Origin: Terriglobia bacterium
GTDB taxonomy: Bacteria > Acidobacteriota > Terriglobia > Bryobacterales > Bryobacteraceae
DNA: 64,000 bases
Assembly: GCA_963777595.1 (NCBI GenBank)
Contig: CAVZRE010000010.1
Span: 174,772 to 238,771, forward strand
Direction: 5' to 3'
Shown here: piece after piece, positions 1 through 64,000 of the stretch
How positions within the stretch are numbered: position 1 is the stretch's first letter
Layout: the number at the start of each line of letters is the position of its first letter
Position numbers and translations under genes: made by a program
The notes under the pieces: generated by a model
Database searches by the model: none
What the model was told of the DNA's origin: nothing
Seen by the model: the letters and a program-made list of their open reading frames with translations, nothing else

Positions 1-1285
1 GCACGGCGTGAAAGCGTTTCCAATCCTCATCGGTCAGCTTCCAATGACGGCGAGCGCTCGGTAGTCCGTAATGGTCTTTCACCTTTTCGTCGAGATCGAT
101 GTAGCTGTCGCGGTTGGGAGTCATCTCCATGTAGCCGGTAAACGTGATATACGCGGGATACCGCGCCTTCACCGATTCCTTAAAAGATTTCCCCATGCCT
201 TTCATGCTGCGCGCCCAACCCACCGCGCGATGATTCTGATAATTGAATTGATATCCGAAGCTGCGCGGATAATCGCGCTTCCGGTCGTGCATGAATGACG
301 GGATGTAAGCATGATCGAGAAAGCCCTCGTCATTCACTGGCGCAATACCAATCCGATCCTCCAAAAACGCTGAGATCCCGCAGGTGATGTGCGGAATAAA
401 ATTACGGCCGAGTTCGCCGCTCGAGTTGGCGATTCCGGTAGGAAATGCCGGCGACTTGGACATCAGCAGCAGCGCCACGCTCTGGGCGCACGCGCAAGCC
501 ACCACCACGATGCGTCCGCGTGCCGAGCCTTCCTCGCGCGTCTCGCGGTCGAAATAATGAACCTCGCTCACCTTTGGCGCGTCCGGGGCCACCGCCAGTT
601 CGTGCACGATGCTGTTGGGCCGGATCGTGAGCGGCTTACCCGCGCGAATCGCCGGGTACATCTGGACGTCCGCGGAATTATACTTGGCGACCACGTCACA
701 GCCGGCCATGCAATTGCCGCAGAAGTGGCAGGCGGGACGCGTGCGCGATGCCTGGCTCAAAGTCGCCTTGCGCACATGGATCACCTTCACGCCGATCTTC
801 GCCGCGCCTGCGCGAACAATTTCGTCGGTGCACTTCATCGGCACCGGAGGAAGAAAGATGCCGTCGGGCAGATCTTCAAGATGATCCAGGTTGCCGCAGA
901 CCCCCACCTCACGCTCGATGCGCTCGTAATAGGGCGCCATGTCCTTGTAGTCGACGGGCCAGTCCTCGCCGGCTCCGTCGTGCTGCCGTCCCTTGAAATC
1001 CCGCTGGCTCATACGAAGCGCCACCGCGTTCCAGGTCAGCGTCTTGCCGCCAACGCCGCGAGTGCGTTCGCTATCCATGCCCTGTTTTCCCGGCTTCATT
1101 ACCGGGATCGAACGATTGGGAAATTGAAACGGCAGGCCGTGGGTGTTAAAGTCCGTCCGCGTATCGATCTTCGGGCCACCTTCGAGGACCAGCACTTCCG
1201 CGCCGGATCGCGCGAGTTGTGCGGCGAGTGTTCCACCGCCCGCGCCCGAACCGACGACCACCACGTCATAAAGCTTGTCTGGCAT
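1..1285 (-). CDS. GMC-family FAD-dependent oxidoreductase (C-terminal part runs off the window start)
   Basis: Manual minus-strand translation from ATG 1285..1283 gives MPDKLYDVVVVGSGAGGGTLAAQLARSGAEVLVLEGGPKIDT..HGLPFQFPNRSIPVMKPGKQGMDSERTRGVGGKTLTWNAV. This shows a GxGxxG FAD fold and a GMC-like GGKTxxW motif. It is absent from the ORF track because no stop lies inside the window. The + ORF 389..1303 is its antisense shadow. Confidence 0.8.
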   Translation of the reverse strand, partial: MPDKLYDVVVVGSGAGGGTLAAQLARSGAEVLVLEGGPKIDTRTDFNTHGLPFQFPNRSIPVMKPGKQGMDSERTRGVGGKTLTWNAVALRMSQRDFKGRQHDGAGEDWPVDYKDMAPYYERIEREVGVCGNLDHLEDLPDGIFLPPVPMKCTDEIVRAGAAKIGVKVIHVRKATLSQASRTRPACHFCGNCMAGCDVVAKYNSADVQMYPAIRAGKPLTIRPNSIVHELAVAPDAPKVSEVHYFDRETREEGSARGRIVVVACACAQSVALLLMSKSPAFPTGIANSSGELGRNFIPHITCGISAFLEDRIGIAPVNDEGFLDHAYIPSFMHDRKRDYPRSFGYQFNYQNHRAVGWARSMKGMGKSFKESVKARYPAYITFTGYMEMTPNRDSYIDLDEKVKDHYGLPSARRHWKLTDEDWKRFHAV

Positions 1286-1349
1286 TGTTCCCTTCTTGTG
1301 TGACGGACTTCAGTCTGTCAGCTGTTTCTTCAACGGCAACGAAACAAAA

Positions 1350-3428
1350 TCACAGGGCGATCGGCAATCGGCGTATGCGCTGGCCCGTCGCCGCGAAGAT
1401 GGCGTTGCAGACCGCCGGCGCGATAGCCGGCACGCTGGCCTCGCCAATCCCCGCCGGTGCAGCATGGCTGGCGACAATATGTACTTCGATCTCCGGCATC
1501 TCGTCGATTCGCAGAACGTCGTAATTGTTGAAATTCTGCTGTTGCACGCGGCCGTGATCGATCGTGATCCCGCCTTTCAGTGCTGCCGAAAGGCCGAAGA
1601 CGATTCCGCTCCGAATCTGCTGCTCGACACCCGAGGGATTCACCACCTGCCCGCAATCCACGGCGCAAACCACGCGATGCACCCGCACTTTGCCCTGCCT
1701 GACTTCGACCTCGACCACCTGTGCGGTGTAGCTTCCGACGTTATTTACCACCGCAACACCTCGTCCCGAGCCTTTGGGAACCGCCTTGCCCCAACCGCCC
1801 TTATCCGCCGCCAGATCGAGCACCGCACGAAACCGGGGCGTATCCGCGAGCAAACGCCGGCGCAATTCCACCGGATCTTTTCCGCCCGCAGCGGCCAGTT
1901 CATCGAGGAAACATTCCGCAAAAAAGGTATTCTGCGAATAGCCTACCGACCGCCAGTAACTCACCGGAATGCCGGGATCGATGTCATGATAATCGACCAG
2001 CATGTGCGGGATTGCATAATGCAGGTCGGCAATGCCTTCTACCGCGACGCGCGATAAACCGCCCCGCCCGCCGCCAAACGGAGGGCTGGCAATACGCGCA
2101 GTCAGCACCGACGGGAAACCCTCCGCATCGAGCGCGGCGATAAAGCGTGTATACGATGCGGGACGATAGTAATCCTGCTGCAGATCGTCCTCGCGCGACC
2201 AGGTCAACTTCACCGGTGCTCCAACAGCCTTTGCCACCTCGACAGCCTCGCCGATATAATCGGCCCGCGCCCGGCGTCCGAACCCGCCGCCCATGTATTC
2301 GGTATGGACCTGAACGCTTTCAAGCGGCAACCCCGTAATCTTAGCCGCCGCGGACCTCGCTGCAGTCTGGCCCTGCGTCGATGCCCAAACTTCGCAGCTA
2401 CCCGGCTTCACGACAGCCGTACAATTGAGCGGCTCCATGGGAGCGTGCGCGAGATAGGGGACCTCGTAAACCGCTTCGATCTTCTTCGACGCCGCGGCGA
2501 GTTGACCTACTGCGTCGCCGGCCTTGCGAGCCTCCACGCCCGGGTGCTCCATGCTCTCCGCGAATGCCTTCGTAATCCCGGCAGTATTCACCGGCGCGGT
2601 TGCGCCTTCGTTCCACTGAATCTGTAAAGCGCGGCGGCCTTGCATCGCCGACCACGTGTTGTTGGCCACCACCGCGACGCCGGTCGATATCTGCACGACA
2701 TCCTTCACTCCCGGAGTCGCTTTCGCTTTGACGGCATCGAACCCTGCAACCTTGCCGCCGAACACCGGGCACCGCGCGACGACGGCATACAACATCCCCG
2801 GCAGCCGGACATCGATTCCGAAGCGCGCGCTGCCATCCACTTTCGACGGTGTGTCGAGACGTTTCGTAGCCTTACCGATCAGCCGGAACTCGCTGGGATC
2901 CTTCAGCGCGACGTGAGCCGGCGGCGCGAGTTTGGAAGCCGCGTCGGCGAGCGCCCCGAACGTAAGCCGCGCGCCGCTCGCATTGAGCACTACTCCGTTC
3001 TCCGCGCGGCAAGCCGAACGCTCCACGGCCCACTTCTGCGCGGCCGCGGCGATCAGCATTTCCCGCGCCGTTGCCCCCGCCTGCCGTAGTGGCTCCCAGG
3101 AACTCCGGATACTCGCACTGCCCACCACCCCTTGATTGGCGCCATACTCGCGACTGACACCCGGAAACTCGGTGTGGATGGTCTTCCAGTTGCATTCCAA
3201 TTCCTCGGCCAGCAGCATCGAGAGCGACGTCACCGTGCCTTGCCCCATTTCCGCTTTGTGGATAAAGAGGGTCACGCGCTCATCGGGAGCGATATGGACG
3301 AAAGCGTTGAGCTTGGCGTCGTCGGTCGAGGCGTACACTGCATCGGGCAGATAGAATCGGACGAGCAGGCCGCCGGCTGCGACCGCAGTCGACTGGAGAA
3401 AACCGCGGCGGCTGAGTGTTGCGCTCAT
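1350..3428 (-). CDS. Molybdopterin-binding subunit of an aldehyde oxidase/xanthine dehydrogenase-family enzyme (IorB-like), Tat-exported
   Basis: 692-aa ORF with an N-terminal twin-arginine motif ([15 protein letters not shown]). Length and sequence are typical of two-subunit isoquinoline oxidoreductase/aldehyde dehydrogenase beta subunits. It overlaps the upstream 2Fe-2S gene by 4 nt. Confidence 0.88.
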
Positions 3429-3904
3429 GCGGCGCCTCCTTCATTCGCCTTGATTCCGGCAGCCCGGTGAATCGCGCGGCGAATGGTGTCGTAGGTTCCG
3501 CAACGGCAGATGTTGCCTCGCAAGGCTTCATCGATGTCGCGGTCAGTGGGACGTCCGGCTTTATTGAGCAGCGCCACCGCCGTCATGATCTGTCCCGATT
3601 GACAATAGCCGCATTGCGGGACGTCCTCTTCGATCCAGGCCTGTTGCACCGCGCTGGCATGTTGTGCGGACAGCCCTTCGATGGTGGTCACGCTCTTGGC
3701 CTGCACGTTGCCAATCGGCGTCACGCACGATCGGATCGGCTGGCCGTTCAGAAGTACCGTACATGCGCCGCATAAGGCGGCTCCGCAACCAAACTTGGTG
3801 CCGGTCAACCCCAGGGTATCGCGTAACACCCAGAGCAGCGGCATTTCCGGAATCGCGTCGACCGATTCAGACTTGCCATTCAAAACGAACTTCACTGCCG
3901 CCAT
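3425..3904 (-). CDS. (2Fe-2S)-binding small subunit of the Mo-hydroxylase (IorA-like)
   Basis: 159 aa with [12 protein letters not shown] and [14 protein letters not shown] cysteine clusters, characteristic of the double [2Fe-2S] small subunit. The 4-nt overlap with the large subunit implies translational coupling. Confidence 0.9.
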
Positions 3905-3957
3905 ACACTCTCCTGTCTCTGCCTCGTTACTTCGAAGTATAGAGGATGAGGCTTATG

Positions 3958-4494
3958 TCATGCTTTCCAGATGAGGAGCGCCATGCCGGCGAGGAATCCC
4001 AGCAGCGCTTCATACTCGCGGTTCTTCCGGTAGAGGCTCGGGCTGAAGCGTGGCCCCGACGGGACGCGGGGTCGCGGCAGCAGCGCCGGAACCTCTCGGG
4101 CGTAAGCGGCATATTCGGGAAAGAGCGAGCGAAGATGCTGCTCTTCCAACTGGATTACCGGCAGGTAAATCAGTCCGAAGACTGCAGCGAACAAAACGCC
4201 CAAGCCAATGCTGCGGGATGCCACCACCAGCCCCGCGGCGACCAGCAAAGTCCCGATATAGAGCGGATTGCGCACCGACGCGTAGGGTCCCGATCGGGCG
4301 AGACTCGAGTTCTTGGCAAGGTGTCCGGCGGCCCACGCCCGCAAAGCCAACCCGCAAACGCTGATCGGCAGCCCGATAAGCAACGAATTCACGGACGGAT
4401 GGGAGAACCACGCGAACGCCGCGACGAGCAGGAAGCCGAACGGTACGCGAAGTTTGGCTACCCGGTCAGCGTAGGGTTTTGGAAAGTTGAGCAT
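3958..4494 (-). CDS. Isoprenylcysteine carboxyl methyltransferase (ICMT/PEMT)-family membrane methyltransferase
   Basis: 178 aa, multi-TM, with the family-typical SGPYASVRNPLYIGTLL motif. It overlaps the upstream GT9 gene by 29 nt. Confidence 0.7.
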   Translation of the reverse strand: MLNFPKPYADRVAKLRVPFGFLLVAAFAWFSHPSVNSLLIGLPISVCGLALRAWAAGHLAKNSSLARSGPYASVRNPLYIGTLLVAAGLVVASRSIGLGVLFAAVFGLIYLPVIQLEEQHLRSLFPEYAAYAREVPALLPRPRVPSGPRFSPSLYRKNREYEALLGFLAGMALLIWKA

Positions 4495-5434
4495 CTAGTT
4501 TGCGCCATACCTGCTGCGGAGTAATCTCGCGCATGCTGCGTGCGATGGAAGCCTCACGTTTATAGGACGTCGCAGCGCCCGGCGAACGAAGCACGTCCAG
4601 CGTACCACCGTAGGGGCCGTTGATGGCCGGATCGGTAGGTCCGAAAATGGCGATGCCCGGCTTGCGCAAAGCCGCCGCAAGGTGCATCGGCCCGCTGTCC
4701 ACCCCAATCACCGCAGTGGCGCGGCGAGTCGCATGGATCAGGCCGGTTAGTCCGCTGAAGTGGGGCCGCACGTGAGATAAGTCGATCTTCACCGATGGCG
4801 CTGCATTGAGCACCAGGGGGATTCCTGCCTCCTTCAGTAGAATTTCGCCCAGTTCATCAAAATATTCGAGCGGCCATTGCTTGCTGCCCCATCCGGCAAA
4901 AGGGCTCGCCAGAATAAAGGGCGAGTCCGGTAATGCTCCTTCGGACTCCCCGGCGGGAATCGGCGACTCATGAGTCAGGATCCGCGCGCCGGCGGCAGCA
5001 GCCAAATCGAGCGCCCGGTCGACCCGATGAATTGAGGAACTGGAAATGGCATCCGTATAAAGTAGCGCCGCCGGACTCTCACGCACTTCTCCCCAAACAA
5101 AGCCGAAAAGCCGTTTGGGATCGGCTAAACGGGCCACCAGCGCCGACTTGATCAGCCCCTGAAAATCGATCGCGCTCCCATACTTCCATTCGCGCAATTC
5201 ACTCCGCGTCGCACTCCACGTCTCCCGCCGCCTCGGCTCTACGCACACGATGCGATCGATGTAAGGATTGCCCCTGAGCAGCGGCGTCCAGACCGGCTCT
5301 ACCACCCAAGCCAGCTTCCGCTCAGGAAAGCTCAGCTTCAGGGACATCGCAGCCGGCAGCGCATGGAGGATATCGCCCATCGCGCCAAGACGAACCACCA
5401 GGATGGCGTTAGACTCGCGAGCGGCTTCGGACAT
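4466..5434 (-). CDS. Glycosyltransferase family 9 (LPS heptosyltransferase, WaaC-like)
   Basis: 322 aa. N-terminal ILVVRLGAMGDILHALPA and C-terminal IGVDSGPMHLAAAL motifs are typical of ADP-heptose:LPS heptosyltransferases. Confidence 0.85.
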   Translation of the reverse strand: MSEAARESNAILVVRLGAMGDILHALPAAMSLKLSFPERKLAWVVEPVWTPLLRGNPYIDRIVCVEPRRRETWSATRSELREWKYGSAIDFQGLIKSALVARLADPKRLFGFVWGEVRESPAALLYTDAISSSSIHRVDRALDLAAAAGARILTHESPIPAGESEGALPDSPFILASPFAGWGSKQWPLEYFDELGEILLKEAGIPLVLNAAPSVKIDLSHVRPHFSGLTGLIHATRRATAVIGVDSGPMHLAAALRKPGIAIFGPTDPAINGPYGGTLDVLRSPGAATSYKREASIARSMREITPQQVWRKLDAQLSKTLR

Positions 5435-5804
5435 GTTCCATCAATTGGCGGGTACGCCCCCGATCCTCTTCTTCGTCCTCCACCGTGACGCTCGCCTGGA
5501 TGGCGGCGAGCACCGGCCCAGCCCCTTCCGGCGAAGGGACCACGTAATCCACGGCGCGCAGCGCTGCAGCCAACTCAGCACGGGCGTCCAGCGGTACGAG
5601 CGGCGACTCGGGCTCGGTCAGGATGACAAACAGCGGTCCTGCGGACGTCGCCGCGAGTTCTTCGAGTTCCTGCACGTGACTGGCGCGCAGAACCTCCATA
5701 TGGGTGACAAACACAACTGGGGCCTCTCCACGGTGACGCGACTCTTCCGCCAGAGCGACGGCCTGGCTGGGCGTAACAATTTTTGAGCGGGTATCGAGAA
5801 TCAA
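5409..5804 (-). CDS. Cytidylyltransferase-like protein resembling HldE/RfaE domain II, with a degenerate active-site motif
   Basis: The ORF-track frame is 5409..5894. I prefer the in-frame TTG at 5804, which overlaps the TGA of the upstream GT9 gene (TTGA). The segment RGEAPVVFVTHMEVLRASHVQEL...LRAVDYVV aligns by eye with E. coli HldE [23 protein letters not shown]...LEAVDWVV. The start is uncertain. Confidence 0.5.
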   Translation of the reverse strand: MILDTRSKIVTPSQAVALAEESRHRGEAPVVFVTHMEVLRASHVQELEELAATSAGPLFVILTEPESPLVPLDARAELAAALRAVDYVVPSPEGAGPVLAAIQASVTVEDEEEDRGRTRQLMEHVRSRSRV

Positions 5805-6820
5805 CGAGTTTTCTCTAATTGGATCAGGGATCCGGCGGATTCGATCACTCGTTCGGCAGTGACAGCTTTCATGCAACGGTGATCGATGGGGCAATCGCGC
5901 TTAAAACACGGACTGCAGTCCGCTCGCTCCAGGACGACGGCATTGTTGGGTCCCGCCGGTCCGGTCGTCTTCGGATTGGTCGCGCCGAACACCGCAACCG
6001 TCGGTACGCCCAGGGCGGATGCCACGTGCATCGCCCCGGAGTCGTTACTCAGAAAGAGCGAACAGGCAGCGGCCAGATTCATGAACTGACGCAAACTGGT
6101 TTTGCCCGCAAAATTGACCACTGGAATCGAACGTTCTTTCAGCGCTTGTTCTACTGCCAGACATTGAGCGGCGTCATTCGAAGCGCCGAACAATGCGACC
6201 GTACCGTTTCGCTGGGATGCCAGGTGGGCAGCGGTTTCGACGAACCGCTCGGGCAGCCAGCGTTTGGCATTTCCATACGCCGCGCCGGGACTGACACCGA
6301 GCACCCAGCCCGTAACCCCCTGCGCGGCGAACTCCTGCTCGCCGTCGCGCGCCGCTTCTGACGCGCATTCCAGAAGGATGTGCCCGTCGGCGCCATGGTA
6401 TCCGTCGATCAGTCGCGCTTCCTGCAGAAGTTCAAGATAGTAGAAGCGTTCATGTACCGACCCCTTCCAGCGCGGCACCGGAATCGGACGCGTCAGAAGG
6501 AACCGCCGCACATCGCAGTCATAGCCTACAATTTGGGGGATCCCGGCCAAACGCAACACCAGCGCTGAATCAAAAGAGTTGGGGAATAAAATGCCCAGAT
6601 GAAACTTACGCTTGCGTAAGGCCTGAGCGGTTTGCCAGCGGCCGTAGTCATAAACAATGACCCTGTTGATACTACTCTCTCGCGCATAAAGATCGGCGAC
6701 GGATCGCCTGGCCAGCAGACTGATTTGGCTCGTGGGATAGTTGGCTCGCACCGCGCGGATCGCCGGAAGCGACATTACCGCGTCGCCCAGCCAATTAGTC
6801 GCTCGTATCAAAATGCGCAT
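5801..6820 (-). CDS. Glycosyltransferase family 9 (LPS heptosyltransferase II, WaaF-like)
   Basis: 339 aa. Carries MRILIRATNWLGDAVMSLPAIRAV and SNDSGAMHVASALGVPTVAVFG motifs. Confidence 0.85.
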   Translation of the reverse strand: MRILIRATNWLGDAVMSLPAIRAVRANYPTSQISLLARRSVADLYARESSINRVIVYDYGRWQTAQALRKRKFHLGILFPNSFDSALVLRLAGIPQIVGYDCDVRRFLLTRPIPVPRWKGSVHERFYYLELLQEARLIDGYHGADGHILLECASEAARDGEQEFAAQGVTGWVLGVSPGAAYGNAKRWLPERFVETAAHLASQRNGTVALFGASNDAAQCLAVEQALKERSIPVVNFAGKTSLRQFMNLAAACSLFLSNDSGAMHVASALGVPTVAVFGATNPKTTGPAGPNNAVVLERADCSPCFKRDCPIDHRCMKAVTAERVIESAGSLIQLEKTR

Positions 6821-6875
6821 GCGATAAAAGGTGGCAGCCGTGAGAAGCCGGACAATCTGCTAAATGAAAACTAGT

Positions 6876-8165
6876 TTACTTCTCCGGACGAAGCGCTTCA
6901 AGCAACTTCGCTCCGAAAATTGAATCGGGTTTCGCATTCGGAACCGCTGGCGGCCTCGGCGCTACGTGGGCCGGTATCACGGGAGCCGGTCTGGCCGGCA
7001 CGGGCCTTGGTACCGAAGCCTGGGGCTGTACCGGCGGAACCGGCGGCGGAGGGGGTTTGGGAACCGCACTCGCCGGAGTAACAGCCGCCGGAGTAACAGC
7101 CGCCGGAGCTACAGCCGGGGGAGCTACGGATGCCGGAGCAGCCGCCGCCAGCGATCGAGCCGCGGGTGTCGGTTCGGAACATGGAACTGGCTGAACCGGA
7201 GCCGCGGTAGGCTCCAGGAAGAGCTTCTTTCTCAACATCACGCGTTCCAACGCATTGTTGAAACTCGTGAAGGGTCCCGGCGTGTGGTCGCGTTCGAGCA
7301 GGGAGCGGCTGCACTCCATCTTGGAGTCGAGATCGTCAAGGTAATGGAACAGCAGAGCCTCCGGAAACTGCGGGACCTTGGGAGAGCCGTAATCCAGTTG
7401 ACCGTGATGGCTGATAATAATGTGCTCGAGGAGTGTGCGGAGAGGCGTCGGGAAATCCGGAAACGCCCGGATCTTGTCCGCCACAATCCGCATCCCGATC
7501 ATCATATGGCCAAGCAGTTGCCCTTCGGCGGTATACGAGAACCCGCGATCGAAACTCAGCTCCCAAATCTTCCCGATGTCATGCAACACGCATCCCGCAA
7601 TCATCAGATCGCAGTCGATGAAGGGATAGAGCGGGGAAATCGCTTTCGAAAGACGGCAGAGCGACAGAACATGTTCCAGCAGGCCGCTCAAAAAAGCATG
7701 GTGGATCTGCTTGGCTGCCGGTGCCAGCCGGTATCGCCGCGCGATTTCCGGGTCGTCCAGAATGGCGTCCAACAATCCCCGGATATGCGAGCTCGAAATA
7801 TCATTTACGTAGCCCCGGAGTTCTTCCCACATCGCTGCCGGGTCGTGTTTAGAAGCGGGGAAGAAGTCGGTGAAGTCCACCTCGCTATCCGTCAGGGGCC
7901 GCAACCGGTGGATCACAAGCTGGACCCGATTATGATAGATCTGCACCAGCCCCTTGACGCGGACGAAATCATCACGCTCGAAGAGGTTGAGCACCTCGAC
8001 GACGTTGTCCCACATCTTCGCATCGATGTCGCCGGTCTTGTCGCTGAGGATCAGCGATAAATAGGGGTCACCGGTCTTCTTCTGGCGTATTTCCTTGGCT
8101 TGCACGAGCAGCGAAATGGAGGGAGTCGCGTTCTCCGTGAGTTCGCTGATGTATGGGGACTTCAT
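6876..8165 (-). CDS. OB-fold + HD-domain 3'-5' exoribonuclease (YhaM-like) with a Pro/Ala-rich C-terminal tail
   Basis: Start moved to ATG 8165 (MKSPYISEL), because the longer ORF (to 8381) would overlap the surA-like gene. An N-terminal OB fold (LSLILSDKTGDIDAKMWD) is followed by an HD motif (CVLHDIGKIWE). The last ~100 aa are low-complexity P/A/V. Confidence 0.75.
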   Translation of the reverse strand: MKSPYISELTENATPSISLLVQAKEIRQKKTGDPYLSLILSDKTGDIDAKMWDNVVEVLNLFERDDFVRVKGLVQIYHNRVQLVIHRLRPLTDSEVDFTDFFPASKHDPAAMWEELRGYVNDISSSHIRGLLDAILDDPEIARRYRLAPAAKQIHHAFLSGLLEHVLSLCRLSKAISPLYPFIDCDLMIAGCVLHDIGKIWELSFDRGFSYTAEGQLLGHMMIGMRIVADKIRAFPDFPTPLRTLLEHIIISHHGQLDYGSPKVPQFPEALLFHYLDDLDSKMECSRSLLERDHTPGPFTSFNNALERVMLRKKLFLEPTAAPVQPVPCSEPTPAARSLAAAAPASVAPPAVAPAAVTPAAVTPASAVPKPPPPPVPPVQPQASVPRPVPARPAPVIPAHVAPRPPAVPNAKPDSIFGAKLLEALRPEK

Positions 8166-8223
8166 TGAACCGAAGCTCCCGAAAAAAGGCACAGACGTAA
8201 GTCTGTGGTACGTTTTGAGTCGG

Positions 8224-9483
8224 TCATTTCGCTGGGGGTGAGGTTGGGTCCGGCGTGGTTGGCGCAGCGGGAACCGTTGGTGCAGCAGGAGCGGGTGGAG
8301 CAGGAGCGGCGGCCGGTGTCGCAGCGGGTACTGCTTCAGGAGTGGTCTTGCCGCTGAACGGCACGGCAACACCCAGCACATGCTTCTTTTTCTTGGTGTG
8401 TGCGGCGACTTCTTCCTTCGTGGTGGTCTCCGGCTTCAACGTCGCGGGATCCTTCCAGCTGGTATCTTTCCCCGGGGCAGCGCCGCTGTCGACGAAGCCG
8501 CCGCGAATCTGGATAAACGCATCCTCCCGCAGCTTGGTGAGATACTTCCTCAACTCCGGCTGCATTCGGGGAGTGTATAGTTTTTCCATGATTTCGTCTT
8601 TCACGTCCTCGAGCGCCGCCTGGCCGGCCTGGTAATGCTCTTCCACTTTCAGAATCTCGAAACCGACCTTGATCCGGATCGGGTCCGTGATAAAGCCTTT
8701 GTTGGCCTTGAATACCACATCTTCGAGCGGCTTCACCAGATCGCCCTTTTTGTAAGCGCCGAGTTCGCCGTCATTCTTGGCAGTCTCGGCATCGGAATAC
8801 TGCTTGACCAGATCGACAAACTTCTCGCCTTTGCGCGCGCGCGCCGCAATGTCCTTGGCTTTCTTTTCCGCCGCTGCCACCGCGTCCGGACTGCCATCGC
8901 CGGTCGAAATCAGAATCTCCCGCAGGAAGACCTGCTCCTGGCGAACGAAATCGGCCTTGTGCTTGTCGTAGTAATCCTGAATCTCCTCTTTAGGAACATT
9001 GATGTGCGAACCCACCTCCTGGCCGATGACGCGCCGGGTCAACTCGCTGTCCGTCATCTGCTGCTTCCAATCCTCGAAAGTGATTCCGATCTGCTCAAAC
9101 ACCCACTGATGGAACTTGTCGGGATCGGCAATGCCGCTTTGGCCCTGGACTTGCGCGATACGCCGCGTGATCTCCGCGTCGACCTTCACATCCAGTTCTT
9201 TGGCCCGGGCCACCAGCAGCAGTTGATCGATCTTATCGCGCAGCGCGTCGGCTTCGGCAGTCTTTGATTCCTTCGCCAGTTCCTCGCCGCTCTTACCCTG
9301 CTTGCGCAACTCCGTCAGGATGTAGGTGTGCATCTTTTCCAGCTCACCGCGAGTGATGATGTCGCCGTTGACCTTGGCCACAATCTCCTCCACCACCTTG
9401 ACATCCGGCGTGTCGGTCGACGCGGCGGAAAGCATACCGGTAGCCAGCAGCGCCGCAGCGCCGAAAGTATAAATCAAACGCAT
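8224..9483 (-). CDS. SurA-like periplasmic chaperone / parvulin-type peptidyl-prolyl isomerase
   Basis: 419 aa with a signal peptide, a SurA-N-like region (VVEEIVAKVNGDIITRGEL), a parvulin domain (YSDAETAKNDGELGAYKKGDLVKPLEDVVF) and a Pro/Ala-rich C-terminus. Confidence 0.8.
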   Translation of the reverse strand: MRLIYTFGAAALLATGMLSAASTDTPDVKVVEEIVAKVNGDIITRGELEKMHTYILTELRKQGKSGEELAKESKTAEADALRDKIDQLLLVARAKELDVKVDAEITRRIAQVQGQSGIADPDKFHQWVFEQIGITFEDWKQQMTDSELTRRVIGQEVGSHINVPKEEIQDYYDKHKADFVRQEQVFLREILISTGDGSPDAVAAAEKKAKDIAARARKGEKFVDLVKQYSDAETAKNDGELGAYKKGDLVKPLEDVVFKANKGFITDPIRIKVGFEILKVEEHYQAGQAALEDVKDEIMEKLYTPRMQPELRKYLTKLREDAFIQIRGGFVDSGAAPGKDTSWKDPATLKPETTTKEEVAAHTKKKKHVLGVAVPFSGKTTPEAVPAATPAAAPAPPAPAAPTVPAAPTTPDPTSPPAK

Positions 9484-9516
9484 AGTCGTATTATTGCATC
9501 CTGAAGCTAACGGTTT

Positions 9517-10329
9517 TTAGATAGGGAGACGCCGGAGCCCGCCGCCATTGCCGGATCTCTGGCCGGGGACGGGGCCACTGCCGTCGGAAAAGTTCGCGGG
9601 CGTGGGGCTGTTAGGCGAAACCAACTCCTCGGAATTAAAGCTGATCGGCCGGTCAAGGACCATTTCAATGGTGCTTCCGCGGGGAAGAGTAGCTTCGGGT
9701 CCGCGAGTCAGCAACGCCATCATGAGTCCAGCGGCGACTCCCGCACCCGCGCCGATGGCTGCCCCTTCGCCCATATGGCCTGCTTCACCACCCAGGCCGG
9801 CCCCGATCAGCCCACCACTCGCTCCGGTAATCGCGACCGTTTTCGCATCGGTCGTTTTACCGCTTTCGGACACGATCTTGCCTTCCGTCTTTTCCAACTT
9901 CTCGTCGCCGCGGCCGTCGACCGCGCCCACCCGTGCCCGGAAATCACGCGTCACGCCATTGGGCAGAGTCAAGGAGTCGAACCGGACGAACAGCATGCCC
10001 CGGCCCTTCACACGCCCCGGGCGCTTGACTTCGGTAACGGTGCCCTCGACATAGCTGCCGGGTGGAATGACAATCTTCCCGCCGGCCAGGATGGGAAAAA
10101 CGGTCTGAAGATAGACACGGTCGCCGGCCGTGGAACTCTTGGTGTTCACGCTGTTGATCATGCTGAGCGGAATGTGGGTGCCAGGCTGCACAACAAACGC
10201 CGGTTTGTCGGCCGGTGGAGCGGCTGCTGTCTCTTGCGCCAAGGCAGCTCCGGACGCGACAGAGGCCGCCAGAACGAGAGTTGGAAAAAAGGAACGGTCC
10301 CGCATATCTTGATTATCCTGGATTTCCAC
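9517..10329 (-). CDS. Hypothetical secreted protein with a glycine-zipper segment
   Basis: 270-aa ORF with a signal-like FFPTLVLAASVASGAALAQ and a Gly-rich run (ITGASGGLIGAGLGGEAGHMGEGAAIGAGAGVAAGLM). I do not recognise the family with confidence. The start could be the internal Met at 10305. Confidence 0.55.
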   Translation of the reverse strand: MEIQDNQDMRDRSFFPTLVLAASVASGAALAQETAAAPPADKPAFVVQPGTHIPLSMINSVNTKSSTAGDRVYLQTVFPILAGGKIVIPPGSYVEGTVTEVKRPGRVKGRGMLFVRFDSLTLPNGVTRDFRARVGAVDGRGDEKLEKTEGKIVSESGKTTDAKTVAITGASGGLIGAGLGGEAGHMGEGAAIGAGAGVAAGLMMALLTRGPEATLPRGSTIEMVLDRPISFNSEELVSPNSPTPANFSDGSGPVPGQRSGNGGGLRRLPI

Positions 10330-10498
10330 TCACCTGACGCAGCAAATTGTGGGCCGGTTTCGAAATGTAGGCGATAGCAGGGTTTTTCCTACCCTCGGAG
10401 TGGCGGATCGGGCACAGGTGTGGGCGGCAGGGGCCGTTTACGGAAGTGTCGCGCCACACCCGGTGAATCTGGCACAATGGAATGAATTGAAGACCCAC

Positions 10499-10575
10499 GG
10501 GCGCGTAGCTCAGGTGGATAGAGCATCGGCCTTCTAAGCCGAGGGTCGCAGGTTCGAGTCCTGCCGCGCCTACCA
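10499..10575 (+). tRNA. tRNA-Arg (anticodon TCT/UCU), CCA encoded
   Basis: Folded by hand. Acceptor GGGCGCG/CGCGCCT (G1-U72 wobble), D arm GCTC-AGGTGGATA-GAGC, anticodon arm TCGGC-CTTCTAA-GCCGA, variable loop GGGTC, T arm GCAGG-TTCGAGT-CCTGC, then discriminator A and CCA. Total 77 nt. Confidence 0.9.
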
Positions 10576-10660
10576 AAACAATCAATTTAGCCGGAGGGAA
10601 CCAGCCGGTGCTATCCAACTCTGACGGGACTGTCGGATCAGGGGACTCGAAAACGTATTA

Positions 10661-10736
10661 GCCGCCGACAAACGCCGTAAACGCCGATCAGAAAGCCGTT
10701 GAGTTCGATTCGCGTTCATCGGCGTTTATCGGCGGC
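10661..10736. repeat. Imperfect palindromic (REP-like) element built from AAACGCCG units
   Basis: Left arm GCCGCCGACAAACGCCG (10661..10677) pairs 16/17 with right arm CGGCGTTTATCGGCGGC (10720..10736). AAACGCCG occurs directly repeated at 10670 and 10679 and inverted at 10720. The element lies about 85 nt 3' of the tRNA. Confidence 0.7.
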
Positions 10737-10807
10737 CATATTCTCTTTTGTATTAACGTCGGCCCCATAGTCCAAGGTGATAAGATTACGGCCGGGCTGG
10801 AGATGAA

Positions 10808-11578
10808 ATGGTCAAAATCAGTCTGTTCGCCATTTTGTTGATGGCAGTACCCTGCCGCGCAACTGTGGTCGTGACATATAGCTTGCCCGCTGTAGGGTCC
10901 TGCAATGATAGCGGCGTATGCATACCCGTCACACAAACTGCCCCATTGACGTTTACCGATAGCGTAGGCGACGTCCTTGCCCTCGCCTACAGCTATTCTG
11001 GCTCGACAGTGGTTTCCGGGCCGTCGTCTCAGAATGACACGATTGGCGCTGCCATTGTCTTTCAGCTTATCGCTTCGGCAACGGAAACGCCTCAAAACGA
11101 GAGTAGCGGCTATTGTTCCGGATTCTGCTTCATCGCCAATTTCAACGTAACAGCAATCCTCGGCGGATGGGTTACGATCTACGGAGCAACTGGGCAGGGA
11201 ACGGCTGTCTGGAGTGACGTTGCTCCGGGGTCGGGTTCCTCTTATTGCCGAGTATACGGTCAGGAATGTAACCTAGAGTTCCCCAACATCAGCCCATTCA
11301 CGTTTGGCGTGCCATTTTTTGTACAGTTCTCCATACTTGAAGACGTCCTTCCAGGGTCCGCTGATCTAATCACCGGCTCTGGAGACATCGGGGATGAAAC
11401 CATCAATACAATCGTCGGTATGACCCCCTCCGTAGTGGACAGCAACTATAATCCGGTTAATGCGAGCTTCACCTTTGTGGCATCGCCCGAACCATCCACT
11501 TGGGGAATCGTCGCAGCGGGGCTCTTTGGGCTGGCGTTCTTTCACAATAAACGCAAGTCGCGAACTCGAATGACCTAA
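10808..11578 (+). CDS. PEP-CTERM sorting-domain secreted protein
   Basis: 256 aa with a signal peptide (MVKISLFAILLMAVPCRA). The C-terminus is SPEPSTWGIVAAGLFGLAFFHNKRKSR, i.e. PEP motif, TM helix, then a basic tail. GC is about 47-48% in sampled lines. Confidence 0.8.
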   Translation: MVKISLFAILLMAVPCRATVVVTYSLPAVGSCNDSGVCIPVTQTAPLTFTDSVGDVLALAYSYSGSTVVSGPSSQNDTIGAAIVFQLIASATETPQNESSGYCSGFCFIANFNVTAILGGWVTIYGATGQGTAVWSDVAPGSGSSYCRVYGQECNLEFPNISPFTFGVPFFVQFSILEDVLPGSADLITGSGDIGDETINTIVGMTPSVVDSNYNPVNASFTFVASPEPSTWGIVAAGLFGLAFFHNKRKSRTRMT

Positions 11579-11705
11579 CCGCTCAGGACCGACTCCACCA
11601 AAGAAGCACTGAGTGTTATCAACCGACCCGTTATATGACAACTCTGCTTCCATAACCGCCCGCTTGTTGTCCGTGGGCGAATACTCGACAGCGTCCGCGT
11701 CGCCA

Positions 11706-12497
11706 CTAAGACGTTCGGCCCAACTGCGACACCGGCCGGTTTTCATTCAACTCGGCACTTTTACGACGCAGTAAAAACCGTGCGCTGAGCAGCAGCAAAA
11801 GCGGGAGCCCGCCTAGAATCCAAGTCGATGGCTCAGGCAAGAGTATCGCTACGGGGGTCACTCCATCTGCTTCATAGAACGCCACATTGTAAGAAAGGTA
11901 TGGTGTCGGCGAGTTATCTCCGAACAGATAGATGCCACTGTTCCCTTCGAGGTCCATGTAGAGAGTTGTTTTGATAGATGCGGCCACACCAAGTTCGAAT
12001 GGAATCACGTTCAATCCACCGGTAAGGCCAGTTAGACTTAGACCATCGTCACTTTCAACGACATCATTACCCGTGGAACCATCGAAGATAGTGTTGTTAT
12101 TTTCTTCAGAGAACTCTACTAAACCGTACCGTACCGGGCCTGCGGTTTGAAACGAAATCGTCTGTGAAGCTTGCAGCTCAACGTATGCTTCACACTCATC
12201 GAACGTGGAAGGCGGGGAAGTCGGGCAAGAGTAATCGGCCTGCGAATACGACGTCCCGATCATGCTCCCCGAGATGGCATTACTGCCTACGATCTGAACG
12301 CTGGCGAAGAATGACGCGGACGCTTGTCCGAATCCTGGATTAGATGCGGAACACCCGCCACTGTCCGTCGAGCCGGATGCCGACATGGAAATTAAGTTCC
12401 CCGTAGTACCGGCACCCGCCGAGCAGGTATAGGTTGTCACGACATCCGCAAAAAGAGAAGTTGCGAGGCAAAAAACTGCGATGAGGATCTTGAGCAT
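11706..12497 (-). CDS. PEP-CTERM sorting-domain secreted protein (paralogue-like, convergent with the previous gene)
   Basis: ATG 12497 gives MLKILIAVFCLATSLFA; the track start at 12515 is a GTG. The C-terminal region carries LPEPSTWILGGLPLLLLLSARFLLRRK. The mature end VVTTYT resembles VVVTYS in the neighbouring gene. Confidence 0.8.
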   Translation of the reverse strand: MLKILIAVFCLATSLFADVVTTYTCSAGAGTTGNLISMSASGSTDSGGCSASNPGFGQASASFFASVQIVGSNAISGSMIGTSYSQADYSCPTSPPSTFDECEAYVELQASQTISFQTAGPVRYGLVEFSEENNNTIFDGSTGNDVVESDDGLSLTGLTGGLNVIPFELGVAASIKTTLYMDLEGNSGIYLFGDNSPTPYLSYNVAFYEADGVTPVAILLPEPSTWILGGLPLLLLLSARFLLRRKSAELNENRPVSQLGRTS

Positions 12498-12922
12498 CTC
12501 TTGCGGCACCTCCACATGCCGCGCAGCCTACGGTTGGCACAAATTGGAAGACGGTTCCTGCCGAGATTGACAGGAAGGGTTCAAGGCGTCGCGATAGGTT
12601 TGAACTATTCTATGCAGTGTTTTTGGCCGGACGCAGCAAGAATACAGATTCTTTTCCTAATCGTTAAAAACGGGTACTATTAGCGAACGCTAACTTACGC
12701 AAAACGCACACCTGAAGTTTGGACCCACTGCGGATACCGCTAGCGCGCCGGGCTAAATGCCTTTCCGCGCCAACCTCCCGCGCCCAAATTTCCCTCACAG
12801 TATCAATCCATCCCCGGCGGATTGCGGATACTTGCACCTTCGTACGAATACCAGTTGCGCGTTCCCGATATAGGCCTTCACTTGTCCAACCGCTATGTTA
12901 GACTTTTGTCAGAAAGGGAAGC

Positions 12923-13930
12923 ATGGCCGTGCGATCCCGCCACTTATTTCTACTCGCCGTCATTGGCATTGCGTTTAGCGGATGTCTCTGGGCGCCCGAC
13001 GAAAAGTCTCCGGCGTCCGACCAGAACCCTGTCAATATAGAGCCGCGCGTAAAACCGGCGGAGAAGGCCGAAGCTCCCCTCCCCAAAGCCAATATCCGCG
13101 TCGATACCACCGTCGTCCTGATCCCTGTCACCGTAACCGACCCGCTCAACCGGTTCGTAACCGGCCTCGAGAAAGAAAATTTCAAGATCTTCGAGGATAA
13201 GGTAGAGCAGAAGATTCAGCAGTTCTCGAGCGAGGATGCGCCGCTCAGCGTCGGTCTCGTTTTCGACACCAGCGGAAGCATGGGCAGCAAACTGGAGAAA
13301 TCTCGCCAGGCCGTGGCGGAGTTTCTAAAGACCATGAATCCGGAGGACGAGTCCTTCCTGGTGGAATTCAATGACCGGGCGGAACTGGCACTGGGGTTCA
13401 CGCGAAGTCCGGAAGAGATCCAGAATAAGCTGACCTTTACCCAATCTAAAGGGCGTACCGCCTTGCTCGACGCCGTCTATATGGCGCTCCACACCATGAA
13501 AAAGGCGCATAACTCGCGTAAAGCGCTGCTCATTATCTCCGATGGCGGCGATAACAGCAGTCGCTATACCGAGACAGAAATCAAAAACCTGGTTCGCGAA
13601 GCAGACGTCCAGATCTATGCGATCGGAATCTTCGAACCGGTTTCGCAGCGCGGACGTACGGCGGAAGAGATGGGTGGCCCCGGCCTCTTGCAGGAAATTT
13701 CGGAACAGACAGGTGGACGCGCCTTCGGTGTGGAAAATTTGGCTGAGTTGCCGGATATTGCAGCTAAAATCGGGCTGGAACTCCGCAATCAATATATCCT
13801 GGGCTACTCGCCCTCGAATCGGGAGCGCGACGGGAAATATCGTAAGGTGATCGTGAAGCTGGTTCAGCCCAAGAGCCTGCCGCCGCTCAAACCGTTCTGG
13901 CGGCTCGGTTATTACGCGCCGACACACTGA
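12923..13930 (+). CDS. VWA-domain protein (acidobacterial VWFA-related, TIGR03436-like)
   Basis: 335 aa with a signal/lipobox-like AFSGC and a MIDAS-type DTSGSM motif. The C-terminal half (NQYILGYSPSN...DGKYRKVIVKL) is typical of the VWFA-related acidobacterial family. Confidence 0.85.
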   Translation: MAVRSRHLFLLAVIGIAFSGCLWAPDEKSPASDQNPVNIEPRVKPAEKAEAPLPKANIRVDTTVVLIPVTVTDPLNRFVTGLEKENFKIFEDKVEQKIQQFSSEDAPLSVGLVFDTSGSMGSKLEKSRQAVAEFLKTMNPEDESFLVEFNDRAELALGFTRSPEEIQNKLTFTQSKGRTALLDAVYMALHTMKKAHNSRKALLIISDGGDNSSRYTETEIKNLVREADVQIYAIGIFEPVSQRGRTAEEMGGPGLLQEISEQTGGRAFGVENLAELPDIAAKIGLELRNQYILGYSPSNRERDGKYRKVIVKLVQPKSLPPLKPFWRLGYYAPTH

Positions 13931-13987
13931 AGGGTCTGGGCTACCATGGGACGAAGGCACGGGTCGTTGCCTGTGTTACGAGAAAGC

Positions 13988-14938
13988 ATGAAATTCTTCG
14001 ATATCAATTTTTGCGCCGGGTTTTGCGCAGTGGCGCTCTGGGTCGCTATATTTCCAGGACCGGTGATAGCGCAGGCCGCGAAGTCGGCTGACGAAGACGT
14101 CATTTTCAGCACTGAGACACGCCTGGTGCCGCTCAGCGTTACCGTCCAGGACAAGAGCGGGCATTTGCTGACGAATTTGCCCCAGTCTGCTTTCCAGGTT
14201 TATGAAAATAATGTCCTGCAACCCTTGAAGATGTTTAAGCGCGAGGACGTGGAGATCTCGCTCGGCTTGATCATCGATAACAGCGGCAGCATGCGGGAGA
14301 AGCGTAAGCAGGTGGCGATCGCCGCACTCGATCTAGTGAAAGAATCTAACCCGCACGATGAAGTCTTCATCGTCAATTTCAACGATGAGGCGTTCCTCGA
14401 TGCGGATTTCACCAGCGATGCCTCTAAAATGGAACAGGCGCTGACCAAGATCGATTCCAGGGGCGGGACCGCCATGCGTGATGCCATCCGGATGTCGATC
14501 GATCACCTCAAGGCCGGCGCGAAACGCGACAAAAAGGTGTTACTGGTGGTAACGGACGGCAATGACAATGCCAGTATCATCAATCTCGAAAACCTGGTGA
14601 AGGAAGCGCAGAATAGCGGCGTTCTGATTTACGCCATCGGTCTCCTGACCGAAGAAGAACGCAGCGAAGCGAAGAAGGCCAAACGTTCGCTCGACGCCCT
14701 GACCGAGGCTACAGGCGGCGAGGCCTTCTACCCGAAAGATCTGGAAGACGTCGATCGCATCGCCCACCAGGTCGCTCATGACCTGCGGAATCAGTATTCG
14801 CTCGCCTATAGTCCCACCAACCAGAAACTGGACGGCTCCTACCGCCAGATTAAAGTGGTGGTGAACGGTCCGGGTCATCCCATAGCCCGCACCCGTAGCG
14901 GCTACTACGCGAATGCGAATTCCACGGCCAAACGGTAA
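13988..14938 (+). CDS. VWA-domain protein (second TIGR03436-like paralogue)
   Basis: Start set at ATG 13988 (MKFFDINFCAGF...). Carries a DNSGSM MIDAS motif and NQYSLAYSPTNQKLDGSYRQIKVVV. It is collinear with the upstream paralogue. Confidence 0.85.
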   Translation: MKFFDINFCAGFCAVALWVAIFPGPVIAQAAKSADEDVIFSTETRLVPLSVTVQDKSGHLLTNLPQSAFQVYENNVLQPLKMFKREDVEISLGLIIDNSGSMREKRKQVAIAALDLVKESNPHDEVFIVNFNDEAFLDADFTSDASKMEQALTKIDSRGGTAMRDAIRMSIDHLKAGAKRDKKVLLVVTDGNDNASIINLENLVKEAQNSGVLIYAIGLLTEEERSEAKKAKRSLDALTEATGGEAFYPKDLEDVDRIAHQVAHDLRNQYSLAYSPTNQKLDGSYRQIKVVVNGPGHPIARTRSGYYANANSTAKR

Positions 14939-14958
14939 CTCCGCCCTGCAGTTCTTGC

Positions 14959-15261
14959 TTATTCCTGTAAAGCGGGGAGAAAACGGTTGATTGATTCCTG
15001 ATGCGCCGGACGGCTCCGCGCGACACCGCTCGTAGCTTCATAGAGCGCTACTAACTCGAATTCGTCCACATCTACCGCGCGCGCATACTGCCGGATGTAG
15101 CTGGTATTGTAAATACCGCCAGGCAGCTTTCGAAAATCGCCTTCTTCGATTGCCCGCAGTGACCGGATACTGATTTTAGTGGCGCTCGCGATCTGGTCGA
15201 GAGAAATTCCTCTCTCCCGGCGCTTCGCGGCCGCTATGAGAAACAGACTGAAATTACGCAT
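14959..15261 (-). CDS. Small helix-turn-helix protein (RodZ/Xre-like N-terminal HTH)
   Basis: Start at ATG 15261 (MRNFSLFLIAAAKRRERGISLDQIASATKISIRSLRAIEEGDF), matching the RodZ-type HTH. About 100 aa with no TM segment. Confidence 0.6.
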   Translation of the reverse strand: MRNFSLFLIAAAKRRERGISLDQIASATKISIRSLRAIEEGDFRKLPGGIYNTSYIRQYARAVDVDEFELVALYEATSGVARSRPAHQESINRFLPALQE

Positions 15262-15396
15262 CCGATTTCTTGTTTCGCGACACAGACTTGGTATCGAACC
15301 TGCCAGTTTACCATCCCCTGCCACTTGAAATATAGCGGTTGGGGTAAACTTTTTTGTGGTGCCCTCTCCACAAAACATCTACGCCCGGAGAACCGT

Positions 15397-16308
15397 TTGA
15401 CTCGACTCTCAGTCGAGTTGTGCGGCATCTCCCTTCAGAACCCGGTCATCGCCGCTTCCGGAACTTTCGGCTACGGCATCGAATTCGAAAAGCACGTTGA
15501 TCTGAATCGCCTTGGCGGCATCGTCGTGAAGGGTTTGTCCCGCGACCCCATCGAGGGGAACGCTCCGCCCCGGCTTTGGGAGGCGCAGGCGGGGATGATC
15601 AACTCCATCGGCCTCCAGAATATCGGCGTACGGGCCTTTGTCGCCACCAGGCTCCCTTTGCTCCGCCGGTATCGCACCGCCATCTTCGCGAACGTCTTCG
15701 GCTACGCGGTCGAGGATTATGTCGAAGTCGTCAGAGTCCTCAATGACCACGCAGGCCTCGCGGGATACGAGCTCAATGTCTCCTGTCCCAATACCCGGCA
15801 CGGCGGCATCTTCTTTTCGAGTGATCCCGGTTGCCTGGCCGGACTCGTTGCAGCGGTGCGAGCCGTGGCCAAGCGTCCATTGATCGTTAAACTTTCGCCT
15901 AACGTCGCTGCGATCGAGCCGTTGGCGCAAGCCGCGGAGTCCGCCGGCGCGGACGCCATCTCTCTGGTCAATACCTTCGTCTCCCTCGCCATCGATGCCC
16001 GCACCAGGACGCCAAGAATCGGCGCGGGGTTCGGGGGCCTCTCGGGTCCCGCCATCAAACCGATCGCTCTGCGGTTGGTGTACCAGGCAGCCAAATCAGT
16101 CAAGATCCCGGTGATCGGTTTGGGCGGCATCGCTTCCGGAGAAGACGCCGCGGAATTCCTGATCGCGGGCGCGACCGCAGTGGAGGTCGGTACGGCAACG
16201 TTCTGGGATCCGGCAGCTCCTTTAAAGATTGCGGAAGAATTGCGGCAGTTTTTGCATCAGAACGGAGTGGAGGATGTATGCCGTCTAGTCGGAACGCTAA
16301 AGTTTTGA
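15397..16308 (+). CDS. pyrD: Dihydroorotate dehydrogenase, class 1B-type catalytic subunit
   Basis: Carries LQNPVIAASGTFGYG, NSIGLQN, NVSCPN and GGISSGEDA-like (GGIASGEDAAEF) motifs. The start is uncertain (TTG at 15397 or TTG at 15325). No pyrK-like partner is adjacent. Confidence 0.85.
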   Translation: MTRLSVELCGISLQNPVIAASGTFGYGIEFEKHVDLNRLGGIVVKGLSRDPIEGNAPPRLWEAQAGMINSIGLQNIGVRAFVATRLPLLRRYRTAIFANVFGYAVEDYVEVVRVLNDHAGLAGYELNVSCPNTRHGGIFFSSDPGCLAGLVAAVRAVAKRPLIVKLSPNVAAIEPLAQAAESAGADAISLVNTFVSLAIDARTRTPRIGAGFGGLSGPAIKPIALRLVYQAAKSVKIPVIGLGGIASGEDAAEFLIAGATAVEVGTATFWDPAAPLKIAEELRQFLHQNGVEDVCRLVGTLKF

Positions 16309-17045
16309 TCCCGTTTGTCATCGGTACGGCACTGCAGGCCGCCCAATCCGGTCCGGTGCTCGTCGAGCTCTTTACGTCCGAGGGATGCTCCAGCTGTCCT
16401 CCCGCGGACGTGCTGCTCGAAAAACTCGAGCGCAGCCAGCTCGTTCCCGGCGTGACCGTCATCGCCATGAGCGAACATGTCGATTATTGGAATCACCTCG
16501 GCTGGAGCGATCCCTATTCCTCTGCCCAGGTGACGGCACGCCAGCAAAGTTATGTCACCAGATTTCACGCCGACGCGCCCTATACCCCGCAAATGGTGGT
16601 CGACGGGGAATTACAATTCTCTGGCAGCGACTCTTCTCTGGCCACGCGCGCCATCGCCATGTCAGCCGGACGTCCCAAACTCGCGATTACGGCCGAACTT
16701 GCCCCGCCGGGGAAGCTCCGCATCAATGCTCCGGCGAGCGCCGAACCTGCCGAGATCTATCTGGCACTGGTCTATGATCCTGAGCCTTCCCAGGTTTCCA
16801 AAGGCGAGAACTCTGGAAAACGCCTGGTACACATCTCGGTGGTGAAGTCGCTGAAGAAAGTGGGCGACCTCTCGCGCAACAAAGCGTTCGACGCCCAATC
16901 CCGCCTACCGGATGCCGCCACGCTGCCCAATCCCCGGGTCGTTGTTTTTGTCCAGGAGCGCGCTCAGGGACGCGTGCTCGGCTCCGCGGAAGTGAGCTTG
17001 CGCCAGAGCGCCGGCATGGTGGCCCGATGGTCGCCGCAGAAGTAG
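16278..17045 (+). CDS. DUF1223-family protein (thioredoxin-like, exported)
   Basis: LVELFTSEGCSSCPPAD and HVDYWNHLGWSDPY are the hallmark DUF1223 motifs. It overlaps the pyrD end by 31 nt and the convergent downstream gene by 82 nt. Confidence 0.75.
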   Translation: MPSSRNAKVLIPFVIGTALQAAQSGPVLVELFTSEGCSSCPPADVLLEKLERSQLVPGVTVIAMSEHVDYWNHLGWSDPYSSAQVTARQQSYVTRFHADAPYTPQMVVDGELQFSGSDSSLATRAIAMSAGRPKLAITAELAPPGKLRINAPASAEPAEIYLALVYDPEPSQVSKGENSGKRLVHISVVKSLKKVGDLSRNKAFDAQSRLPDAATLPNPRVVVFVQERAQGRVLGSAEVSLRQSAGMVARWSPQK

Positions 17046-17947
17046 AAGCTCTCCCCGCCATCTGCCACGGTCCTCACCAGAATGGTCTTCTGCGGCCGGA
17101 AATAATACCCCGGATCTGTCTTCGGCAGCTCTTTATGAATATCGCCTTTGATCGGGACCAGGTCGAATACCGCGGTCGAGAATTTGCGGATCTGGCGTCC
17201 CTCCTGTTGAGCGACATTGCGCGACATCGCCAGCGCCTTAAGATAAACCTCAGGAGCCATAATCGCGGAGCCGAACGAGAGCAGCACTCCGCCTTCCAGC
17301 TGCTCGACGGTCGAGGCGAAGATCAGGAAGTCGCGATAACTGGCCGCGCCGACGGCTGCACCGTCGCAATTGGGATGTTCGTGCAAAATGTCGTAGCCAA
17401 TACCGGCATGGATGGTTGCAGGCACGTTCAGCCGCCAGGCCGCGGCCAGGACGCTTAGATCGCGGTAGGGATAATCGCTCTCTTCTATATGACGGCCGAC
17501 CCACTCGCCCAGCCCGCATTCATTGGCGGCGGCTTCACGAATCAGGTCGTTGAGTTCACCCGTCTCGCGCCACAATCCGAACTCGCCGGTCTGAATGTAG
17601 CGAGCCACGCTTTCCGTAGTGGCCCCGATGCGGGCGATCTCATAATCGTGGATCGCGCCGGCTCCATTCATCGCCACATGGGTGAGCAGCCCGCGCGACA
17701 TCAGGTCGATGATGTGCCGGTTGACGCCGGCCCGGAGAACATGCGCGCCCATCATGAGGATACGGGCTGCGCCGCTGGCCCGAGCGGCCAGAAGACGCTC
17801 GCTTAGCAACGCAAGGTCCGGAGATTCGAACGGCGGCGTGGCATCGTTGAGTGCCAGCCATCGCGCCAGCGGAAGATCGTTGACACGCTCGGCCAGCGGC
17901 TTGACAATCAGACGGGACCGGTCGAACTGCGAATACTTACTCGGCAA
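16964..17947 (-). CDS. Deoxyhypusine synthase-like family protein (tentative)
   Basis: 327 aa. The segment ILMMGAHVLRAGVNRHIIDLMSRGLLTHVAMNGAGAIHDYEIA resembles bacterial DS-family proteins as I recall them. There is no independent support. Confidence 0.45.
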   Translation of the reverse strand: MPSKYSQFDRSRLIVKPLAERVNDLPLARWLALNDATPPFESPDLALLSERLLAARASGAARILMMGAHVLRAGVNRHIIDLMSRGLLTHVAMNGAGAIHDYEIARIGATTESVARYIQTGEFGLWRETGELNDLIREAAANECGLGEWVGRHIEESDYPYRDLSVLAAAWRLNVPATIHAGIGYDILHEHPNCDGAAVGAASYRDFLIFASTVEQLEGGVLLSFGSAIMAPEVYLKALAMSRNVAQQEGRQIRKFSTAVFDLVPIKGDIHKELPKTDPGYYFRPQKTILVRTVADGGESFYFCGDHRATMPALWRKLTSAEPSTRP

Positions 17948-18761
17948 AAATGTGCTCCTTTAGCTCGTTCCAACAGAGGAAGTTCGGAATAATGTAGTCC
18001 GCTCCGGATTCTATCAGGCGCTCGCGTTTCCACGCGTCGACACGAACGCACTCGGGCTCCAGCGTCGCGAGCCCGACCGCTACGCCTCCCACGCTCTTCA
18101 CTGCCTCCATCTCTGCATTCCCATCGCCGAAGCTCAGGATCTCATCGCCGGTGACATCGCCTGTCGCGACCACCTGCTGTGCCAGCCCGCGCTTGGAGAA
18201 GGTGGAATCGTCGCCAGGGGATCCATAGACGCCGCCGTCGAAATAGCGGTCGATGTCAAACAGCCGGGCTTCCGCCTGCACGATCTCGTCGTCGGTCCCG
18301 CTGACCAGGTAGAGCTTCACACCCCGGTTGCGTAGATCCTCGAGCACAGCGCGCGTGCCGGGAACCATGTGGATGTCGGGCGAAAGTTCGCCTCCGCGCA
18401 GATCCTTCACTCGATGCTCCGTCTCTGCATCCAGAGCCTCCAGGAAAATCTGTTTGTAATGCGCGGGCTCGAGTGGAGTTCCCCCGCGCTTACGGACATT
18501 CTCGGCCAAAGCCGCCATCTGCAGAACAGTCGGTTGGCCGGTGAGGCGGAAGATGTATTCCTCAATAATGGGCTGAAGCTCCGCGTCGGTTTCCTTCGTA
18601 CCCGTGGTGTGCAAAGCCTCCAGCGCTTGACGGATCATCAACTGCATCCACCCGGCGCGGACCAGCCCCACGGTACCGTCAAGATCGAAAAATGCGAGGC
18701 GCGGACGCACGCGGCGCGGAGGTATTGTAACGACTTCGACAGAAGCCTTTTCGTTAGTCAT
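17937..18761 (-). CDS. HAD-superfamily hydrolase
   Basis: Motif I FFDLDGTV, motif III/IV region SFGDGNAEMEA. 274 aa. Its 3' end overlaps the next gene by 11 nt. Confidence 0.75.
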   Translation of the reverse strand: MTNEKASVEVVTIPPRRVRPRLAFFDLDGTVGLVRAGWMQLMIRQALEALHTTGTKETDAELQPIIEEYIFRLTGQPTVLQMAALAENVRKRGGTPLEPAHYKQIFLEALDAETEHRVKDLRGGELSPDIHMVPGTRAVLEDLRNRGVKLYLVSGTDDEIVQAEARLFDIDRYFDGGVYGSPGDDSTFSKRGLAQQVVATGDVTGDEILSFGDGNAEMEAVKSVGGVAVGLATLEPECVRVDAWKRERLIESGADYIIPNFLCWNELKEHIFAE

Positions 18762-18808
18762 GAATCTTCGATGTGGATGGAGAGCGAAGCCAGGGTCGCC
18801 CTTACCGG

Positions 18809-19975
18809 CTACAGCCGCTGTGGCGCAGACCCCAAGGTCACCTTGACCTTCATCGTCCGGTTGCCGCGGAAGATAGTCAGCTCGATCACATCGCCGCCAT
18901 GTTTGCGGTTCAGCGCTCGCTGCAACGCATCGGCGTTCGTTGATGGCTCACCGTCGATGGCCACGATCAGGTCGCCGCCGATCCCCAAAGGATAATTGCC
19001 GACGATCACGCGCTGCGTCGGGCCGTGCAACCCGGCTTCGTCCGCCGGAGACCCGGCTTCCACCCGCTGGATCAGCAGTCCGCCCTCCGCCGGTAGTCGC
19101 AACTCCTCGGCGAGGTCGCCCTGCACCGGAACCACCTGTACCCCCAGCACCGGACGCGAGATGTGGCCGTTGCGGCGGTACTCATCGAGCATGGCCTTCA
19201 CGCGATTGACCGGCATGGCGAACCCGATACCGATGCTGCCCGCTTCTCCACCTGCGGTTTGCTGCCCGTAGATCGCCGTGTTGATTCCAATCACATTGCC
19301 GTGCGAATCGAGCAGCGGACCACCGCTATTTCCGGGATTGATCGCTGCATCCGTCTGAATCATGTCTTCGAGCGTATTGCCGCCTTCCGACTGCAACGAC
19401 CGTCCCAGTGAACTGACGATTCCCGTAGTGAGCGTGCCCTCGAGGGCAAAAGGATTGCCGATCGCCAGCACTTTCTGTCCAACCTGCAAAGTGTCGGACT
19501 CGCCGAGATGCAGGAACGGCAGCTTGCGGGGAGCTTCGATCTTGATCAGCGCCAGATCGTTGGCCGCGTCGATTCCCTTGATAACGGCTTTATACTTCTT
19601 GTGGTCGGATAACGTCACTACCAGTTCTCGCGAACCGCTCACCACATGGTTGTTGGTGACGATTTCACCTTGCTCGTTGATGATGAATCCCGAACCCGTG
19701 CCCTGCGACGGATACACCTGGAAGAACCAGGTCTCGCGCAGCACGGTGCTGGTAATATTGACGGTCGCCAGGCGTGCCGATTTGTAAATCTCGATATTGT
19801 TTTCTTCATCCGCGGTATAAGTCGGAGCGGAGTTAGCCGTGACCGGGCCCGACCAGGATCCAGCCACGCTGGCGAACGGCCGTAACAGGCGGCTCAAGGT
19901 GGAGGCTGGCGTCGATATGACATAGTAAAACCCAGCCACGAGCATGACAGTCAGAACGAGTGCGCGGGACCTCAT
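18809..19975 (-). CDS. HtrA/DegP-family serine protease with PDZ domain
   Basis: N-terminal TM/signal segment, catalytic triad context (TNNHVV ... DLALIKI ... GNSGGPLLD) and a C-terminal PDZ domain (GLLIQRVEAGSPADEAGL). Confidence 0.9.
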   Translation of the reverse strand: MRSRALVLTVMLVAGFYYVISTPASTLSRLLRPFASVAGSWSGPVTANSAPTYTADEENNIEIYKSARLATVNITSTVLRETWFFQVYPSQGTGSGFIINEQGEIVTNNHVVSGSRELVVTLSDHKKYKAVIKGIDAANDLALIKIEAPRKLPFLHLGESDTLQVGQKVLAIGNPFALEGTLTTGIVSSLGRSLQSEGGNTLEDMIQTDAAINPGNSGGPLLDSHGNVIGINTAIYGQQTAGGEAGSIGIGFAMPVNRVKAMLDEYRRNGHISRPVLGVQVVPVQGDLAEELRLPAEGGLLIQRVEAGSPADEAGLHGPTQRVIVGNYPLGIGGDLIVAIDGEPSTNADALQRALNRKHGGDVIELTIFRGNRTMKVKVTLGSAPQRL

Positions 19976-20072
19976 ATTACCATTGTCGCCGTTAATCCCA
20001 TTTTGGCAACTGGCATGACTTCGCGCTCTGCCGCGCCAAAACGGTAGCTCGGAACCCTACCGGGTTGGCGCG

Positions 20073-20690
20073 CTACTCCCAGCGCACATTGCGGCGACTC
20101 AGTTCCCGCATCAGTTGTTCCGGTGACTCGAATTGGACGGCGTCCATACCGAACTTGCGGGCAGCTTCCACGTACTCCAGAATGTCATCGGTAAAGAAGC
20201 ATTCGCCGGGAAGGCAGCCGGCGAGCTCGACTGCCTTCTGGTAGATCAGCGGACTCGGTTTGAACGCTCCCACTTCGTGTGACAGCGCGCGCTTTTCGAA
20301 ATGGCTCAGTATGGGATAGGTGCGCTCCAGCATTTCGAAATGCATCGCATTGGTATTAGACAGCAGTACGAGAGTGTAGCGCTTCTTCAGGCCGGCAATG
20401 AGCGACTCGGGAACCAGCGGACCGGGTAGGAAGATCGAGCTCCAGATTTCACAGAATTGCCGGTAGTCGAAAGTGGCCTCCAGCGCCGTGCCCAACTGAG
20501 CGATAAAATCTTCCGAACCGATTTTGCCGGATTCCAGTAACGGAACCAGGCCCGTGTCCATCGTCCGCTGACGGATCTCGGCTGCGGGATATTTGCAGAG
20601 TGGCTGCATGCGATCGTAGGCCCGTTGAAAGTCAAAGGGAACTAAAACTTTACCCAGATCGAAAATCACGGCCTTCGGTGTCGACAGCAT
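20073..20690 (-). CDS. HAD-superfamily hydrolase (subfamily IA-like)
   Basis: VIFDLGKVLV (motif I), LLSNTN (motif II) and FFTDDILEYV (motif IV). 205 aa. Confidence 0.8.
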   Translation of the reverse strand: MLSTPKAVIFDLGKVLVPFDFQRAYDRMQPLCKYPAAEIRQRTMDTGLVPLLESGKIGSEDFIAQLGTALEATFDYRQFCEIWSSIFLPGPLVPESLIAGLKKRYTLVLLSNTNAMHFEMLERTYPILSHFEKRALSHEVGAFKPSPLIYQKAVELAGCLPGECFFTDDILEYVEAARKFGMDAVQFESPEQLMRELSRRNVRWE

Positions 20691-21232
20691 TAACGCGACC
20701 GGTAATCTCTCGCCTTACCGCTGGAGGGCCACGCGCCGATGATTGCCAGGAATGCGCCGGCCACCAGCAGGAGGGAGTTGCGGCCGCCTTCCGGACCGTC
20801 GAACGAATTGGTAGTGAAGAAAAGGCCTTTGGCTAAAAGCGCGAATGTCGCGGCGGCAAAGAGAAAGAGTAGAATGCGGAGGCGCCCGAACACCGCCAGG
20901 AACACGAAAAGCAAGCCCAGAATTCCCAAACCGATGAGCCACGCGGGCAGGGCCGTCGCGCTCCAGGGGAGCCAATCGACTTGCACCGGATCAGGCCTGC
21001 CCACGGTCAGCGACACGATGGCCACTCCGATACCCAGCAGGCAAAGGAGGGTTTCAAAGATCCAGCTATAAACACGCAGCAAGCCACGCAGAAAACGCAA
21101 TTCGAACTCCTTCAGTATTGTGGATACTCGCGCGGCAGGGTAACAGAACTCCCCCCATCCTACGCCGCAAGGGGTAAGTTTATCAGGAAAGCAAACAGGG
21201 CTAAGCAAACTACCAGGCATAGGGTAGACCAT
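20690..21232 (-). CDS. Hypothetical integral membrane protein
   Basis: Start moved to Met at 21232 so the gene clears the upstream gene, which ends at 21270. There are about 4 hydrophobic helices (LLCLLGIGVAIVSL, LPAWLIGLGILGLLFVFLAVF, ...). Its stop overlaps the downstream ATG (TAATG). No family recognised. Confidence 0.5.
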   Translation of the reverse strand: MVYPMPGSLLSPVCFPDKLTPCGVGWGEFCYPAARVSTILKEFELRFLRGLLRVYSWIFETLLCLLGIGVAIVSLTVGRPDPVQVDWLPWSATALPAWLIGLGILGLLFVFLAVFGRLRILLFLFAAATFALLAKGLFFTTNSFDGPEGGRNSLLLVAGAFLAIIGAWPSSGKARDYRSR

Positions 21233-21269
21233 CGTAGCGCGTGCTCTGCCTAAGGCTGCGCACCCGCCC

Positions 21270-22097
21270 TCAGAGCCCGTAGAAGCGGGTTGCCGTATCG
21301 CCCAGGATCTTCTCCCGCAATTCAACCGGCTGCGGTCCAAGCGCCTGAGTGAACGCGGCGAGCACTTCTTTCCAGGTTCCGGCAAGCAGGCAGACCGGCC
21401 AGTCGCTTCCGAACATCAGCCGCTCAGGACCGAATCCCTGCAGCACAAAACTCACGTACGGGTGCAGGTCGGACGCGCTCCAGTTGTGCCAGGCTGCTTC
21501 CGTGATCATGCCGGAAACTTTACAGTAAAGGTTCGGCATCGGGAACACCGCTTCCATCCCGCGGGCCCAATAATCGAATTCGCCGGTCGAGATGGAAGGT
21601 TTGGCGATGTGATCGATCACCATGCGCAATGCCGGTAATTCCTCGGCGAGGATAGGGACCACTCCAAGATGAACGGGACGCAACAGGAGATCATAAGGTA
21701 TGTCGCGCCGCTCCAGTTCCTTCAGCCCCCGGAGAACCTCGGATCGTAGGAGCCAGCGCGGATCGGGTTCATCATGGACCAGGTGACGTACACCCTTGAA
21801 CGCCTGATGGAGCTGTAATTCGTCGAGCGTTTTCCCGACCTGTGGGTCAGTGAGGTCGACCCACGCGACCACGCCTTTGATGAAGTCGTTCTCGTCAGCC
21901 AGTTGAAGCAGCCAGCGCGCCTCGTCGAGCGACTGGTGCGCCTGCACCACCACACTACCGTCAAAACGATGAGCCTGCAGGATCGGACGCAGGTCGGAGG
22001 GAAGATAATTGCGGCGCAATGGCGACGGGTCAGCGGGCATCCAGGAATAGGTCAGGCGGCTCGTATCCCAGAAATGCTGGTGCGCGTCGATTCGCAT
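21270..22097 (-). CDS. Amidohydrolase-2 family metal-dependent hydrolase (lactonase/decarboxylase-like)
   Basis: MRIDAHQHFWD at the preferred start is the classic amidohydrolase_2 N-terminus. A C-terminal FGSDWPV motif is present. Alternative starts lie at 22145 and 22202. Confidence 0.75.
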   Translation of the reverse strand: MRIDAHQHFWDTSRLTYSWMPADPSPLRRNYLPSDLRPILQAHRFDGSVVVQAHQSLDEARWLLQLADENDFIKGVVAWVDLTDPQVGKTLDELQLHQAFKGVRHLVHDEPDPRWLLRSEVLRGLKELERRDIPYDLLLRPVHLGVVPILAEELPALRMVIDHIAKPSISTGEFDYWARGMEAVFPMPNLYCKVSGMITEAAWHNWSASDLHPYVSFVLQGFGPERLMFGSDWPVCLLAGTWKEVLAAFTQALGPQPVELREKILGDTATRFYGL

Positions 22098-22186
22098 ACG
22101 TTCATAATAGGCTGAAGGGAGTTGTCCGCCATCGTTTTCCGTCATCCGTACGGACAACGAACGACGGACGACGGACAACGTTGTTG

Positions 22187-23140
22187 ATGACTGACTTCGC
22201 AATTGAATCTGAAGGTCTCGTAAAAATATTCCGGTCGCGGTGGAGCAAACGCGAAGTGCGAGCCGTGGACGGGATCTCCTTGAGCGTGGCGCGTGGGACT
22301 ACCTTCGGACTGCTCGGACCCAACGGCGCGGGCAAGACTACGTTCGTCAAGATGTTGCTCTCCGCAACTCATCCTACCCAGGGCCGCGCTACGGTCTTCG
22401 GGCAGGACTCACGCACCGCGAGCGCGCGCCTGCCCATCGGCTATCTGCCCGAAAATCACCGCTTCCCTACCTATCTCACCGGCGCCGGGATGCTGGATTT
22501 CTATGCCGCTCTTTCCGGCATGACAGCAGCGCAGCGCAAGACCAGGATCCCTGAGCTAATGGAAAAAGTTGGCCTCGATAAGTGGGGTTCAATCCGGTTG
22601 GGAAAATATTCGAAAGGAATGCTGCAGCGGGTCGGGCTGGCGCAGGCGCTGATGCATTCGCCCCAACTGCTGGTCCTCGACGAGCCAAGCGACGGCGTGG
22701 ACCCCATCGGGCGCAAGCAGATTCGCGACATCCTTCACGAACTCGAAAATCAAGGTGTAACTATTTTTTTAAACTCGCATCTGCTCGTGGAGGTCGAACT
22801 TTTCTGCCGCGACGTGGCGATCGTCAATCGCGGCAAGGTTGCCGTGCAAGGTTCGGTTCACGACCTCACCGCGGGGAGCGGTTACAACGTGGAAGCGGAG
22901 AATGTTCCGGAGCAACTCCAGACCGAATTGCGGTCGAAAGCGCGGGAAGTCGCCCTTCGGGACGGCAGCCTGCGTCTCACGTTTGCGACGCGGGAAGAGG
23001 CCAATTTCGCGGTCGACCTGCTGCGTGCCGGTCGCTGCGAGATCGAGAATCTGTCGCGCACCAACAGCACGCTCGAGGAGGTTTTTGTCAGGAGTATTGA
23101 GGCTACACAAGCCGCGGAGGTGGTGAATGCAGGCAAATAG
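22187..23140 (+). CDS. ABC transporter ATP-binding protein
   Basis: Start at ATG 22187 (MTDFAIESEGLVKIF). Walker A GPNGAGKTT, signature YSKGMLQR, Walker B LLVLDEPSDG, plus a ~90-aa C-terminal extra domain. Confidence 0.9.
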   Translation: MTDFAIESEGLVKIFRSRWSKREVRAVDGISLSVARGTTFGLLGPNGAGKTTFVKMLLSATHPTQGRATVFGQDSRTASARLPIGYLPENHRFPTYLTGAGMLDFYAALSGMTAAQRKTRIPELMEKVGLDKWGSIRLGKYSKGMLQRVGLAQALMHSPQLLVLDEPSDGVDPIGRKQIRDILHELENQGVTIFLNSHLLVEVELFCRDVAIVNRGKVAVQGSVHDLTAGSGYNVEAENVPEQLQTELRSKAREVALRDGSLRLTFATREEANFAVDLLRAGRCEIENLSRTNSTLEEVFVRSIEATQAAEVVNAGK

Positions 23141-23963
23141 CAGCACGGCGTCTCTCGCGCTGATTCGGGATACGTTTCGCGAAGCTTTTGCGCGAAAAAT
23201 CTTCTGGGCCTTCTTCGCCTGTTCTACCGCGTTGATTCTGTTCTTCATCTTTATCATGCGAGTGGATGTCGTCGAAGGAGCACTCGCGACCGCCTCCATC
23301 TTCGGACGCAGCGGCCCATCGCAAAGCGTCGAGAAAATGGTCGCTGGCGTCCACTCCGCCATCGCGAATTTCATTTACAGCATCGGCATGTGCCTCGCGG
23401 TGTTTGCCTCGGCCGGCCTGATCTCGGCCGTCTTCGAGCCGGGGCGCATCGAACTCCTGCTGTCCAAACCGGTCACCCGGTATCACATTCTGCTGGGACG
23501 CTATGCCGGAAACGTTCTGGTCGTCGCGTGTAATCTCGCTTACCTCATCCTCTCCATCTGGATAATCTTCGGGATCAAAACTCAGGTCTGGCACGCCGGT
23601 TTTCTGTTTGCGGGCCTCTCGGCCCTTTTCGTCTTCTCCGTGCTGCTGACGGTTTCGCTGTTGGTCGGCGTGTTGTGGGAAAGCGCCGCCGTTTCCATCA
23701 TTGCCACGTTCGGCGTCATGGTGATCAGCCTGATCGTGTCGGCGAAAAGCACCTGGGAGCGCCTCCTCAGTTCGGAATGGTCGCGTGATATCGTCCGGGG
23801 AATGTACTACGCGCTGCCGCGCATTTACGACATCGGCCGGATCAATAACAGCCTGATCACCAACCAGCCGGTCACCGATTGGGCCGCGGTCTGGACGACG
23901 GCTGCATTCGGCGTCGTGATGCTGGCCGCCAGCTTGTTTTTCTTCGCTCGCCGCGATTTCTGA
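23127..23963 (+). CDS. ABC-2-type transporter permease
   Basis: 278 aa with about 6 TM helices. It overlaps the ATPase gene by 14 nt. Confidence 0.7.
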   Translation: MQANSSTASLALIRDTFREAFARKIFWAFFACSTALILFFIFIMRVDVVEGALATASIFGRSGPSQSVEKMVAGVHSAIANFIYSIGMCLAVFASAGLISAVFEPGRIELLLSKPVTRYHILLGRYAGNVLVVACNLAYLILSIWIIFGIKTQVWHAGFLFAGLSALFVFSVLLTVSLLVGVLWESAAVSIIATFGVMVISLIVSAKSTWERLLSSEWSRDIVRGMYYALPRIYDIGRINNSLITNQPVTDWAAVWTTAAFGVVMLAASLFFFARRDF

Positions 23964-23965
23964 CC

Positions 23966-24901
23966 ATGAGACAAACGACAACCTTGTGCGGGTTCCTGAT
24001 CTCGTTTTCGCTGGGTTGCGCGGCCGCGGAACGAGTCGACAATGTTCTGGCGCAGATGGTGCCCCCGGATTCCACCTCGTTGATCGGCATGCGCATGGAA
24101 CAGTTGAAGTCCACCCCGCTGTTCCAGAAACTCATCGCTCAGCAAAAGATCCCGCAAATCGACGACTTCGCGCGGCAATCCGGATTCGATCCCCGGCGCG
24201 ACGTCCGCGATCTGCTGTTCGCGTCCTCGGGTAAACAGACGGTCTTGCTGGCTCGCGGGTCTTTCCATTTGAATGCGCTCGACAAGACGAAAAAATTCAA
24301 TTATCACGGGTTTGTCATTATTTCGAGCACCGGGAACGCGAGCGCGGATTCCCCAAAAGGGCCTGGCGGATTTTGCGTGCTCGATTCCACGCTGGCTGCG
24401 GCGGGATCTTTACCCGCTCTCCAAGCGGCGCTTGATCAATATAAATCGGGCAACCGGCAAAATGCCGCCGCGCTGTTGTCCAAAGCGCGAGCCATTCCGG
24501 AGAATTACCAGATCTGGGGCGTCACCGTCGGGAACGCCAATTTCATTTCCGGAAATCTGCCGGACTCCCCGGGTGGCCCGGACGTGGGCCGCATCTTCCG
24601 ATCGTTGCACGATACCCTTTTCGAAGCGGATCTGCGCAATGGATTAAAAGGACAGGCTGAGGGCTACTGCGCGTCGGCCCAGGATGCCAAGGTGCTCGCG
24701 GACGGCGCCCGCGGCATGATTGGAATGGCGCGACTCAAGACGCCCGACAACCAAACCGATTTGCTGCGCGTGTGGGACGGCATCAAGGTCGTGCAGGCCG
24801 ACCGCAAGATTACTCTTACCGTGGATGTCGGGCAGGATCTCGTGGACGAGGTTTTGAAACTGGTCCAGACAGGGAACGGCCGCCCAAATCCCAATCGATA
24901 G
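23966..24901 (+). CDS. Hypothetical lipoprotein co-transcribed with the ABC exporter
   Basis: ATG 23966 lies 2 nt after the permease stop. Lipobox FSLGC. 311 aa, no family recognised. Confidence 0.6.
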   Translation: MRQTTTLCGFLISFSLGCAAAERVDNVLAQMVPPDSTSLIGMRMEQLKSTPLFQKLIAQQKIPQIDDFARQSGFDPRRDVRDLLFASSGKQTVLLARGSFHLNALDKTKKFNYHGFVIISSTGNASADSPKGPGGFCVLDSTLAAAGSLPALQAALDQYKSGNRQNAAALLSKARAIPENYQIWGVTVGNANFISGNLPDSPGGPDVGRIFRSLHDTLFEADLRNGLKGQAEGYCASAQDAKVLADGARGMIGMARLKTPDNQTDLLRVWDGIKVVQADRKITLTVDVGQDLVDEVLKLVQTGNGRPNPNR

Positions 24902-24940
24902 TCCGTGGGCATTTGTGAGTCATAGTATCGTATTAAGCGG

Positions 24941-25171
24941 ATGGTGACGTGTCCTATTTGCAGAAGCCGGGCCGTTCGGCGCTCGACGCGGCGCAACTTT
25001 GTCGAGCGGCTGCGAAGCTGGGTCGGCCAATATCCCTATCGCTGCTACGATTGCCAGACGCGATTCTTCGCTTTGAGGGTGCCGCATGAAGCGGGACAGA
25101 AGGAACAACAGCCAACCTCTGGCGCAGCGGAGCACGAAGAGGCGGTTCACGACGAAGAAGAAGTAGATTAG
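24941..25171 (+). CDS. Small zinc-ribbon protein with acidic tail
   Basis: 76 aa with CPIC-N27-CYDC, then an E/D-rich C-terminus. Coding status rests on the ORF and motif only. Confidence 0.45.
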   Translation: MVTCPICRSRAVRRSTRRNFVERLRSWVGQYPYRCYDCQTRFFALRVPHEAGQKEQQPTSGAAEHEEAVHDEEEVD

Positions 25172-25487
25172 GCGCCGTGCCCGGTGTGGCTTGTCCTCTA
25201 CAATTGAAAAAAAACCGACCGCGTTTGTAATTCTCCTTCCTGATAAAAACCCTGGCTTTTCCCGTTGAAACGGCGTAAGTGAGCCCGGCCGACAAAGTAG
25301 CTCACGATTCGCGCTAACGGAAAAAATAATGCCAAAAGTATTTCACTCGCACTTCGCACGGCGCTCGTGTCAAACCGCACTATCCGACTAAGTTTCCCGC
25401 TGTTCCTCGCTGGCGAACGCTTCCCGCTGCGTGTAATACTTAACCACAAATCGGGTGAACGGTCGCCTATTTCGGAGGAACTAATTG

Positions 25488-27671
25488 ATGACAATCAGAA
25501 CACTTGTCTATTCGTGCGCGCTTTTTCATAGCGTCCTGCATGCGGGCACCACGGTGCTGTTTCAGCCGTCATTGCCTGCAGTCGGACCCTTTCCAACCAA
25601 TGCACTTACTGTCGCAGCCCCATCGGAAAAAACCGGTATCCAGGTGGCGATGCCGACTTCTTCGTGCGCCAATCCCACGCTCAGCAGCTGCATCAACGCC
25701 CAGTTGCTCAATCAACTGGATGGCTTCAGTGTTAATTCGCAGATCGTGGTTTGTTTTTCCGGACCGGTGCAAGTCGGCACGCTTCAAGCGGCGATGCAAA
25801 TTTATCCCGTGACGAAATCTCCGTCCGGTATCGCAATTAACCAGATCCTTTACGATCAGGCCAGTAATTGTATGTTCGCCAAGCCCGATCAGGTGCTGGC
25901 GCAGCAAAGTCAATATCTGCTCGCGATCACCAATTCCGTGCTGGATGGTTCAGGAAATAAGGTTACAGCCGATCCCGGATTTACCACTTGCCTGAAAGGA
26001 GGAACCACCTATTGCAAAGCTCTTGAGAATGCCGTCTCCGAAGTCGGACTCAACAGCGGCCTGGTCTCGGCCTCATTATTTACAACCATGAGCACGACCG
26101 ATTGGGTCGAAAAAGCCTACACACTGGTTTCGGGCCTGTCATCGCCTGATATCGCGGCGCTGCCCGCCGGAAGCCCGACGCAGTTTTCGCTCTCCCAATT
26201 GTCCGGCATCAGTTGGATTCCGGATTACGGGAAAACCTCCACCGGGGGCGCTCAACCGACCACCCCACAGCCCATCCCGTTAAGCGACCTCTCCGGAGTG
26301 GACAGCGTCGCTTTCGGTCTGTATCTTTCGCCGAATTTCGTCAACGTCAGCGGCCTGCTCGCCGGAATGATTGCCGTGACTCCGACGGGAGGGCCTATCG
26401 CGGGTCCGGTCTCGGTTGGGGCGACCGGCTTCCCGCCCGGCTTTGTGCCCGTCTCTTACCACGTGTTTCTGCCGCCTGCCCGCTACATGCCACCCGGCGG
26501 CTTTCCTGTTGCTATTTACGGCCACGGCCTGGGCGACAGCCAGTTCGGCGCGCCGTCGTTTATCGCGTCGACCCTGGCCTCCGCGGGAATCGCGACGCTC
26601 GCCATTGAAATCCTCGGACATGGTTTCGGACCCGGTGGAACCGTGGAACTCACTTACAAGAACAATCAGGCGCCCTCGTTTGTGTCCACGCCGGGACGAG
26701 GTATCCAATTCTCCACCGCTGCGCCGATCGGTGAGACGGACGGCTGTATTGCACCCGGCGCCATCGGTGTTCGCGACTGCACCCGGCAGTCAGCCGTCGA
26801 CCTGTTTGCCATGGTGAAAACCATTCAGGCGACCAAGGGTTTGGGAGTGGGCCTCAATCCTTCCCGTATTTACTACATCGGGCAATCGTTCGGATCGATC
26901 TACGGCACCTTGTACCACGCCATCGAGCCGGCCTCCAAAGCGGCAGTTCTGAACGTCGGCGGCGGAACTTCCGTTGCGGTGTCGCGCCTGGCTCCCCTAG
27001 GCCGAATTCTCGCCGCGGAATATCTGGGCACGAACAACCCCGTGCTCCTGAATGTGCCGCCGGCCCCCCCTGAACCATATTTCCACGACAGTTTCAACGA
27101 CCTTTACGTCTATCGGAACACTCCGCCGGTCTTGAATTACACCGGCGCCGCGGGAACATCCGTGCTCGCCGTGGACAATGCCCTTGAACTTGCCGATTGG
27201 CTCGATATGATCGGCGATCCGCTGGGCTTTGCCTTCGAACTGCAGAATCAGCAGCTACCGGGACTGATCGGCAAATCGACGCTCGTGCAATTCGCCTACG
27301 GAGATCTCGAAGTGCCCAATCCGACCAATTCGGCCTTGATCCGAGCGGCCGGATTGCAGAGTTCATCGTGGTATTTCCGCTTCGATAAAGCCGCGGCGCT
27401 GCACCCGGAATTGTTGTCGGTAGCCTTCGGATCGCCGCTCCCGGCTCTGCCCCACGCTTACTTGAGCAACCCGACGCTTTTCACCGGCATCGCGGCGGAA
27501 GACTCCATCGCCATCGCCGCGCAGCAGCAAGTTGCGGTCTACCTCGGGTTGGGCGGGCTATTAATCCCGAACCCAAACTGGTTCCTGAACGGTGTCTTCG
27601 CCGGACAAACCTTGTTCGAGATCCCCACTACACTTCCCGAGCAGCTGAACTTTATTCAGATCCAGCCGTAA
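25488..27671 (+). CDS. Large secreted alpha/beta-hydrolase-like protein
   Basis: GGAGGA lies 9 nt upstream of ATG 25488. Signal peptide present. Oxyanion-type IYGHGLGD and nucleophile elbow GQSFGS fall in the middle of a 727-aa protein. The N-terminal ~330 aa are unassigned. Confidence 0.65.
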   Translation: MTIRTLVYSCALFHSVLHAGTTVLFQPSLPAVGPFPTNALTVAAPSEKTGIQVAMPTSSCANPTLSSCINAQLLNQLDGFSVNSQIVVCFSGPVQVGTLQAAMQIYPVTKSPSGIAINQILYDQASNCMFAKPDQVLAQQSQYLLAITNSVLDGSGNKVTADPGFTTCLKGGTTYCKALENAVSEVGLNSGLVSASLFTTMSTTDWVEKAYTLVSGLSSPDIAALPAGSPTQFSLSQLSGISWIPDYGKTSTGGAQPTTPQPIPLSDLSGVDSVAFGLYLSPNFVNVSGLLAGMIAVTPTGGPIAGPVSVGATGFPPGFVPVSYHVFLPPARYMPPGGFPVAIYGHGLGDSQFGAPSFIASTLASAGIATLAIEILGHGFGPGGTVELTYKNNQAPSFVSTPGRGIQFSTAAPIGETDGCIAPGAIGVRDCTRQSAVDLFAMVKTIQATKGLGVGLNPSRIYYIGQSFGSIYGTLYHAIEPASKAAVLNVGGGTSVAVSRLAPLGRILAAEYLGTNNPVLLNVPPAPPEPYFHDSFNDLYVYRNTPPVLNYTGAAGTSVLAVDNALELADWLDMIGDPLGFAFELQNQQLPGLIGKSTLVQFAYGDLEVPNPTNSALIRAAGLQSSSWYFRFDKAAALHPELLSVAFGSPLPALPHAYLSNPTLFTGIAAEDSIAIAAQQQVAVYLGLGGLLIPNPNWFLNGVFAGQTLFEIPTTLPEQLNFIQIQP

Positions 27672-27689
27672 CCCGCCGAATCCGCCCAT

Positions 27690-27722
27690 GGGGCAGACCC
27701 TCATTTCTTAGTGGTCTGCCCC
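27690..27722. terminator. GC-rich hairpin between convergent genes (putative terminator)
   Basis: GGGGCAGACC-13 nt-GGTCTGCCCC, a perfect 10-bp stem, followed by only a weak T tract (GCTTTG). Confidence 0.4.
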
Positions 27723-27748
27723 GCTTTGCAGCCGTCGCCTTCACCGCA

Positions 27749-28510
27749 TCAGAACGTCTTCAGCCGGATATTTCGCGATTCCATCTTCATCGCCGCGGTC
27801 GTCTTATGCAATTGAATGCCGATCTCGCCTTCCATCTTTCTATTGGCCTTATCGTCGTCGACCACGATACACATCACCCGGCCGTTGATTAACTGAATCA
27901 GCGTATTGCCGCGGGCGATGATGTGCAGGTCATTCCAATCGTCGTTCTTGATGAGGCCCTTCAACTGCGCATCATCGCCCAGTGTTCCGATTGCCCCCGG
28001 TTTCTTGCCGTCGCCCACGTACACGATCTGCCCGCGCAACGCCACGAACCCGCGGCCGCGTTCCTCGTAAATCTGCCCCGTATATTGCTGCTTGCCGTCA
28101 ATGTCCGCCTGATAGCCCTTCATCACCCACTTGGCGACGTTGGGAAGTTCCACGCTGCGATACTGCACCCCGCTGTTGCCGGTCTCGCCAGTCAGCTTGT
28201 ACTGCATCTTGAATTCGAAATCACCAGGCGAACCGCCCTTCCAGATGCAGAAGATGTTTTGCGGCGGTTGATGATCCGCGCGCGTCTCCCCAATAATCTC
28301 GCCGTTCTCGACGCGCCAGAAATCGGGATCGCAATCCCATCCCTTCATGGAAGCGCCATCGAAGATCGGCCGGAAGCCGGTCTCTTCCAGTTCAGGAACG
28401 GCAGGGCCTCGCGGGCCGCCTTTTTTCTTCCCGGCGCCCTGTTGGGCATGCAGGCCAACTCCCAGCACGAGAGCCAGTCCAGTGGTGAATACGATTAATT
28501 TGCGCTTCAT
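27749..28510 (-). CDS. DUF1080-family (3-keto-disaccharide hydrolase-like) exported protein
   Basis: Signal peptide, GFRPIFDGASMKGWDCDPDFWRVENGEIIGE and a C-terminal GEIGIQLH motif, all typical of DUF1080. Confidence 0.8.
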   Translation of the reverse strand: MKRKLIVFTTGLALVLGVGLHAQQGAGKKKGGPRGPAVPELEETGFRPIFDGASMKGWDCDPDFWRVENGEIIGETRADHQPPQNIFCIWKGGSPGDFEFKMQYKLTGETGNSGVQYRSVELPNVAKWVMKGYQADIDGKQQYTGQIYEERGRGFVALRGQIVYVGDGKKPGAIGTLGDDAQLKGLIKNDDWNDLHIIARGNTLIQLINGRVMCIVVDDDKANRKMEGEIGIQLHKTTAAMKMESRNIRLKTF

Positions 28511-28521
28511 ATGATGATCCT

Positions 28522-29661
28522 TCAGGCAGTTACTTTAACCCAGCTTCGCTTGGCGGCCGATTCCAGCACCGCGCTGGTTACATAATCGGTCTTCATCGCG
28601 TCCCGGAAAGTGGGAGCCGCGGACGTGCCTCCGGCGAGCGCCTCTAGAAAATCGGCGGCCTGGTGGATGAACGTATGCTCATAGCCGATCTGCAGTCCCG
28701 GAACCCACCAGTGCTTCATATAAGGATGGTCGCCGTCGGTGACGTGGATGCTTCTCCAGCCTCGCAGCCGGCCTTCGTCGCGATAATCGAAGAACTGCAG
28801 CCGGTGAAGGTCGTGCAGGTCCCACTCGATGGAGCCATTCTCGCCATTGATCTCGAACGTATACTGCGCCTTGTGCCCCCGGGCGTACCGCGTGGCTTCG
28901 AAAGTGGCTAGCGAGCCGTTGCGGAAGCGCGCCAGAAATGCGCTGGCATCGTCGATTTGGACGGGTTCTTCCTTACCGGTCAGATTGTGCTTGCGGCTCT
29001 TGATGAAGGTCTCCGTCATCGCCGTGACTTCATCGATCTGCCCGTTCAGCCACATCGCGGTGTCGATGTTGTGCGCCAGCAGATCTCCCGTGACGCCGCT
29101 GCCCGCGACGGCGGCATCCAGCCGCCACAGGCCTTCGCCGCCCTGCGGAAGGTCGCTCGAAATCGTCCAGTCCTGTAGGAAAACGGTCCGGTAGTGAAAA
29201 ATTCTGCCCAGCCGGCCTTCGTCGATCAGTTGCTTCGCTAGCATCACCGCGGGAACACGCCGGTAGTTATACCAGACCATATTAGGGACACGAGCGTCCT
29301 CCACGGCTTTAACCATCGCTTCGGACTCGCCTGGATTCCGCCCCAGCGGCTTCTCGCACATCACCATCTTCCCGGCCTGCGCCGCGGCGATCGCAATCTC
29401 CGCGTGAGTGTCGTTCGGGCTGGCGATATCGATCAGGTCGATATCCGGCGAGTCGATCAGTCTCCGCCAGTCGGTTTCGAATGATTCAAACCCCCACTGT
29501 TCGGCGAAAGCCTTGGCCCGGTCCGCCTTTCTCGCGCAGACAGTCTTGAGGACCGGCTGGTATGCAAGATCGAAAAAGTTCGCGACTTTGGCAAACGCGT
29601 TAGAGTGAGTGCGGCCCATGAATCCGTAGCCGACCATACCGATCTTCAATTTCTTGTGCAT
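28522..29661 (-). CDS. Gfo/Idh/MocA-family NAD(P)-dependent oxidoreductase
   Basis: [18 protein letters not shown] Rossmann N-terminus and a CEKPL motif. 379 aa. Lies 11 nt upstream of the DUF1080 gene. Confidence 0.85.
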
Positions 29662-29791
29662 CCCTGGAAGCTCCGGAGAATTATATCAGCACCACCAAAA
29701 ACCGTGGGACTGGCCCACAACTCTCGAACGGCCGCTCGATCGTCGCCTGCACGTAACCGGGCGCATGAGTTATAAAGAATGAAGGTTCCTC

Positions 29792-30268
29792 ATGCTAAAC
29801 TCCTCTACCTACCGCTTGACTTTCTGCGCGGCGTTGCTCACGGTTGCGGCCAACGCGCAATCGCTAAAACTTCCGGACGGCCCCGGGAAAGACGTCACTC
29901 AGCGTATTTGCGGAGAATGCCATGGCGCAGAACTGGTGCTCGGGCGCCAGGAAGAGCGGGAAACTTGGGGTGCGATCGTCGAGGACATGATGCAGCGCGG
30001 CGCCACCGGCACCGACGACGAGATGTATCAGGTGGTCGATTATCTGGCAACCCACTTCTCCAAGACTTCACCCGTAATCAAGATTAACGTGAATAAGGCC
30101 ACAGCCAAGGATTTACAAGCCACGTTGAGGCTCACCGATAAAGAAGCGGCCGCGATCGTTCAACGGCGTCAGGATAAGGGCGACTACAAATCCGTCGACG
30201 AACTGGAAAAGGTTGCGGGCGTCAGCCCGGCCAAGATCGAAGCGAGCAAGAACCGGCTGGCGTTTTAG
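29792..30268 (+). CDS. Exported mono-haem c-type cytochrome domain fused to a ComEA-like helix-hairpin-helix domain
   Basis: Signal peptide, then CGECH (CxxCH) in a ~70-aa domain, followed by INVNKATAKDLQATLRLTDKEAAAIV...SVDELEKVAGVSPAKI, a ComEA-type tandem HhH. Confidence 0.7.
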   Translation: MLNSSTYRLTFCAALLTVAANAQSLKLPDGPGKDVTQRICGECHGAELVLGRQEERETWGAIVEDMMQRGATGTDDEMYQVVDYLATHFSKTSPVIKINVNKATAKDLQATLRLTDKEAAAIVQRRQDKGDYKSVDELEKVAGVSPAKIEASKNRLAF

Positions 30269-30738
30269 GTTCGCCGGTTGTCGGGCTGGTGAAATCCTGG
30301 CTGTAAACCACTCGTCAGGCGGCTTTCGCATTGTTCAGATCGGGATGCACTCCCGTTGCGCGTAATCGAGCGACATCGTGACCGTCCGGCCAAGTGAGAT
30401 GTAAGTCACCTGGCTATCGGCAGCAGGGATATGAGCTTGGCCTCACCGGTGTCACCGTATATTGGATAATAACGTCCACATTCTGTGACGGTGGGGATCC
30501 AGTGAGATCAGGGGAGACGTTCCTCTTCCAGGCAGAAGTTACTGTTTGAGCGTAAAAGCTTCGAGGATGCCGCAATAGTATCCATGAGAATACCCACCGC
30601 ATATGCGCCCCGCGTAAGTACCCGTGAGTACCGTGAGATTGCTCCCAAATGGGCTACGTACCGGGTGCTCTAGGCCTTCGCCTGAGCGCCACAGTGCGGC
30701 GCCCACCACAAAGCTGTTATTTTAGGAACTTCCACGCT

Positions 30739-32289
30739 ATGAGAAGAACAACTGTCGTGATTCTGATTGCCGCAGGCTGCGCCTTGCTTTGGGGAGCGGA
30801 ATGGCCGACCGACGGCGGCGATACCAAGCGGGACAACTGGCAGCGCAACGAGAAGATACTGACCCCTGACAACGTCAAGAATCTCAAGATCCTCTGGAAG
30901 CTCCAGCTCGACAACCGGCCGCAGGAGATGCACGCCCTCTTCCCGCCCTTGCTCGTGGACGTGAAGACTCCTACCGGCTCCAAACAAATTGCCATCGACG
31001 CGGGCATCTCCGACAACCTCTATGCGATCGATGTGGAGACCGGAAAGGTCATCTGGAAAAAACACTTCGAGTATCCCGAGCCGGCCAGGAGAGGCAAAGT
31101 CGACGATCCGCTCTGTCCTCCAGGACAGACTGCGACTCCGGTCGTCGGGCCGCCCACTGCAACCGGCGCGAGGACGGTCTACGCCATGGCGGGAGACGGT
31201 CAGGTGCATTCACTCAATGTCGCCGACGGCGAGGATGTCGCCACGCCCTTCAAGTTCGGTTATCCCAATGGCAAGTCGTACTCGCTCAACCTCTGGCACG
31301 ACTATCTCTTCACCACCACCTCGCAAGGCTGTGCGGGAAATCCTAACCAGATGTGGGCCGTAAGCATCACCGATCCGGAGCACAAAGTGATGACCGCGAG
31401 TCCGCACAGCGGCGGCCTGTGGGGACGAGCCGGCGCGGCAATCGATTCCAACGGAGTCGCTTGGGCGCCCACCGGCGACGGCCATTACGACCCCGCGAAA
31501 GAAATGTACGGCAACGGGCTCATTGGCGCAAAAGTGGAAGGAGATGAGCTCAAAATCAAGGACTGGTATATTCCGTCGAATGCCGTGTGGCTCCAGAAGC
31601 GCGACCTTGACATGCAGGTCACCCCGGCAATCTTCCCCTTCAAGGGCCGCGAACTGATGGTCACCGGCAGCAAAGAGTGCCGCGTGTATCTCCTGGACAC
31701 CCAATCCGCGGGAGGCGAAAATCATCAATCGCCCCTCTACCGGACGCAGCTGCTCTGCAATGAAGAGGCTGATTTCCAATCGGCCGGCATCTGGGGCGAA
31801 ATGGCCACGTGGGAGGATACGGACGGTACGCGCTGGACCCTGACACCTTTCTGGGGCCCGGTCCATCCCGACTTCAAACCTCCGATTTCCTACGGTCCGG
31901 TAACACATGGCGCTGTCGTGGCATTTAAAGTGGAAGAAAAGGATGGCAAAACTGAGTTAGTGCCGGCCTGGATGTCTCGCGATATGGACCAGGCGGAGCC
32001 GCCGGTGATCGCTAACGGCGTGGTTTACGGCTTTGGCAGCGGAGAGAATACCCGGCAGGCCTACGCCGATCGCGGATTGGCCGATAAGAGTTCTGAGCGC
32101 ATCAAACATTCCACTCACGCGGTGCTCTATGCGCTGGACGCCCGCACCGGTAAAGAGTTGTTTTCGAGCGGCGACCAGATCAAATCGTTCAACCACTTCA
32201 GCGGATTGTCGATAGCCAATGGCCGCGTCTACATCAGTACCTTCGACAGCGTGCTCTATTGCTTCGGTCTGCCGGGGAGTCACGAATAA
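30739..32289 (+). CDS. PQQ-like/BamB-like beta-propeller repeat protein (paralogue 1)
   Basis: Start at ATG 30739 (MRRTTVVILIAAGCALLWGAEWPTDGGDTKRDNWQ). Repeated propeller blades occur (LYAIDVETGKVIWK, LYALDARTGKELF, RVYISTFDSVLYCFG). Confidence 0.75.
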   Translation: MRRTTVVILIAAGCALLWGAEWPTDGGDTKRDNWQRNEKILTPDNVKNLKILWKLQLDNRPQEMHALFPPLLVDVKTPTGSKQIAIDAGISDNLYAIDVETGKVIWKKHFEYPEPARRGKVDDPLCPPGQTATPVVGPPTATGARTVYAMAGDGQVHSLNVADGEDVATPFKFGYPNGKSYSLNLWHDYLFTTTSQGCAGNPNQMWAVSITDPEHKVMTASPHSGGLWGRAGAAIDSNGVAWAPTGDGHYDPAKEMYGNGLIGAKVEGDELKIKDWYIPSNAVWLQKRDLDMQVTPAIFPFKGRELMVTGSKECRVYLLDTQSAGGENHQSPLYRTQLLCNEEADFQSAGIWGEMATWEDTDGTRWTLTPFWGPVHPDFKPPISYGPVTHGAVVAFKVEEKDGKTELVPAWMSRDMDQAEPPVIANGVVYGFGSGENTRQAYADRGLADKSSERIKHSTHAVLYALDARTGKELFSSGDQIKSFNHFSGLSIANGRVYISTFDSVLYCFGLPGSHE

Positions 32290-33938
32290 TGAAAAGGACT
32301 TCGGTTCTAATAGCAATTTCGCTGGTCGCCTGCCTGCTGGCGAGCCCCCAGGGCCGTCCCATCGATTGGCCCTCTGATAAGGGAGATGCGCAGCGCAGCG
32401 GTTGGGAAAAGGTAGATACCAGGATTACGAAGGACAACGTCAAGGATTTCCAACTGGTCCTCAAACGCAAGCTGGAGAATGCCCCGGCGGGTGCGTATTC
32501 GCTGACGCCTCCCGTGGTGATCGGGCTGTTGATTTCTTATCGCGGCTTTAAGGAGCTGGCATTCGTCGCCGGTAGTTCCGGGAGTATGTGGGCCCTCGAC
32601 GTCGATATGGATCGCATCTTTTGGCAAAAGCAGCTTGAAGTTCGCAATAAGGCCAAAGCTTCCGAGGCTTGCGCCGGCGTGATGGCGATTCCGGCCCTGA
32701 TACCGCCAATCAACTTCGGGTTGCGTCCCCGCCCCGCCGGCGCGGCTCCAGTCGCTCCAGCCACCACTGCCGCTCCCCATCCTGCACCTGCCAAACTAAC
32801 CGTCGTGCCGCCTCCGGATGTGCCCGCGCGTCCCATGAGCAGAGGCACGCTAGGGGCCGGCGGTTTCGGCGCACCTCGTCCGGTCTTTAGCCTTTCAGCC
32901 GACGGCAAACTTCACGTGATGAATACCTCGACAGGCGAAGATATCTCACCGCCTCTGCCCTTCGTCCCGGCAAAAACAAGAGCCTCCAGCTTGACCGTTA
33001 CCGCCAACACGGTCTACACCACAGCCACGGATTGCGGCAATGGAAGCAGTGGCGTTTATGCCATGGATTTGAGCGCATCTGACAAGAAGACGCCCACAGT
33101 TGCGAAATTTGCCCTCAACGGCGGCAGCATATCCCGTAACGGTGGCCTCGCGATGGCGAACGACGGCACGGTCTTTGTCCAGACCGGACCCGGAGTCATG
33201 GATCCCGGCGCCAACAAGTGGTCTAACACGCTGCTGGCCTTGACGCCGAAGACGCTCAAGCTGGCCAACTACTTCACGCTTCCCGATGCGGGTTCGGAGC
33301 CGAAAAGCGCGGCCAGCCTGTCGACGCCCGTGGTGTTCACGTATAAGAACAAGGAATTGCTGGTGTCGGCCGGCGCTGACGGACGGCTCTATCTGTTGGA
33401 TGCCAAGACGCCCGGCGGAGAAGATCACAAGACTCCGTTGTTTCAAACCCCGCCGGTCACCTCGCCCGGCGCAGGCATTTGGGGAGGGTTGTCCAGTTGG
33501 CAGGAACCGTCCGGCACACGCTGGATCCTCGCTCCCGTCTGGGGACCGGTGAATGCCGCATTGCAGCTTCCGGACGACAACGGCTCGGCTCCAAACGGCG
33601 CGATCGTCGCGTTCAAGCTGCAGGATCGCGGCGGCAAACTGTCGCTCGTGCCGGCCTGGGTCTCACGGGATATCAAATCTCCGGAACCTCCCGTCATCAC
33701 CAGCGGTGTGATCTTTACGCTGTCCGCGGGAGATTACGGCTTGGACGAGCATTCCAAGAGCTCTTCGGGCGCGACTCTCTATGCGCTCGATGGCGCCACG
33801 GGTAAGGTGCTGTATTCGACCGGCGACCAGGTGGCTTTGCCCGCGAATTTGACAGGCATCACCGTAGCGAATGGCCGCGTTTTCTTCTCCACCACGGACA
33901 ATACCTTATACGCCTTTGGAATCTATCTCGAACGATAA
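32289..33938 (+). CDS. PQQ-like/BamB-like beta-propeller repeat protein (paralogue 2)
   Basis: ATG overlaps the upstream stop (TAATG). Clear paralogy with the upstream gene (TRWILAPVWGPV vs TRWTLTPFWGPV; LVPAWVSRD vs LVPAWMSRD; LYALDGATGKVLYSTGDQ vs LYALDARTGKELFSSGDQ). Confidence 0.75.
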   Translation: MKRTSVLIAISLVACLLASPQGRPIDWPSDKGDAQRSGWEKVDTRITKDNVKDFQLVLKRKLENAPAGAYSLTPPVVIGLLISYRGFKELAFVAGSSGSMWALDVDMDRIFWQKQLEVRNKAKASEACAGVMAIPALIPPINFGLRPRPAGAAPVAPATTAAPHPAPAKLTVVPPPDVPARPMSRGTLGAGGFGAPRPVFSLSADGKLHVMNTSTGEDISPPLPFVPAKTRASSLTVTANTVYTTATDCGNGSSGVYAMDLSASDKKTPTVAKFALNGGSISRNGGLAMANDGTVFVQTGPGVMDPGANKWSNTLLALTPKTLKLANYFTLPDAGSEPKSAASLSTPVVFTYKNKELLVSAGADGRLYLLDAKTPGGEDHKTPLFQTPPVTSPGAGIWGGLSSWQEPSGTRWILAPVWGPVNAALQLPDDNGSAPNGAIVAFKLQDRGGKLSLVPAWVSRDIKSPEPPVITSGVIFTLSAGDYGLDEHSKSSSGATLYALDGATGKVLYSTGDQVALPANLTGITVANGRVFFSTTDNTLYAFGIYLER

Positions 33939-33946
33939 AACGCGGA

Positions 33947-34834
33947 CTAACTCGCCAGCGCCAGATTCAGGTTCTCGATCGCTTCGTCGATCTCGGCTGT
34001 GTTCTTGTAGCCCACGGTTACGCTATCGACGCCCGCGTGCCTGAAGGCGAATCGCATCGCCGCCTGCCGGTCCTCACGCGAAGTGAACGCGCCTTCTCCC
34101 ACCAGCTTCATGCTGATGACGCCCATGCCTTGATCGTGGACCTGCTTGACGTGCGTGACCACCTCGCTCACATTTCCCGGCCCGTTCGTGTTGAACTGCT
34201 CGGCGTCCATCTTCGTGCCCTTGTGGTTCATGCGGATCATTGCGATCTCCAGCCACTTGTTGTCCGGCATCTGGCGCAGCGCAGGCAGGCCATGTACCGA
34301 CGCGCCGCGTCCCAGGATCACTTTCTTTTGCGTCGCTTCCAGAATTCCGTCCTGCCATCTCACGGTGTCTTTCGGCCACGTCGCGACATGCTGATAGTGC
34401 AGCAGCATCACGTCGAAATAATCGGTATTCGCCAACTTCCGCAGCTCGTCGATCTTCTCTTGCGGGTCTACCCCTTCGTGCGTCGTCACCTTGGACATCA
34501 GCCGGTAACTGTCGCGAGGAACCCCTTTCAACGCGATGCCTAACATCTTGTGCATCTCGCCATACGTTTCGGCAGTTTCAAAGAAACGAATCCCTCTGTC
34601 ATACGCGTGACGCACCAGTTTGGTGAACTCTTCCTGCCCCAAATCACGCTGCACCTTGCCGCTCATGGTTCCCGTGCCGAAAGCCAGCCGTGTTACTTTT
34701 ACGTCGGACTTTCCCAGTGTGACCCAGTCTGTCGCCGATCCGCCTGACGCCCGCAACGGCAAACGTCCGGCGCCCGCCAGCGCCCCCGCGGCAAGCCCAG
34801 CCTTCAAGAAATTACGTCTGCTGCAATGCTTCAT
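33947..34834 (-). CDS. Aldo/keto reductase with twin-arginine signal
   Basis: SRRNFLKAGLAAGALAGAG Tat motif, and AKR motifs (GIRFFETAETYG, ...). Confidence 0.85.
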   Translation of the reverse strand: MKHCSRRNFLKAGLAAGALAGAGRLPLRASGGSATDWVTLGKSDVKVTRLAFGTGTMSGKVQRDLGQEEFTKLVRHAYDRGIRFFETAETYGEMHKMLGIALKGVPRDSYRLMSKVTTHEGVDPQEKIDELRKLANTDYFDVMLLHYQHVATWPKDTVRWQDGILEATQKKVILGRGASVHGLPALRQMPDNKWLEIAMIRMNHKGTKMDAEQFNTNGPGNVSEVVTHVKQVHDQGMGVISMKLVGEGAFTSREDRQAAMRFAFRHAGVDSVTVGYKNTAEIDEAIENLNLALAS

Positions 34835-34988
34835 CTCTTTCCGCCTCCATTTGGTCGAATGCTACCACGAGTCGAGTGCCTCGCGCCAGAGCGTCTCCCA
34901 ATGGGACTTACTGTCTTGCCGTCTATCTATCGACGACTGCAGTTGCACGCAGGCGAACCGGATGTCAGCTTGATCTAACTCAACGTAC

Positions 34989-35429
34989 TTACTTCTTCAA
35001 TTCCGAAGTACACATCGGGCAACGCACCGCTTTCAGCGGAATAGCGCTGGCGCAGAACGGGCATTCCTTAGTGGTCGGAACCACTTCGACGACCGGCGCA
35101 GGCTTCTTCAACTTATTAGCCCATTGCACAACCAGGAAGACAAAGAACGCCACGATCAAAAAGTTGACCACCGTGTTCAAAAAGTTGCCATATGCGATGA
35201 CTGGCGCAGCCGCCTTCTTGGCGTCCGCCAGCGTGGCATAAGTCTTCCCGTCCAGGGAAAGGAAGAGTTCACTGAAGTTGACCTTGCCCAGCGCCAGGCC
35301 GATCGGCGGCATGATGACGTCATTTACCGCCGACGTTACAATTGCCCCGAAAGCTCCTCCCACAATTACCGCAACTGCGAGGTCGAGTACGTTTCCTTTC
35401 GCAATGAACGCTTTGAACTCTTTTAGCAT
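34989..35429 (-). CDS. mscL: Large-conductance mechanosensitive channel MscL with C-terminal zinc-ribbon extension
   Basis: [31 protein letters not shown] is the canonical MscL N-terminus/TM1. The C-terminus adds CPFC-N10-CPMC. Confidence 0.85.
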
Positions 35430-35529
35430 AGGGTGGTTTATATCTTAGAACATTCGCTCTATTTATGCTATTTGGAGAAGCTAAAAACAGTGTTCTAAAC
35501 TTGGCAGAGTAGTTGCTAGAGGAGGACTC

Positions 35530-36417
35530 ATGGAATGGACCCCCGGCGGTAGCAGCGATGACATTGAGGATCGTCGCGACCAAAGCGGTGGTGATGACGG
35601 CGGTGGCGGTGGCGGCTTCGGCTTGGGAGGGGGTTTCGGCGGCATCCACTTAGGCCTCGGAGGCACGCTGCTGCTCCTCGTGTTGAGCTTCTTCTTTCAC
35701 ACGAACTTATTTCAGTTCTTCGCCGGATCTCCGTCTGCCTCCGTGGCGCCATCCCAGCCGGATAGCGCACGCGACGCCCAGGAGCAGCCCGAGGTCGAAT
35801 TCGTCAAATTTGTTCTGAACGACGTGCAGGGCAATTGGGATCGCGTGCTGCCGGCGCAAACCGGTGTCCCCTACCGGCACGCCAAGCTGGTTCTCTTCCG
35901 CGATGCCTATCCCTCGGGTTGCGGCCGCGCCGATACCGCGACTGGACCCTTCTACTGCCCGGAAGATCAGAAAGTCTACCTGGACCTCGGCTTCTTTGAG
36001 GAACTGGCCACCCGCTTCGGAGCTCCTGGACAGTTCGCCCAGGCCTACGTCATCGCCCACGAAATCGGCCATCACGTCCAGCAACTGCTCGGAATCGAGT
36101 CAAAGATCCGGCGTCTGCAAGAGGCCAACCCGAGAGAGGTGAATCCACTTTCGGTGCAATTGGAACTGCAAGCCGACTGCCTCGCTGGCGTTTGGGGAAA
36201 TTCGACCGAACAACGGAAGATCGTCGACCAGGCAGACGTTGAGCAGGGACTCGCGGCCGCCGCGGCCGTCGGCGACGACCGGCTGCAACGGGCCGCGCAA
36301 GGCTATGTCAGTCCCGAGAACTTTACCCACGGAACCTCGGCCCAACGGGTAGCTTCTTTTCGAAAAGGATTGGACAGCGGCCAGGTCTCCGCGTGCGGCG
36401 CGACCGCCAATCCCTAA
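35530..36417 (+). CDS. YpfJ-family neutral zinc metallopeptidase
   Basis: N-terminus MEWTPGGSSDDIEDRRDQSGG plus a Gly-rich linker and TM segment, then HEIGHHVQ. This matches the YpfJ/PF04228 layout. A GGAGG SD precedes the ATG. Confidence 0.8.
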   Translation: MEWTPGGSSDDIEDRRDQSGGDDGGGGGGFGLGGGFGGIHLGLGGTLLLLVLSFFFHTNLFQFFAGSPSASVAPSQPDSARDAQEQPEVEFVKFVLNDVQGNWDRVLPAQTGVPYRHAKLVLFRDAYPSGCGRADTATGPFYCPEDQKVYLDLGFFEELATRFGAPGQFAQAYVIAHEIGHHVQQLLGIESKIRRLQEANPREVNPLSVQLELQADCLAGVWGNSTEQRKIVDQADVEQGLAAAAAVGDDRLQRAAQGYVSPENFTHGTSAQRVASFRKGLDSGQVSACGATANP

Positions 36418-36469
36418 TCTTCAAGTGTCTTACGTTATAATCTGAACAAACTCTCTCGAAAGGGTGTTC

Positions 36470-39268
36470 ATGCGCATGAAATCCGCGCTCCTCGTTTTCG
36501 CTACTCTGTTTTCCACCGTGCACGCTCAAACTCTACCCTCCGGTGTGCAGAAGAAAGCTTCGATGGGAGGCATCACCGAATACGATTTTCCTAACGGATT
36601 GCGAGTACTTCTATTCCCTGACGCGTCGAATCCAAAGATCACTGTAAACATGACTTACCTCGTCGGATCGCGCCACGAAGGGTACGGCGAATCCGGTATG
36701 GCGCACCTGCTCGAGCACATGAACTTCATCCTCACTTCCAATGGGCGTGAAATCAAGAAGGAGTTGACCAGCCACGGCGCCACCTGGAACGGCAGTACCA
36801 ACGACGATCGCACAAATTACTACGAAACCTTCACCGCTACCGACGACAATCTGCGCTGGGCCCTCGGCCTGGAAGCAGACCGCATGACAAAAATGCGCAT
36901 GGAAAAGCCGCTGCTCGACACCGAGATGACCGTGGTGCGCAATGAGTTCGAGCGCGGAGAAAACAGCCCGCAGCGTGTCCTGAGCGAACGCGTCGCCGCG
37001 ACTGCATACCTCTGGCACAACTATGGAAAATCCACCATCGGCTCGCGCGAGGACATCGAGCGCGTGCCCATCGACCGCCTGGCCGCCTTCTATCGCAAGT
37101 ACTACCAGCCGGACAATGCGGTCCTCGCCATCGCCGGCCAGATTGATGAGATGAAGACGCTGAAATTTATAGCGGATACCTGCGGAGAAATTCCCCGCCC
37201 CACACGCAAACTCGATCAGGATTACACCGTCGAACCCGTTCAGGATGGACAACGCTATGTGGAACTTCGCCGCGTCGGTGACGGCCAGGAAATTATGATG
37301 GCGTATCATACTCCTGCCGCCGCGCACCCCGATGCTGCTGCCCTCGATGTGCTTGCCGGCATTCTTTCCGGCGGAGGCGGACGTGGCGGCTTTGGCGGTG
37401 GCATGGGAACGGGCCGTCTCTACAAGGCGCTCGTGGACAACAAAAAAGCCATCTCCGCGCGCGCGTCCGCCGACCAGCAGCACGATCCCGGGTTGTTCAT
37501 GGTTTCGGCCGGACTGAACAACCAGCAATCTCTTGAAGAAGCGCGTAAAATCATGATCCAAACCGTCGAAGGACTCGCCGCGGAACCCCCTACCGTGGAA
37601 GAGGTCGACCGGGTCAAACAGCGTCTGTTGCGCGCGGCCGAAAATCGCATGACCGATTCACAGGCAGTTGGCCTGAGCCTCAGCGAGTGGTCCGCGATGG
37701 GCGATTGGCGCCTCATGTTTCTCAATCGCGATCGCATCGCAAAGGTCACGCCGGACGACGTCGCACGGGTAGCGAAGGCCTATTTGAAGGAGTCCAATCG
37801 CACCGTGGGCGAATTTATTCCTACCGCGCAGCCCGATCGCGCCGCGATTCCTGCGACGCCCGATTTTGATGCGCTCTTCAGGGATTACAAAAGCACGGTG
37901 ACGGTCTCGCAAGGCGAATCTTTTGACCCAACGCCCGCTAACATCGAAAGCCGGATTACTCGCTCACGCCTTGCCAATGGATTGAAGCTCGCAATGCTTC
38001 CCCGCAAAACCCGTGGAGGCACGGTCGAAGTCCTTTTGGAATTGCACTTTGGCGACGCCCAGTCGCTGGCAGGCCAGAACGCTGTGGCACAGCTTGCCGG
38101 CGGTCTGCTGATGCGCGGGACGAAGAATAAGTCGCGTCAGCAGATTCAGGATGAGATGGACCGTCTCAACGCCCGCATCATGGTTTCCGGTGGCGGCGGA
38201 GATGCCGGAGGCGGACGTCGCGGACCGCGTGGCGGCGCCACTACAACAAGCTCGATTTCGAGCGCCGGCGCCACCATTCAGACGACCGCCGACAATCTTC
38301 CGGCAGCCCTCCGCTTGGCCGTCGAAATGTTGCGCGAGCCGGCATTCAATGAATCCGATTTCGAACAGGTCCGGCAACAACGGATCGCCGCAATCGAAGC
38401 CAATCTTAAGGAACCCGCTTCCCTCGCCACCGAGGCTTTGCAAGCCCATATCAGCCCGTATCCCCGTGGAGATGTGCGGCACGTCCCCACGATGGCGGAG
38501 CAGATCGAGGACCTCAAAGCCGTCACGCTCGACGCCGTCCGCAAGTTCCATCGCGAATTTTATGGCGCGTCTCACGGCGATGTGGTCGCGCTCGGCCAAT
38601 TCGAACCCGCGCAGCTCGAGAAGGCTGTCGCCGAATTGCTGGGGAAATGGGATAGCCCGGCCCCGTACAGTCGTATTATTTCCAGTTACCAGAAGATTCC
38701 TCCGGCAAATCAGAAAATTGACACTCCCGACAAGACCAACGCTACGTTTGAAGCCGCGATTCGCCTCAAAATGTCCGAGCAGGATCCCGACTACCCGGCC
38801 ATGGTTCTCGCCAATCACATGTTCGGTGGTTCCCTGGGCTCGCGCATGCCCAATCGGATTCGCAATCTCGAAGGGCTGAGTTATAGCGTTTCATCGCGCT
38901 TCACCGCCCCCGTCGAAGGCGACGCCGCCGTATTCTCCGCGTCTGCCATCAGCGCCCCCCAGAATACGGCGAAGGTAGAGTCGAGTTTCGTCGACGAGTT
39001 GCGTAAGACATTAAAAACCGGCTTCACCTCCGACGAGGTCGCGACCGCCAAGAAGGCCTATCGCGATGAACGGATCGTCTCGCGTTCGCAGGAATCCGGG
39101 TTGGCGCGCACGATTTTGGCGCACGAACAGTACGACCGGACCATGAAGTGGGATCAGGAACTCGATGCCAGGATCGAAGCCTTGACTCCGGACCAGATCA
39201 ACGCCGCGTTCCGTCGAAACATCGATCCCGATGCGCTGTCCATCGTAAAAGCCGGCGACTTCAAGTAG
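36470..39268 (+). CDS. M16 (pitrilysin/insulinase)-family zinc peptidase, double-length
   Basis: Signal peptide, HLLEHM (HxxEH) active-site motif and four M16-type half-domains in ~930 aa. The start could be GTG 36464, ATG 36470 or ATG 36476. Confidence 0.85.
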   Translation: MRMKSALLVFATLFSTVHAQTLPSGVQKKASMGGITEYDFPNGLRVLLFPDASNPKITVNMTYLVGSRHEGYGESGMAHLLEHMNFILTSNGREIKKELTSHGATWNGSTNDDRTNYYETFTATDDNLRWALGLEADRMTKMRMEKPLLDTEMTVVRNEFERGENSPQRVLSERVAATAYLWHNYGKSTIGSREDIERVPIDRLAAFYRKYYQPDNAVLAIAGQIDEMKTLKFIADTCGEIPRPTRKLDQDYTVEPVQDGQRYVELRRVGDGQEIMMAYHTPAAAHPDAAALDVLAGILSGGGGRGGFGGGMGTGRLYKALVDNKKAISARASADQQHDPGLFMVSAGLNNQQSLEEARKIMIQTVEGLAAEPPTVEEVDRVKQRLLRAAENRMTDSQAVGLSLSEWSAMGDWRLMFLNRDRIAKVTPDDVARVAKAYLKESNRTVGEFIPTAQPDRAAIPATPDFDALFRDYKSTVTVSQGESFDPTPANIESRITRSRLANGLKLAMLPRKTRGGTVEVLLELHFGDAQSLAGQNAVAQLAGGLLMRGTKNKSRQQIQDEMDRLNARIMVSGGGGDAGGGRRGPRGGATTTSSISSAGATIQTTADNLPAALRLAVEMLREPAFNESDFEQVRQQRIAAIEANLKEPASLATEALQAHISPYPRGDVRHVPTMAEQIEDLKAVTLDAVRKFHREFYGASHGDVVALGQFEPAQLEKAVAELLGKWDSPAPYSRIISSYQKIPPANQKIDTPDKTNATFEAAIRLKMSEQDPDYPAMVLANHMFGGSLGSRMPNRIRNLEGLSYSVSSRFTAPVEGDAAVFSASAISAPQNTAKVESSFVDELRKTLKTGFTSDEVATAKKAYRDERIVSRSQESGLARTILAHEQYDRTMKWDQELDARIEALTPDQINAAFRRNIDPDALSIVKAGDFK

Positions 39269-39301
39269 CCGGACGGTATCCTGGACTTCTGGGTCTGCCC
39301 C

Positions 39302-39320
39302 GCTGCCCGGCAGCATTTTT
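39302..39320 (+). terminator. Putative intrinsic terminator after the M16 gene
   Basis: GCTGC-CCG-GCAGC hairpin followed by ATTTTT. The stem is short (5 bp). Confidence 0.4.
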
Positions 39321-39332
39321 CGACCGAACCGC

Positions 39333-40112
39333 CTACCGCAAAGGCGCTTCCTCGCCAAACGTAATGCTTGAATCCACGCGGTAAACTCTCGCCCCGCCGC
39401 TCCCCGGCCTGAGCATCTGCAAAACAATCGATTCTCCACGCGTGGCCACCGAAAAATGCGAGTTCCCACCGCGGGAAACGGGAAACTGCCGCGTCCCAAA
39501 CGGAGGCACCAGTTCCTCGATAATCTCGGAACAAAGCGGCGTCAGTTCGCCCGCCCGGTCGCCGCGTGGAACCGAATACAGCGACCCGGATGAATAGCAT
39601 CCCCTTACCGAGACCGCGCGTTCCGACGCATTGATCAACGCGATCACCCCATCGTCACTCGCCTTCACATCTCCCGAAAAGTTGGGATTGCGAAGCGGCC
39701 ACGCGACATCGCGGACTGTCGTCTGCAGGCGATTGCCGTCGACGCACTCCGTCGCACCGCTCACCGCCAGTACCGGCGTCAGTTGCGGCGCAGGAATTCT
39801 CTCCCGTATCCGCACCCACGCTCCGTCCGTCTCCTCCGGTATCTCCAACTTGAACTCACCGTGCTCGCCTTTACCGAGACGAACCGTATTCCCGATCCGT
39901 CCTGCCAGCTTTGCCAAAGCGCCAGTGGCCTTATGCGCCTCCACTACCACGTCGACGTCCCGGTCACCCAGGTTCTGCAGGTCGATCACCGACGAACACG
40001 CCGAATTGTAAGCCAGCCATGGCACGACACTCTCCACCACACGCTCGCCCGCAGCCGTCTGAGCCAGGATTTCCCAGCCCGGCCACGGACAGACGAGTAG
40101 CAGCAGATACAT
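39333..40112 (-). CDS. Hypothetical exported protein
   Basis: Start chosen at Met 40112 (MYLLLLVCPWPGWEILAQ) to clear the upstream gene. No motif recognised. Confidence 0.45.
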   Translation of the reverse strand: MYLLLLVCPWPGWEILAQTAAGERVVESVVPWLAYNSACSSVIDLQNLGDRDVDVVVEAHKATGALAKLAGRIGNTVRLGKGEHGEFKLEIPEETDGAWVRIRERIPAPQLTPVLAVSGATECVDGNRLQTTVRDVAWPLRNPNFSGDVKASDDGVIALINASERAVSVRGCYSSGSLYSVPRGDRAGELTPLCSEIIEELVPPFGTRQFPVSRGGNSHFSVATRGESIVLQMLRPGSGGARVYRVDSSITFGEEAPLR

Positions 40113-40183
40113 CCGCACATCTGGTTTATCGGCTGGATCCCGGATGAGAGGAGAATTCTGCCCAAATTTTGTACCTGCAAACG

Positions 40184-41215
40184 CTACGGAATTGTCGCCG
40201 CGCACTCCCGCCAGTGGTCCACCAGGTAACGCACCACCTTATCGCCGACGATCTGCGCGGCTTCGAGCGCCGGCATGTAGGCCGAGTAACTGCCCGTAAC
40301 CAAAGCGCCCAAATCGTCGATGGCCGACACCCCCTCCGGCTGGCGATCGAAATTGCTTACCGTGCGCAGCACCAGGACGCGGCGCAGGTCGACCCTGGCC
40401 GCGTGACTCAGCAGCGAGAGAGCTTGCAGCGTCCCCGTATCTTCCATCGCGGAGATCATATAGTTGCCCTGGCCGCCGGTATAATAACGGGTCCACGCGT
40501 TGGCCCACTCATTGAAACGTGCGCCGTGCCAAAACGTGCTGGAGGACATGGTATCTCCGCGCGCCACAAACGGCGGCCTCAGCGCGTTCGGGAAGCCGGT
40601 ATAGCGCTCCCGAGCCGTGCGCAGTTTCTCGGAATCGAGGAGCGCTGTCACCTTCGTCAGCTGGAACGCCCACCCGACAAGCTCCGGATTCAGCGTGTAG
40701 ATCTCGCCTTCCAGATCCCGTTTTAAAGGAAGTTCATAGGGCTTGGATCGACGCAGCGGAACATATCCCGTCGGCCAATCGGCGGGTATTTCACGCGCGT
40801 CAATCTCGTACGCCAGGTCGCCGTCGATCACGCGATCGGCCCAGACCGCCGTTCCCAGGGATACATCCGCCGGATCGCCGCCCCCGATTCCCGCCACCAC
40901 CCAGTAAGCCTTCGTGAGATCGAATCGCGAATCGAGGCCCAGTGCCATCACTGAGGCCGCCGCCTTCGCCGTTCCCACGCCGGTCAGCATGCCCAGAACG
41001 CCGTCTTTGTTCAGCCGCACGTGATGGTAGCCGGCAGGCATCGGCATCACCTGGTCGAGATGTTCCCGTTCCACCCACAGCTGATACTCTCCCGGAACGT
41101 CTCCCGTATCTTCGCCGCGCTCGAACATCGCCACCACCACCACTTTGATTGGAATCGGTCTCGGCGCTGCAAAGAGACTGGAGCACAGAAGGCCCAGGAG
41201 CAAGGTTTTCTGCAT
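40184..41215 (-). CDS. Purine nucleoside permease (NUP-family) protein
   Basis: Signal peptide followed by IKVVVVAMFE...GEYQLW...GMLTGVGTAKAAASVMALGLD..FDLTKAYWVVAGIGGGDP, characteristic of the NUP/PF06516 family. Confidence 0.8.
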   Translation of the reverse strand: MQKTLLLGLLCSSLFAAPRPIPIKVVVVAMFERGEDTGDVPGEYQLWVEREHLDQVMPMPAGYHHVRLNKDGVLGMLTGVGTAKAAASVMALGLDSRFDLTKAYWVVAGIGGGDPADVSLGTAVWADRVIDGDLAYEIDAREIPADWPTGYVPLRRSKPYELPLKRDLEGEIYTLNPELVGWAFQLTKVTALLDSEKLRTARERYTGFPNALRPPFVARGDTMSSSTFWHGARFNEWANAWTRYYTGGQGNYMISAMEDTGTLQALSLLSHAARVDLRRVLVLRTVSNFDRQPEGVSAIDDLGALVTGSYSAYMPALEAAQIVGDKVVRYLVDHWRECAATIP

Positions 41216-41275
41216 GGCGATCTCACCATTATGGCGGTTGTTGCGTTACGGCTGCGCGAGGCTCACAATACAGTT

Positions 41276-41527
41276 ATGGCGCGCGGCTGGGAAAGTAAAT
41301 CGGTCGAGTCCCAGATGGATGAGGCGGAAACGAAACGTGCCGCTTCACAGCAGGTACCCCGGACGAAAGAACAACTCCGCCTGGACCGGGAGCGGGAGAG
41401 TCTTCAACTGTCCCGTGCGCGCGTTGTGCATGACATCGAAGCCGCCACCCACATCAGGCATCGCCTGCAACTGGAAGCTGCGCTCCGCTTCCTCGATCAG
41501 CGATTGAAGGAATTAGACGGCAAGTGA
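41276..41527 (+). CDS. Small charged coiled-coil protein
   Basis: 83 aa (MARGWESKSVESQMDEAETKR...). Its TGA overlaps the GTG of the downstream propeller gene (GTGA). Coding status inferred from the coupling and the ORF only. Confidence 0.5.
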   Translation: MARGWESKSVESQMDEAETKRAASQQVPRTKEQLRLDRERESLQLSRARVVHDIEAATHIRHRLQLEAALRFLDQRLKELDGK

Positions 41528-43254
41528 AGTTTTTCTTCTGGCTGTTGACGCCACTCTGTGCGTGGAGCCAGTACAACGTACTCACCTTTCATGGCGATCC
41601 GCAACGCACCGGCTGGATCTCGCATGAAACAGTGCTGACTCCGGCGAACGTGGCCGGCCGGATGTTCGGTCCGATCTGGAATTCGCCGCAATTCGATTCG
41701 GTGACGATCGATGGCGTCACGTATCCTCCCCATCTCTACGCATCTCCTCTTTACGTCGACAGCGTCCCCATCGGCGGAGAGCCGCGGCAAGTCGTGTACG
41801 CCGCCTCGAATAATGGGTTCGTGTACGCCGTCAGTGCGTCCGCGCCCGCCGGAGAGATCCTATGGCGCAGGCAATTGACCAATCCCATTCCGACGCTCGA
41901 CCCTCACCTTCCGATTGGCATTCTAGGCACTCCGGTCATCGACCTCTATGCCGCTCCGCCCCGCCTGTACGTTGCTTCCGCCGATGCCGTCAATGGCTGG
42001 GAAGTTTTCGCCCTCGACATCACTACCGGTTCGGTCTTGCCCGGTTGGCCGCTCAGGATCAACAACACGACCCTCGCGCCCGTCAATCAGAATGGTCCGG
42101 CCACGTTTCAGGCGACCCTCGAAATGAGCCAGCGCGGAGCCTTGAATCTCAGTCCCGGCGGCGCGCTCCTCTATGTGCCGTTCGGGGGCTATAACGACCG
42201 GGCCGCGGGATGGATGATCGCCATCGATACCAGGACACCCGCTTTGGCCAGCGCGTTCTCCGCTGCCCCATCTACGGATCTCCAGGCCAACGGCGGCATG
42301 TGGGCATCGGGAGGCCCCGCGGTGGACTCGCTCGGCAACGTCTACTCCACCACCGGCAACACCACCACCAACATCACCAATGCTCCGGGATATTGGAGCC
42401 AATCGGTCTTGGTCTGGGGGCCCGGAGTTCCGTTGCGCCTCACCGGAACGTACACGCCCTGGAACTATTGTCAGATGGATCAGGACGATGCTGACCTGTC
42501 GGGTGGCGCAGTGGTAGTTCTGCCGGATCTGGACGCGAACCATACCAGCACGCCGCATCTCATGACTTTTGGGGGCAAGCAGGGCAATCAATATCTGGTG
42601 GATCGCGATCGCCTGCCGGGCAGCCTCGCCTCCCATCCTCCCTGCAGTGCGGATCCCGCAACCGAGACTTCGCTGCTCCCCCCGGGCCCGCAGCCGCAAT
42701 TTGGACAGCCGGGCCCCCTGAATGTTTTCGGTCCGTACTCCGAACTGTACGCATCGGTGGACTACGCGAAGGGCCGCTCTACCGGAGCATTCTTCCGCGC
42801 AGCCGACGGCAGCAATTTTCTTTTCGCGACCGGTTCGAGCAAGGCCGCGGCCGCTTCGGTCGCTACCGTTCCGCCGTGTATCGTCAAGTTGCGCATTGTT
42901 TTGACCCCGGGCGCGCCGGCCTATCTCGCCGTGGAAGCGTCGGAAAATACTTTGGGCTTTCTCTCGCCGGGTTCGCCGTGGGTCACGAGCAACGGAGCGG
43001 ACAATGCCGTTGTATGGGTACTGGTGGCAAATGTTCCAAGAGGGGCATCTCTGGCCGATCCCGATGCCGCGCATCCCATTCTCTATGCGCTCGATCCGGT
43101 AACGCTCCAGGCGCTATGGACCAGCTCGCCTGAAATGCTCAATGTCGGGGGGAAATACAACACTCCCGCCTTTGGCCTCGGCCGCGTATTCGTCGGTACA
43201 GACCGGATTCAGGCGTTCGGCCTTCGCAGTCCACACGCCCCGCGGAGACGCTGA
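41524..43254 (+). CDS. Secreted beta-propeller repeat protein (third, more divergent paralogue)
   Basis: GTG start and signal peptide. FHGDPQRTGW N-terminal motif (compare GGDTKRDNW and KGDAQRSGW in the other two). C-terminal LYALDPVTLQALW...RVFVGTDRIQAFG blade. Confidence 0.7.
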   Translation: MKFFFWLLTPLCAWSQYNVLTFHGDPQRTGWISHETVLTPANVAGRMFGPIWNSPQFDSVTIDGVTYPPHLYASPLYVDSVPIGGEPRQVVYAASNNGFVYAVSASAPAGEILWRRQLTNPIPTLDPHLPIGILGTPVIDLYAAPPRLYVASADAVNGWEVFALDITTGSVLPGWPLRINNTTLAPVNQNGPATFQATLEMSQRGALNLSPGGALLYVPFGGYNDRAAGWMIAIDTRTPALASAFSAAPSTDLQANGGMWASGGPAVDSLGNVYSTTGNTTTNITNAPGYWSQSVLVWGPGVPLRLTGTYTPWNYCQMDQDDADLSGGAVVVLPDLDANHTSTPHLMTFGGKQGNQYLVDRDRLPGSLASHPPCSADPATETSLLPPGPQPQFGQPGPLNVFGPYSELYASVDYAKGRSTGAFFRAADGSNFLFATGSSKAAAASVATVPPCIVKLRIVLTPGAPAYLAVEASENTLGFLSPGSPWVTSNGADNAVVWVLVANVPRGASLADPDAAHPILYALDPVTLQALWTSSPEMLNVGGKYNTPAFGLGRVFVGTDRIQAFGLRSPHAPRRR

Positions 43255-43261
43255 TCTTCAT

Positions 43262-44476
43262 TCACCCCAGTGACTTTAGATCCATTGAGAGATCGGCGGC
43301 TTGCTCCGGAGTCACCGGCGTTCCCGACCCGATCAATTTCCTGCCTGCCATATGGTCCGCGGGCCGGTTGATCGAATCGATTGCCGCCAACTGCCCCGCT
43401 TTGAAATAAAGTACCGAGAATTTATGGCTCTCGGGATCCCCTCGCGTCACCGCCTGGTCGAAACCCTGCGATAGCCCGGCCATCTGCAGCTTGGCGCTGA
43501 ATTGATCCGTCCAGAACCAGGGCACGGCATCGTAACGTTGAGTCCGCCCGGCCAGGCTCGCGGCCACGCATCGGGCGTGGTCGACGCTATTCTGAATGGA
43601 TTCGATGCGCACCGCCCCTCCCGCAAAACGATTGGGATGCACGGCGCAATCGCCGATCGCGTAAATATCAGCCGCGCTGCGCAGGTAACCATCGACCACA
43701 ATTCCGTCGGCAACATCCAGTCCGGCCCCCGACGCGAGTTCCGTGTTCGGAATTACTCCAATCCCCACCACCACCAGATCGGCCGGGTGCACAGTCTCGT
43801 CGCTCAACACCACTTCGGACACTCTGCTCCCTTTACCCGAAATCTCTCGCGCCCGCGTGACAAAAGCAAAAGTGACGCCCTGACTCAAATGCAGCCGTTG
43901 GTAATAATCCGAAATGGGGGGCGCCACAGCTCGCGACATCACGCGTCTCATCGCTTCCACCACCAGCACTCGTTTGCCGGACGCACTCGCCGCCGCCGCC
44001 ACTTCCAGGCCGATAAACCCTCCGCCGATGATGACGATGTTCTCCGCATCCTCCATCCGCTGCCGAATCTCGACAGCCTCTTCTCGAGTGCGCAGGTAAC
44101 ACACACCATCGAGTTCCGCGCCCTCCACCGGCAGCAGCCGGTTGCGCGCTCCGGTAGCCAGCACGAGTTGACCATACGGAATGCGACTGCCCGACGCCAG
44201 CGCAACGCGGTGATTCGACGGATCGATTTCGGTAATCCGCTCGCCCGTCATCAGGTCGATCCGGTTGTCGACATAGAAAGCCTCGGGCCGCAGCTGGGTG
44301 CTCTCCACCTCCTGTTTCCCCGCCATGAAGGCTTTGGAAAGCGGAGGCTTTTGATAGGGCGGCCCCGCCTCATCTCCAATCAACGTAATGCTGCCTTCGT
44401 AGCCTTCGGTTCGCAATGACGCCGCAACCTGGAAACCGCCCTGTCCAGCCCCGGCGATCACTACGCCCGGAGGCAT
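43262..44476 (-). CDS. FAD-dependent NAD(P)H:ferredoxin reductase (putidaredoxin/rubredoxin reductase-like)
   Basis: VIAGAGQGG and IIGGGFIGLEVAA dinucleotide folds, and a GDCA motif. 404 aa. Confidence 0.85.
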   Translation of the reverse strand: MPPGVVIAGAGQGGFQVAASLRTEGYEGSITLIGDEAGPPYQKPPLSKAFMAGKQEVESTQLRPEAFYVDNRIDLMTGERITEIDPSNHRVALASGSRIPYGQLVLATGARNRLLPVEGAELDGVCYLRTREEAVEIRQRMEDAENIVIIGGGFIGLEVAAAASASGKRVLVVEAMRRVMSRAVAPPISDYYQRLHLSQGVTFAFVTRAREISGKGSRVSEVVLSDETVHPADLVVVGIGVIPNTELASGAGLDVADGIVVDGYLRSAADIYAIGDCAVHPNRFAGGAVRIESIQNSVDHARCVAASLAGRTQRYDAVPWFWTDQFSAKLQMAGLSQGFDQAVTRGDPESHKFSVLYFKAGQLAAIDSINRPADHMAGRKLIGSGTPVTPEQAADLSMDLKSLG

Positions 44477-44830
44477 TTACTGTTGGGCCTCGGGAGTCGT
44501 GACGGTCAGCCCCTCGAGTTCTTCGGTAATGGGAATTTGGCAGCCGAGACGGCTATTCGGTTCACGTTTCGCAAACGTGTTATTCAGCATCTCTTCTTCG
44601 TCCTCGGCGATGGGTTGCAGCCGGTCGAGCCAGCCCGGATCGACGTAGACGTGGCAGGTAGCGCACATGCACGCGCCGCCGCATTCCGCCACGATCCCGG
44701 GTACACCGTTGTTCACGGCGCCCTCCATCACGGAAGAGCCCACCGGGACGCCGACGTCGCGCCTTTCGCCGGAGGCTGAAATGTAAGTAACAGTTACTGT
44801 AGGTTTTGGACTTCGTTTGAAAAGGCTCAT
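44477..44830 (-). CDS. [2Fe-2S] ferredoxin, adrenodoxin/putidaredoxin type
   Basis: Start at Met 44830 (MSLFKRSPKPTVTVTYI). CGGACMCATCH plus a distal Cys in SRLGCQI. The stop abuts the reductase ATG. Confidence 0.85.
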   Translation of the reverse strand: MSLFKRSPKPTVTVTYISASGERRDVGVPVGSSVMEGAVNNGVPGIVAECGGACMCATCHVYVDPGWLDRLQPIAEDEEEMLNNTFAKREPNSRLGCQIPITEELEGLTVTTPEAQQ

Positions 44831-44883
44831 CTCGAATCCGCCAGCGTAGCACAGTACCTCGACGCAAGCTCTGGCGCCCTCAA

Positions 44884-46215
44884 CTACTTCCCAATGCAAA
44901 AAGTAGAAAATATGCGATTAAGGATGTCGTCCGCCGTGGTAGCCCCAGTGATGCCATCCAGGGCGTGAAGAGCCCCATACAGATCGAGCAGCAGCATCTC
45001 ATGAGGTATCCCGGTCGACGCCGCGGTGTGCGCCTGCTCCAAAGCCTCCTGACATTCGCGTAGCAGCCGCTCCTGGCGCAAACTGGTGATCAGCCCCGAT
45101 TCTATACCGGCATCCTGGGCTGGGATAATGGCGCGCCGTAATTCGGGAATGCCCTGGCGAGTCTGAGCCGAAACGACGATCGTTCCTGCGGTATCGCGCC
45201 GGGCGGGAAGATCGCATTTATTAGCGGCAATTAGGTAGCGCCCAAGCATCTTCGCGCGGTCAATCAGCTCCGCATCCCGTGCGGACTCCGGCTGCGAGAG
45301 ATCGACCACCACCAGTGTGAGATCCGCGTCGGCCATCGCCTGGTAGCTGCGCTCGATCCCGAGTTTCTCCACCAGCCCTTCGCCTTCTCGGATCCCCGCC
45401 GTGTCCACCAGTCGCACCGGGATCCCTTCGATGGCGGCGACCTCGGAAACCAGGTCGCGTGTTGTGCCGGGTATATCTGTGACTATGGCGCGCTCCTGTT
45501 CGAGTAGCGCGTTGAACAGACTGCTCTTGCCCGTGTTCGGTTGGCCGACAATGGCCAGCGTCAGTCCTTCTGAGACCAGTGAGCCGAATTCGAAGCTGCG
45601 CACCATGCTGTTGACGGCGTCCATCACTGGCCCAAGACGCCGCAGAATTTCTTCGGGCGGAGCGACGCTGATATCGTCCTCGGCGAAATCGATGCCGGCT
45701 TCGAGCAGCGCAATCAGTTCGACGAGTTGCCCTTTCACTGGGGACAGACGGCGCGAGATAGAGCCGTCGAGCTGCTGGACAGCCACCCGGGCTTGATAGA
45801 GCGTCGTCGCGTCGACCAGGTTGCGCACCGCTTCGGCTTGCGGCAAATCGATCCGTCCGTTGAGCAGCGCTCGCAGCGTGAATTCGCCCGGCTCTGCCAG
45901 CCGTGCCCCCGCGCCGATCGAGCGGTCGACACAGGCCCTCAGGATCACCGGCGCGCCGTGACAGGAAATCTCGACCACATCTTCGCCGGTATAAGATCTT
46001 GGACCCTGGAACCAGGTAACCAGCACCTGGTCCAGCGTGTTCCCTTCTTTGTCGGTTAGTTCGGCAAGGCTCGCGATCCGGGGACGCCATGTGTGCGGCC
46101 GGCGAAGGATCTGCTCCACCACATTCCGCGCATTCTTGCCCGAGAGACGGACCACCCCCAGACCCGATCGGCCTGGCGGAGTCGAAAGAGCGACGATATC
46201 GTCGTGAGGATTCAA
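44884..46215 (-). CDS. mnmE: tRNA uridine-5-carboxymethylaminomethyl modification GTPase MnmE
   Basis: TTG start. N-terminus [23 protein letters not shown]1 [15 protein letters not shown]3 DTAG, C-terminal CIGK. Confidence 0.9.
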
Positions 46216-46262
46216 AGCAGAGGTAGAGTAGGCCTTTGGCCTGCGGGTCTCGAATCCATTTT
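46208..46262. repeat. Copy A of a conserved hairpin element (25-nt exact core shared with 49609..49633)
   Basis: The core AGGTAGAGTAGGCCTTTGGCCTGCG (46221..46245) contains the palindrome AGGCC-TTT-GGCCT. It is flanked by GGATTC (46208..46213) and GAATCC (46252..46257), then ATTTT. The left flank overlaps the mnmE TTG start and codons 2-3. Confidence 0.85.
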
Positions 46263-46326
46263 CTCAGCTCCTGAGCAAGCAGTTGCGACGCCGGTAATGC
46301 CTTCCTGAGAACCCTCTCTATAAAGA

Positions 46327-47028
46327 CTATCGCGGCGGCCGCGGACCACGTGGGGGCCCGCCGCGGCGATCTCCACGCCGGTCTCCGCCGCGTCCGCCCC
46401 TGTCCCGATCTCCGCGCGGTGGACCGCCGGCCCGCATTCCGCCGCCATGTCCGCCATAACTTCCGCTGGGACCCTGCCGATGATCACGATAAGCTTCGGG
46501 CCCCGGTTTGGGAGGCTCGGGCAGGCTCGCCATGGATGCCGGATAGACGATTACATGCCGCTGCGGTCCCCACCCCAGGCTTTCACTCCGTACCGCCGCA
46601 TCATTGCGCAGCGCGATATGGATAACCCGGCGTTCCCGGCTGTTCATCGGATTGAACTCGAAATATTGCCCGGTTCTATGAACCTTTTCGGCTGCCGCGA
46701 GAGCGCTCATCCGGAGCTCCTCGATGCGCAGCATCCGGTAGTCGTTGGCGTCGAAGGACAGCCGGCTGTGATCTTCCGACGGAATCGCCAGCGCCTCCAT
46801 TGTCACGTGCTCTAACGCCAGCAGGAGTTCGGCCCGGTTGGCGAGCAGGATATCCACATCCCCTCCGCTGAACCGCACAATCACTTCAGGATTCTCGATC
46901 TCCGGATCCGGAGATGCGCCCGCCGCAATCTCGAATTGCAGGTTGAACCCTCCGTTCTTCAGCACAGGCCGCAGGAACTGATCGATCTTGGGTCCGGTCT
47001 CAGAAAGGGTGTACTTAGCTTCGCTCAA
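46327..47028 (-). CDS. jag: Jag/KhpB-type RNA-binding protein (KH + R3H) with Arg/Gly-rich C-terminal tail
   Basis: Conserved position after yidC. R3H-type FEFNPMNSRERRVIHIALRN. The C-terminus is GGHGGGMRAGGPPRGDRDRGGRGGDRRGDRRGGPPRGPRPPR. The TTG start lies 3 nt after the yidC stop. Confidence 0.8.
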   Translation of the reverse strand: MSEAKYTLSETGPKIDQFLRPVLKNGGFNLQFEIAAGASPDPEIENPEVIVRFSGGDVDILLANRAELLLALEHVTMEALAIPSEDHSRLSFDANDYRMLRIEELRMSALAAAEKVHRTGQYFEFNPMNSRERRVIHIALRNDAAVRSESLGWGPQRHVIVYPASMASLPEPPKPGPEAYRDHRQGPSGSYGGHGGGMRAGGPPRGDRDRGGRGGDRRGDRRGGPPRGPRPPR

Positions 47029-47031
47029 CGG

Positions 47032-48796
47032 CTATTTCCTGTTGTTTTTCTTAGTCACGACTGCAGGGACCGGTGCGTCCGGCTTGGGCATTGCCTTATT
47101 CAATAACCACTGCTGCGCAATCCCCACCAAATTACCAGTGAGCCAGTATAACACCAGCCCGCTCGAAGCCTGATAGAAGATGAAGCCCATCATCAGCGGC
47201 ATCAGCATCATGGTCTTTTGCTGGCTGGGATCGACCGTAGTCATCGGAGTCATCTTCTGCATAATGAAACCGGTGATGACCAGGACAATCGGCAGAATGC
47301 GGATGGCGATCTGCTCGGGCTGGGAAAGATCGCTCACCCATAGCCAGCTCGCGCCCGCGAAGCGCAATCGAAACGGCCAGCACTTTATAGAAAGCGAACA
47401 GGAAGGGCATCTGAATCAGCATCGGGATGCAGCCCGACATCGGGTTGGTCCCGGCCTTCGAATACAGCGCCATCATCTCGGCATTTTTGTCCGCCTGCTT
47501 GGGATCGCGCATCGGCAGCGTTCTTATACTTCTCGTTGATCTTGGCGATCTCCGGCTGCAGCGACTGCATCTTGCGCATGGACTTCAGGTTGGCCAGCTT
47601 CAGCGGGAAGAGGAATAGGTTAATGATCACCGTCGCCGCGATAATCGACCAGCCGTAATTGTGGAACCAGTTATTGTTCATCCAATGCAGCGATATGAAA
47701 CAGCGGTTTGGCGATAATGGCGAACCAGCCGAAATCGACGATGGATTCCAGCTTTGGGATTCAGCTTGCGGAGGGTCTCCGGATCCTTGGGGCCAAGGTA
47801 AAGCGAAAGGCGATTCTCGCCATCGCCTCCCACCGCCAATCCGACAAAGGCTTCTTCGCTGTTGTTAAACGGCGTTTTCGACCTGGTCGTCGAAGATAGT
47901 GGTCTGCAGCGATGGCGTTGCCCGCGGGCAGAAACACCGCGGCAAAATACTGATCCTCCACGCCGACCCATGCGAAAGTGCCGTCCTTCGTCAGCGGACC
48001 GTTTTTGGCGGCTTTCGCATTTCTCGCGATCGATCTTATCCGATGCGCTGTCGTAATAAACTTCGTTCTCCTGCGAAGCTGCGTTGGGCACCGCCATATC
48101 GCCGAAACCACCTCGCCACGCCAGTAGGTGAGGCAGCGGTTGGCCGTTCACCGCCACCGCGGAATCCACCTGAAGAAGATAACTGTCGCGTTGAAATGTG
48201 AATGACTTGCGGGCCGTGACGCCGCCGTTTGTGTATTCGAATGTGACGCCGAGCCCGTCCGGCGATTGCGTCGCCTTGTACAAGGCCTGGTTGAGATCGA
48301 CCGGCGGCTTCGCGTTGCGGAACTGGTACTCGAAAGGATAACCGGCCTTCTGCACGGCCGCGGTATTCACCACATCGAGAGGCTTGCCCGCATGGTCGGG
48401 AAATTTCTTAAGCGTCCAACTCTTCGCCACCCCTCCCCGATTGGAGAAGACCACGCGATACAGATCCGTGTCCAAAGTGACCGCTTCTTCGGAAGACGCC
48501 ATGATCGATCCGGCGCTCGCCGCGACAGGTTCGGCGACTGCCTGGTGCTGAATCCCGGAACTGCCCGCCAGCGGTGTCCTGGCTGCAGCAGGAGTTGGAG
48601 CAGGCGATGCCGGCGTCACGGCGGGATTCTGCGGCGCGGTCGCGGGCTGCTCCGTCTTTTCCGGTACCTTGATGCCGACGGCTTTGTAAAAGTAGGGCGT
48701 GCCGAAGATAACCAGACCCGTCAGTGCGAATGCCAGCAGCATGCGCATGCTGATCGCCGGGTCTTTCGAATCGGGCTTGTTGGGTTCAGTACTCAT
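47032..48796 (-). pseudogene. yidC: Membrane protein insertase YidC, interrupted by seven +1 frameshifts as sequenced
   Basis: YidC-like peptide is spread over ORFs 47678..48802, 47761..48111, 47385..47681, 47132..47512 and 47032..47367, plus two unlisted pieces (LQTTIFDDQVENAV; KLESIVDFGWFAIIAKPLFHI). Synteny is yidD-yidC-jag. See the first finding for junctions. Confidence 0.85.
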
Positions 48797-48798
48797 TT

Positions 48799-49077
48799 TC
48801 AATATGTCTGGCGGAGGTTCTCATTAGAGGTACGGCTGGCGGGGTGGTGGGGTTCAGGCCGCGCCCGCTCGGGTACCGGATCCAAACCGCCTTTATGGAG
48901 GGGATGACACTTACCAAGACGCTTCGTTCCCAACCAGAGTCCTTTCAATACCCCATGCAACTCAATAGCCTGTCGCATGTACTCCGAGCAGGTGGGATGA
49001 AAGCGGCACGCCGACGGCAGCCAGGGGGAGATCAGGATTTTGTAGCCGCGGAGCGCTGCGACACAGACTGATTGCAT
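48799..49077 (-). CDS. yidD: Membrane protein insertion efficiency factor YidD
   Basis: Start at Met 49077. [31 protein letters not shown] is the YidD signature. It overlaps the rnpA 3' end by 46 nt, and its stop is adjacent to the yidC start. Confidence 0.85.
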
Positions 49078-49376
49078 CGCCGAAAGAGCTTCTCGATCTC
49101 CCGTTCCAGATCCTGAAATGGACATTGGGCCAGGGGCCGGCGCGGATTGATGACGATATCCCACGGTGCAATCAGTTCCGCAAACCGCAGGCGCACAACT
49201 TCGCGGACCCGTCGCTTGAGTCGATTGCGAAAAACTGATTTGCCAACCGCTCTTGGCGTCGTAAAGCCAAAACGCGGACACGCACCGCTTCCCGCCAGGC
49301 AGAACGCCGCGAACAACGGTCCGCTGTGACGGAAACCGTTGTCGTAAACTTTGCGGAATTCGCTGGGTCGTAGCAG
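49032..49376 (-). CDS. rnpA: Ribonuclease P protein component
   Basis: The conserved N-terminal motif [20 protein letters not shown] lies upstream of the first canonical start (TTG 49316) in the same frame. The 5' end given here (CTG 49376) is a guess. The body reads ...[23 protein letters not shown]. Confidence 0.7.
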
Positions 49377-49408
49377 CCGGACACGCTTTGGAAAGCCTGC
49401 GATTCTGG

Positions 49409-49558
49409 TTAACCTTCGGAGCTGACGGAGAGCTTCACGCGCCCCCGTGCTCTGCGGCGCGAGATCACCGCACGGCCATCGGCGGTCTTCATGCGGGTCC
49501 GAAAACCGTGGGTTTTCACGCGATGGCGGTTATTCGGCTGAAATGTACGTTTAGGCAT
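49409..49558 (-). CDS. rpmH: 50S ribosomal protein L34
   Basis: [45 protein letters not shown], 49 aa, a textbook L34. Confidence 0.95.
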
Positions 49559-49602
49559 TGTCTTGGAAAGTATTATTGTAACGCAAATCGGATTTCGCGT
49601 GG

Positions 49603-49643
49603 GGATCCAGGTAGAGTAGGCCTTTGGCCTGCGATCCATTTTT
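49603..49643. repeat. Copy B of the conserved hairpin element (25-nt exact core shared with 46221..46245)
   Basis: Core at 49609..49633, identical to copy A. It is flanked by GGATC(C) (49603..49608) and GATCC (49633..49637), then ATTTTT. It lies 50 nt upstream of the rpmH ATG. Confidence 0.85.
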
Positions 49644-49816
49644 CGCAACGAGGTCGGAGCCTTCTCAACTTCAGTTTCAACCCCTCTCAATCGCCCAATA
49701 ATCTGAATTTAGCGGCGACTATGGACATCTCCCTACGTTCTCTTTTGTATGCGAAACACCAGTTTCGTTAAAAATCTCACCTCTTCCGCGCTTCGGAGTC
49801 AGATAGAATTGGCGTA

Positions 49817-52060
49817 TTGAAAGATTCGGCGGAATCTCGCTCTAATCTGAAGCGCTACGGCTTGGCGGTGCTGTTCGTCGCACTGGCTGCCGGGATTCGT
49901 TATGCGCTCACTCCGATCGTCGGCTCCATCACGCCTTTTCTTTTCTTTACCCTCGCGCAGGTCGCGGCGGCTTTATTCGCCGGACGAGGTCCCGGACTTC
50001 TCGCCGTAATCCTCGGCACGGCGATCGGTTTCTATCTCTTCCTACAACCGGGTGGCCGCTTATCGGGAGCCGCGGAAGCTTATTACGTCGTTCTGAATGT
50101 ACTGGTGGCAATTAGCCTGATCTGGATGGCCGACGTGATGCATCGCAGCCGCAACCAGGCCCGGCGCAGTGCTGCGGAAGCCCGCTCCGCTCACCAGCGT
50201 GTGTCTGACCTGCTCGCACGCATTGGAGACGCTTTTCTCTCTTTCGACCTCGAATGGCGCTGCCTCTACGCCAACCAACGCGCTTCCACCATGTCTGGAA
50301 AGCAGCCCGAAGAGATGATCGGTCAGACTTTTCGTGCTCTCCTGCCCGGCATCTTTACCGCCTCTCGCGCACCCCTTCTGCAGAACGCCCTCGAAAGGAA
50401 GGACTTCATCGCCCTCGACGGGTTGGTTGAACCCGAAGGCATCTGGTTCGAATTGAGCGCCTATCCTGGAACCGAGTCCGTGTCGGTGTTCATCCGTGAC
50501 GTTACTGAAAAGAAGCGCGCGGCAATCGCCATAGCGCGCAGCGAAGAACAATTCCGTCGAATTTTCGACGAGAGCCCGGTCGGCATGATCATCATCGGCA
50601 TGGATGCCAAAATTATCCGCGTCAATAATGCCATGTGCCGGATGCTCGAATACTCCGAAGAGGAATTAATTAATCGCACCATCACCGAAATAACGCCCGG
50701 CGAAGACCTGGAATCGTCGGGCTTCTATTCGCGCACCCAGCAGATGCTCATCACCGGACGCACCGACCACCTGCAGATGGAGAAACGCTACGTCACCAAA
50801 TCCGGTAAGGTGGTCTGGACAAATTTGAATGCGTCCATTCTCCGCGAGGGCGTGGACCGCTCGTACTTCCTCGGCATCGTCGAAAATATCACCGAGCGTA
50901 AGCAGGTGGAAGAGCAGTTGCGAGAATCCCAGAAACTCGAAAGCCTGGGCGTGCTGGCCGGCGGTATCGCCCACGACTTTAATAACCTGTTGACCGGTAT
51001 CCTTGGCAACGCCAGCTTAAGTCTCGACATGACGCCCGCCAACAGCCCCATGCGGCCCCTGTTGAAACGCCTCGTCCAGGCCAGCGAACGCGCCGCTGAT
51101 TTGACCAGGCAGTTGCTGGCCTACGCCGGCAAAGGACGCTTCGTCTTGACCGTCATCAATCTCTCCAGTCTCGTCATGGAGATCAGCCGTTTGATGCGCG
51201 CCAGTTTTCCCGGCCACGTCGGCCTCGATCTGCAGCTCGCGCCCGATATGCCGGCCATTGAAGCCGATCCGGCCCAGATCCAGCAGATCATCATGAACCT
51301 GCTGCTCAATGCCGCCGAATCCGTTCCCTTGGATCGTGCCGGCGTAGTGCGCGTCCGCACCTACGCTCTCACCGCAACCGACGAGGACTTGCGCGGCACC
51401 CTTCCCAGTTCCCGTCCCCTGCCCGGACGCTATGCCGCGTTGGAGGTCATCGACAACGGCTGCGGTATAGATCCCGCTACTCAAGCCCGCATCTTCGAGC
51501 CCTTCTTCACCACTAAGTTCACCGGCCGCGGCCTCGGACTTTCCGCCGTACTCGGGATTGTGTCCAGTTATCATGGCGTTCTGCGGGTCGAGAGCCATGT
51601 GGGAACCGGCACGCGTTTTCTGGTGTTGCTGCCGGTCAGCGAAAAGGTCGTGGAAGTCCCCGTCCCCCATCTCCCCGAAGATCTGCACGGCTCCGGTACG
51701 ATTCTGGTCGTGGATGATGAGCCGTTGGTCCTCGCGCTCGCCCGTAGCGCATTGGAGCGCGCCGGCTACCATGTCTTCGCTGCCGGCAGCGGTTTGGAAG
51801 CCCTGGAGGTCCTGAATCGCAGCGCCAAAGATATCAATCTGGTAATTTTGGACGTGACCATGCCCGGGATGAGCGGCGAGGAGACCTTCAAGCGGATGAA
51901 AGCGATCCAACCCAATATTCCAGTGATCTTGTCGACCGGTCACAGCGAAATCGAAACGGCGAACCGCTTCGCCGGCTCGGGCCTCGCCGGCTTTCTTCAG
52001 AAACCCTACACAGCCTCACAACTGGCGGAGAAGATCAGATCGGCCATGCAGCCGCTCTGA
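49817..52060 (+). CDS. Hybrid sensor histidine kinase (membrane DUF4118-like N-terminus, 2 PAS, HisKA, HATPase_c, receiver)
   Basis: TTG start. N-terminal TM bundle, two PAS-like segments, H-box GIAHDFNNLL, N/G boxes (NLLLNAAES, DNGCGID, GRGLGLS) and a C-terminal receiver (ILVVDDEP...DVTMPGMSG...K). Confidence 0.85.
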   Translation: MKDSAESRSNLKRYGLAVLFVALAAGIRYALTPIVGSITPFLFFTLAQVAAALFAGRGPGLLAVILGTAIGFYLFLQPGGRLSGAAEAYYVVLNVLVAISLIWMADVMHRSRNQARRSAAEARSAHQRVSDLLARIGDAFLSFDLEWRCLYANQRASTMSGKQPEEMIGQTFRALLPGIFTASRAPLLQNALERKDFIALDGLVEPEGIWFELSAYPGTESVSVFIRDVTEKKRAAIAIARSEEQFRRIFDESPVGMIIIGMDAKIIRVNNAMCRMLEYSEEELINRTITEITPGEDLESSGFYSRTQQMLITGRTDHLQMEKRYVTKSGKVVWTNLNASILREGVDRSYFLGIVENITERKQVEEQLRESQKLESLGVLAGGIAHDFNNLLTGILGNASLSLDMTPANSPMRPLLKRLVQASERAADLTRQLLAYAGKGRFVLTVINLSSLVMEISRLMRASFPGHVGLDLQLAPDMPAIEADPAQIQQIIMNLLLNAAESVPLDRAGVVRVRTYALTATDEDLRGTLPSSRPLPGRYAALEVIDNGCGIDPATQARIFEPFFTTKFTGRGLGLSAVLGIVSSYHGVLRVESHVGTGTRFLVLLPVSEKVVEVPVPHLPEDLHGSGTILVVDDEPLVLALARSALERAGYHVFAAGSGLEALEVLNRSAKDINLVILDVTMPGMSGEETFKRMKAIQPNIPVILSTGHSEIETANRFAGSGLAGFLQKPYTASQLAEKIRSAMQPL

Positions 52061-52074
52061 CGCGTTCCCCCACT

Positions 52075-53097
52075 GTGCTGATCGCGGCCGACGCAACCTA
52101 TACGCTCGATCCCCATCCAACCGGCGTGGCCGTATATTCGAGCGAAGTGCTCAACGGCTTGGTGCGCGCCCATCCCGACGCCAGTTTTCTGTTCTGTTAT
52201 CGACCTCATCGTTTCTTAGCCAGTCTCGCGCAGCCATTCCAATCCACTGTGTGGCGATGGCCGCTTTTCGAACGCGGCCCGCGCCCTGGACCGCTTTTCC
52301 ATGGCTTGAACCAGCGTCTGCCGGCGCGGCGCTGGCCCTTGCAGATCGCCACCTTTCACGACCTCTTCGTGATGAGCCACGAATACAGCACGCCGGACTT
52401 TCGCGCCCGCTTCACGGCTCAGGCGCGGCATGCCGCCGCAACCGCGGATCGAATCATCGCTGTCTCCCGCTTCACCGCCCGTGAAGTGGAACGCCTCCTC
52501 CATGTCGATCCTCAGCGGATTCGCGTGATTCCCCACGGGGTCCATTTCCCATTGACCGTGAATGCCGGAAGAGACAACCTGGTTCTCTCGGTTGGGTCGA
52601 TTCAAAAGCGTAAGAACACCGCGCGTCTCGTCCGGGCATTCGCATCCATGCCGCCAGGTTGGCGTCTGGTGCTGGCCGGCGGGCGTGGCTACGGCGCTGA
52701 GGAGACTCTTCTCGAAATCGAAAACAGTCCTCGCCGCGAAGCAATCGAGCTCGCGGATCATGTCAGCCCCGCGCGTCTGGCGGACCTTTATCGGCGTGCC
52801 GCCATCTTTGCCTTTCCCTCGCTCGACGAAGGCTTCGGCATTCCGATTCTGGAAGCGATGGCCAACGGAGTGCCGGTCATCACCTCGAACCGTTCGGCAA
52901 TGCCGGAGGTCTGCGGAGATGCAGCGTTGCAAGTCGATCCGGAAAATGAACAAGAATTAGCCCAAGCCTTGCGTCACCTCGCCGCCGACGAACCCTTGCG
53001 CCAATCCCTCGCCGCTCTTGGCCGAACGCGGGCCCAAGAGTTCACCTGGGACAAAGCCGTATCAGCCACCTGGGCAGTGTATCGGGAACTGGTGTAA
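52075..53097 (+). CDS. Glycosyltransferase family 4 (GT-B, RfaG-like)
   Basis: C-terminal EGFGIPILEAMANGVPVITS (EX7E region). 340 aa, GTG start. Confidence 0.85.
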   Translation: MLIAADATYTLDPHPTGVAVYSSEVLNGLVRAHPDASFLFCYRPHRFLASLAQPFQSTVWRWPLFERGPRPGPLFHGLNQRLPARRWPLQIATFHDLFVMSHEYSTPDFRARFTAQARHAAATADRIIAVSRFTAREVERLLHVDPQRIRVIPHGVHFPLTVNAGRDNLVLSVGSIQKRKNTARLVRAFASMPPGWRLVLAGGRGYGAEETLLEIENSPRREAIELADHVSPARLADLYRRAAIFAFPSLDEGFGIPILEAMANGVPVITSNRSAMPEVCGDAALQVDPENEQELAQALRHLAADEPLRQSLAALGRTRAQEFTWDKAVSATWAVYRELV

Positions 53098-53148
53098 CCG
53101 TCATCCATCGTCAGTTGTCCCCTTGTACTCATCCTCGCTAAGCTGAAA

Positions 53149-53176
53149 CGGATAACGAATAACGGAAAACGGATAA
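53149..53176 (+). repeat. Degenerate heptanucleotide tandem repeat (CGGATAA-like x4) abutting the kinase start codon
   Basis: CGGATAA CGAATAA CGGAAAA CGGATAA, then CGATG (start codon). This is equivalent to a 13-nt exact direct repeat AAACGGATAACGA at 53146 and 53167, 21 nt apart. There is no canonical SD. Confidence 0.7.
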
Positions 53177-53178
53177 CG

Positions 53179-54108
53179 ATGAGTGTTTGTGTCTGCGGAA
53201 ATGTAGTTTTCGATGTCCTCGCCCGCCCGGTCGAGCAATTGCGCTGGGCGGCGACCACCTTGGTCGAATCCGTCACCCAGCAACTTGGTGGAAATGCCGG
53301 GAGCACCTCTTATACCCTAGCCAAGCTGGGCATCCCGACCTTTGTGGTAACGCTCGCCGGAAGGGATGCCGCAGCCGACACAGTCATTGCTCGTCTCCAG
53401 TCCGCCGGCGTCGACACTTCGCGGCTGATGCGTACCGCCGCGCCCACCTCAGTCGCCATCTCGCTCGTCAATCATGCCGGCGAACGAGCCTTGCTCTATC
53501 AACTCGGCGCCAGTGCGGAACCCTTTCCCCACTTCCCGATCTCCGGCGCGGATCATTTCCACCTGGCCGCCGTCTTTCGTATGACCCACCTGCGGACCGC
53601 CGCCCCGGAAGTCCTTCGCCAGGCCAAACAACTCGGCATGACGACCAGCGTCGACACCCAATGGGATACCGAAAACGAATGGATGAAGGTGCTCGCCCCC
53701 AGCTTGCCTTCCACCGATCTGTTGTTCGTGAACGAGGATGAAGCTCGCATGCTCACCGGCGCCGCCGAGATCGATGACGCCGCGCGTATGCTGCTTTCCG
53801 CCGGCGCCAAAACGGTTTGCGTCAAACTCGGGCCCCGCGGTTGCCATGTGTTCTCGCACCACGTCAGTTTCTCGTCCCCCGGATTCCCCGTGATTGCCGT
53901 CGATTCCACCGGCGCGGGCGACTGTTTTTCAGGAGCCTACATTGCGGCGCTGCAGCGCGGGCGTTCCCTTCGGCAAGCCGCGCAAATCGCTAACGCGGCA
54001 GGAGCATTATCGGTTCAACAACTCGGCGCGACTGCCGGAATTCTCGGCTGGGAAGAGACTCTGGCTTGGATCGAACACCAGCCCGGCGTGAATTTGCTTT
54101 CATGTTAA
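53179..54108 (+). CDS. PfkB/ribokinase-family carbohydrate kinase
   Basis: N-terminal GNVVFDV..., LGGNAGSTS, and C-terminal DSTGAGDCFSGAYIAAL (PfkB signature 2). Confidence 0.85.
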   Translation: MSVCVCGNVVFDVLARPVEQLRWAATTLVESVTQQLGGNAGSTSYTLAKLGIPTFVVTLAGRDAAADTVIARLQSAGVDTSRLMRTAAPTSVAISLVNHAGERALLYQLGASAEPFPHFPISGADHFHLAAVFRMTHLRTAAPEVLRQAKQLGMTTSVDTQWDTENEWMKVLAPSLPSTDLLFVNEDEARMLTGAAEIDDAARMLLSAGAKTVCVKLGPRGCHVFSHHVSFSSPGFPVIAVDSTGAGDCFSGAYIAALQRGRSLRQAAQIANAAGALSVQQLGATAGILGWEETLAWIEHQPGVNLLSC

Positions 54109-54169
54109 AGAGCCCTAACCTCGGTATCATACTCTTATGCCGGCTGCGTCTATCCGGCGTGGAGGATGT

Positions 54170-54610
54170 ATGAAAATGAATCGAATCGTAACGGGTTTAT
54201 TGATTGTTTGCGGCTCGCTCAGCCTGACAGGCGGAGCCTTTGCACAGGATTATGGACGGCCGGGCGCCTCCAATTTTCAAGGGGGTGGCTGGGATCGCGA
54301 CCGGATGATGCATGAGTATCGGACCGCCTTCTACGATCGGCTACAAATCGATCTGGATCGTGCCGAGCATGCTCGCTATCTCTCCGGTGGCGATTTCAAA
54401 CGCTTTGACAGGGCTCGCCATGAGGTCGGGGAGTTCGCTGCCAAGTGGTCCCGAGGGATCTTCGATCCGCACGAGATGGACAACGCCATCGCCTCGGTTC
54501 AGCGAGTGGCCGAAATCCCCTCGCTGCATCGCGAAGACCGTGACGCCTTGTTTCAGGACCTCGCTCGCATGCGCAGTTTCCGCGCGCATATGGAAGGCCG
54601 CCGCTACTAA
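54170..54610 (+). CDS. Hypothetical secreted protein
   Basis: MKMNRIVTGLLIVCGSLSLTGGAFAQ signal peptide. GGAGGA lies upstream, so ATG 54176 is equally possible. The mature part is charged and helical. No family recognised. Confidence 0.55.
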   Translation: MKMNRIVTGLLIVCGSLSLTGGAFAQDYGRPGASNFQGGGWDRDRMMHEYRTAFYDRLQIDLDRAEHARYLSGGDFKRFDRARHEVGEFAAKWSRGIFDPHEMDNAIASVQRVAEIPSLHREDRDALFQDLARMRSFRAHMEGRRY

Positions 54611-54629
54611 AAACAGCGTCGTTCGACAA

Positions 54630-54663
54630 CAGCCTCGCCGGCTGAACCAATCCGGCGAGGCTG
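54630..54663. terminator. Strong hairpin between convergent genes (putative bidirectional terminator)
   Basis: CAGCCTCGCCGG-10 nt-CCGGCGAGGCTG, a perfect 12-bp stem. No immediate T tract on either strand. Confidence 0.5.
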
Positions 54664-54676
54664 CGTCACTTGACTC

Positions 54677-55672
54677 TTACTGGACCTTCTTGGACCACGG
54701 TTTGGCCGACTTGATGGCTTCGTTGACAGCGTTGATATTCTTCACGCCTTCGGTTGCCAGCCAGTCTTCTAGAGCATGAACGCCCTTCTTGGCATATACC
54801 GGAATGCCTTCTTTCCACGTTGCGCGGCCGCACAGCACTCCTGAATAGTCGGTGCCCGATTCGGACGCCATGTTCAGCGACTCGATAAATTGCGCGTTGC
54901 TGACACCGGCGCTCAAATAGATAAACGGCTTCGACGCGACGGAAGCAGCCTTCCGGAACAGGTGCAAGGCCTCTTCCCGCGTGTACGCCTTCTGTCCCTT
55001 GTAAACGCTGCTTCCCTCCACATACTCCGCGTTGATCGGAACTTCCACCTTCAGGATGTCCACTTTGTATTGCGGCTTGGAAAACTCCATCATCGCGCCC
55101 ATGACGACGTCGGGCTTCTTCTTCGCGAATTCCAGCCCTTTTTCGTCTCCACCAGCCGGATCGTAGCCGACGAATTCCAGGAAGAACGGAATGTCGTTGT
55201 CCACGCACTCGGAACCAATGCGTTCGATAAAGGCATGCTTGATATCGTTGACGCCAGGTTCGTCGAAAGGCGAATAGTAGATCAGGATCTTGACCGCATC
55301 CGCGCCCATGTCCTTGATGCGTTTTGCCGAACAGTGAGGCAGCAGGTCAGGCAAGCGCCCAGGCTGAGTGTTGTCGTAACCGCTCTCTTCGTAAGCGAGT
55401 AGCAGGCCCGCGTTGGACGAACGCGCTTTTGCAGCGGGAAGTCCCCACTGAGGATCGAGGAGAATGGCGCTGGCATGCGGCGTCAGAACCTTTGACACCG
55501 CAATCTTGAACTCTTCCATCATCGCGTCTGGAATCTCTTTTTGCGGAACGCCCTTGGCAGAGGCGAGCGACTTCTGGAGGCTTCCACGCTGATCCATTGC
55601 CGCGGCGGCGATAACTCCGTCCTTATTGGACAGAGCTTGCATGTGCTTCAACTTACCGGCTGATAAACTCAT
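54677..55672 (-). CDS. lacD: Tagatose-1,6-bisphosphate aldolase (class I, LacD family)
   Basis: Aligns by eye along its length with staphylococcal LacD (ALSNKDGVIAAAAMDQRGSL; AILLDPQWGLPA; GLLLAYEESGYD; FIERIGSECVDNDIPFFLE; YIYLSAGVS; GVLCGRATW). Confidence 0.85.
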   Translation of the reverse strand: MSLSAGKLKHMQALSNKDGVIAAAAMDQRGSLQKSLASAKGVPQKEIPDAMMEEFKIAVSKVLTPHASAILLDPQWGLPAAKARSSNAGLLLAYEESGYDNTQPGRLPDLLPHCSAKRIKDMGADAVKILIYYSPFDEPGVNDIKHAFIERIGSECVDNDIPFFLEFVGYDPAGGDEKGLEFAKKKPDVVMGAMMEFSKPQYKVDILKVEVPINAEYVEGSSVYKGQKAYTREEALHLFRKAASVASKPFIYLSAGVSNAQFIESLNMASESGTDYSGVLCGRATWKEGIPVYAKKGVHALEDWLATEGVKNINAVNEAIKSAKPWSKKVQ

Positions 55673-55833
55673 AGGTTATTTCCGATTGGAAACCGTAATT
55701 ATCTCACGCCGGTCGACGCCGCTTCGCAAACTCCCGCAGCTGGCCGTGTAACGATTGACTTCGGTGTGGGCCTCTCTGACCATCCAGCCGCACGCCCGTA
55801 TGACACAAACGTCTTCTCGTCGTGCCCATCACC

Positions 55834-57735
55834 TCACTTCGGCGACCGCACCACCAGAATCGGAATCTTCAACGCATGCCGGACCGGATTAATCGTATCC
55901 CCGAAAATCAGATCTTTTAATACCCCATGCCCGTGAGCGCCCATTACCAACAAATCGGCCTTGATTTCCTGGGCATACCGCACAATTTCCCGCTTCGGAT
56001 CGGACGAATGCCGGATTGCAGTCTCCACGTCGATGTCATAATGCCGCAGAGACTCCACCACTTCGTCGATATACTCCCGGCCGGCTTCCACTTCCGCCGT
56101 CGACGAGAGTTGGCCGTATACCTGGCTGGTCACGCCTTCCTCCACGTGCAGAAGAAACAGCCGCGCGCCCTGCGCCTTGGCGAGCGCCGCCGCGTGGGAC
56201 AGCGCGTCGCGGTCTAGGCTGGTATGGTCCAACGGCACCAGGATGCGCTTATATTGCATCACCACCAGCGGTACCTTTTGCGGCGGCTCTACCAGGTCGG
56301 ACGCCGCTCCCGCGCGCACCGCACGGCGCGTCAGCGCTGGCTCGAACGTAATCCATAAGAGCAGTAGCGAAACCATCGCGATCGCTGTTCCCGAGACCAG
56401 CCAGATCGTGCCTTCGTAGCGCGGCGCAGCCTTCACCCAGTCCTCCAGGGATTGCTCGATCAGCCACGCATTCGCGCCCACAATCGCTACGGTGCAAGCC
56501 CATGCGCTCAGCTTGACCCATTGCGGGCTCGCAAACACCCCCATCCGGGTTCGATCGCTGGTAAAGTGAACCAGCGGAATGATCGCGAACGGAAGGTTCA
56601 TGCTGAGCACCACTTGGCTGAGAATGAGTAACTGCCCCACCCCCCCGTCGCCCGCGACGTAGATCACCGCGACCGCGGGAAGAATTGCCAGCGCCCGGGT
56701 CACCAACCGCCGCAGCCACGGCCGGACTCGGATGTTGAGAAAACCCTCCATCACAATCTGCCCCGCCATGGTCCCCGTCAATGTGGAGGACTGCCCCGCC
56801 GCCAGCAGCGCGATCGCGAACACTCCCGAGGCTGCTGTCCCCAGTAACGGAGCCAGTAGCAGATACGCCTGCCGAAGATCCGTCACTTCCTGGTGATGCC
56901 GGAAAAACGTCGCGGCTGCCAGAATGAGAATCGCGCAGTTTACCAGCATCGCCCCACACAGCGCCACGGTGGAATCGATCAAATTGTATTTGCAGGCCTG
57001 CCGGTGCGCCGCCTCCGACTTCTCGATGCTCCGCGTCTGCACCAGCGCCGAGTGCAGATAGAAATTATGGGGCATCACCGTCGCGCCCAGCATCCCGATC
57101 GAGATGTATAGCGTCTGGCTATTCAGGTGAGGAATGAGTCCGGCGGCCAGCGTTCCCAGTTCCGGCTTCGCCCAGAAAACTTCGATACCGAAACACACCG
57201 CAATCACCGAAATCAGCGACAGGATCACTGCTTCCATTGCGCGAATCCCCAGCCGTTGCAACGCCAGCAGCAGCAGCGTATCGAAAGCCGTGATCAACAC
57301 CCCGGCCAGCATAGGAAGATGGAAAAGCAGGTTCAGCGCGACCGCCGCGCCCAGGACTTCTGCCAGGTCGCAAGCCACGATCGCCACCTCACAGAAAAGC
57401 CATAAAGCGATGTTCACCGGCCGCGGATAGCTTTCGCGGCACGCCTGCGCGAGGTCCCGTCCGGCCACAATTCCCAGCCGGGCGCTCAGCGTTTGCAGCA
57501 GGATGGCAATTGCGTTCGACAGCACCAGGACCCACAACAAGCGGTATCCAAAGCTGGCGCCGCCGGAGAGATCCGTCACCCAGTTGCCCGGGTCCATGTA
57601 ACCCACACTGACCAGGTAAGCAGGGCCGCCGAACGCGAAAATCCGCCGCCACAATCCGATATGCGACGTGCTGACGCTGCCGTGGACCTCTCCCAGGGAT
57701 CTGGGCGGAGTCTCAGTTTGGTTGCTCGAACCCAC
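55834..57735 (-). CDS. mntH: Nramp-family divalent metal:proton transporter (MntH) fused to a C-terminal universal stress protein domain
   Basis: GTG start. GPAYLVSVGYMDPGNW (DPGN motif) and ~11 TM segments. The last ~145 aa read YKRILVPLDHTSLD...LFLLHVEEG...DLLVMGAHGHGVLKDLIFGDTINPVRHALKIPILVV, a UspA fold with the ATP-binding G-2x-G-9x-G(S/T)-like motif. Confidence 0.85.
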   Translation of the reverse strand: MGSSNQTETPPRSLGEVHGSVSTSHIGLWRRIFAFGGPAYLVSVGYMDPGNWVTDLSGGASFGYRLLWVLVLSNAIAILLQTLSARLGIVAGRDLAQACRESYPRPVNIALWLFCEVAIVACDLAEVLGAAVALNLLFHLPMLAGVLITAFDTLLLLALQRLGIRAMEAVILSLISVIAVCFGIEVFWAKPELGTLAAGLIPHLNSQTLYISIGMLGATVMPHNFYLHSALVQTRSIEKSEAAHRQACKYNLIDSTVALCGAMLVNCAILILAAATFFRHHQEVTDLRQAYLLLAPLLGTAASGVFAIALLAAGQSSTLTGTMAGQIVMEGFLNIRVRPWLRRLVTRALAILPAVAVIYVAGDGGVGQLLILSQVVLSMNLPFAIIPLVHFTSDRTRMGVFASPQWVKLSAWACTVAIVGANAWLIEQSLEDWVKAAPRYEGTIWLVSGTAIAMVSLLLLWITFEPALTRRAVRAGAASDLVEPPQKVPLVVMQYKRILVPLDHTSLDRDALSHAAALAKAQGARLFLLHVEEGVTSQVYGQLSSTAEVEAGREYIDEVVESLRHYDIDVETAIRHSSDPKREIVRYAQEIKADLLVMGAHGHGVLKDLIFGDTINPVRHALKIPILVVRSPK

Positions 57736-57772
57736 TCGCTACCATGTATAGCAGGTTGAAGGCGCCAATCGA

Positions 57773-60700
57773 CTAAAAGGTAAACCGGGCCCCCAGTTGG
57801 ATGGTACGCGGCCGGTTCGCTTGGGTCGAAATCAACCCGAATGCGGCGTTCGTGACCGTCGTGTTCGGCGGTCCGAACGTCGGGTGATTGAAGACATTGA
57901 AAACCTCGAACCGGATCTGGAACACCGTCCCTTCCCTGGGGACGAAGTTCTTGATCAGCGATGGATCGAACTCGTTGATTCCGTCCTGACGCAGGTTGCC
58001 GAAGGTCGTGTCGAATGTCCGGATGTGATACTGCAATTGCTGTGATGCGTTCGTATTGAACGCCGCCGTATTGAACGCCACCGTATTCGTCTGCCGGTTG
58101 TTCAGATCGAGTGCGCCGCCGTTGTAAATGTAATCGCCTGGAGTGGTCGTGCTGCCGTTCGAGAAAACAATCGGCTGCCCCGTCTGGAAAGTATAGACGC
58201 CGTTCAAAAGCCAACCGCCGCCGATCGCGTTCGCCCAGCGCGAGCCTAGATCCAACCGCTTGCCGTGTCCGATCGGCAGTTCATAAACGTAAGCTGCCAC
58301 AAAGCGGTGCGGATGATCATAGGAGGAAACGCGTTTTTCCGGTGCCGGGTCGGTATCGTTCAGGAACGAATCGCGCTCAATCAGCTTCGAGTAAATGTAA
58401 TTGCCAATGATGTTCAGATCCTTCGACAACCGCTTCGTGATATGCACGTTGAGGCTCTCAAAATAGGACTCCCCGATCGAATCGTTGTTGATCAGCACGC
58501 CGCTGCTCTCGCTGCCCGTTCCTGTCGGATACTGCGGATAGCGCGCCAGCAGTTGCGCCACCGAGGTAGTCGTGCCGGTTAAAGAACCGCTCGTGATCAC
58601 TCCGTAGAAAGGGTTCGAAACCGACGACGTCAATGCGTTGATAGTAGTCTGGTCGCGCACCGGCAAGGTGCTCAGATATTGACGTGGAATGCTGTTCAAC
58701 TGTACCGCGTAGATCGGCAGATGCACCGAATGGTTGCCTAGATACACTACCTCGATTACCGTATTCGAGCCCAGTTGATGCTGCACGCCGAAGTTCCAGC
58801 GAATCGAATAAGGATTGCTGACATTGGGATCGAAGACCGACAGAGTCTGCCCCGCGAAAGTCGCCAGACCCAGCTTCGAGCCGACCGGCTGCTGTATCCC
58901 ATTCGGAAATGGATTGCTCAGCGTCGCTGCCGGAGTGAGATAGTTATTGCTTGTCGGATTGTACGCAGTCGTCTGGCTGAAACCCTCTTGCGTCAGAATC
59001 GGATTGGTCGAGTAAGCGCCCGTGATCGCCAGCGACGCGATCGTCACCGGAGAGACAAACATCCCGAACCCGGCGCGTACCACCGTCTTGCCGTGCAGTT
59101 TGCTGGGCGTCCACGCCATGCCGACGCGCGGGCTGAATAAATGCGACGTCGTGTGATAGATCGCGTTATTGCTCGGCGTCGCAAACGTCGGTCCGCCGAT
59201 GACATTGAACGAACCCACCGGAATCTGCGGAATTGGATTCTTGTTATAGTTTGCGATCGCCGCCGCGGCCAGCGGGCTTTGATCGGTCGTATCGAAGCCG
59301 TCTACCGTGCGGCCATACTTCTCGTAATAGGGACTGTCATGATCGAACCGCAGCCCCAGATTGAGCGTCAGGTTCGATCGTGCCCGCCAATCGTCCTGCA
59401 CGAACCCGGCGACATAGTATTCGTAATATGACCCCGCCGCGTTGATGTCGAAGCCTCCGCTCGTGGGCAAGCCGAGCAGAAAGGACGCGAGATCCTGCCC
59501 CGTCACCACGGTCGAGGATGCGTTGCTCGCCGAGCGTACCCACGTATTCGCGGAAAAAGAGTAGTCCCCGGCAGAGTTGCCGTAGTTGGTTGCATTCAGC
59601 CGGTATTGCCTCGCATCCACGCCCGCCCGGATATTATGGTTTCCCTTCATCGTCGACCATGTGCCATAAAACTGCATCGATTGGGAAGGCAAAATGCTCG
59701 CGCTGTTCTGCCCCAGCGCCTGGAACCCCGAATTAGTGCTGAACGCGACATACGGCAGCTGCGGATAAATGGAATTCGCCGCGATATAAGAAGGAAAGCC
59801 GAGTGTCGTCGGATTGAAGCCGGCGGTCGGCGAAGGATGACGCTCATCCATGCGGGTGAAATTCAAGTGAAGATCCAGGATATTCGTCGGATTGATCGTA
59901 ACTACATCATCGAGCATCGAACCCCAGTTGTCCCTCGTCAGTAGCGATGATGTCGAGTTATTCATAAAGTAGTTATTCTTCACCTGGATATAATCCGTGC
60001 GGCGTACGTCGAAAAACAACTTGTTGCGGTCGCTCATGTTGTAATCGAGCCGGCCCATATAGTTGTTGTAGTTATCCGTGGTCGGCACGATACTGCCATA
60101 GTTGTCGTACCCGTCGGCGCGCTGCGGCGCGATGTTAGGCAGCGGATAGTAATTCAACATCGCCAGCGCAATGGGATTCAGCTCACTCGTCGGAATGATG
60201 TTATTCGGATAAGGTGACCGCGTGATCACCGTCCCGTTCTGCACCGCGGTGTAAGGATCGTACAACTGGTAAGTCGAGCCCAGCGCCAGCAGCGACGAGA
60301 AGTTACCCTGACGCTCCGCCGCGGTCGGAACTGTAACGAATGTAGTATTAGGCTGGCTGTCCTTTACCGATTCCCATGCAAAAAAGAAGAACAGCTTATT
60401 CTTGCCGTTATAAACTTTCGGGATAACGATAGGGCCCCCGACCGTCGCGCCGTACTGGTTGAAATGCGTCACTGGATTGGCAAGCCCGGTCTTATTGTTG
60501 AAGAAATTGTTGGCCGTCAATGAATTGGGTTGATTCAGTTCCTGCAGCGTGCCGTGAATCTGGTTGGTGCCGCTTTTCATCACCTGGTTCAGCGTGCCGC
60601 CACCGGTGTGTCCGAATCCCGCGTCCGTATCGAACGCCTTTGCCACCACTTCGAGAACCGCATCGCGCGGCGGACTGTAAGCCAGTCTTCCATCCCATGT

Positions 60701-61306
60701 CGCATCGGGCGAGCCGTTGATCAGAACTTCGTTGGTCTGTGCGGCCGATCCGCCGATCGTGAATCCTACCGCTCCCCCCGAATCGAACGGATGAATGAGG
60801 CCCGGCTGTCCGGTTGCCAAAACGCCGATGGAGAGCGCCGCGAGCGTAATCGGCGTGCCTCCGTTCAACGGCAGATCTTCCACTTCTTTCGTCGTAATCG
60901 CCTGCCCGACGGAAGCATTCTCGGATACTAACAGGGGAGTATCGGCAGTGACATCCACTGTTTGCGCCTGCTCTCCCACTTCGAGTGTGAAGTCGATCAC
61001 CGGACGTTCGCCCGCGCCCAGATGAACCCCATGCCGGTTGACATCCTTGAAGCCCGGCTTCGAAATAGTGATGTCATAGTCGCCGGGTAAAAGCGCGGTG
61101 GCTGTGTAAGCGCCGCTTTCATTGGTGACCAGATCGACTTTTGTATTCGTGTGAGTCTCGGTGACCGTCACCTTCGCCGCTGGGATCGGAGACTTTGTTG
61201 AATCCCTCACCACTCCGGAAATCGTTCCGCGATATTCCTGCGCAAAAGTAACCGAAATCACGCTGAGACAAAGGACGGCAAACGCTGCCGGAAACGCTTT
61301 ATACAT
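57773..61306 (-). CDS. TonB-dependent outer-membrane receptor with N-terminal carboxypeptidase-regulatory-like domain
   Basis: Start at ATG 61306 (MYKAFPAAFAVLCLSVISVTFAQEYRGTISGVVRD). CarboxypepD_reg domain (GVVRDSTKSPIPAAKVTV...GAYTATALLPGDYDITISKPGFK), a plug region and a C-terminal ...IQLGARFTF beta-barrel terminus. 1177 aa. Confidence 0.85.
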   Translation of the reverse strand: MYKAFPAAFAVLCLSVISVTFAQEYRGTISGVVRDSTKSPIPAAKVTVTETHTNTKVDLVTNESGAYTATALLPGDYDITISKPGFKDVNRHGVHLGAGERPVIDFTLEVGEQAQTVDVTADTPLLVSENASVGQAITTKEVEDLPLNGGTPITLAALSIGVLATGQPGLIHPFDSGGAVGFTIGGSAAQTNEVLINGSPDATWDGRLAYSPPRDAVLEVVAKAFDTDAGFGHTGGGTLNQVMKSGTNQIHGTLQELNQPNSLTANNFFNNKTGLANPVTHFNQYGATVGGPIVIPKVYNGKNKLFFFFAWESVKDSQPNTTFVTVPTAAERQGNFSSLLALGSTYQLYDPYTAVQNGTVITRSPYPNNIIPTSELNPIALAMLNYYPLPNIAPQRADGYDNYGSIVPTTDNYNNYMGRLDYNMSDRNKLFFDVRRTDYIQVKNNYFMNNSTSSLLTRDNWGSMLDDVVTINPTNILDLHLNFTRMDERHPSPTAGFNPTTLGFPSYIAANSIYPQLPYVAFSTNSGFQALGQNSASILPSQSMQFYGTWSTMKGNHNIRAGVDARQYRLNATNYGNSAGDYSFSANTWVRSASNASSTVVTGQDLASFLLGLPTSGGFDINAAGSYYEYYVAGFVQDDWRARSNLTLNLGLRFDHDSPYYEKYGRTVDGFDTTDQSPLAAAAIANYNKNPIPQIPVGSFNVIGGPTFATPSNNAIYHTTSHLFSPRVGMAWTPSKLHGKTVVRAGFGMFVSPVTIASLAITGAYSTNPILTQEGFSQTTAYNPTSNNYLTPAATLSNPFPNGIQQPVGSKLGLATFAGQTLSVFDPNVSNPYSIRWNFGVQHQLGSNTVIEVVYLGNHSVHLPIYAVQLNSIPRQYLSTLPVRDQTTINALTSSVSNPFYGVITSGSLTGTTTSVAQLLARYPQYPTGTGSESSGVLINNDSIGESYFESLNVHITKRLSKDLNIIGNYIYSKLIERDSFLNDTDPAPEKRVSSYDHPHRFVAAYVYELPIGHGKRLDLGSRWANAIGGGWLLNGVYTFQTGQPIVFSNGSTTTPGDYIYNGGALDLNNRQTNTVAFNTAAFNTNASQQLQYHIRTFDTTFGNLRQDGINEFDPSLIKNFVPREGTVFQIRFEVFNVFNHPTFGPPNTTVTNAAFGLISTQANRPRTIQLGARFTF

Positions 61307-61453
61307 GGCCCTGTAACTCCCTGCTATGCAGTATTCCACTGGAATCGCATCCTGCCAATTCGCCCGTGGGTTAAAAAGGACAGCTGTAGGTTTTTTTGTG
61401 ACAGACTTTACTCTGTCGGCGTTAAAACAGACCTCAGCCCGTGCCTTGTGCGC

Positions 61454-61481
61454 GATAGCAAGTACTCTAATCGACCCTGCA
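61454..61481 (-). promoter_or_regulatory. Candidate sigma-70-type promoter for the TonB receptor gene
   Basis: On the minus strand, TTGACT (61481..61476), 16 nt, then TAGAGT (61459..61454). This lies just after the upstream stop and ~150 nt before the ATG. It is a pattern match only. Confidence 0.25.
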
Positions 61482-61487
61482 GCGAAG

Positions 61488-62216
61488 TCAATTCTCGGTG
61501 GGAACCTTATCCGCGTGCTCGACAATCAGTGTCTCGATCGGCGCTTTCCGGGATTCCAGCTTGAGCCCTAATTGCTCCTGCAGCGCATTTTGCCAGATGG
61601 TAAATGAGTCGCCGCCTGCCTCTGGCCTGATCTCCACGCTCAGGTCGTAGCTGCCTTCGATCCCTGTCTTATCGATGACAGGGATCGGTGCGCCTCTCGC
61701 GTGTGAGGGAACCGTTGGATCCTCCAGCAAAGGGATCGTCAACTGAATTGCCAGCATACCGGCAAAGTGCGCCATGTCGCCGTGAAATCTAAATCTGCCA
61801 GGAGCTTCTTTGGCTTCTGCTCCGCCCAGTCTGGGACCACCCTTTCCCACCACGAGCGCATAGACCCGGGCCTCATGCATTTCGCTGCGAACCACCAGCC
61901 GGAAGCGTTCCGCCAAGAGTCTTCGAAGCATGAGTCGGATCTGCGCCGTATTCTCCGGTTTCTCCGCCTTGGCATCGATATCGTATTCGGCAATGTCCAT
62001 CCAGGAAGGTCCCCCGGTGATCTGCGCGTACGGAACCTGGTAAGCCTCAAAAATAAGTCGCTTGAGAGTCGCATTTCTGGCGGTAAACCTCTCCGGCTCG
62101 GACGTGATATTTCCATCTTGTCCGGCCGGCGTTTTGCAGCCTTTAATCGAAGCAATCTCAAACGACGGAGACTGCCCGAAGGCGCTGGCGGCCGCGAGCC
62201 ACGCGACCATTCCCAT
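61488..62216 (-). CDS. TIGR03435-family (Solibacter-type) periplasmic protein
   Basis: FEIASIKGCK...FTARNATLKRLIFEAYQV...GGPSWMD...YDIDAKAE...MLRRLLAERFRLVV...VYALVVGKGGP...LESRKAPIETLIVEHADKVPTEN matches the family as I recall it. Start Met 62216 chosen to avoid overlapping the upstream gene. Confidence 0.7.
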   Translation of the reverse strand: MGMVAWLAAASAFGQSPSFEIASIKGCKTPAGQDGNITSEPERFTARNATLKRLIFEAYQVPYAQITGGPSWMDIAEYDIDAKAEKPENTAQIRLMLRRLLAERFRLVVRSEMHEARVYALVVGKGGPRLGGAEAKEAPGRFRFHGDMAHFAGMLAIQLTIPLLEDPTVPSHARGAPIPVIDKTGIEGSYDLSVEIRPEAGGDSFTIWQNALQEQLGLKLESRKAPIETLIVEHADKVPTEN

Positions 62217-62220
62217 AACC

Positions 62221-63057
62221 TCAGACAGTCTGCCGCAGATACTCAAAATCCTCGTCATCCGTGAAGAAATTCCGCCCGCCGCAGTTCATGCAGGTATAAA
62301 CATCCGGCATCCAGCGCCGCCGCACGACTCGTCCCGAACTCCGCAGCAGCCCCGAAGGATCCGCCGAGCCACAGTATATACACACATTCGACCAGGTCGC
62401 AATCTCAGGTACCAGGGCCTCGCCGAAATAGTATGCCCAGCCATAAACGCTCGCCCGCCCATGAAAGACACGGTCGAAGGTTCTTAAAAGCCAGGTCAGG
62501 GTCCGAATCACAGCCTCATTGCCGTTGCCGAAGAGCAGCAGCTTTCGCTGCGGCCGCGTGCGCAGATTCCTGCGATTGAGAAAGGATAATGAAGTGCAAA
62601 GCACCCGAGTCCCCGCATGCTTCAGACCGGTGGCCTCGACAATCCTGCGCGGCACTTCCGACGCGTCTGAAAACGGGTTGACATGTCCGCCGCCGCGTCC
62701 CAGCCACCGGTAGACACGGTCCGTGAAAGTCGATGCATCCGGCACCGCGATGTACACCAGACCCTTCCGGCCAAGTACTCGCGCAATCTCCTTGACACTG
62801 TCGTCGAGCCGCTCGAAATGCTCCAGGCTGTGATTCAGGATCACCGCGTCGAACACCCGCTCAGGGAAGGGCAGGCACGCCGACGAGCACACCACAAATC
62901 CCGGCAAGCCCGGCTGCTGAATCGCAGAACGCCCCGGAGCGTCAAGATCCGCTCTCACTAGCCTCAGCGGAAAACCCGTCGCGTCGAAACTGCCTCGCCC
63001 GCTCCCTAGATCCAAAATCCGCGAACCGGGCGGCAGCCTCCTCAGAATCTGCTGCAT
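62221..63057 (-). CDS. Class I SAM-dependent methyltransferase with C-terminal zinc ribbon
   Basis: Motif I ILDLGSGRG and a Methyltransf_11-like core (AVILNHSLEHF). The C-terminus carries CIYC-N27-CMNC. Confidence 0.75.
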   Translation of the reverse strand: MQQILRRLPPGSRILDLGSGRGSFDATGFPLRLVRADLDAPGRSAIQQPGLPGFVVCSSACLPFPERVFDAVILNHSLEHFERLDDSVKEIARVLGRKGLVYIAVPDASTFTDRVYRWLGRGGGHVNPFSDASEVPRRIVEATGLKHAGTRVLCTSLSFLNRRNLRTRPQRKLLLFGNGNEAVIRTLTWLLRTFDRVFHGRASVYGWAYYFGEALVPEIATWSNVCIYCGSADPSGLLRSSGRVVRRRWMPDVYTCMNCGGRNFFTDDEDFEYLRQTV

Positions 63058-63104
63058 CTGTCAGGTTTCATGACACAGAGTTCAGTCTGTGCCTTACCCG
63101 GCCT

Positions 63105-64000
63105 CTATGTGAATGAGTACTTGTTCGTCTTCTCGTCCCAAAGAATCTTCTTGCTGTTCTTGAACGAGAGAGTCGCCAGATGCCCGGAAATCGCCGCCTG
63201 CTGTCCCACCGGTGGTGGAGCGATCGGCTTCTCTTTGCCCTGCACCGAGCGGATGAAATTGCGGAAATGATTGATCGCCCCATCCGCTTCGTTGAAATCC
63301 GCGCGCCCGTTCAGGTGGATCGGTTTGCGTGAACTGATCGACAACGGGACTGTACCCTTGCTATGCGTAAACGTCTCCGGCGTGAAGTACAGATCCTGCC
63401 GGTTCATCACTTCGATCGTGCCTTCGTTCCCGCACAACTGCTCGCCGAAACCATAATGGTCGTTGCCGAAGTAACAGCTGTAATTCAGTTGGAAGTTGTC
63501 GCCGTATTCGTAAATCGCGCTGAACGTATCCGGAGTGTCCCGATCGTCGTGCCACCGGTAAATGCCCCCCGACGCCATGCACGACATCGGCACCGTCTTG
63601 TTCAGCATGAAATTGACGATGTCGGTCTGGTGCACCAGCAGATCCGTTGAGATGCCACCCGAGTAATCCCAGTAAAGCCGCCATTGAAAATATCTCTCAG
63701 GACTCCAGTCCCTCGTCGGCGCCTCCCCCAGAAATTTAATCCAGTCCGTATTCTTCGGCGTGGCTTCCGCGGGAATCACATATCTCCAGGCAGGGTCGTT
63801 CGGCAGCGAATTTCGATACCAGAACGCCCGCGTAAAGTGAACATCCCCGATCATCCCCTGCTGCACCAGTTCCTTCGCCTTCTTGTAAAGCGAGGAACTC
63901 CGGTTCTGCGTCCCCACCTGGCAAACTTTCCCCGATTCCTCCCACACCTTCACGATCTCGAAGCCTTCTTCGATGGTGTGAGCCAGGGGTTTCTCGACGT
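63105..64000 (-). CDS. Gfo/Idh/MocA-family oxidoreductase (N-terminus beyond the window end)
   Basis: The frame stays open to position 64000. Manual translation upstream of the track start reads VEKPLAHTIEEGFEIVKVWEESGK (EKP motif). The C-terminal domain is typical of the family. Confidence 0.8.
   Translation of the reverse strand, partial: VEKPLAHTIEEGFEIVKVWEESGKVCQVGTQNRSSSLYKKAKELVQQGMIGDVHFTRAFWYRNSLPNDPAWRYVIPAEATPKNTDWIKFLGEAPTRDWSPERYFQWRLYWDYSGGISTDLLVHQTDIVNFMLNKTVPMSCMASGGIYRWHDDRDTPDTFSAIYEYGDNFQLNYSCYFGNDHYGFGEQLCGNEGTIEVMNRQDLYFTPETFTHSKGTVPLSISSRKPIHLNGRADFNEADGAINHFRNFIRSVQGKEKPIAPPPVGQQAAISGHLATLSFKNSKKILWDEKTNKYSFT

Follow-up and report, generated by a model that had tools for sequence, protein, structure and literature searches.

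In long-read (Nanopore) assemblies and MAGs, single-base indels split conserved genes into adjacent ORFs, and comparison with orthologues repairs them. The yidC locus in the 64-kb stretch of Terriglobia DNA analysed here (hereafter the window) resembles these errors in both respects, and the insertion-biased error spectrum found in the ENA accession series of its closest relative is a further likeness. The locus departs from them in that the damage was limited to ~670 bp within a single gene, the rest of the 64 kb being clean, and in that the best repair of at least three sites removes a base outside any homopolymer; the textbook Nanopore error miscalls the length of a long homopolymer. True pseudogenes, as in Mycobacterium leprae and in recently host-restricted symbionts, also present a frameshifted conserved gene with intact flanking genes. 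Their lesions, however, are a mixture of deletions, insertions and nonsense changes accompanied by relaxed dN/dS, whereas the lesions of yidC in the window were +1 only, at a dN/dS of 0.044. With prfB-type +1 frameshifting and with the transcriptional slippage of endosymbionts the locus shares the prospect that an out-of-frame essential gene could still yield a full-length product. Such recoding depends on long poly(A) tracts or on a conserved slippery site combined with a stop or hungry codon, is limited to one event per gene and is shared by orthologues; the yidC of the window had none of these features. We put at roughly 0.88 the probability that the seven extra bases in this gene are consensus errors in the deposited assembly and not mutations of the organism, so that the broken frame would not be a real biological feature.

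Frame and repair of yidC

The gene for the membrane protein insertase YidC (47032-48796, minus strand) lies between yidD (48799-49077) and jag (46327-47028). Three-frame translation of the minus strand divided the YidC-like peptide into eight frame segments, with phases in the order 1>0>2>1>0>2>1>0. Relative to intact orthologues, the locus carried seven extra single nucleotides, at ~48019, 47912, 47879, 47755, 47696, 47519 and 47353, all shifting the frame in the same direction. Global nucleotide alignment with the intact orthologue L002, the gene for P0001, required exactly seven 1-nt gaps in L002 and 0 in the window; the same alignment contained two in-frame indels in the variable N-terminal linker, before the seven 1-nt gaps. 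The intact JGI contig L022 provided a second orthologue supporting sites 3-7, and an alignment of 12 sequences supported all seven. The seven same-direction +1 shifts and the phase order that the earlier note had read from the letters were thus recovered by translation, by the alignments with L002 and L022, and by the 12-sequence alignment.

Removal of 7 nt from the 1765-nt locus left 1758 nt, or 585 codons plus a stop, with zero internal stops, in agreement with the uninterrupted corrected frame that had been calculated before. The repaired protein aligned to P0001 (584 aa) with 100% coverage and 83% amino-acid identity. In silico removal of the bases followed by searches with the YidC HMMs, a check that the earlier note had proposed, regained both Pfam domains end to end: PF02096 (60KD_IMP) was matched over 1-163 of 163 positions (E = 1e-55) and PF14849 (the YidC periplasmic domain) over 2-281 of 283. 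In the deposited ORFs, by comparison, PF02096 was split over three, in the complementary pieces 1-52, 48-89 and 92-163. Comparison with orthologous loci, also proposed there, found the intact orthologues in frame at all seven sites. The gene order rpmH-rnpA-yidD-yidC-jag-mnmE of the window was the same in L002, L025 and L026. Judged by its sequence, the repaired gene encodes a normal YidC/Oxa1 family protein, of the Gram-negative type with a periplasmic P1 domain, and lies in its canonical neighbourhood.

Placement of the seven extra bases

Every single-base deletion that restored the frame was scored against the 30 closest homologues. At site 1 (48018-48022; this and all other sites on the minus strand), the best fix was deletion of T 48019, giving DREKAKAAK; deleting an A of the AAA run gave DRENAKAAK, and the residue in question was K in 19 and N in 5 of the 30 homologues. 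Site 2 (47911-47915) was best fixed by deletion of T 47912, which gave FLPAGNATLQTT, identical to P0002 and P0004; the repair reads FLPAGNA[T/S]LQTT. At site 3 (47875-47882), deletion of C 47880 or G 47879 scored best and gave DDQVKTPFNN, whereas a fix in the AAAA run gave E at a position that is K in 29 of the 30 homologues. Any deletion within site 4 (47752-47759) yielded KLNPKLESIVD. The context there changes from CCCAAGCTG to CCCAAAGCTG, and the change is most likely AA to AAA in CCCAAGCTG, as far as the letters allow. Site 5 (47695-47700) gave PLFLSLHW when A 47696 was deleted and PLFISLHW when the deletion was taken from the TTT run or was that of C. The best fix at site 6 (47518-47522) was deletion of G 47519, a base outside any run, giving KYKNLPMRDP. 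At site 7 (47353-47356), the window has CGCGGGCGCG where relatives have CGCGGCGC or CGCGGGGC, and repair gave LRGASWLWV.

Expansion of a run therefore fits sites 4 (AA to AAA) and 7 (GG to GGG), sites 1 and 5 are ambiguous, and at sites 2, 3 and 6 the best-scoring fix removes a base outside any run. The earlier note had stated that each junction can be healed at a short homopolymer. Such deletions did restore the frame; they were not the best fix at sites 2, 3 and 6 when scored against the 30 homologues, and fixability at a homopolymer carries little weight in any case because short runs are too common. Two of its junctions also had to be moved by ~10 nt: the second, which it had put in a GGG run at ~47921-47928, belongs ~10 nt further downstream at 47911-47915, and the third, which it had put at 47867-47869, belongs at 47875-47882, in DDQV[K]TPFNN.

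The hexamer CGCTGC (GCWGC-type) was found 1-3 nt downstream of sites 2, 5 and 6, with the plus-strand GCAGCG at 47515, 47687 and 47906. It thus adjoined three of the seven sites (uncorrected P = 1.5e-4), and GCTG was near five of the seven, an association that was borderline after correction for ~250 k-mers. The window contains 113 copies of CGCTGC, mostly without error, and on this ground we rejected the hexamer as a sufficient cause of the insertions. Sites 2 and 5 have the 9-mer ATCGCTGCA in common. Retention of both alleles of a strain SNP was also considered as the origin of the extra bases; it fits most sites, but their placement is too free for this fit to decide the matter, and we set the idea aside.

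The surrounding 64 kb

Across the 64 kb, rapid same-strand switching of the reading frame occurred only in yidC, as judged by a six-frame codon-usage Viterbi scan trained on the long ORFs of the window. The scan recovered six of the seven yidC switches, and the other same-strand frame changes that it reported were ordinary stop/start boundaries between genes. The comparison with L002 also took in 10.7 kb of neighbouring orthologous sequence, in nine genes or blocks of genes (rpmH, rnpA, yidD, jag, mnmE, ferredoxin (fer2), a pyridine-nucleotide reductase, the 576-aa and 97-aa genes, a NUP-family gene and an M16 peptidase), and all of their indels were multiples of 3. By our own calculation, the chance that seven events would fall inside 667 nt of ~56 kb of coding sequence is ~2e-11. 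A split Pfam domain was found in none of ten further suspicious ORFs, which contained whole domains or had no match; the candidate frameshift regions examined (3425-6820, 6876-9483, 11366-12515, 24664-25494 and 54137-55672) gave the same result. That the rest of the window is free of frameshifts, as had been reported from inspection of the sequence, holds as far as the Viterbi scan, the nine neighbours and the Pfam searches of short ORFs extend. The 64-kb window contained no second yidC.

The genes on both sides of yidC, all on the minus strand, were intact. On one side, yidD (48799-49077) encodes 92 aa and had zero indels relative to its orthologue, rnpA (49032-49403) occupies one continuous frame, and rpmH, for ribosomal protein L34 (49409-49558), is undamaged. 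On the other side, jag, which encodes an R3H protein (46327-47028), is intact, and an independent Logan contig encodes the same protein and matches the window exactly over 1,470 nt; mnmE (44884-46215) encodes 443 aa, the length of its orthologue, and had zero indels.

Several features of these neighbours bear on annotation. A frameshift in rnpA was considered and rejected, the gene having a single continuous frame collinear with that of L002. Between the rpmH stop and the conserved N-terminal motif of rnpA there was no ATG, GTG or TTG (49401-49411, minus strand), and the rnpA of L002 (~9395-9410) is likewise without a canonical start. A candidate for a non-canonical start is the ATC at 49403-49401, which follows GAAGG; a mechanical ORF call, beginning at the TTG at 49316, cuts the protein short. 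The public call for yidD is a 160-aa ORF (P0125; 48799-49281, minus strand), whose N-terminal 68 residues are encoded over rnpA in a different frame from that gene. The deposited YidD protein looks over-extended, with the conserved YidD part beginning at 49077. The C-terminal tail of Jag (46327-46500, minus strand) is Arg/Gly-rich and of low complexity (…GGPPRGDRDRGGRGGDRRGDRRGGPPRGPRPPR), and codon statistics favour another frame there. We consider the tail real because it is kept in L002 and L022 and because the protein is identical in the independent Logan contig.

Elsewhere, ARAGORN and Rfam searches found a single RNA gene in the window, a tRNA-Arg (anticodon TCT) at 10499-10575 on the plus strand, in the gap 10330-10783. 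At 24664-25494 on the minus strand, three short ORFs in different frames (98, 113 and 110 aa) overlap within a 650-nt stretch that had neither coding signal nor Pfam match and is probably an intergenic region.

Origin of the extra bases

The earlier note had offered three explanations side by side without choosing among them: a consensus or polishing artefact, very recent inactivation with a second yidC copy as backup, and deliberate disruption. The evidence gathered here backs the artefact. The frameshifted fragments P0121 and P0122 (372 and 98 aa) are exact NCBI and ENA entries from a 259,794-bp contig, so that the extra bases were not a later addition to the window. The Logan contig L001 (run ERR11523676), an independent k-mer assembly, was 100% identical to window positions 45680-47149, including jag and the last 118 nt of yidC. 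It stops at 47149, 200 nt short of site 7, and so neither supports nor contradicts the extra bases. A break this near the cluster would fit a drop in coverage, or branching between strain variants, at the margin of the affected stretch. Further searches for a same-species copy of the yidC region returned relatives at best. A protein search with the region of junctions 1-5 gave distant fragments only, and one with the C-terminal region gave P0138 and P0139, on contigs of other species at 82-83% nucleotide identity. JGI metagenomes were scanned twice for exact patterns spanning sites 7 and 4, with 0-2 bases permitted at the junction, and gave no match; an exact look-up of rpmH gave none either.

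Among GTDB genomes, the closest relative was Terriglobia bacterium MFD01716.bin.2.1 (contig_45929), a soil MAG of the Microflora Danica (MFD) series. MFD MAGs are Nanopore-only and were assembled with Flye followed by one round of Medaka (PMC12313526). Frameshifts driven by indels are a recognised weakness of Nanopore consensus sequences (PMC9262707, PMC12007338), and low coverage and heterogeneous populations are the settings in which consensus indels occur most often (PMC9262707, PMC12007338, PMC12313526). In three contigs from the same ENA accession series as the closest relative (L004, L005 and L023, from ERZ25039470, ERZ25039554 and ERZ25039507), yidC contained 11 one-base insertions against 3 deletions, and the genes adjoining yidC were fragmented as well. 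At that fraction of insertions, seven out of seven is unremarkable (P ~0.2). This weakens an argument of the earlier note, that unidirectional insertions are unusual by comparison with the mixed lesions of pseudogene decay; the contrast with such decay stands, but assemblies of the same series are themselves biased 11:3 towards insertions. The yidC gene was also split in L025 and L026 (ERZ25039546 and ERZ25039484). In these MAG contigs, of 2.58 Mb and 642 kb, a single extra base lies near the VGGD motif (~4960-4975 in L025, ~4985-5000 in L026), and the context in L026, GTCGGG[C]GTG, resembles that of site 7 in the window, CGCGGG[C]GCG. One-base indels in yidC were found neither in the short-read JGI contigs L022 and L024 nor in the MFD MAG contigs L006 and L017.

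Some positions recurred between assemblies. The extra base of site 4 was also present in L023 (4930-4990), within a 57-nt run identical to 47717-47773 of the window, although the two sequences were only ~83% identical outside that run. L023 had a further extra base at the codon boundary of site 2. The extra base of site 7 was present in L004 (~4810), from a more distant species, at the same position (CGCGGGCGC). Shared ancestry does not explain this sharing, because L023 resembles the intact L002 more closely (85%) than it does the window (82%). The recurrence of sites 4 and 7, and of a position near site 2, across the assemblies of different species suggests systematic or mixed-population errors of the consensus. 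On the sequences compared, independent real mutation at the same positions would be far less likely than a consensus error that depends on context or population.

We believe that the window derives from a long-read soil MAG, probably Nanopore-only and assembled with Flye and a single Medaka polish, as suggested by its closest relative and by its neighbours in the accession series. The yidC of the cell itself would then most likely be intact, with 585 codons. Over ~670 bp the consensus would have been locally poor, spurious single bases would have been written into it, and gene callers would subsequently have divided yidC into fragments. The clustering may have had one of several causes. Reads from co-occurring related strains or species may have piled up in mixture over a conserved gene, which would fit both the 57-nt block common to the window and L023 and the break of the Logan contig just outside the region. 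Alternatively, a local failure of coverage or polishing may have left near-raw sequence (7 errors in 670 nt, or ~1%), or miscalls may have been context-specific. Two observations speak against an artefact: seven errors in 670 bp beside ~63 kb that appear clean would be unusual even for such assemblies, and homopolymer error, the classic Nanopore mode, fits some of the sites only.

The best of the other readings, though one we regard as improbable, is that the deposited frameshifts are seven true +1 insertions in a very recent pseudogene, with a second YidC/Oxa1 paralogue elsewhere in the genome supplying the insertase function. Some bacteria do carry two YidC paralogues, and the deposited sequence is indeed frameshifted; within the 64 kb, at least, a second yidC is absent. 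The gene would have been dead after the first shift, and six more insertions would then have to have accumulated without a deletion, a nonsense change or a rise in dN. Bacterial indel spectra are generally biased towards deletion, and the repaired frame contained no stops, deletions or other decay. Compared with L002, dN/dS of the repaired gene was 0.094 over its whole length and 0.044 in the frameshift region, at dS of ~1.0; the latter is comparable to the constraint on jag (0.019) and mnmE (0.047). The insertions are unlike neutral drift because seven neutral indels should bring many more substitutions, mostly non-synonymous, and none of these was evident. The relaxed selection and mixed lesions of a pseudogene were thus both absent, the lesions being +1 insertions only. 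In addition, yidC is intact in all close relatives, and the same sites are affected in error-rich assemblies of other species.

More doubtful still is that the extra bases are real and that yidC in these soil Terriglobia has genuine hot spots of +1 insertion, with sites 4 and 7 hit independently. If this were true, it would point either to a mutational process with sequence specificity or to tolerance of the insertions through a recoding mechanism so far unrecognised.

Recoding of real frameshifts, by programmed +1 ribosomal frameshifting or transcriptional slippage at all seven sites to give full-length YidC, strikes us as very improbable indeed. It would accommodate the single direction of the seven shifts, the perfect YidC that correction yields and the recurrence of three positions in other assemblies. 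Yet the shifts share no slippery motif that survives correction for multiple testing, they coincide with no stop or rare codon and no long homopolymer, and out-of-frame reading past site 1 stays open for 115 codons. The sites are absent from orthologues at 80-85% nucleotide identity, the set of sites varies between assemblies, and contigs with sites in common have breaks in many further genes. To our knowledge, seven recoding events in a single bacterial gene are without precedent. Deliberate disruption, by engineering or by edits to the window, is equally hard to credit: a regular series of single-base insertions, all in one direction, could give an essential gene the look of design, but the exact fragments were already public on the 259,794-bp contig, the organism belongs to an uncultured soil lineage of Terriglobia, and assemblies of other species share the type of error and two of the sites.

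If consensus error is the right explanation, the locus shows how a dense pocket of indels, 670 bp long at ~1%, can sit in an essential single-copy gene of a high-contiguity long-read MAG while the surrounding 60 kb look clean. Such pockets lead to false pseudogenes and to protein databases inflated by fragments, of which P0121 and P0122 are already public, and pockets that recur at the same positions across species could pass for conserved biology. The seven corrected positions allow yidC to be repaired. For the organism itself the biological weight of the finding is small, as it almost certainly has a normal yidC; should reads bear the extra bases out as genuine, the organism would have lost the only yidC in view, which would be notable.
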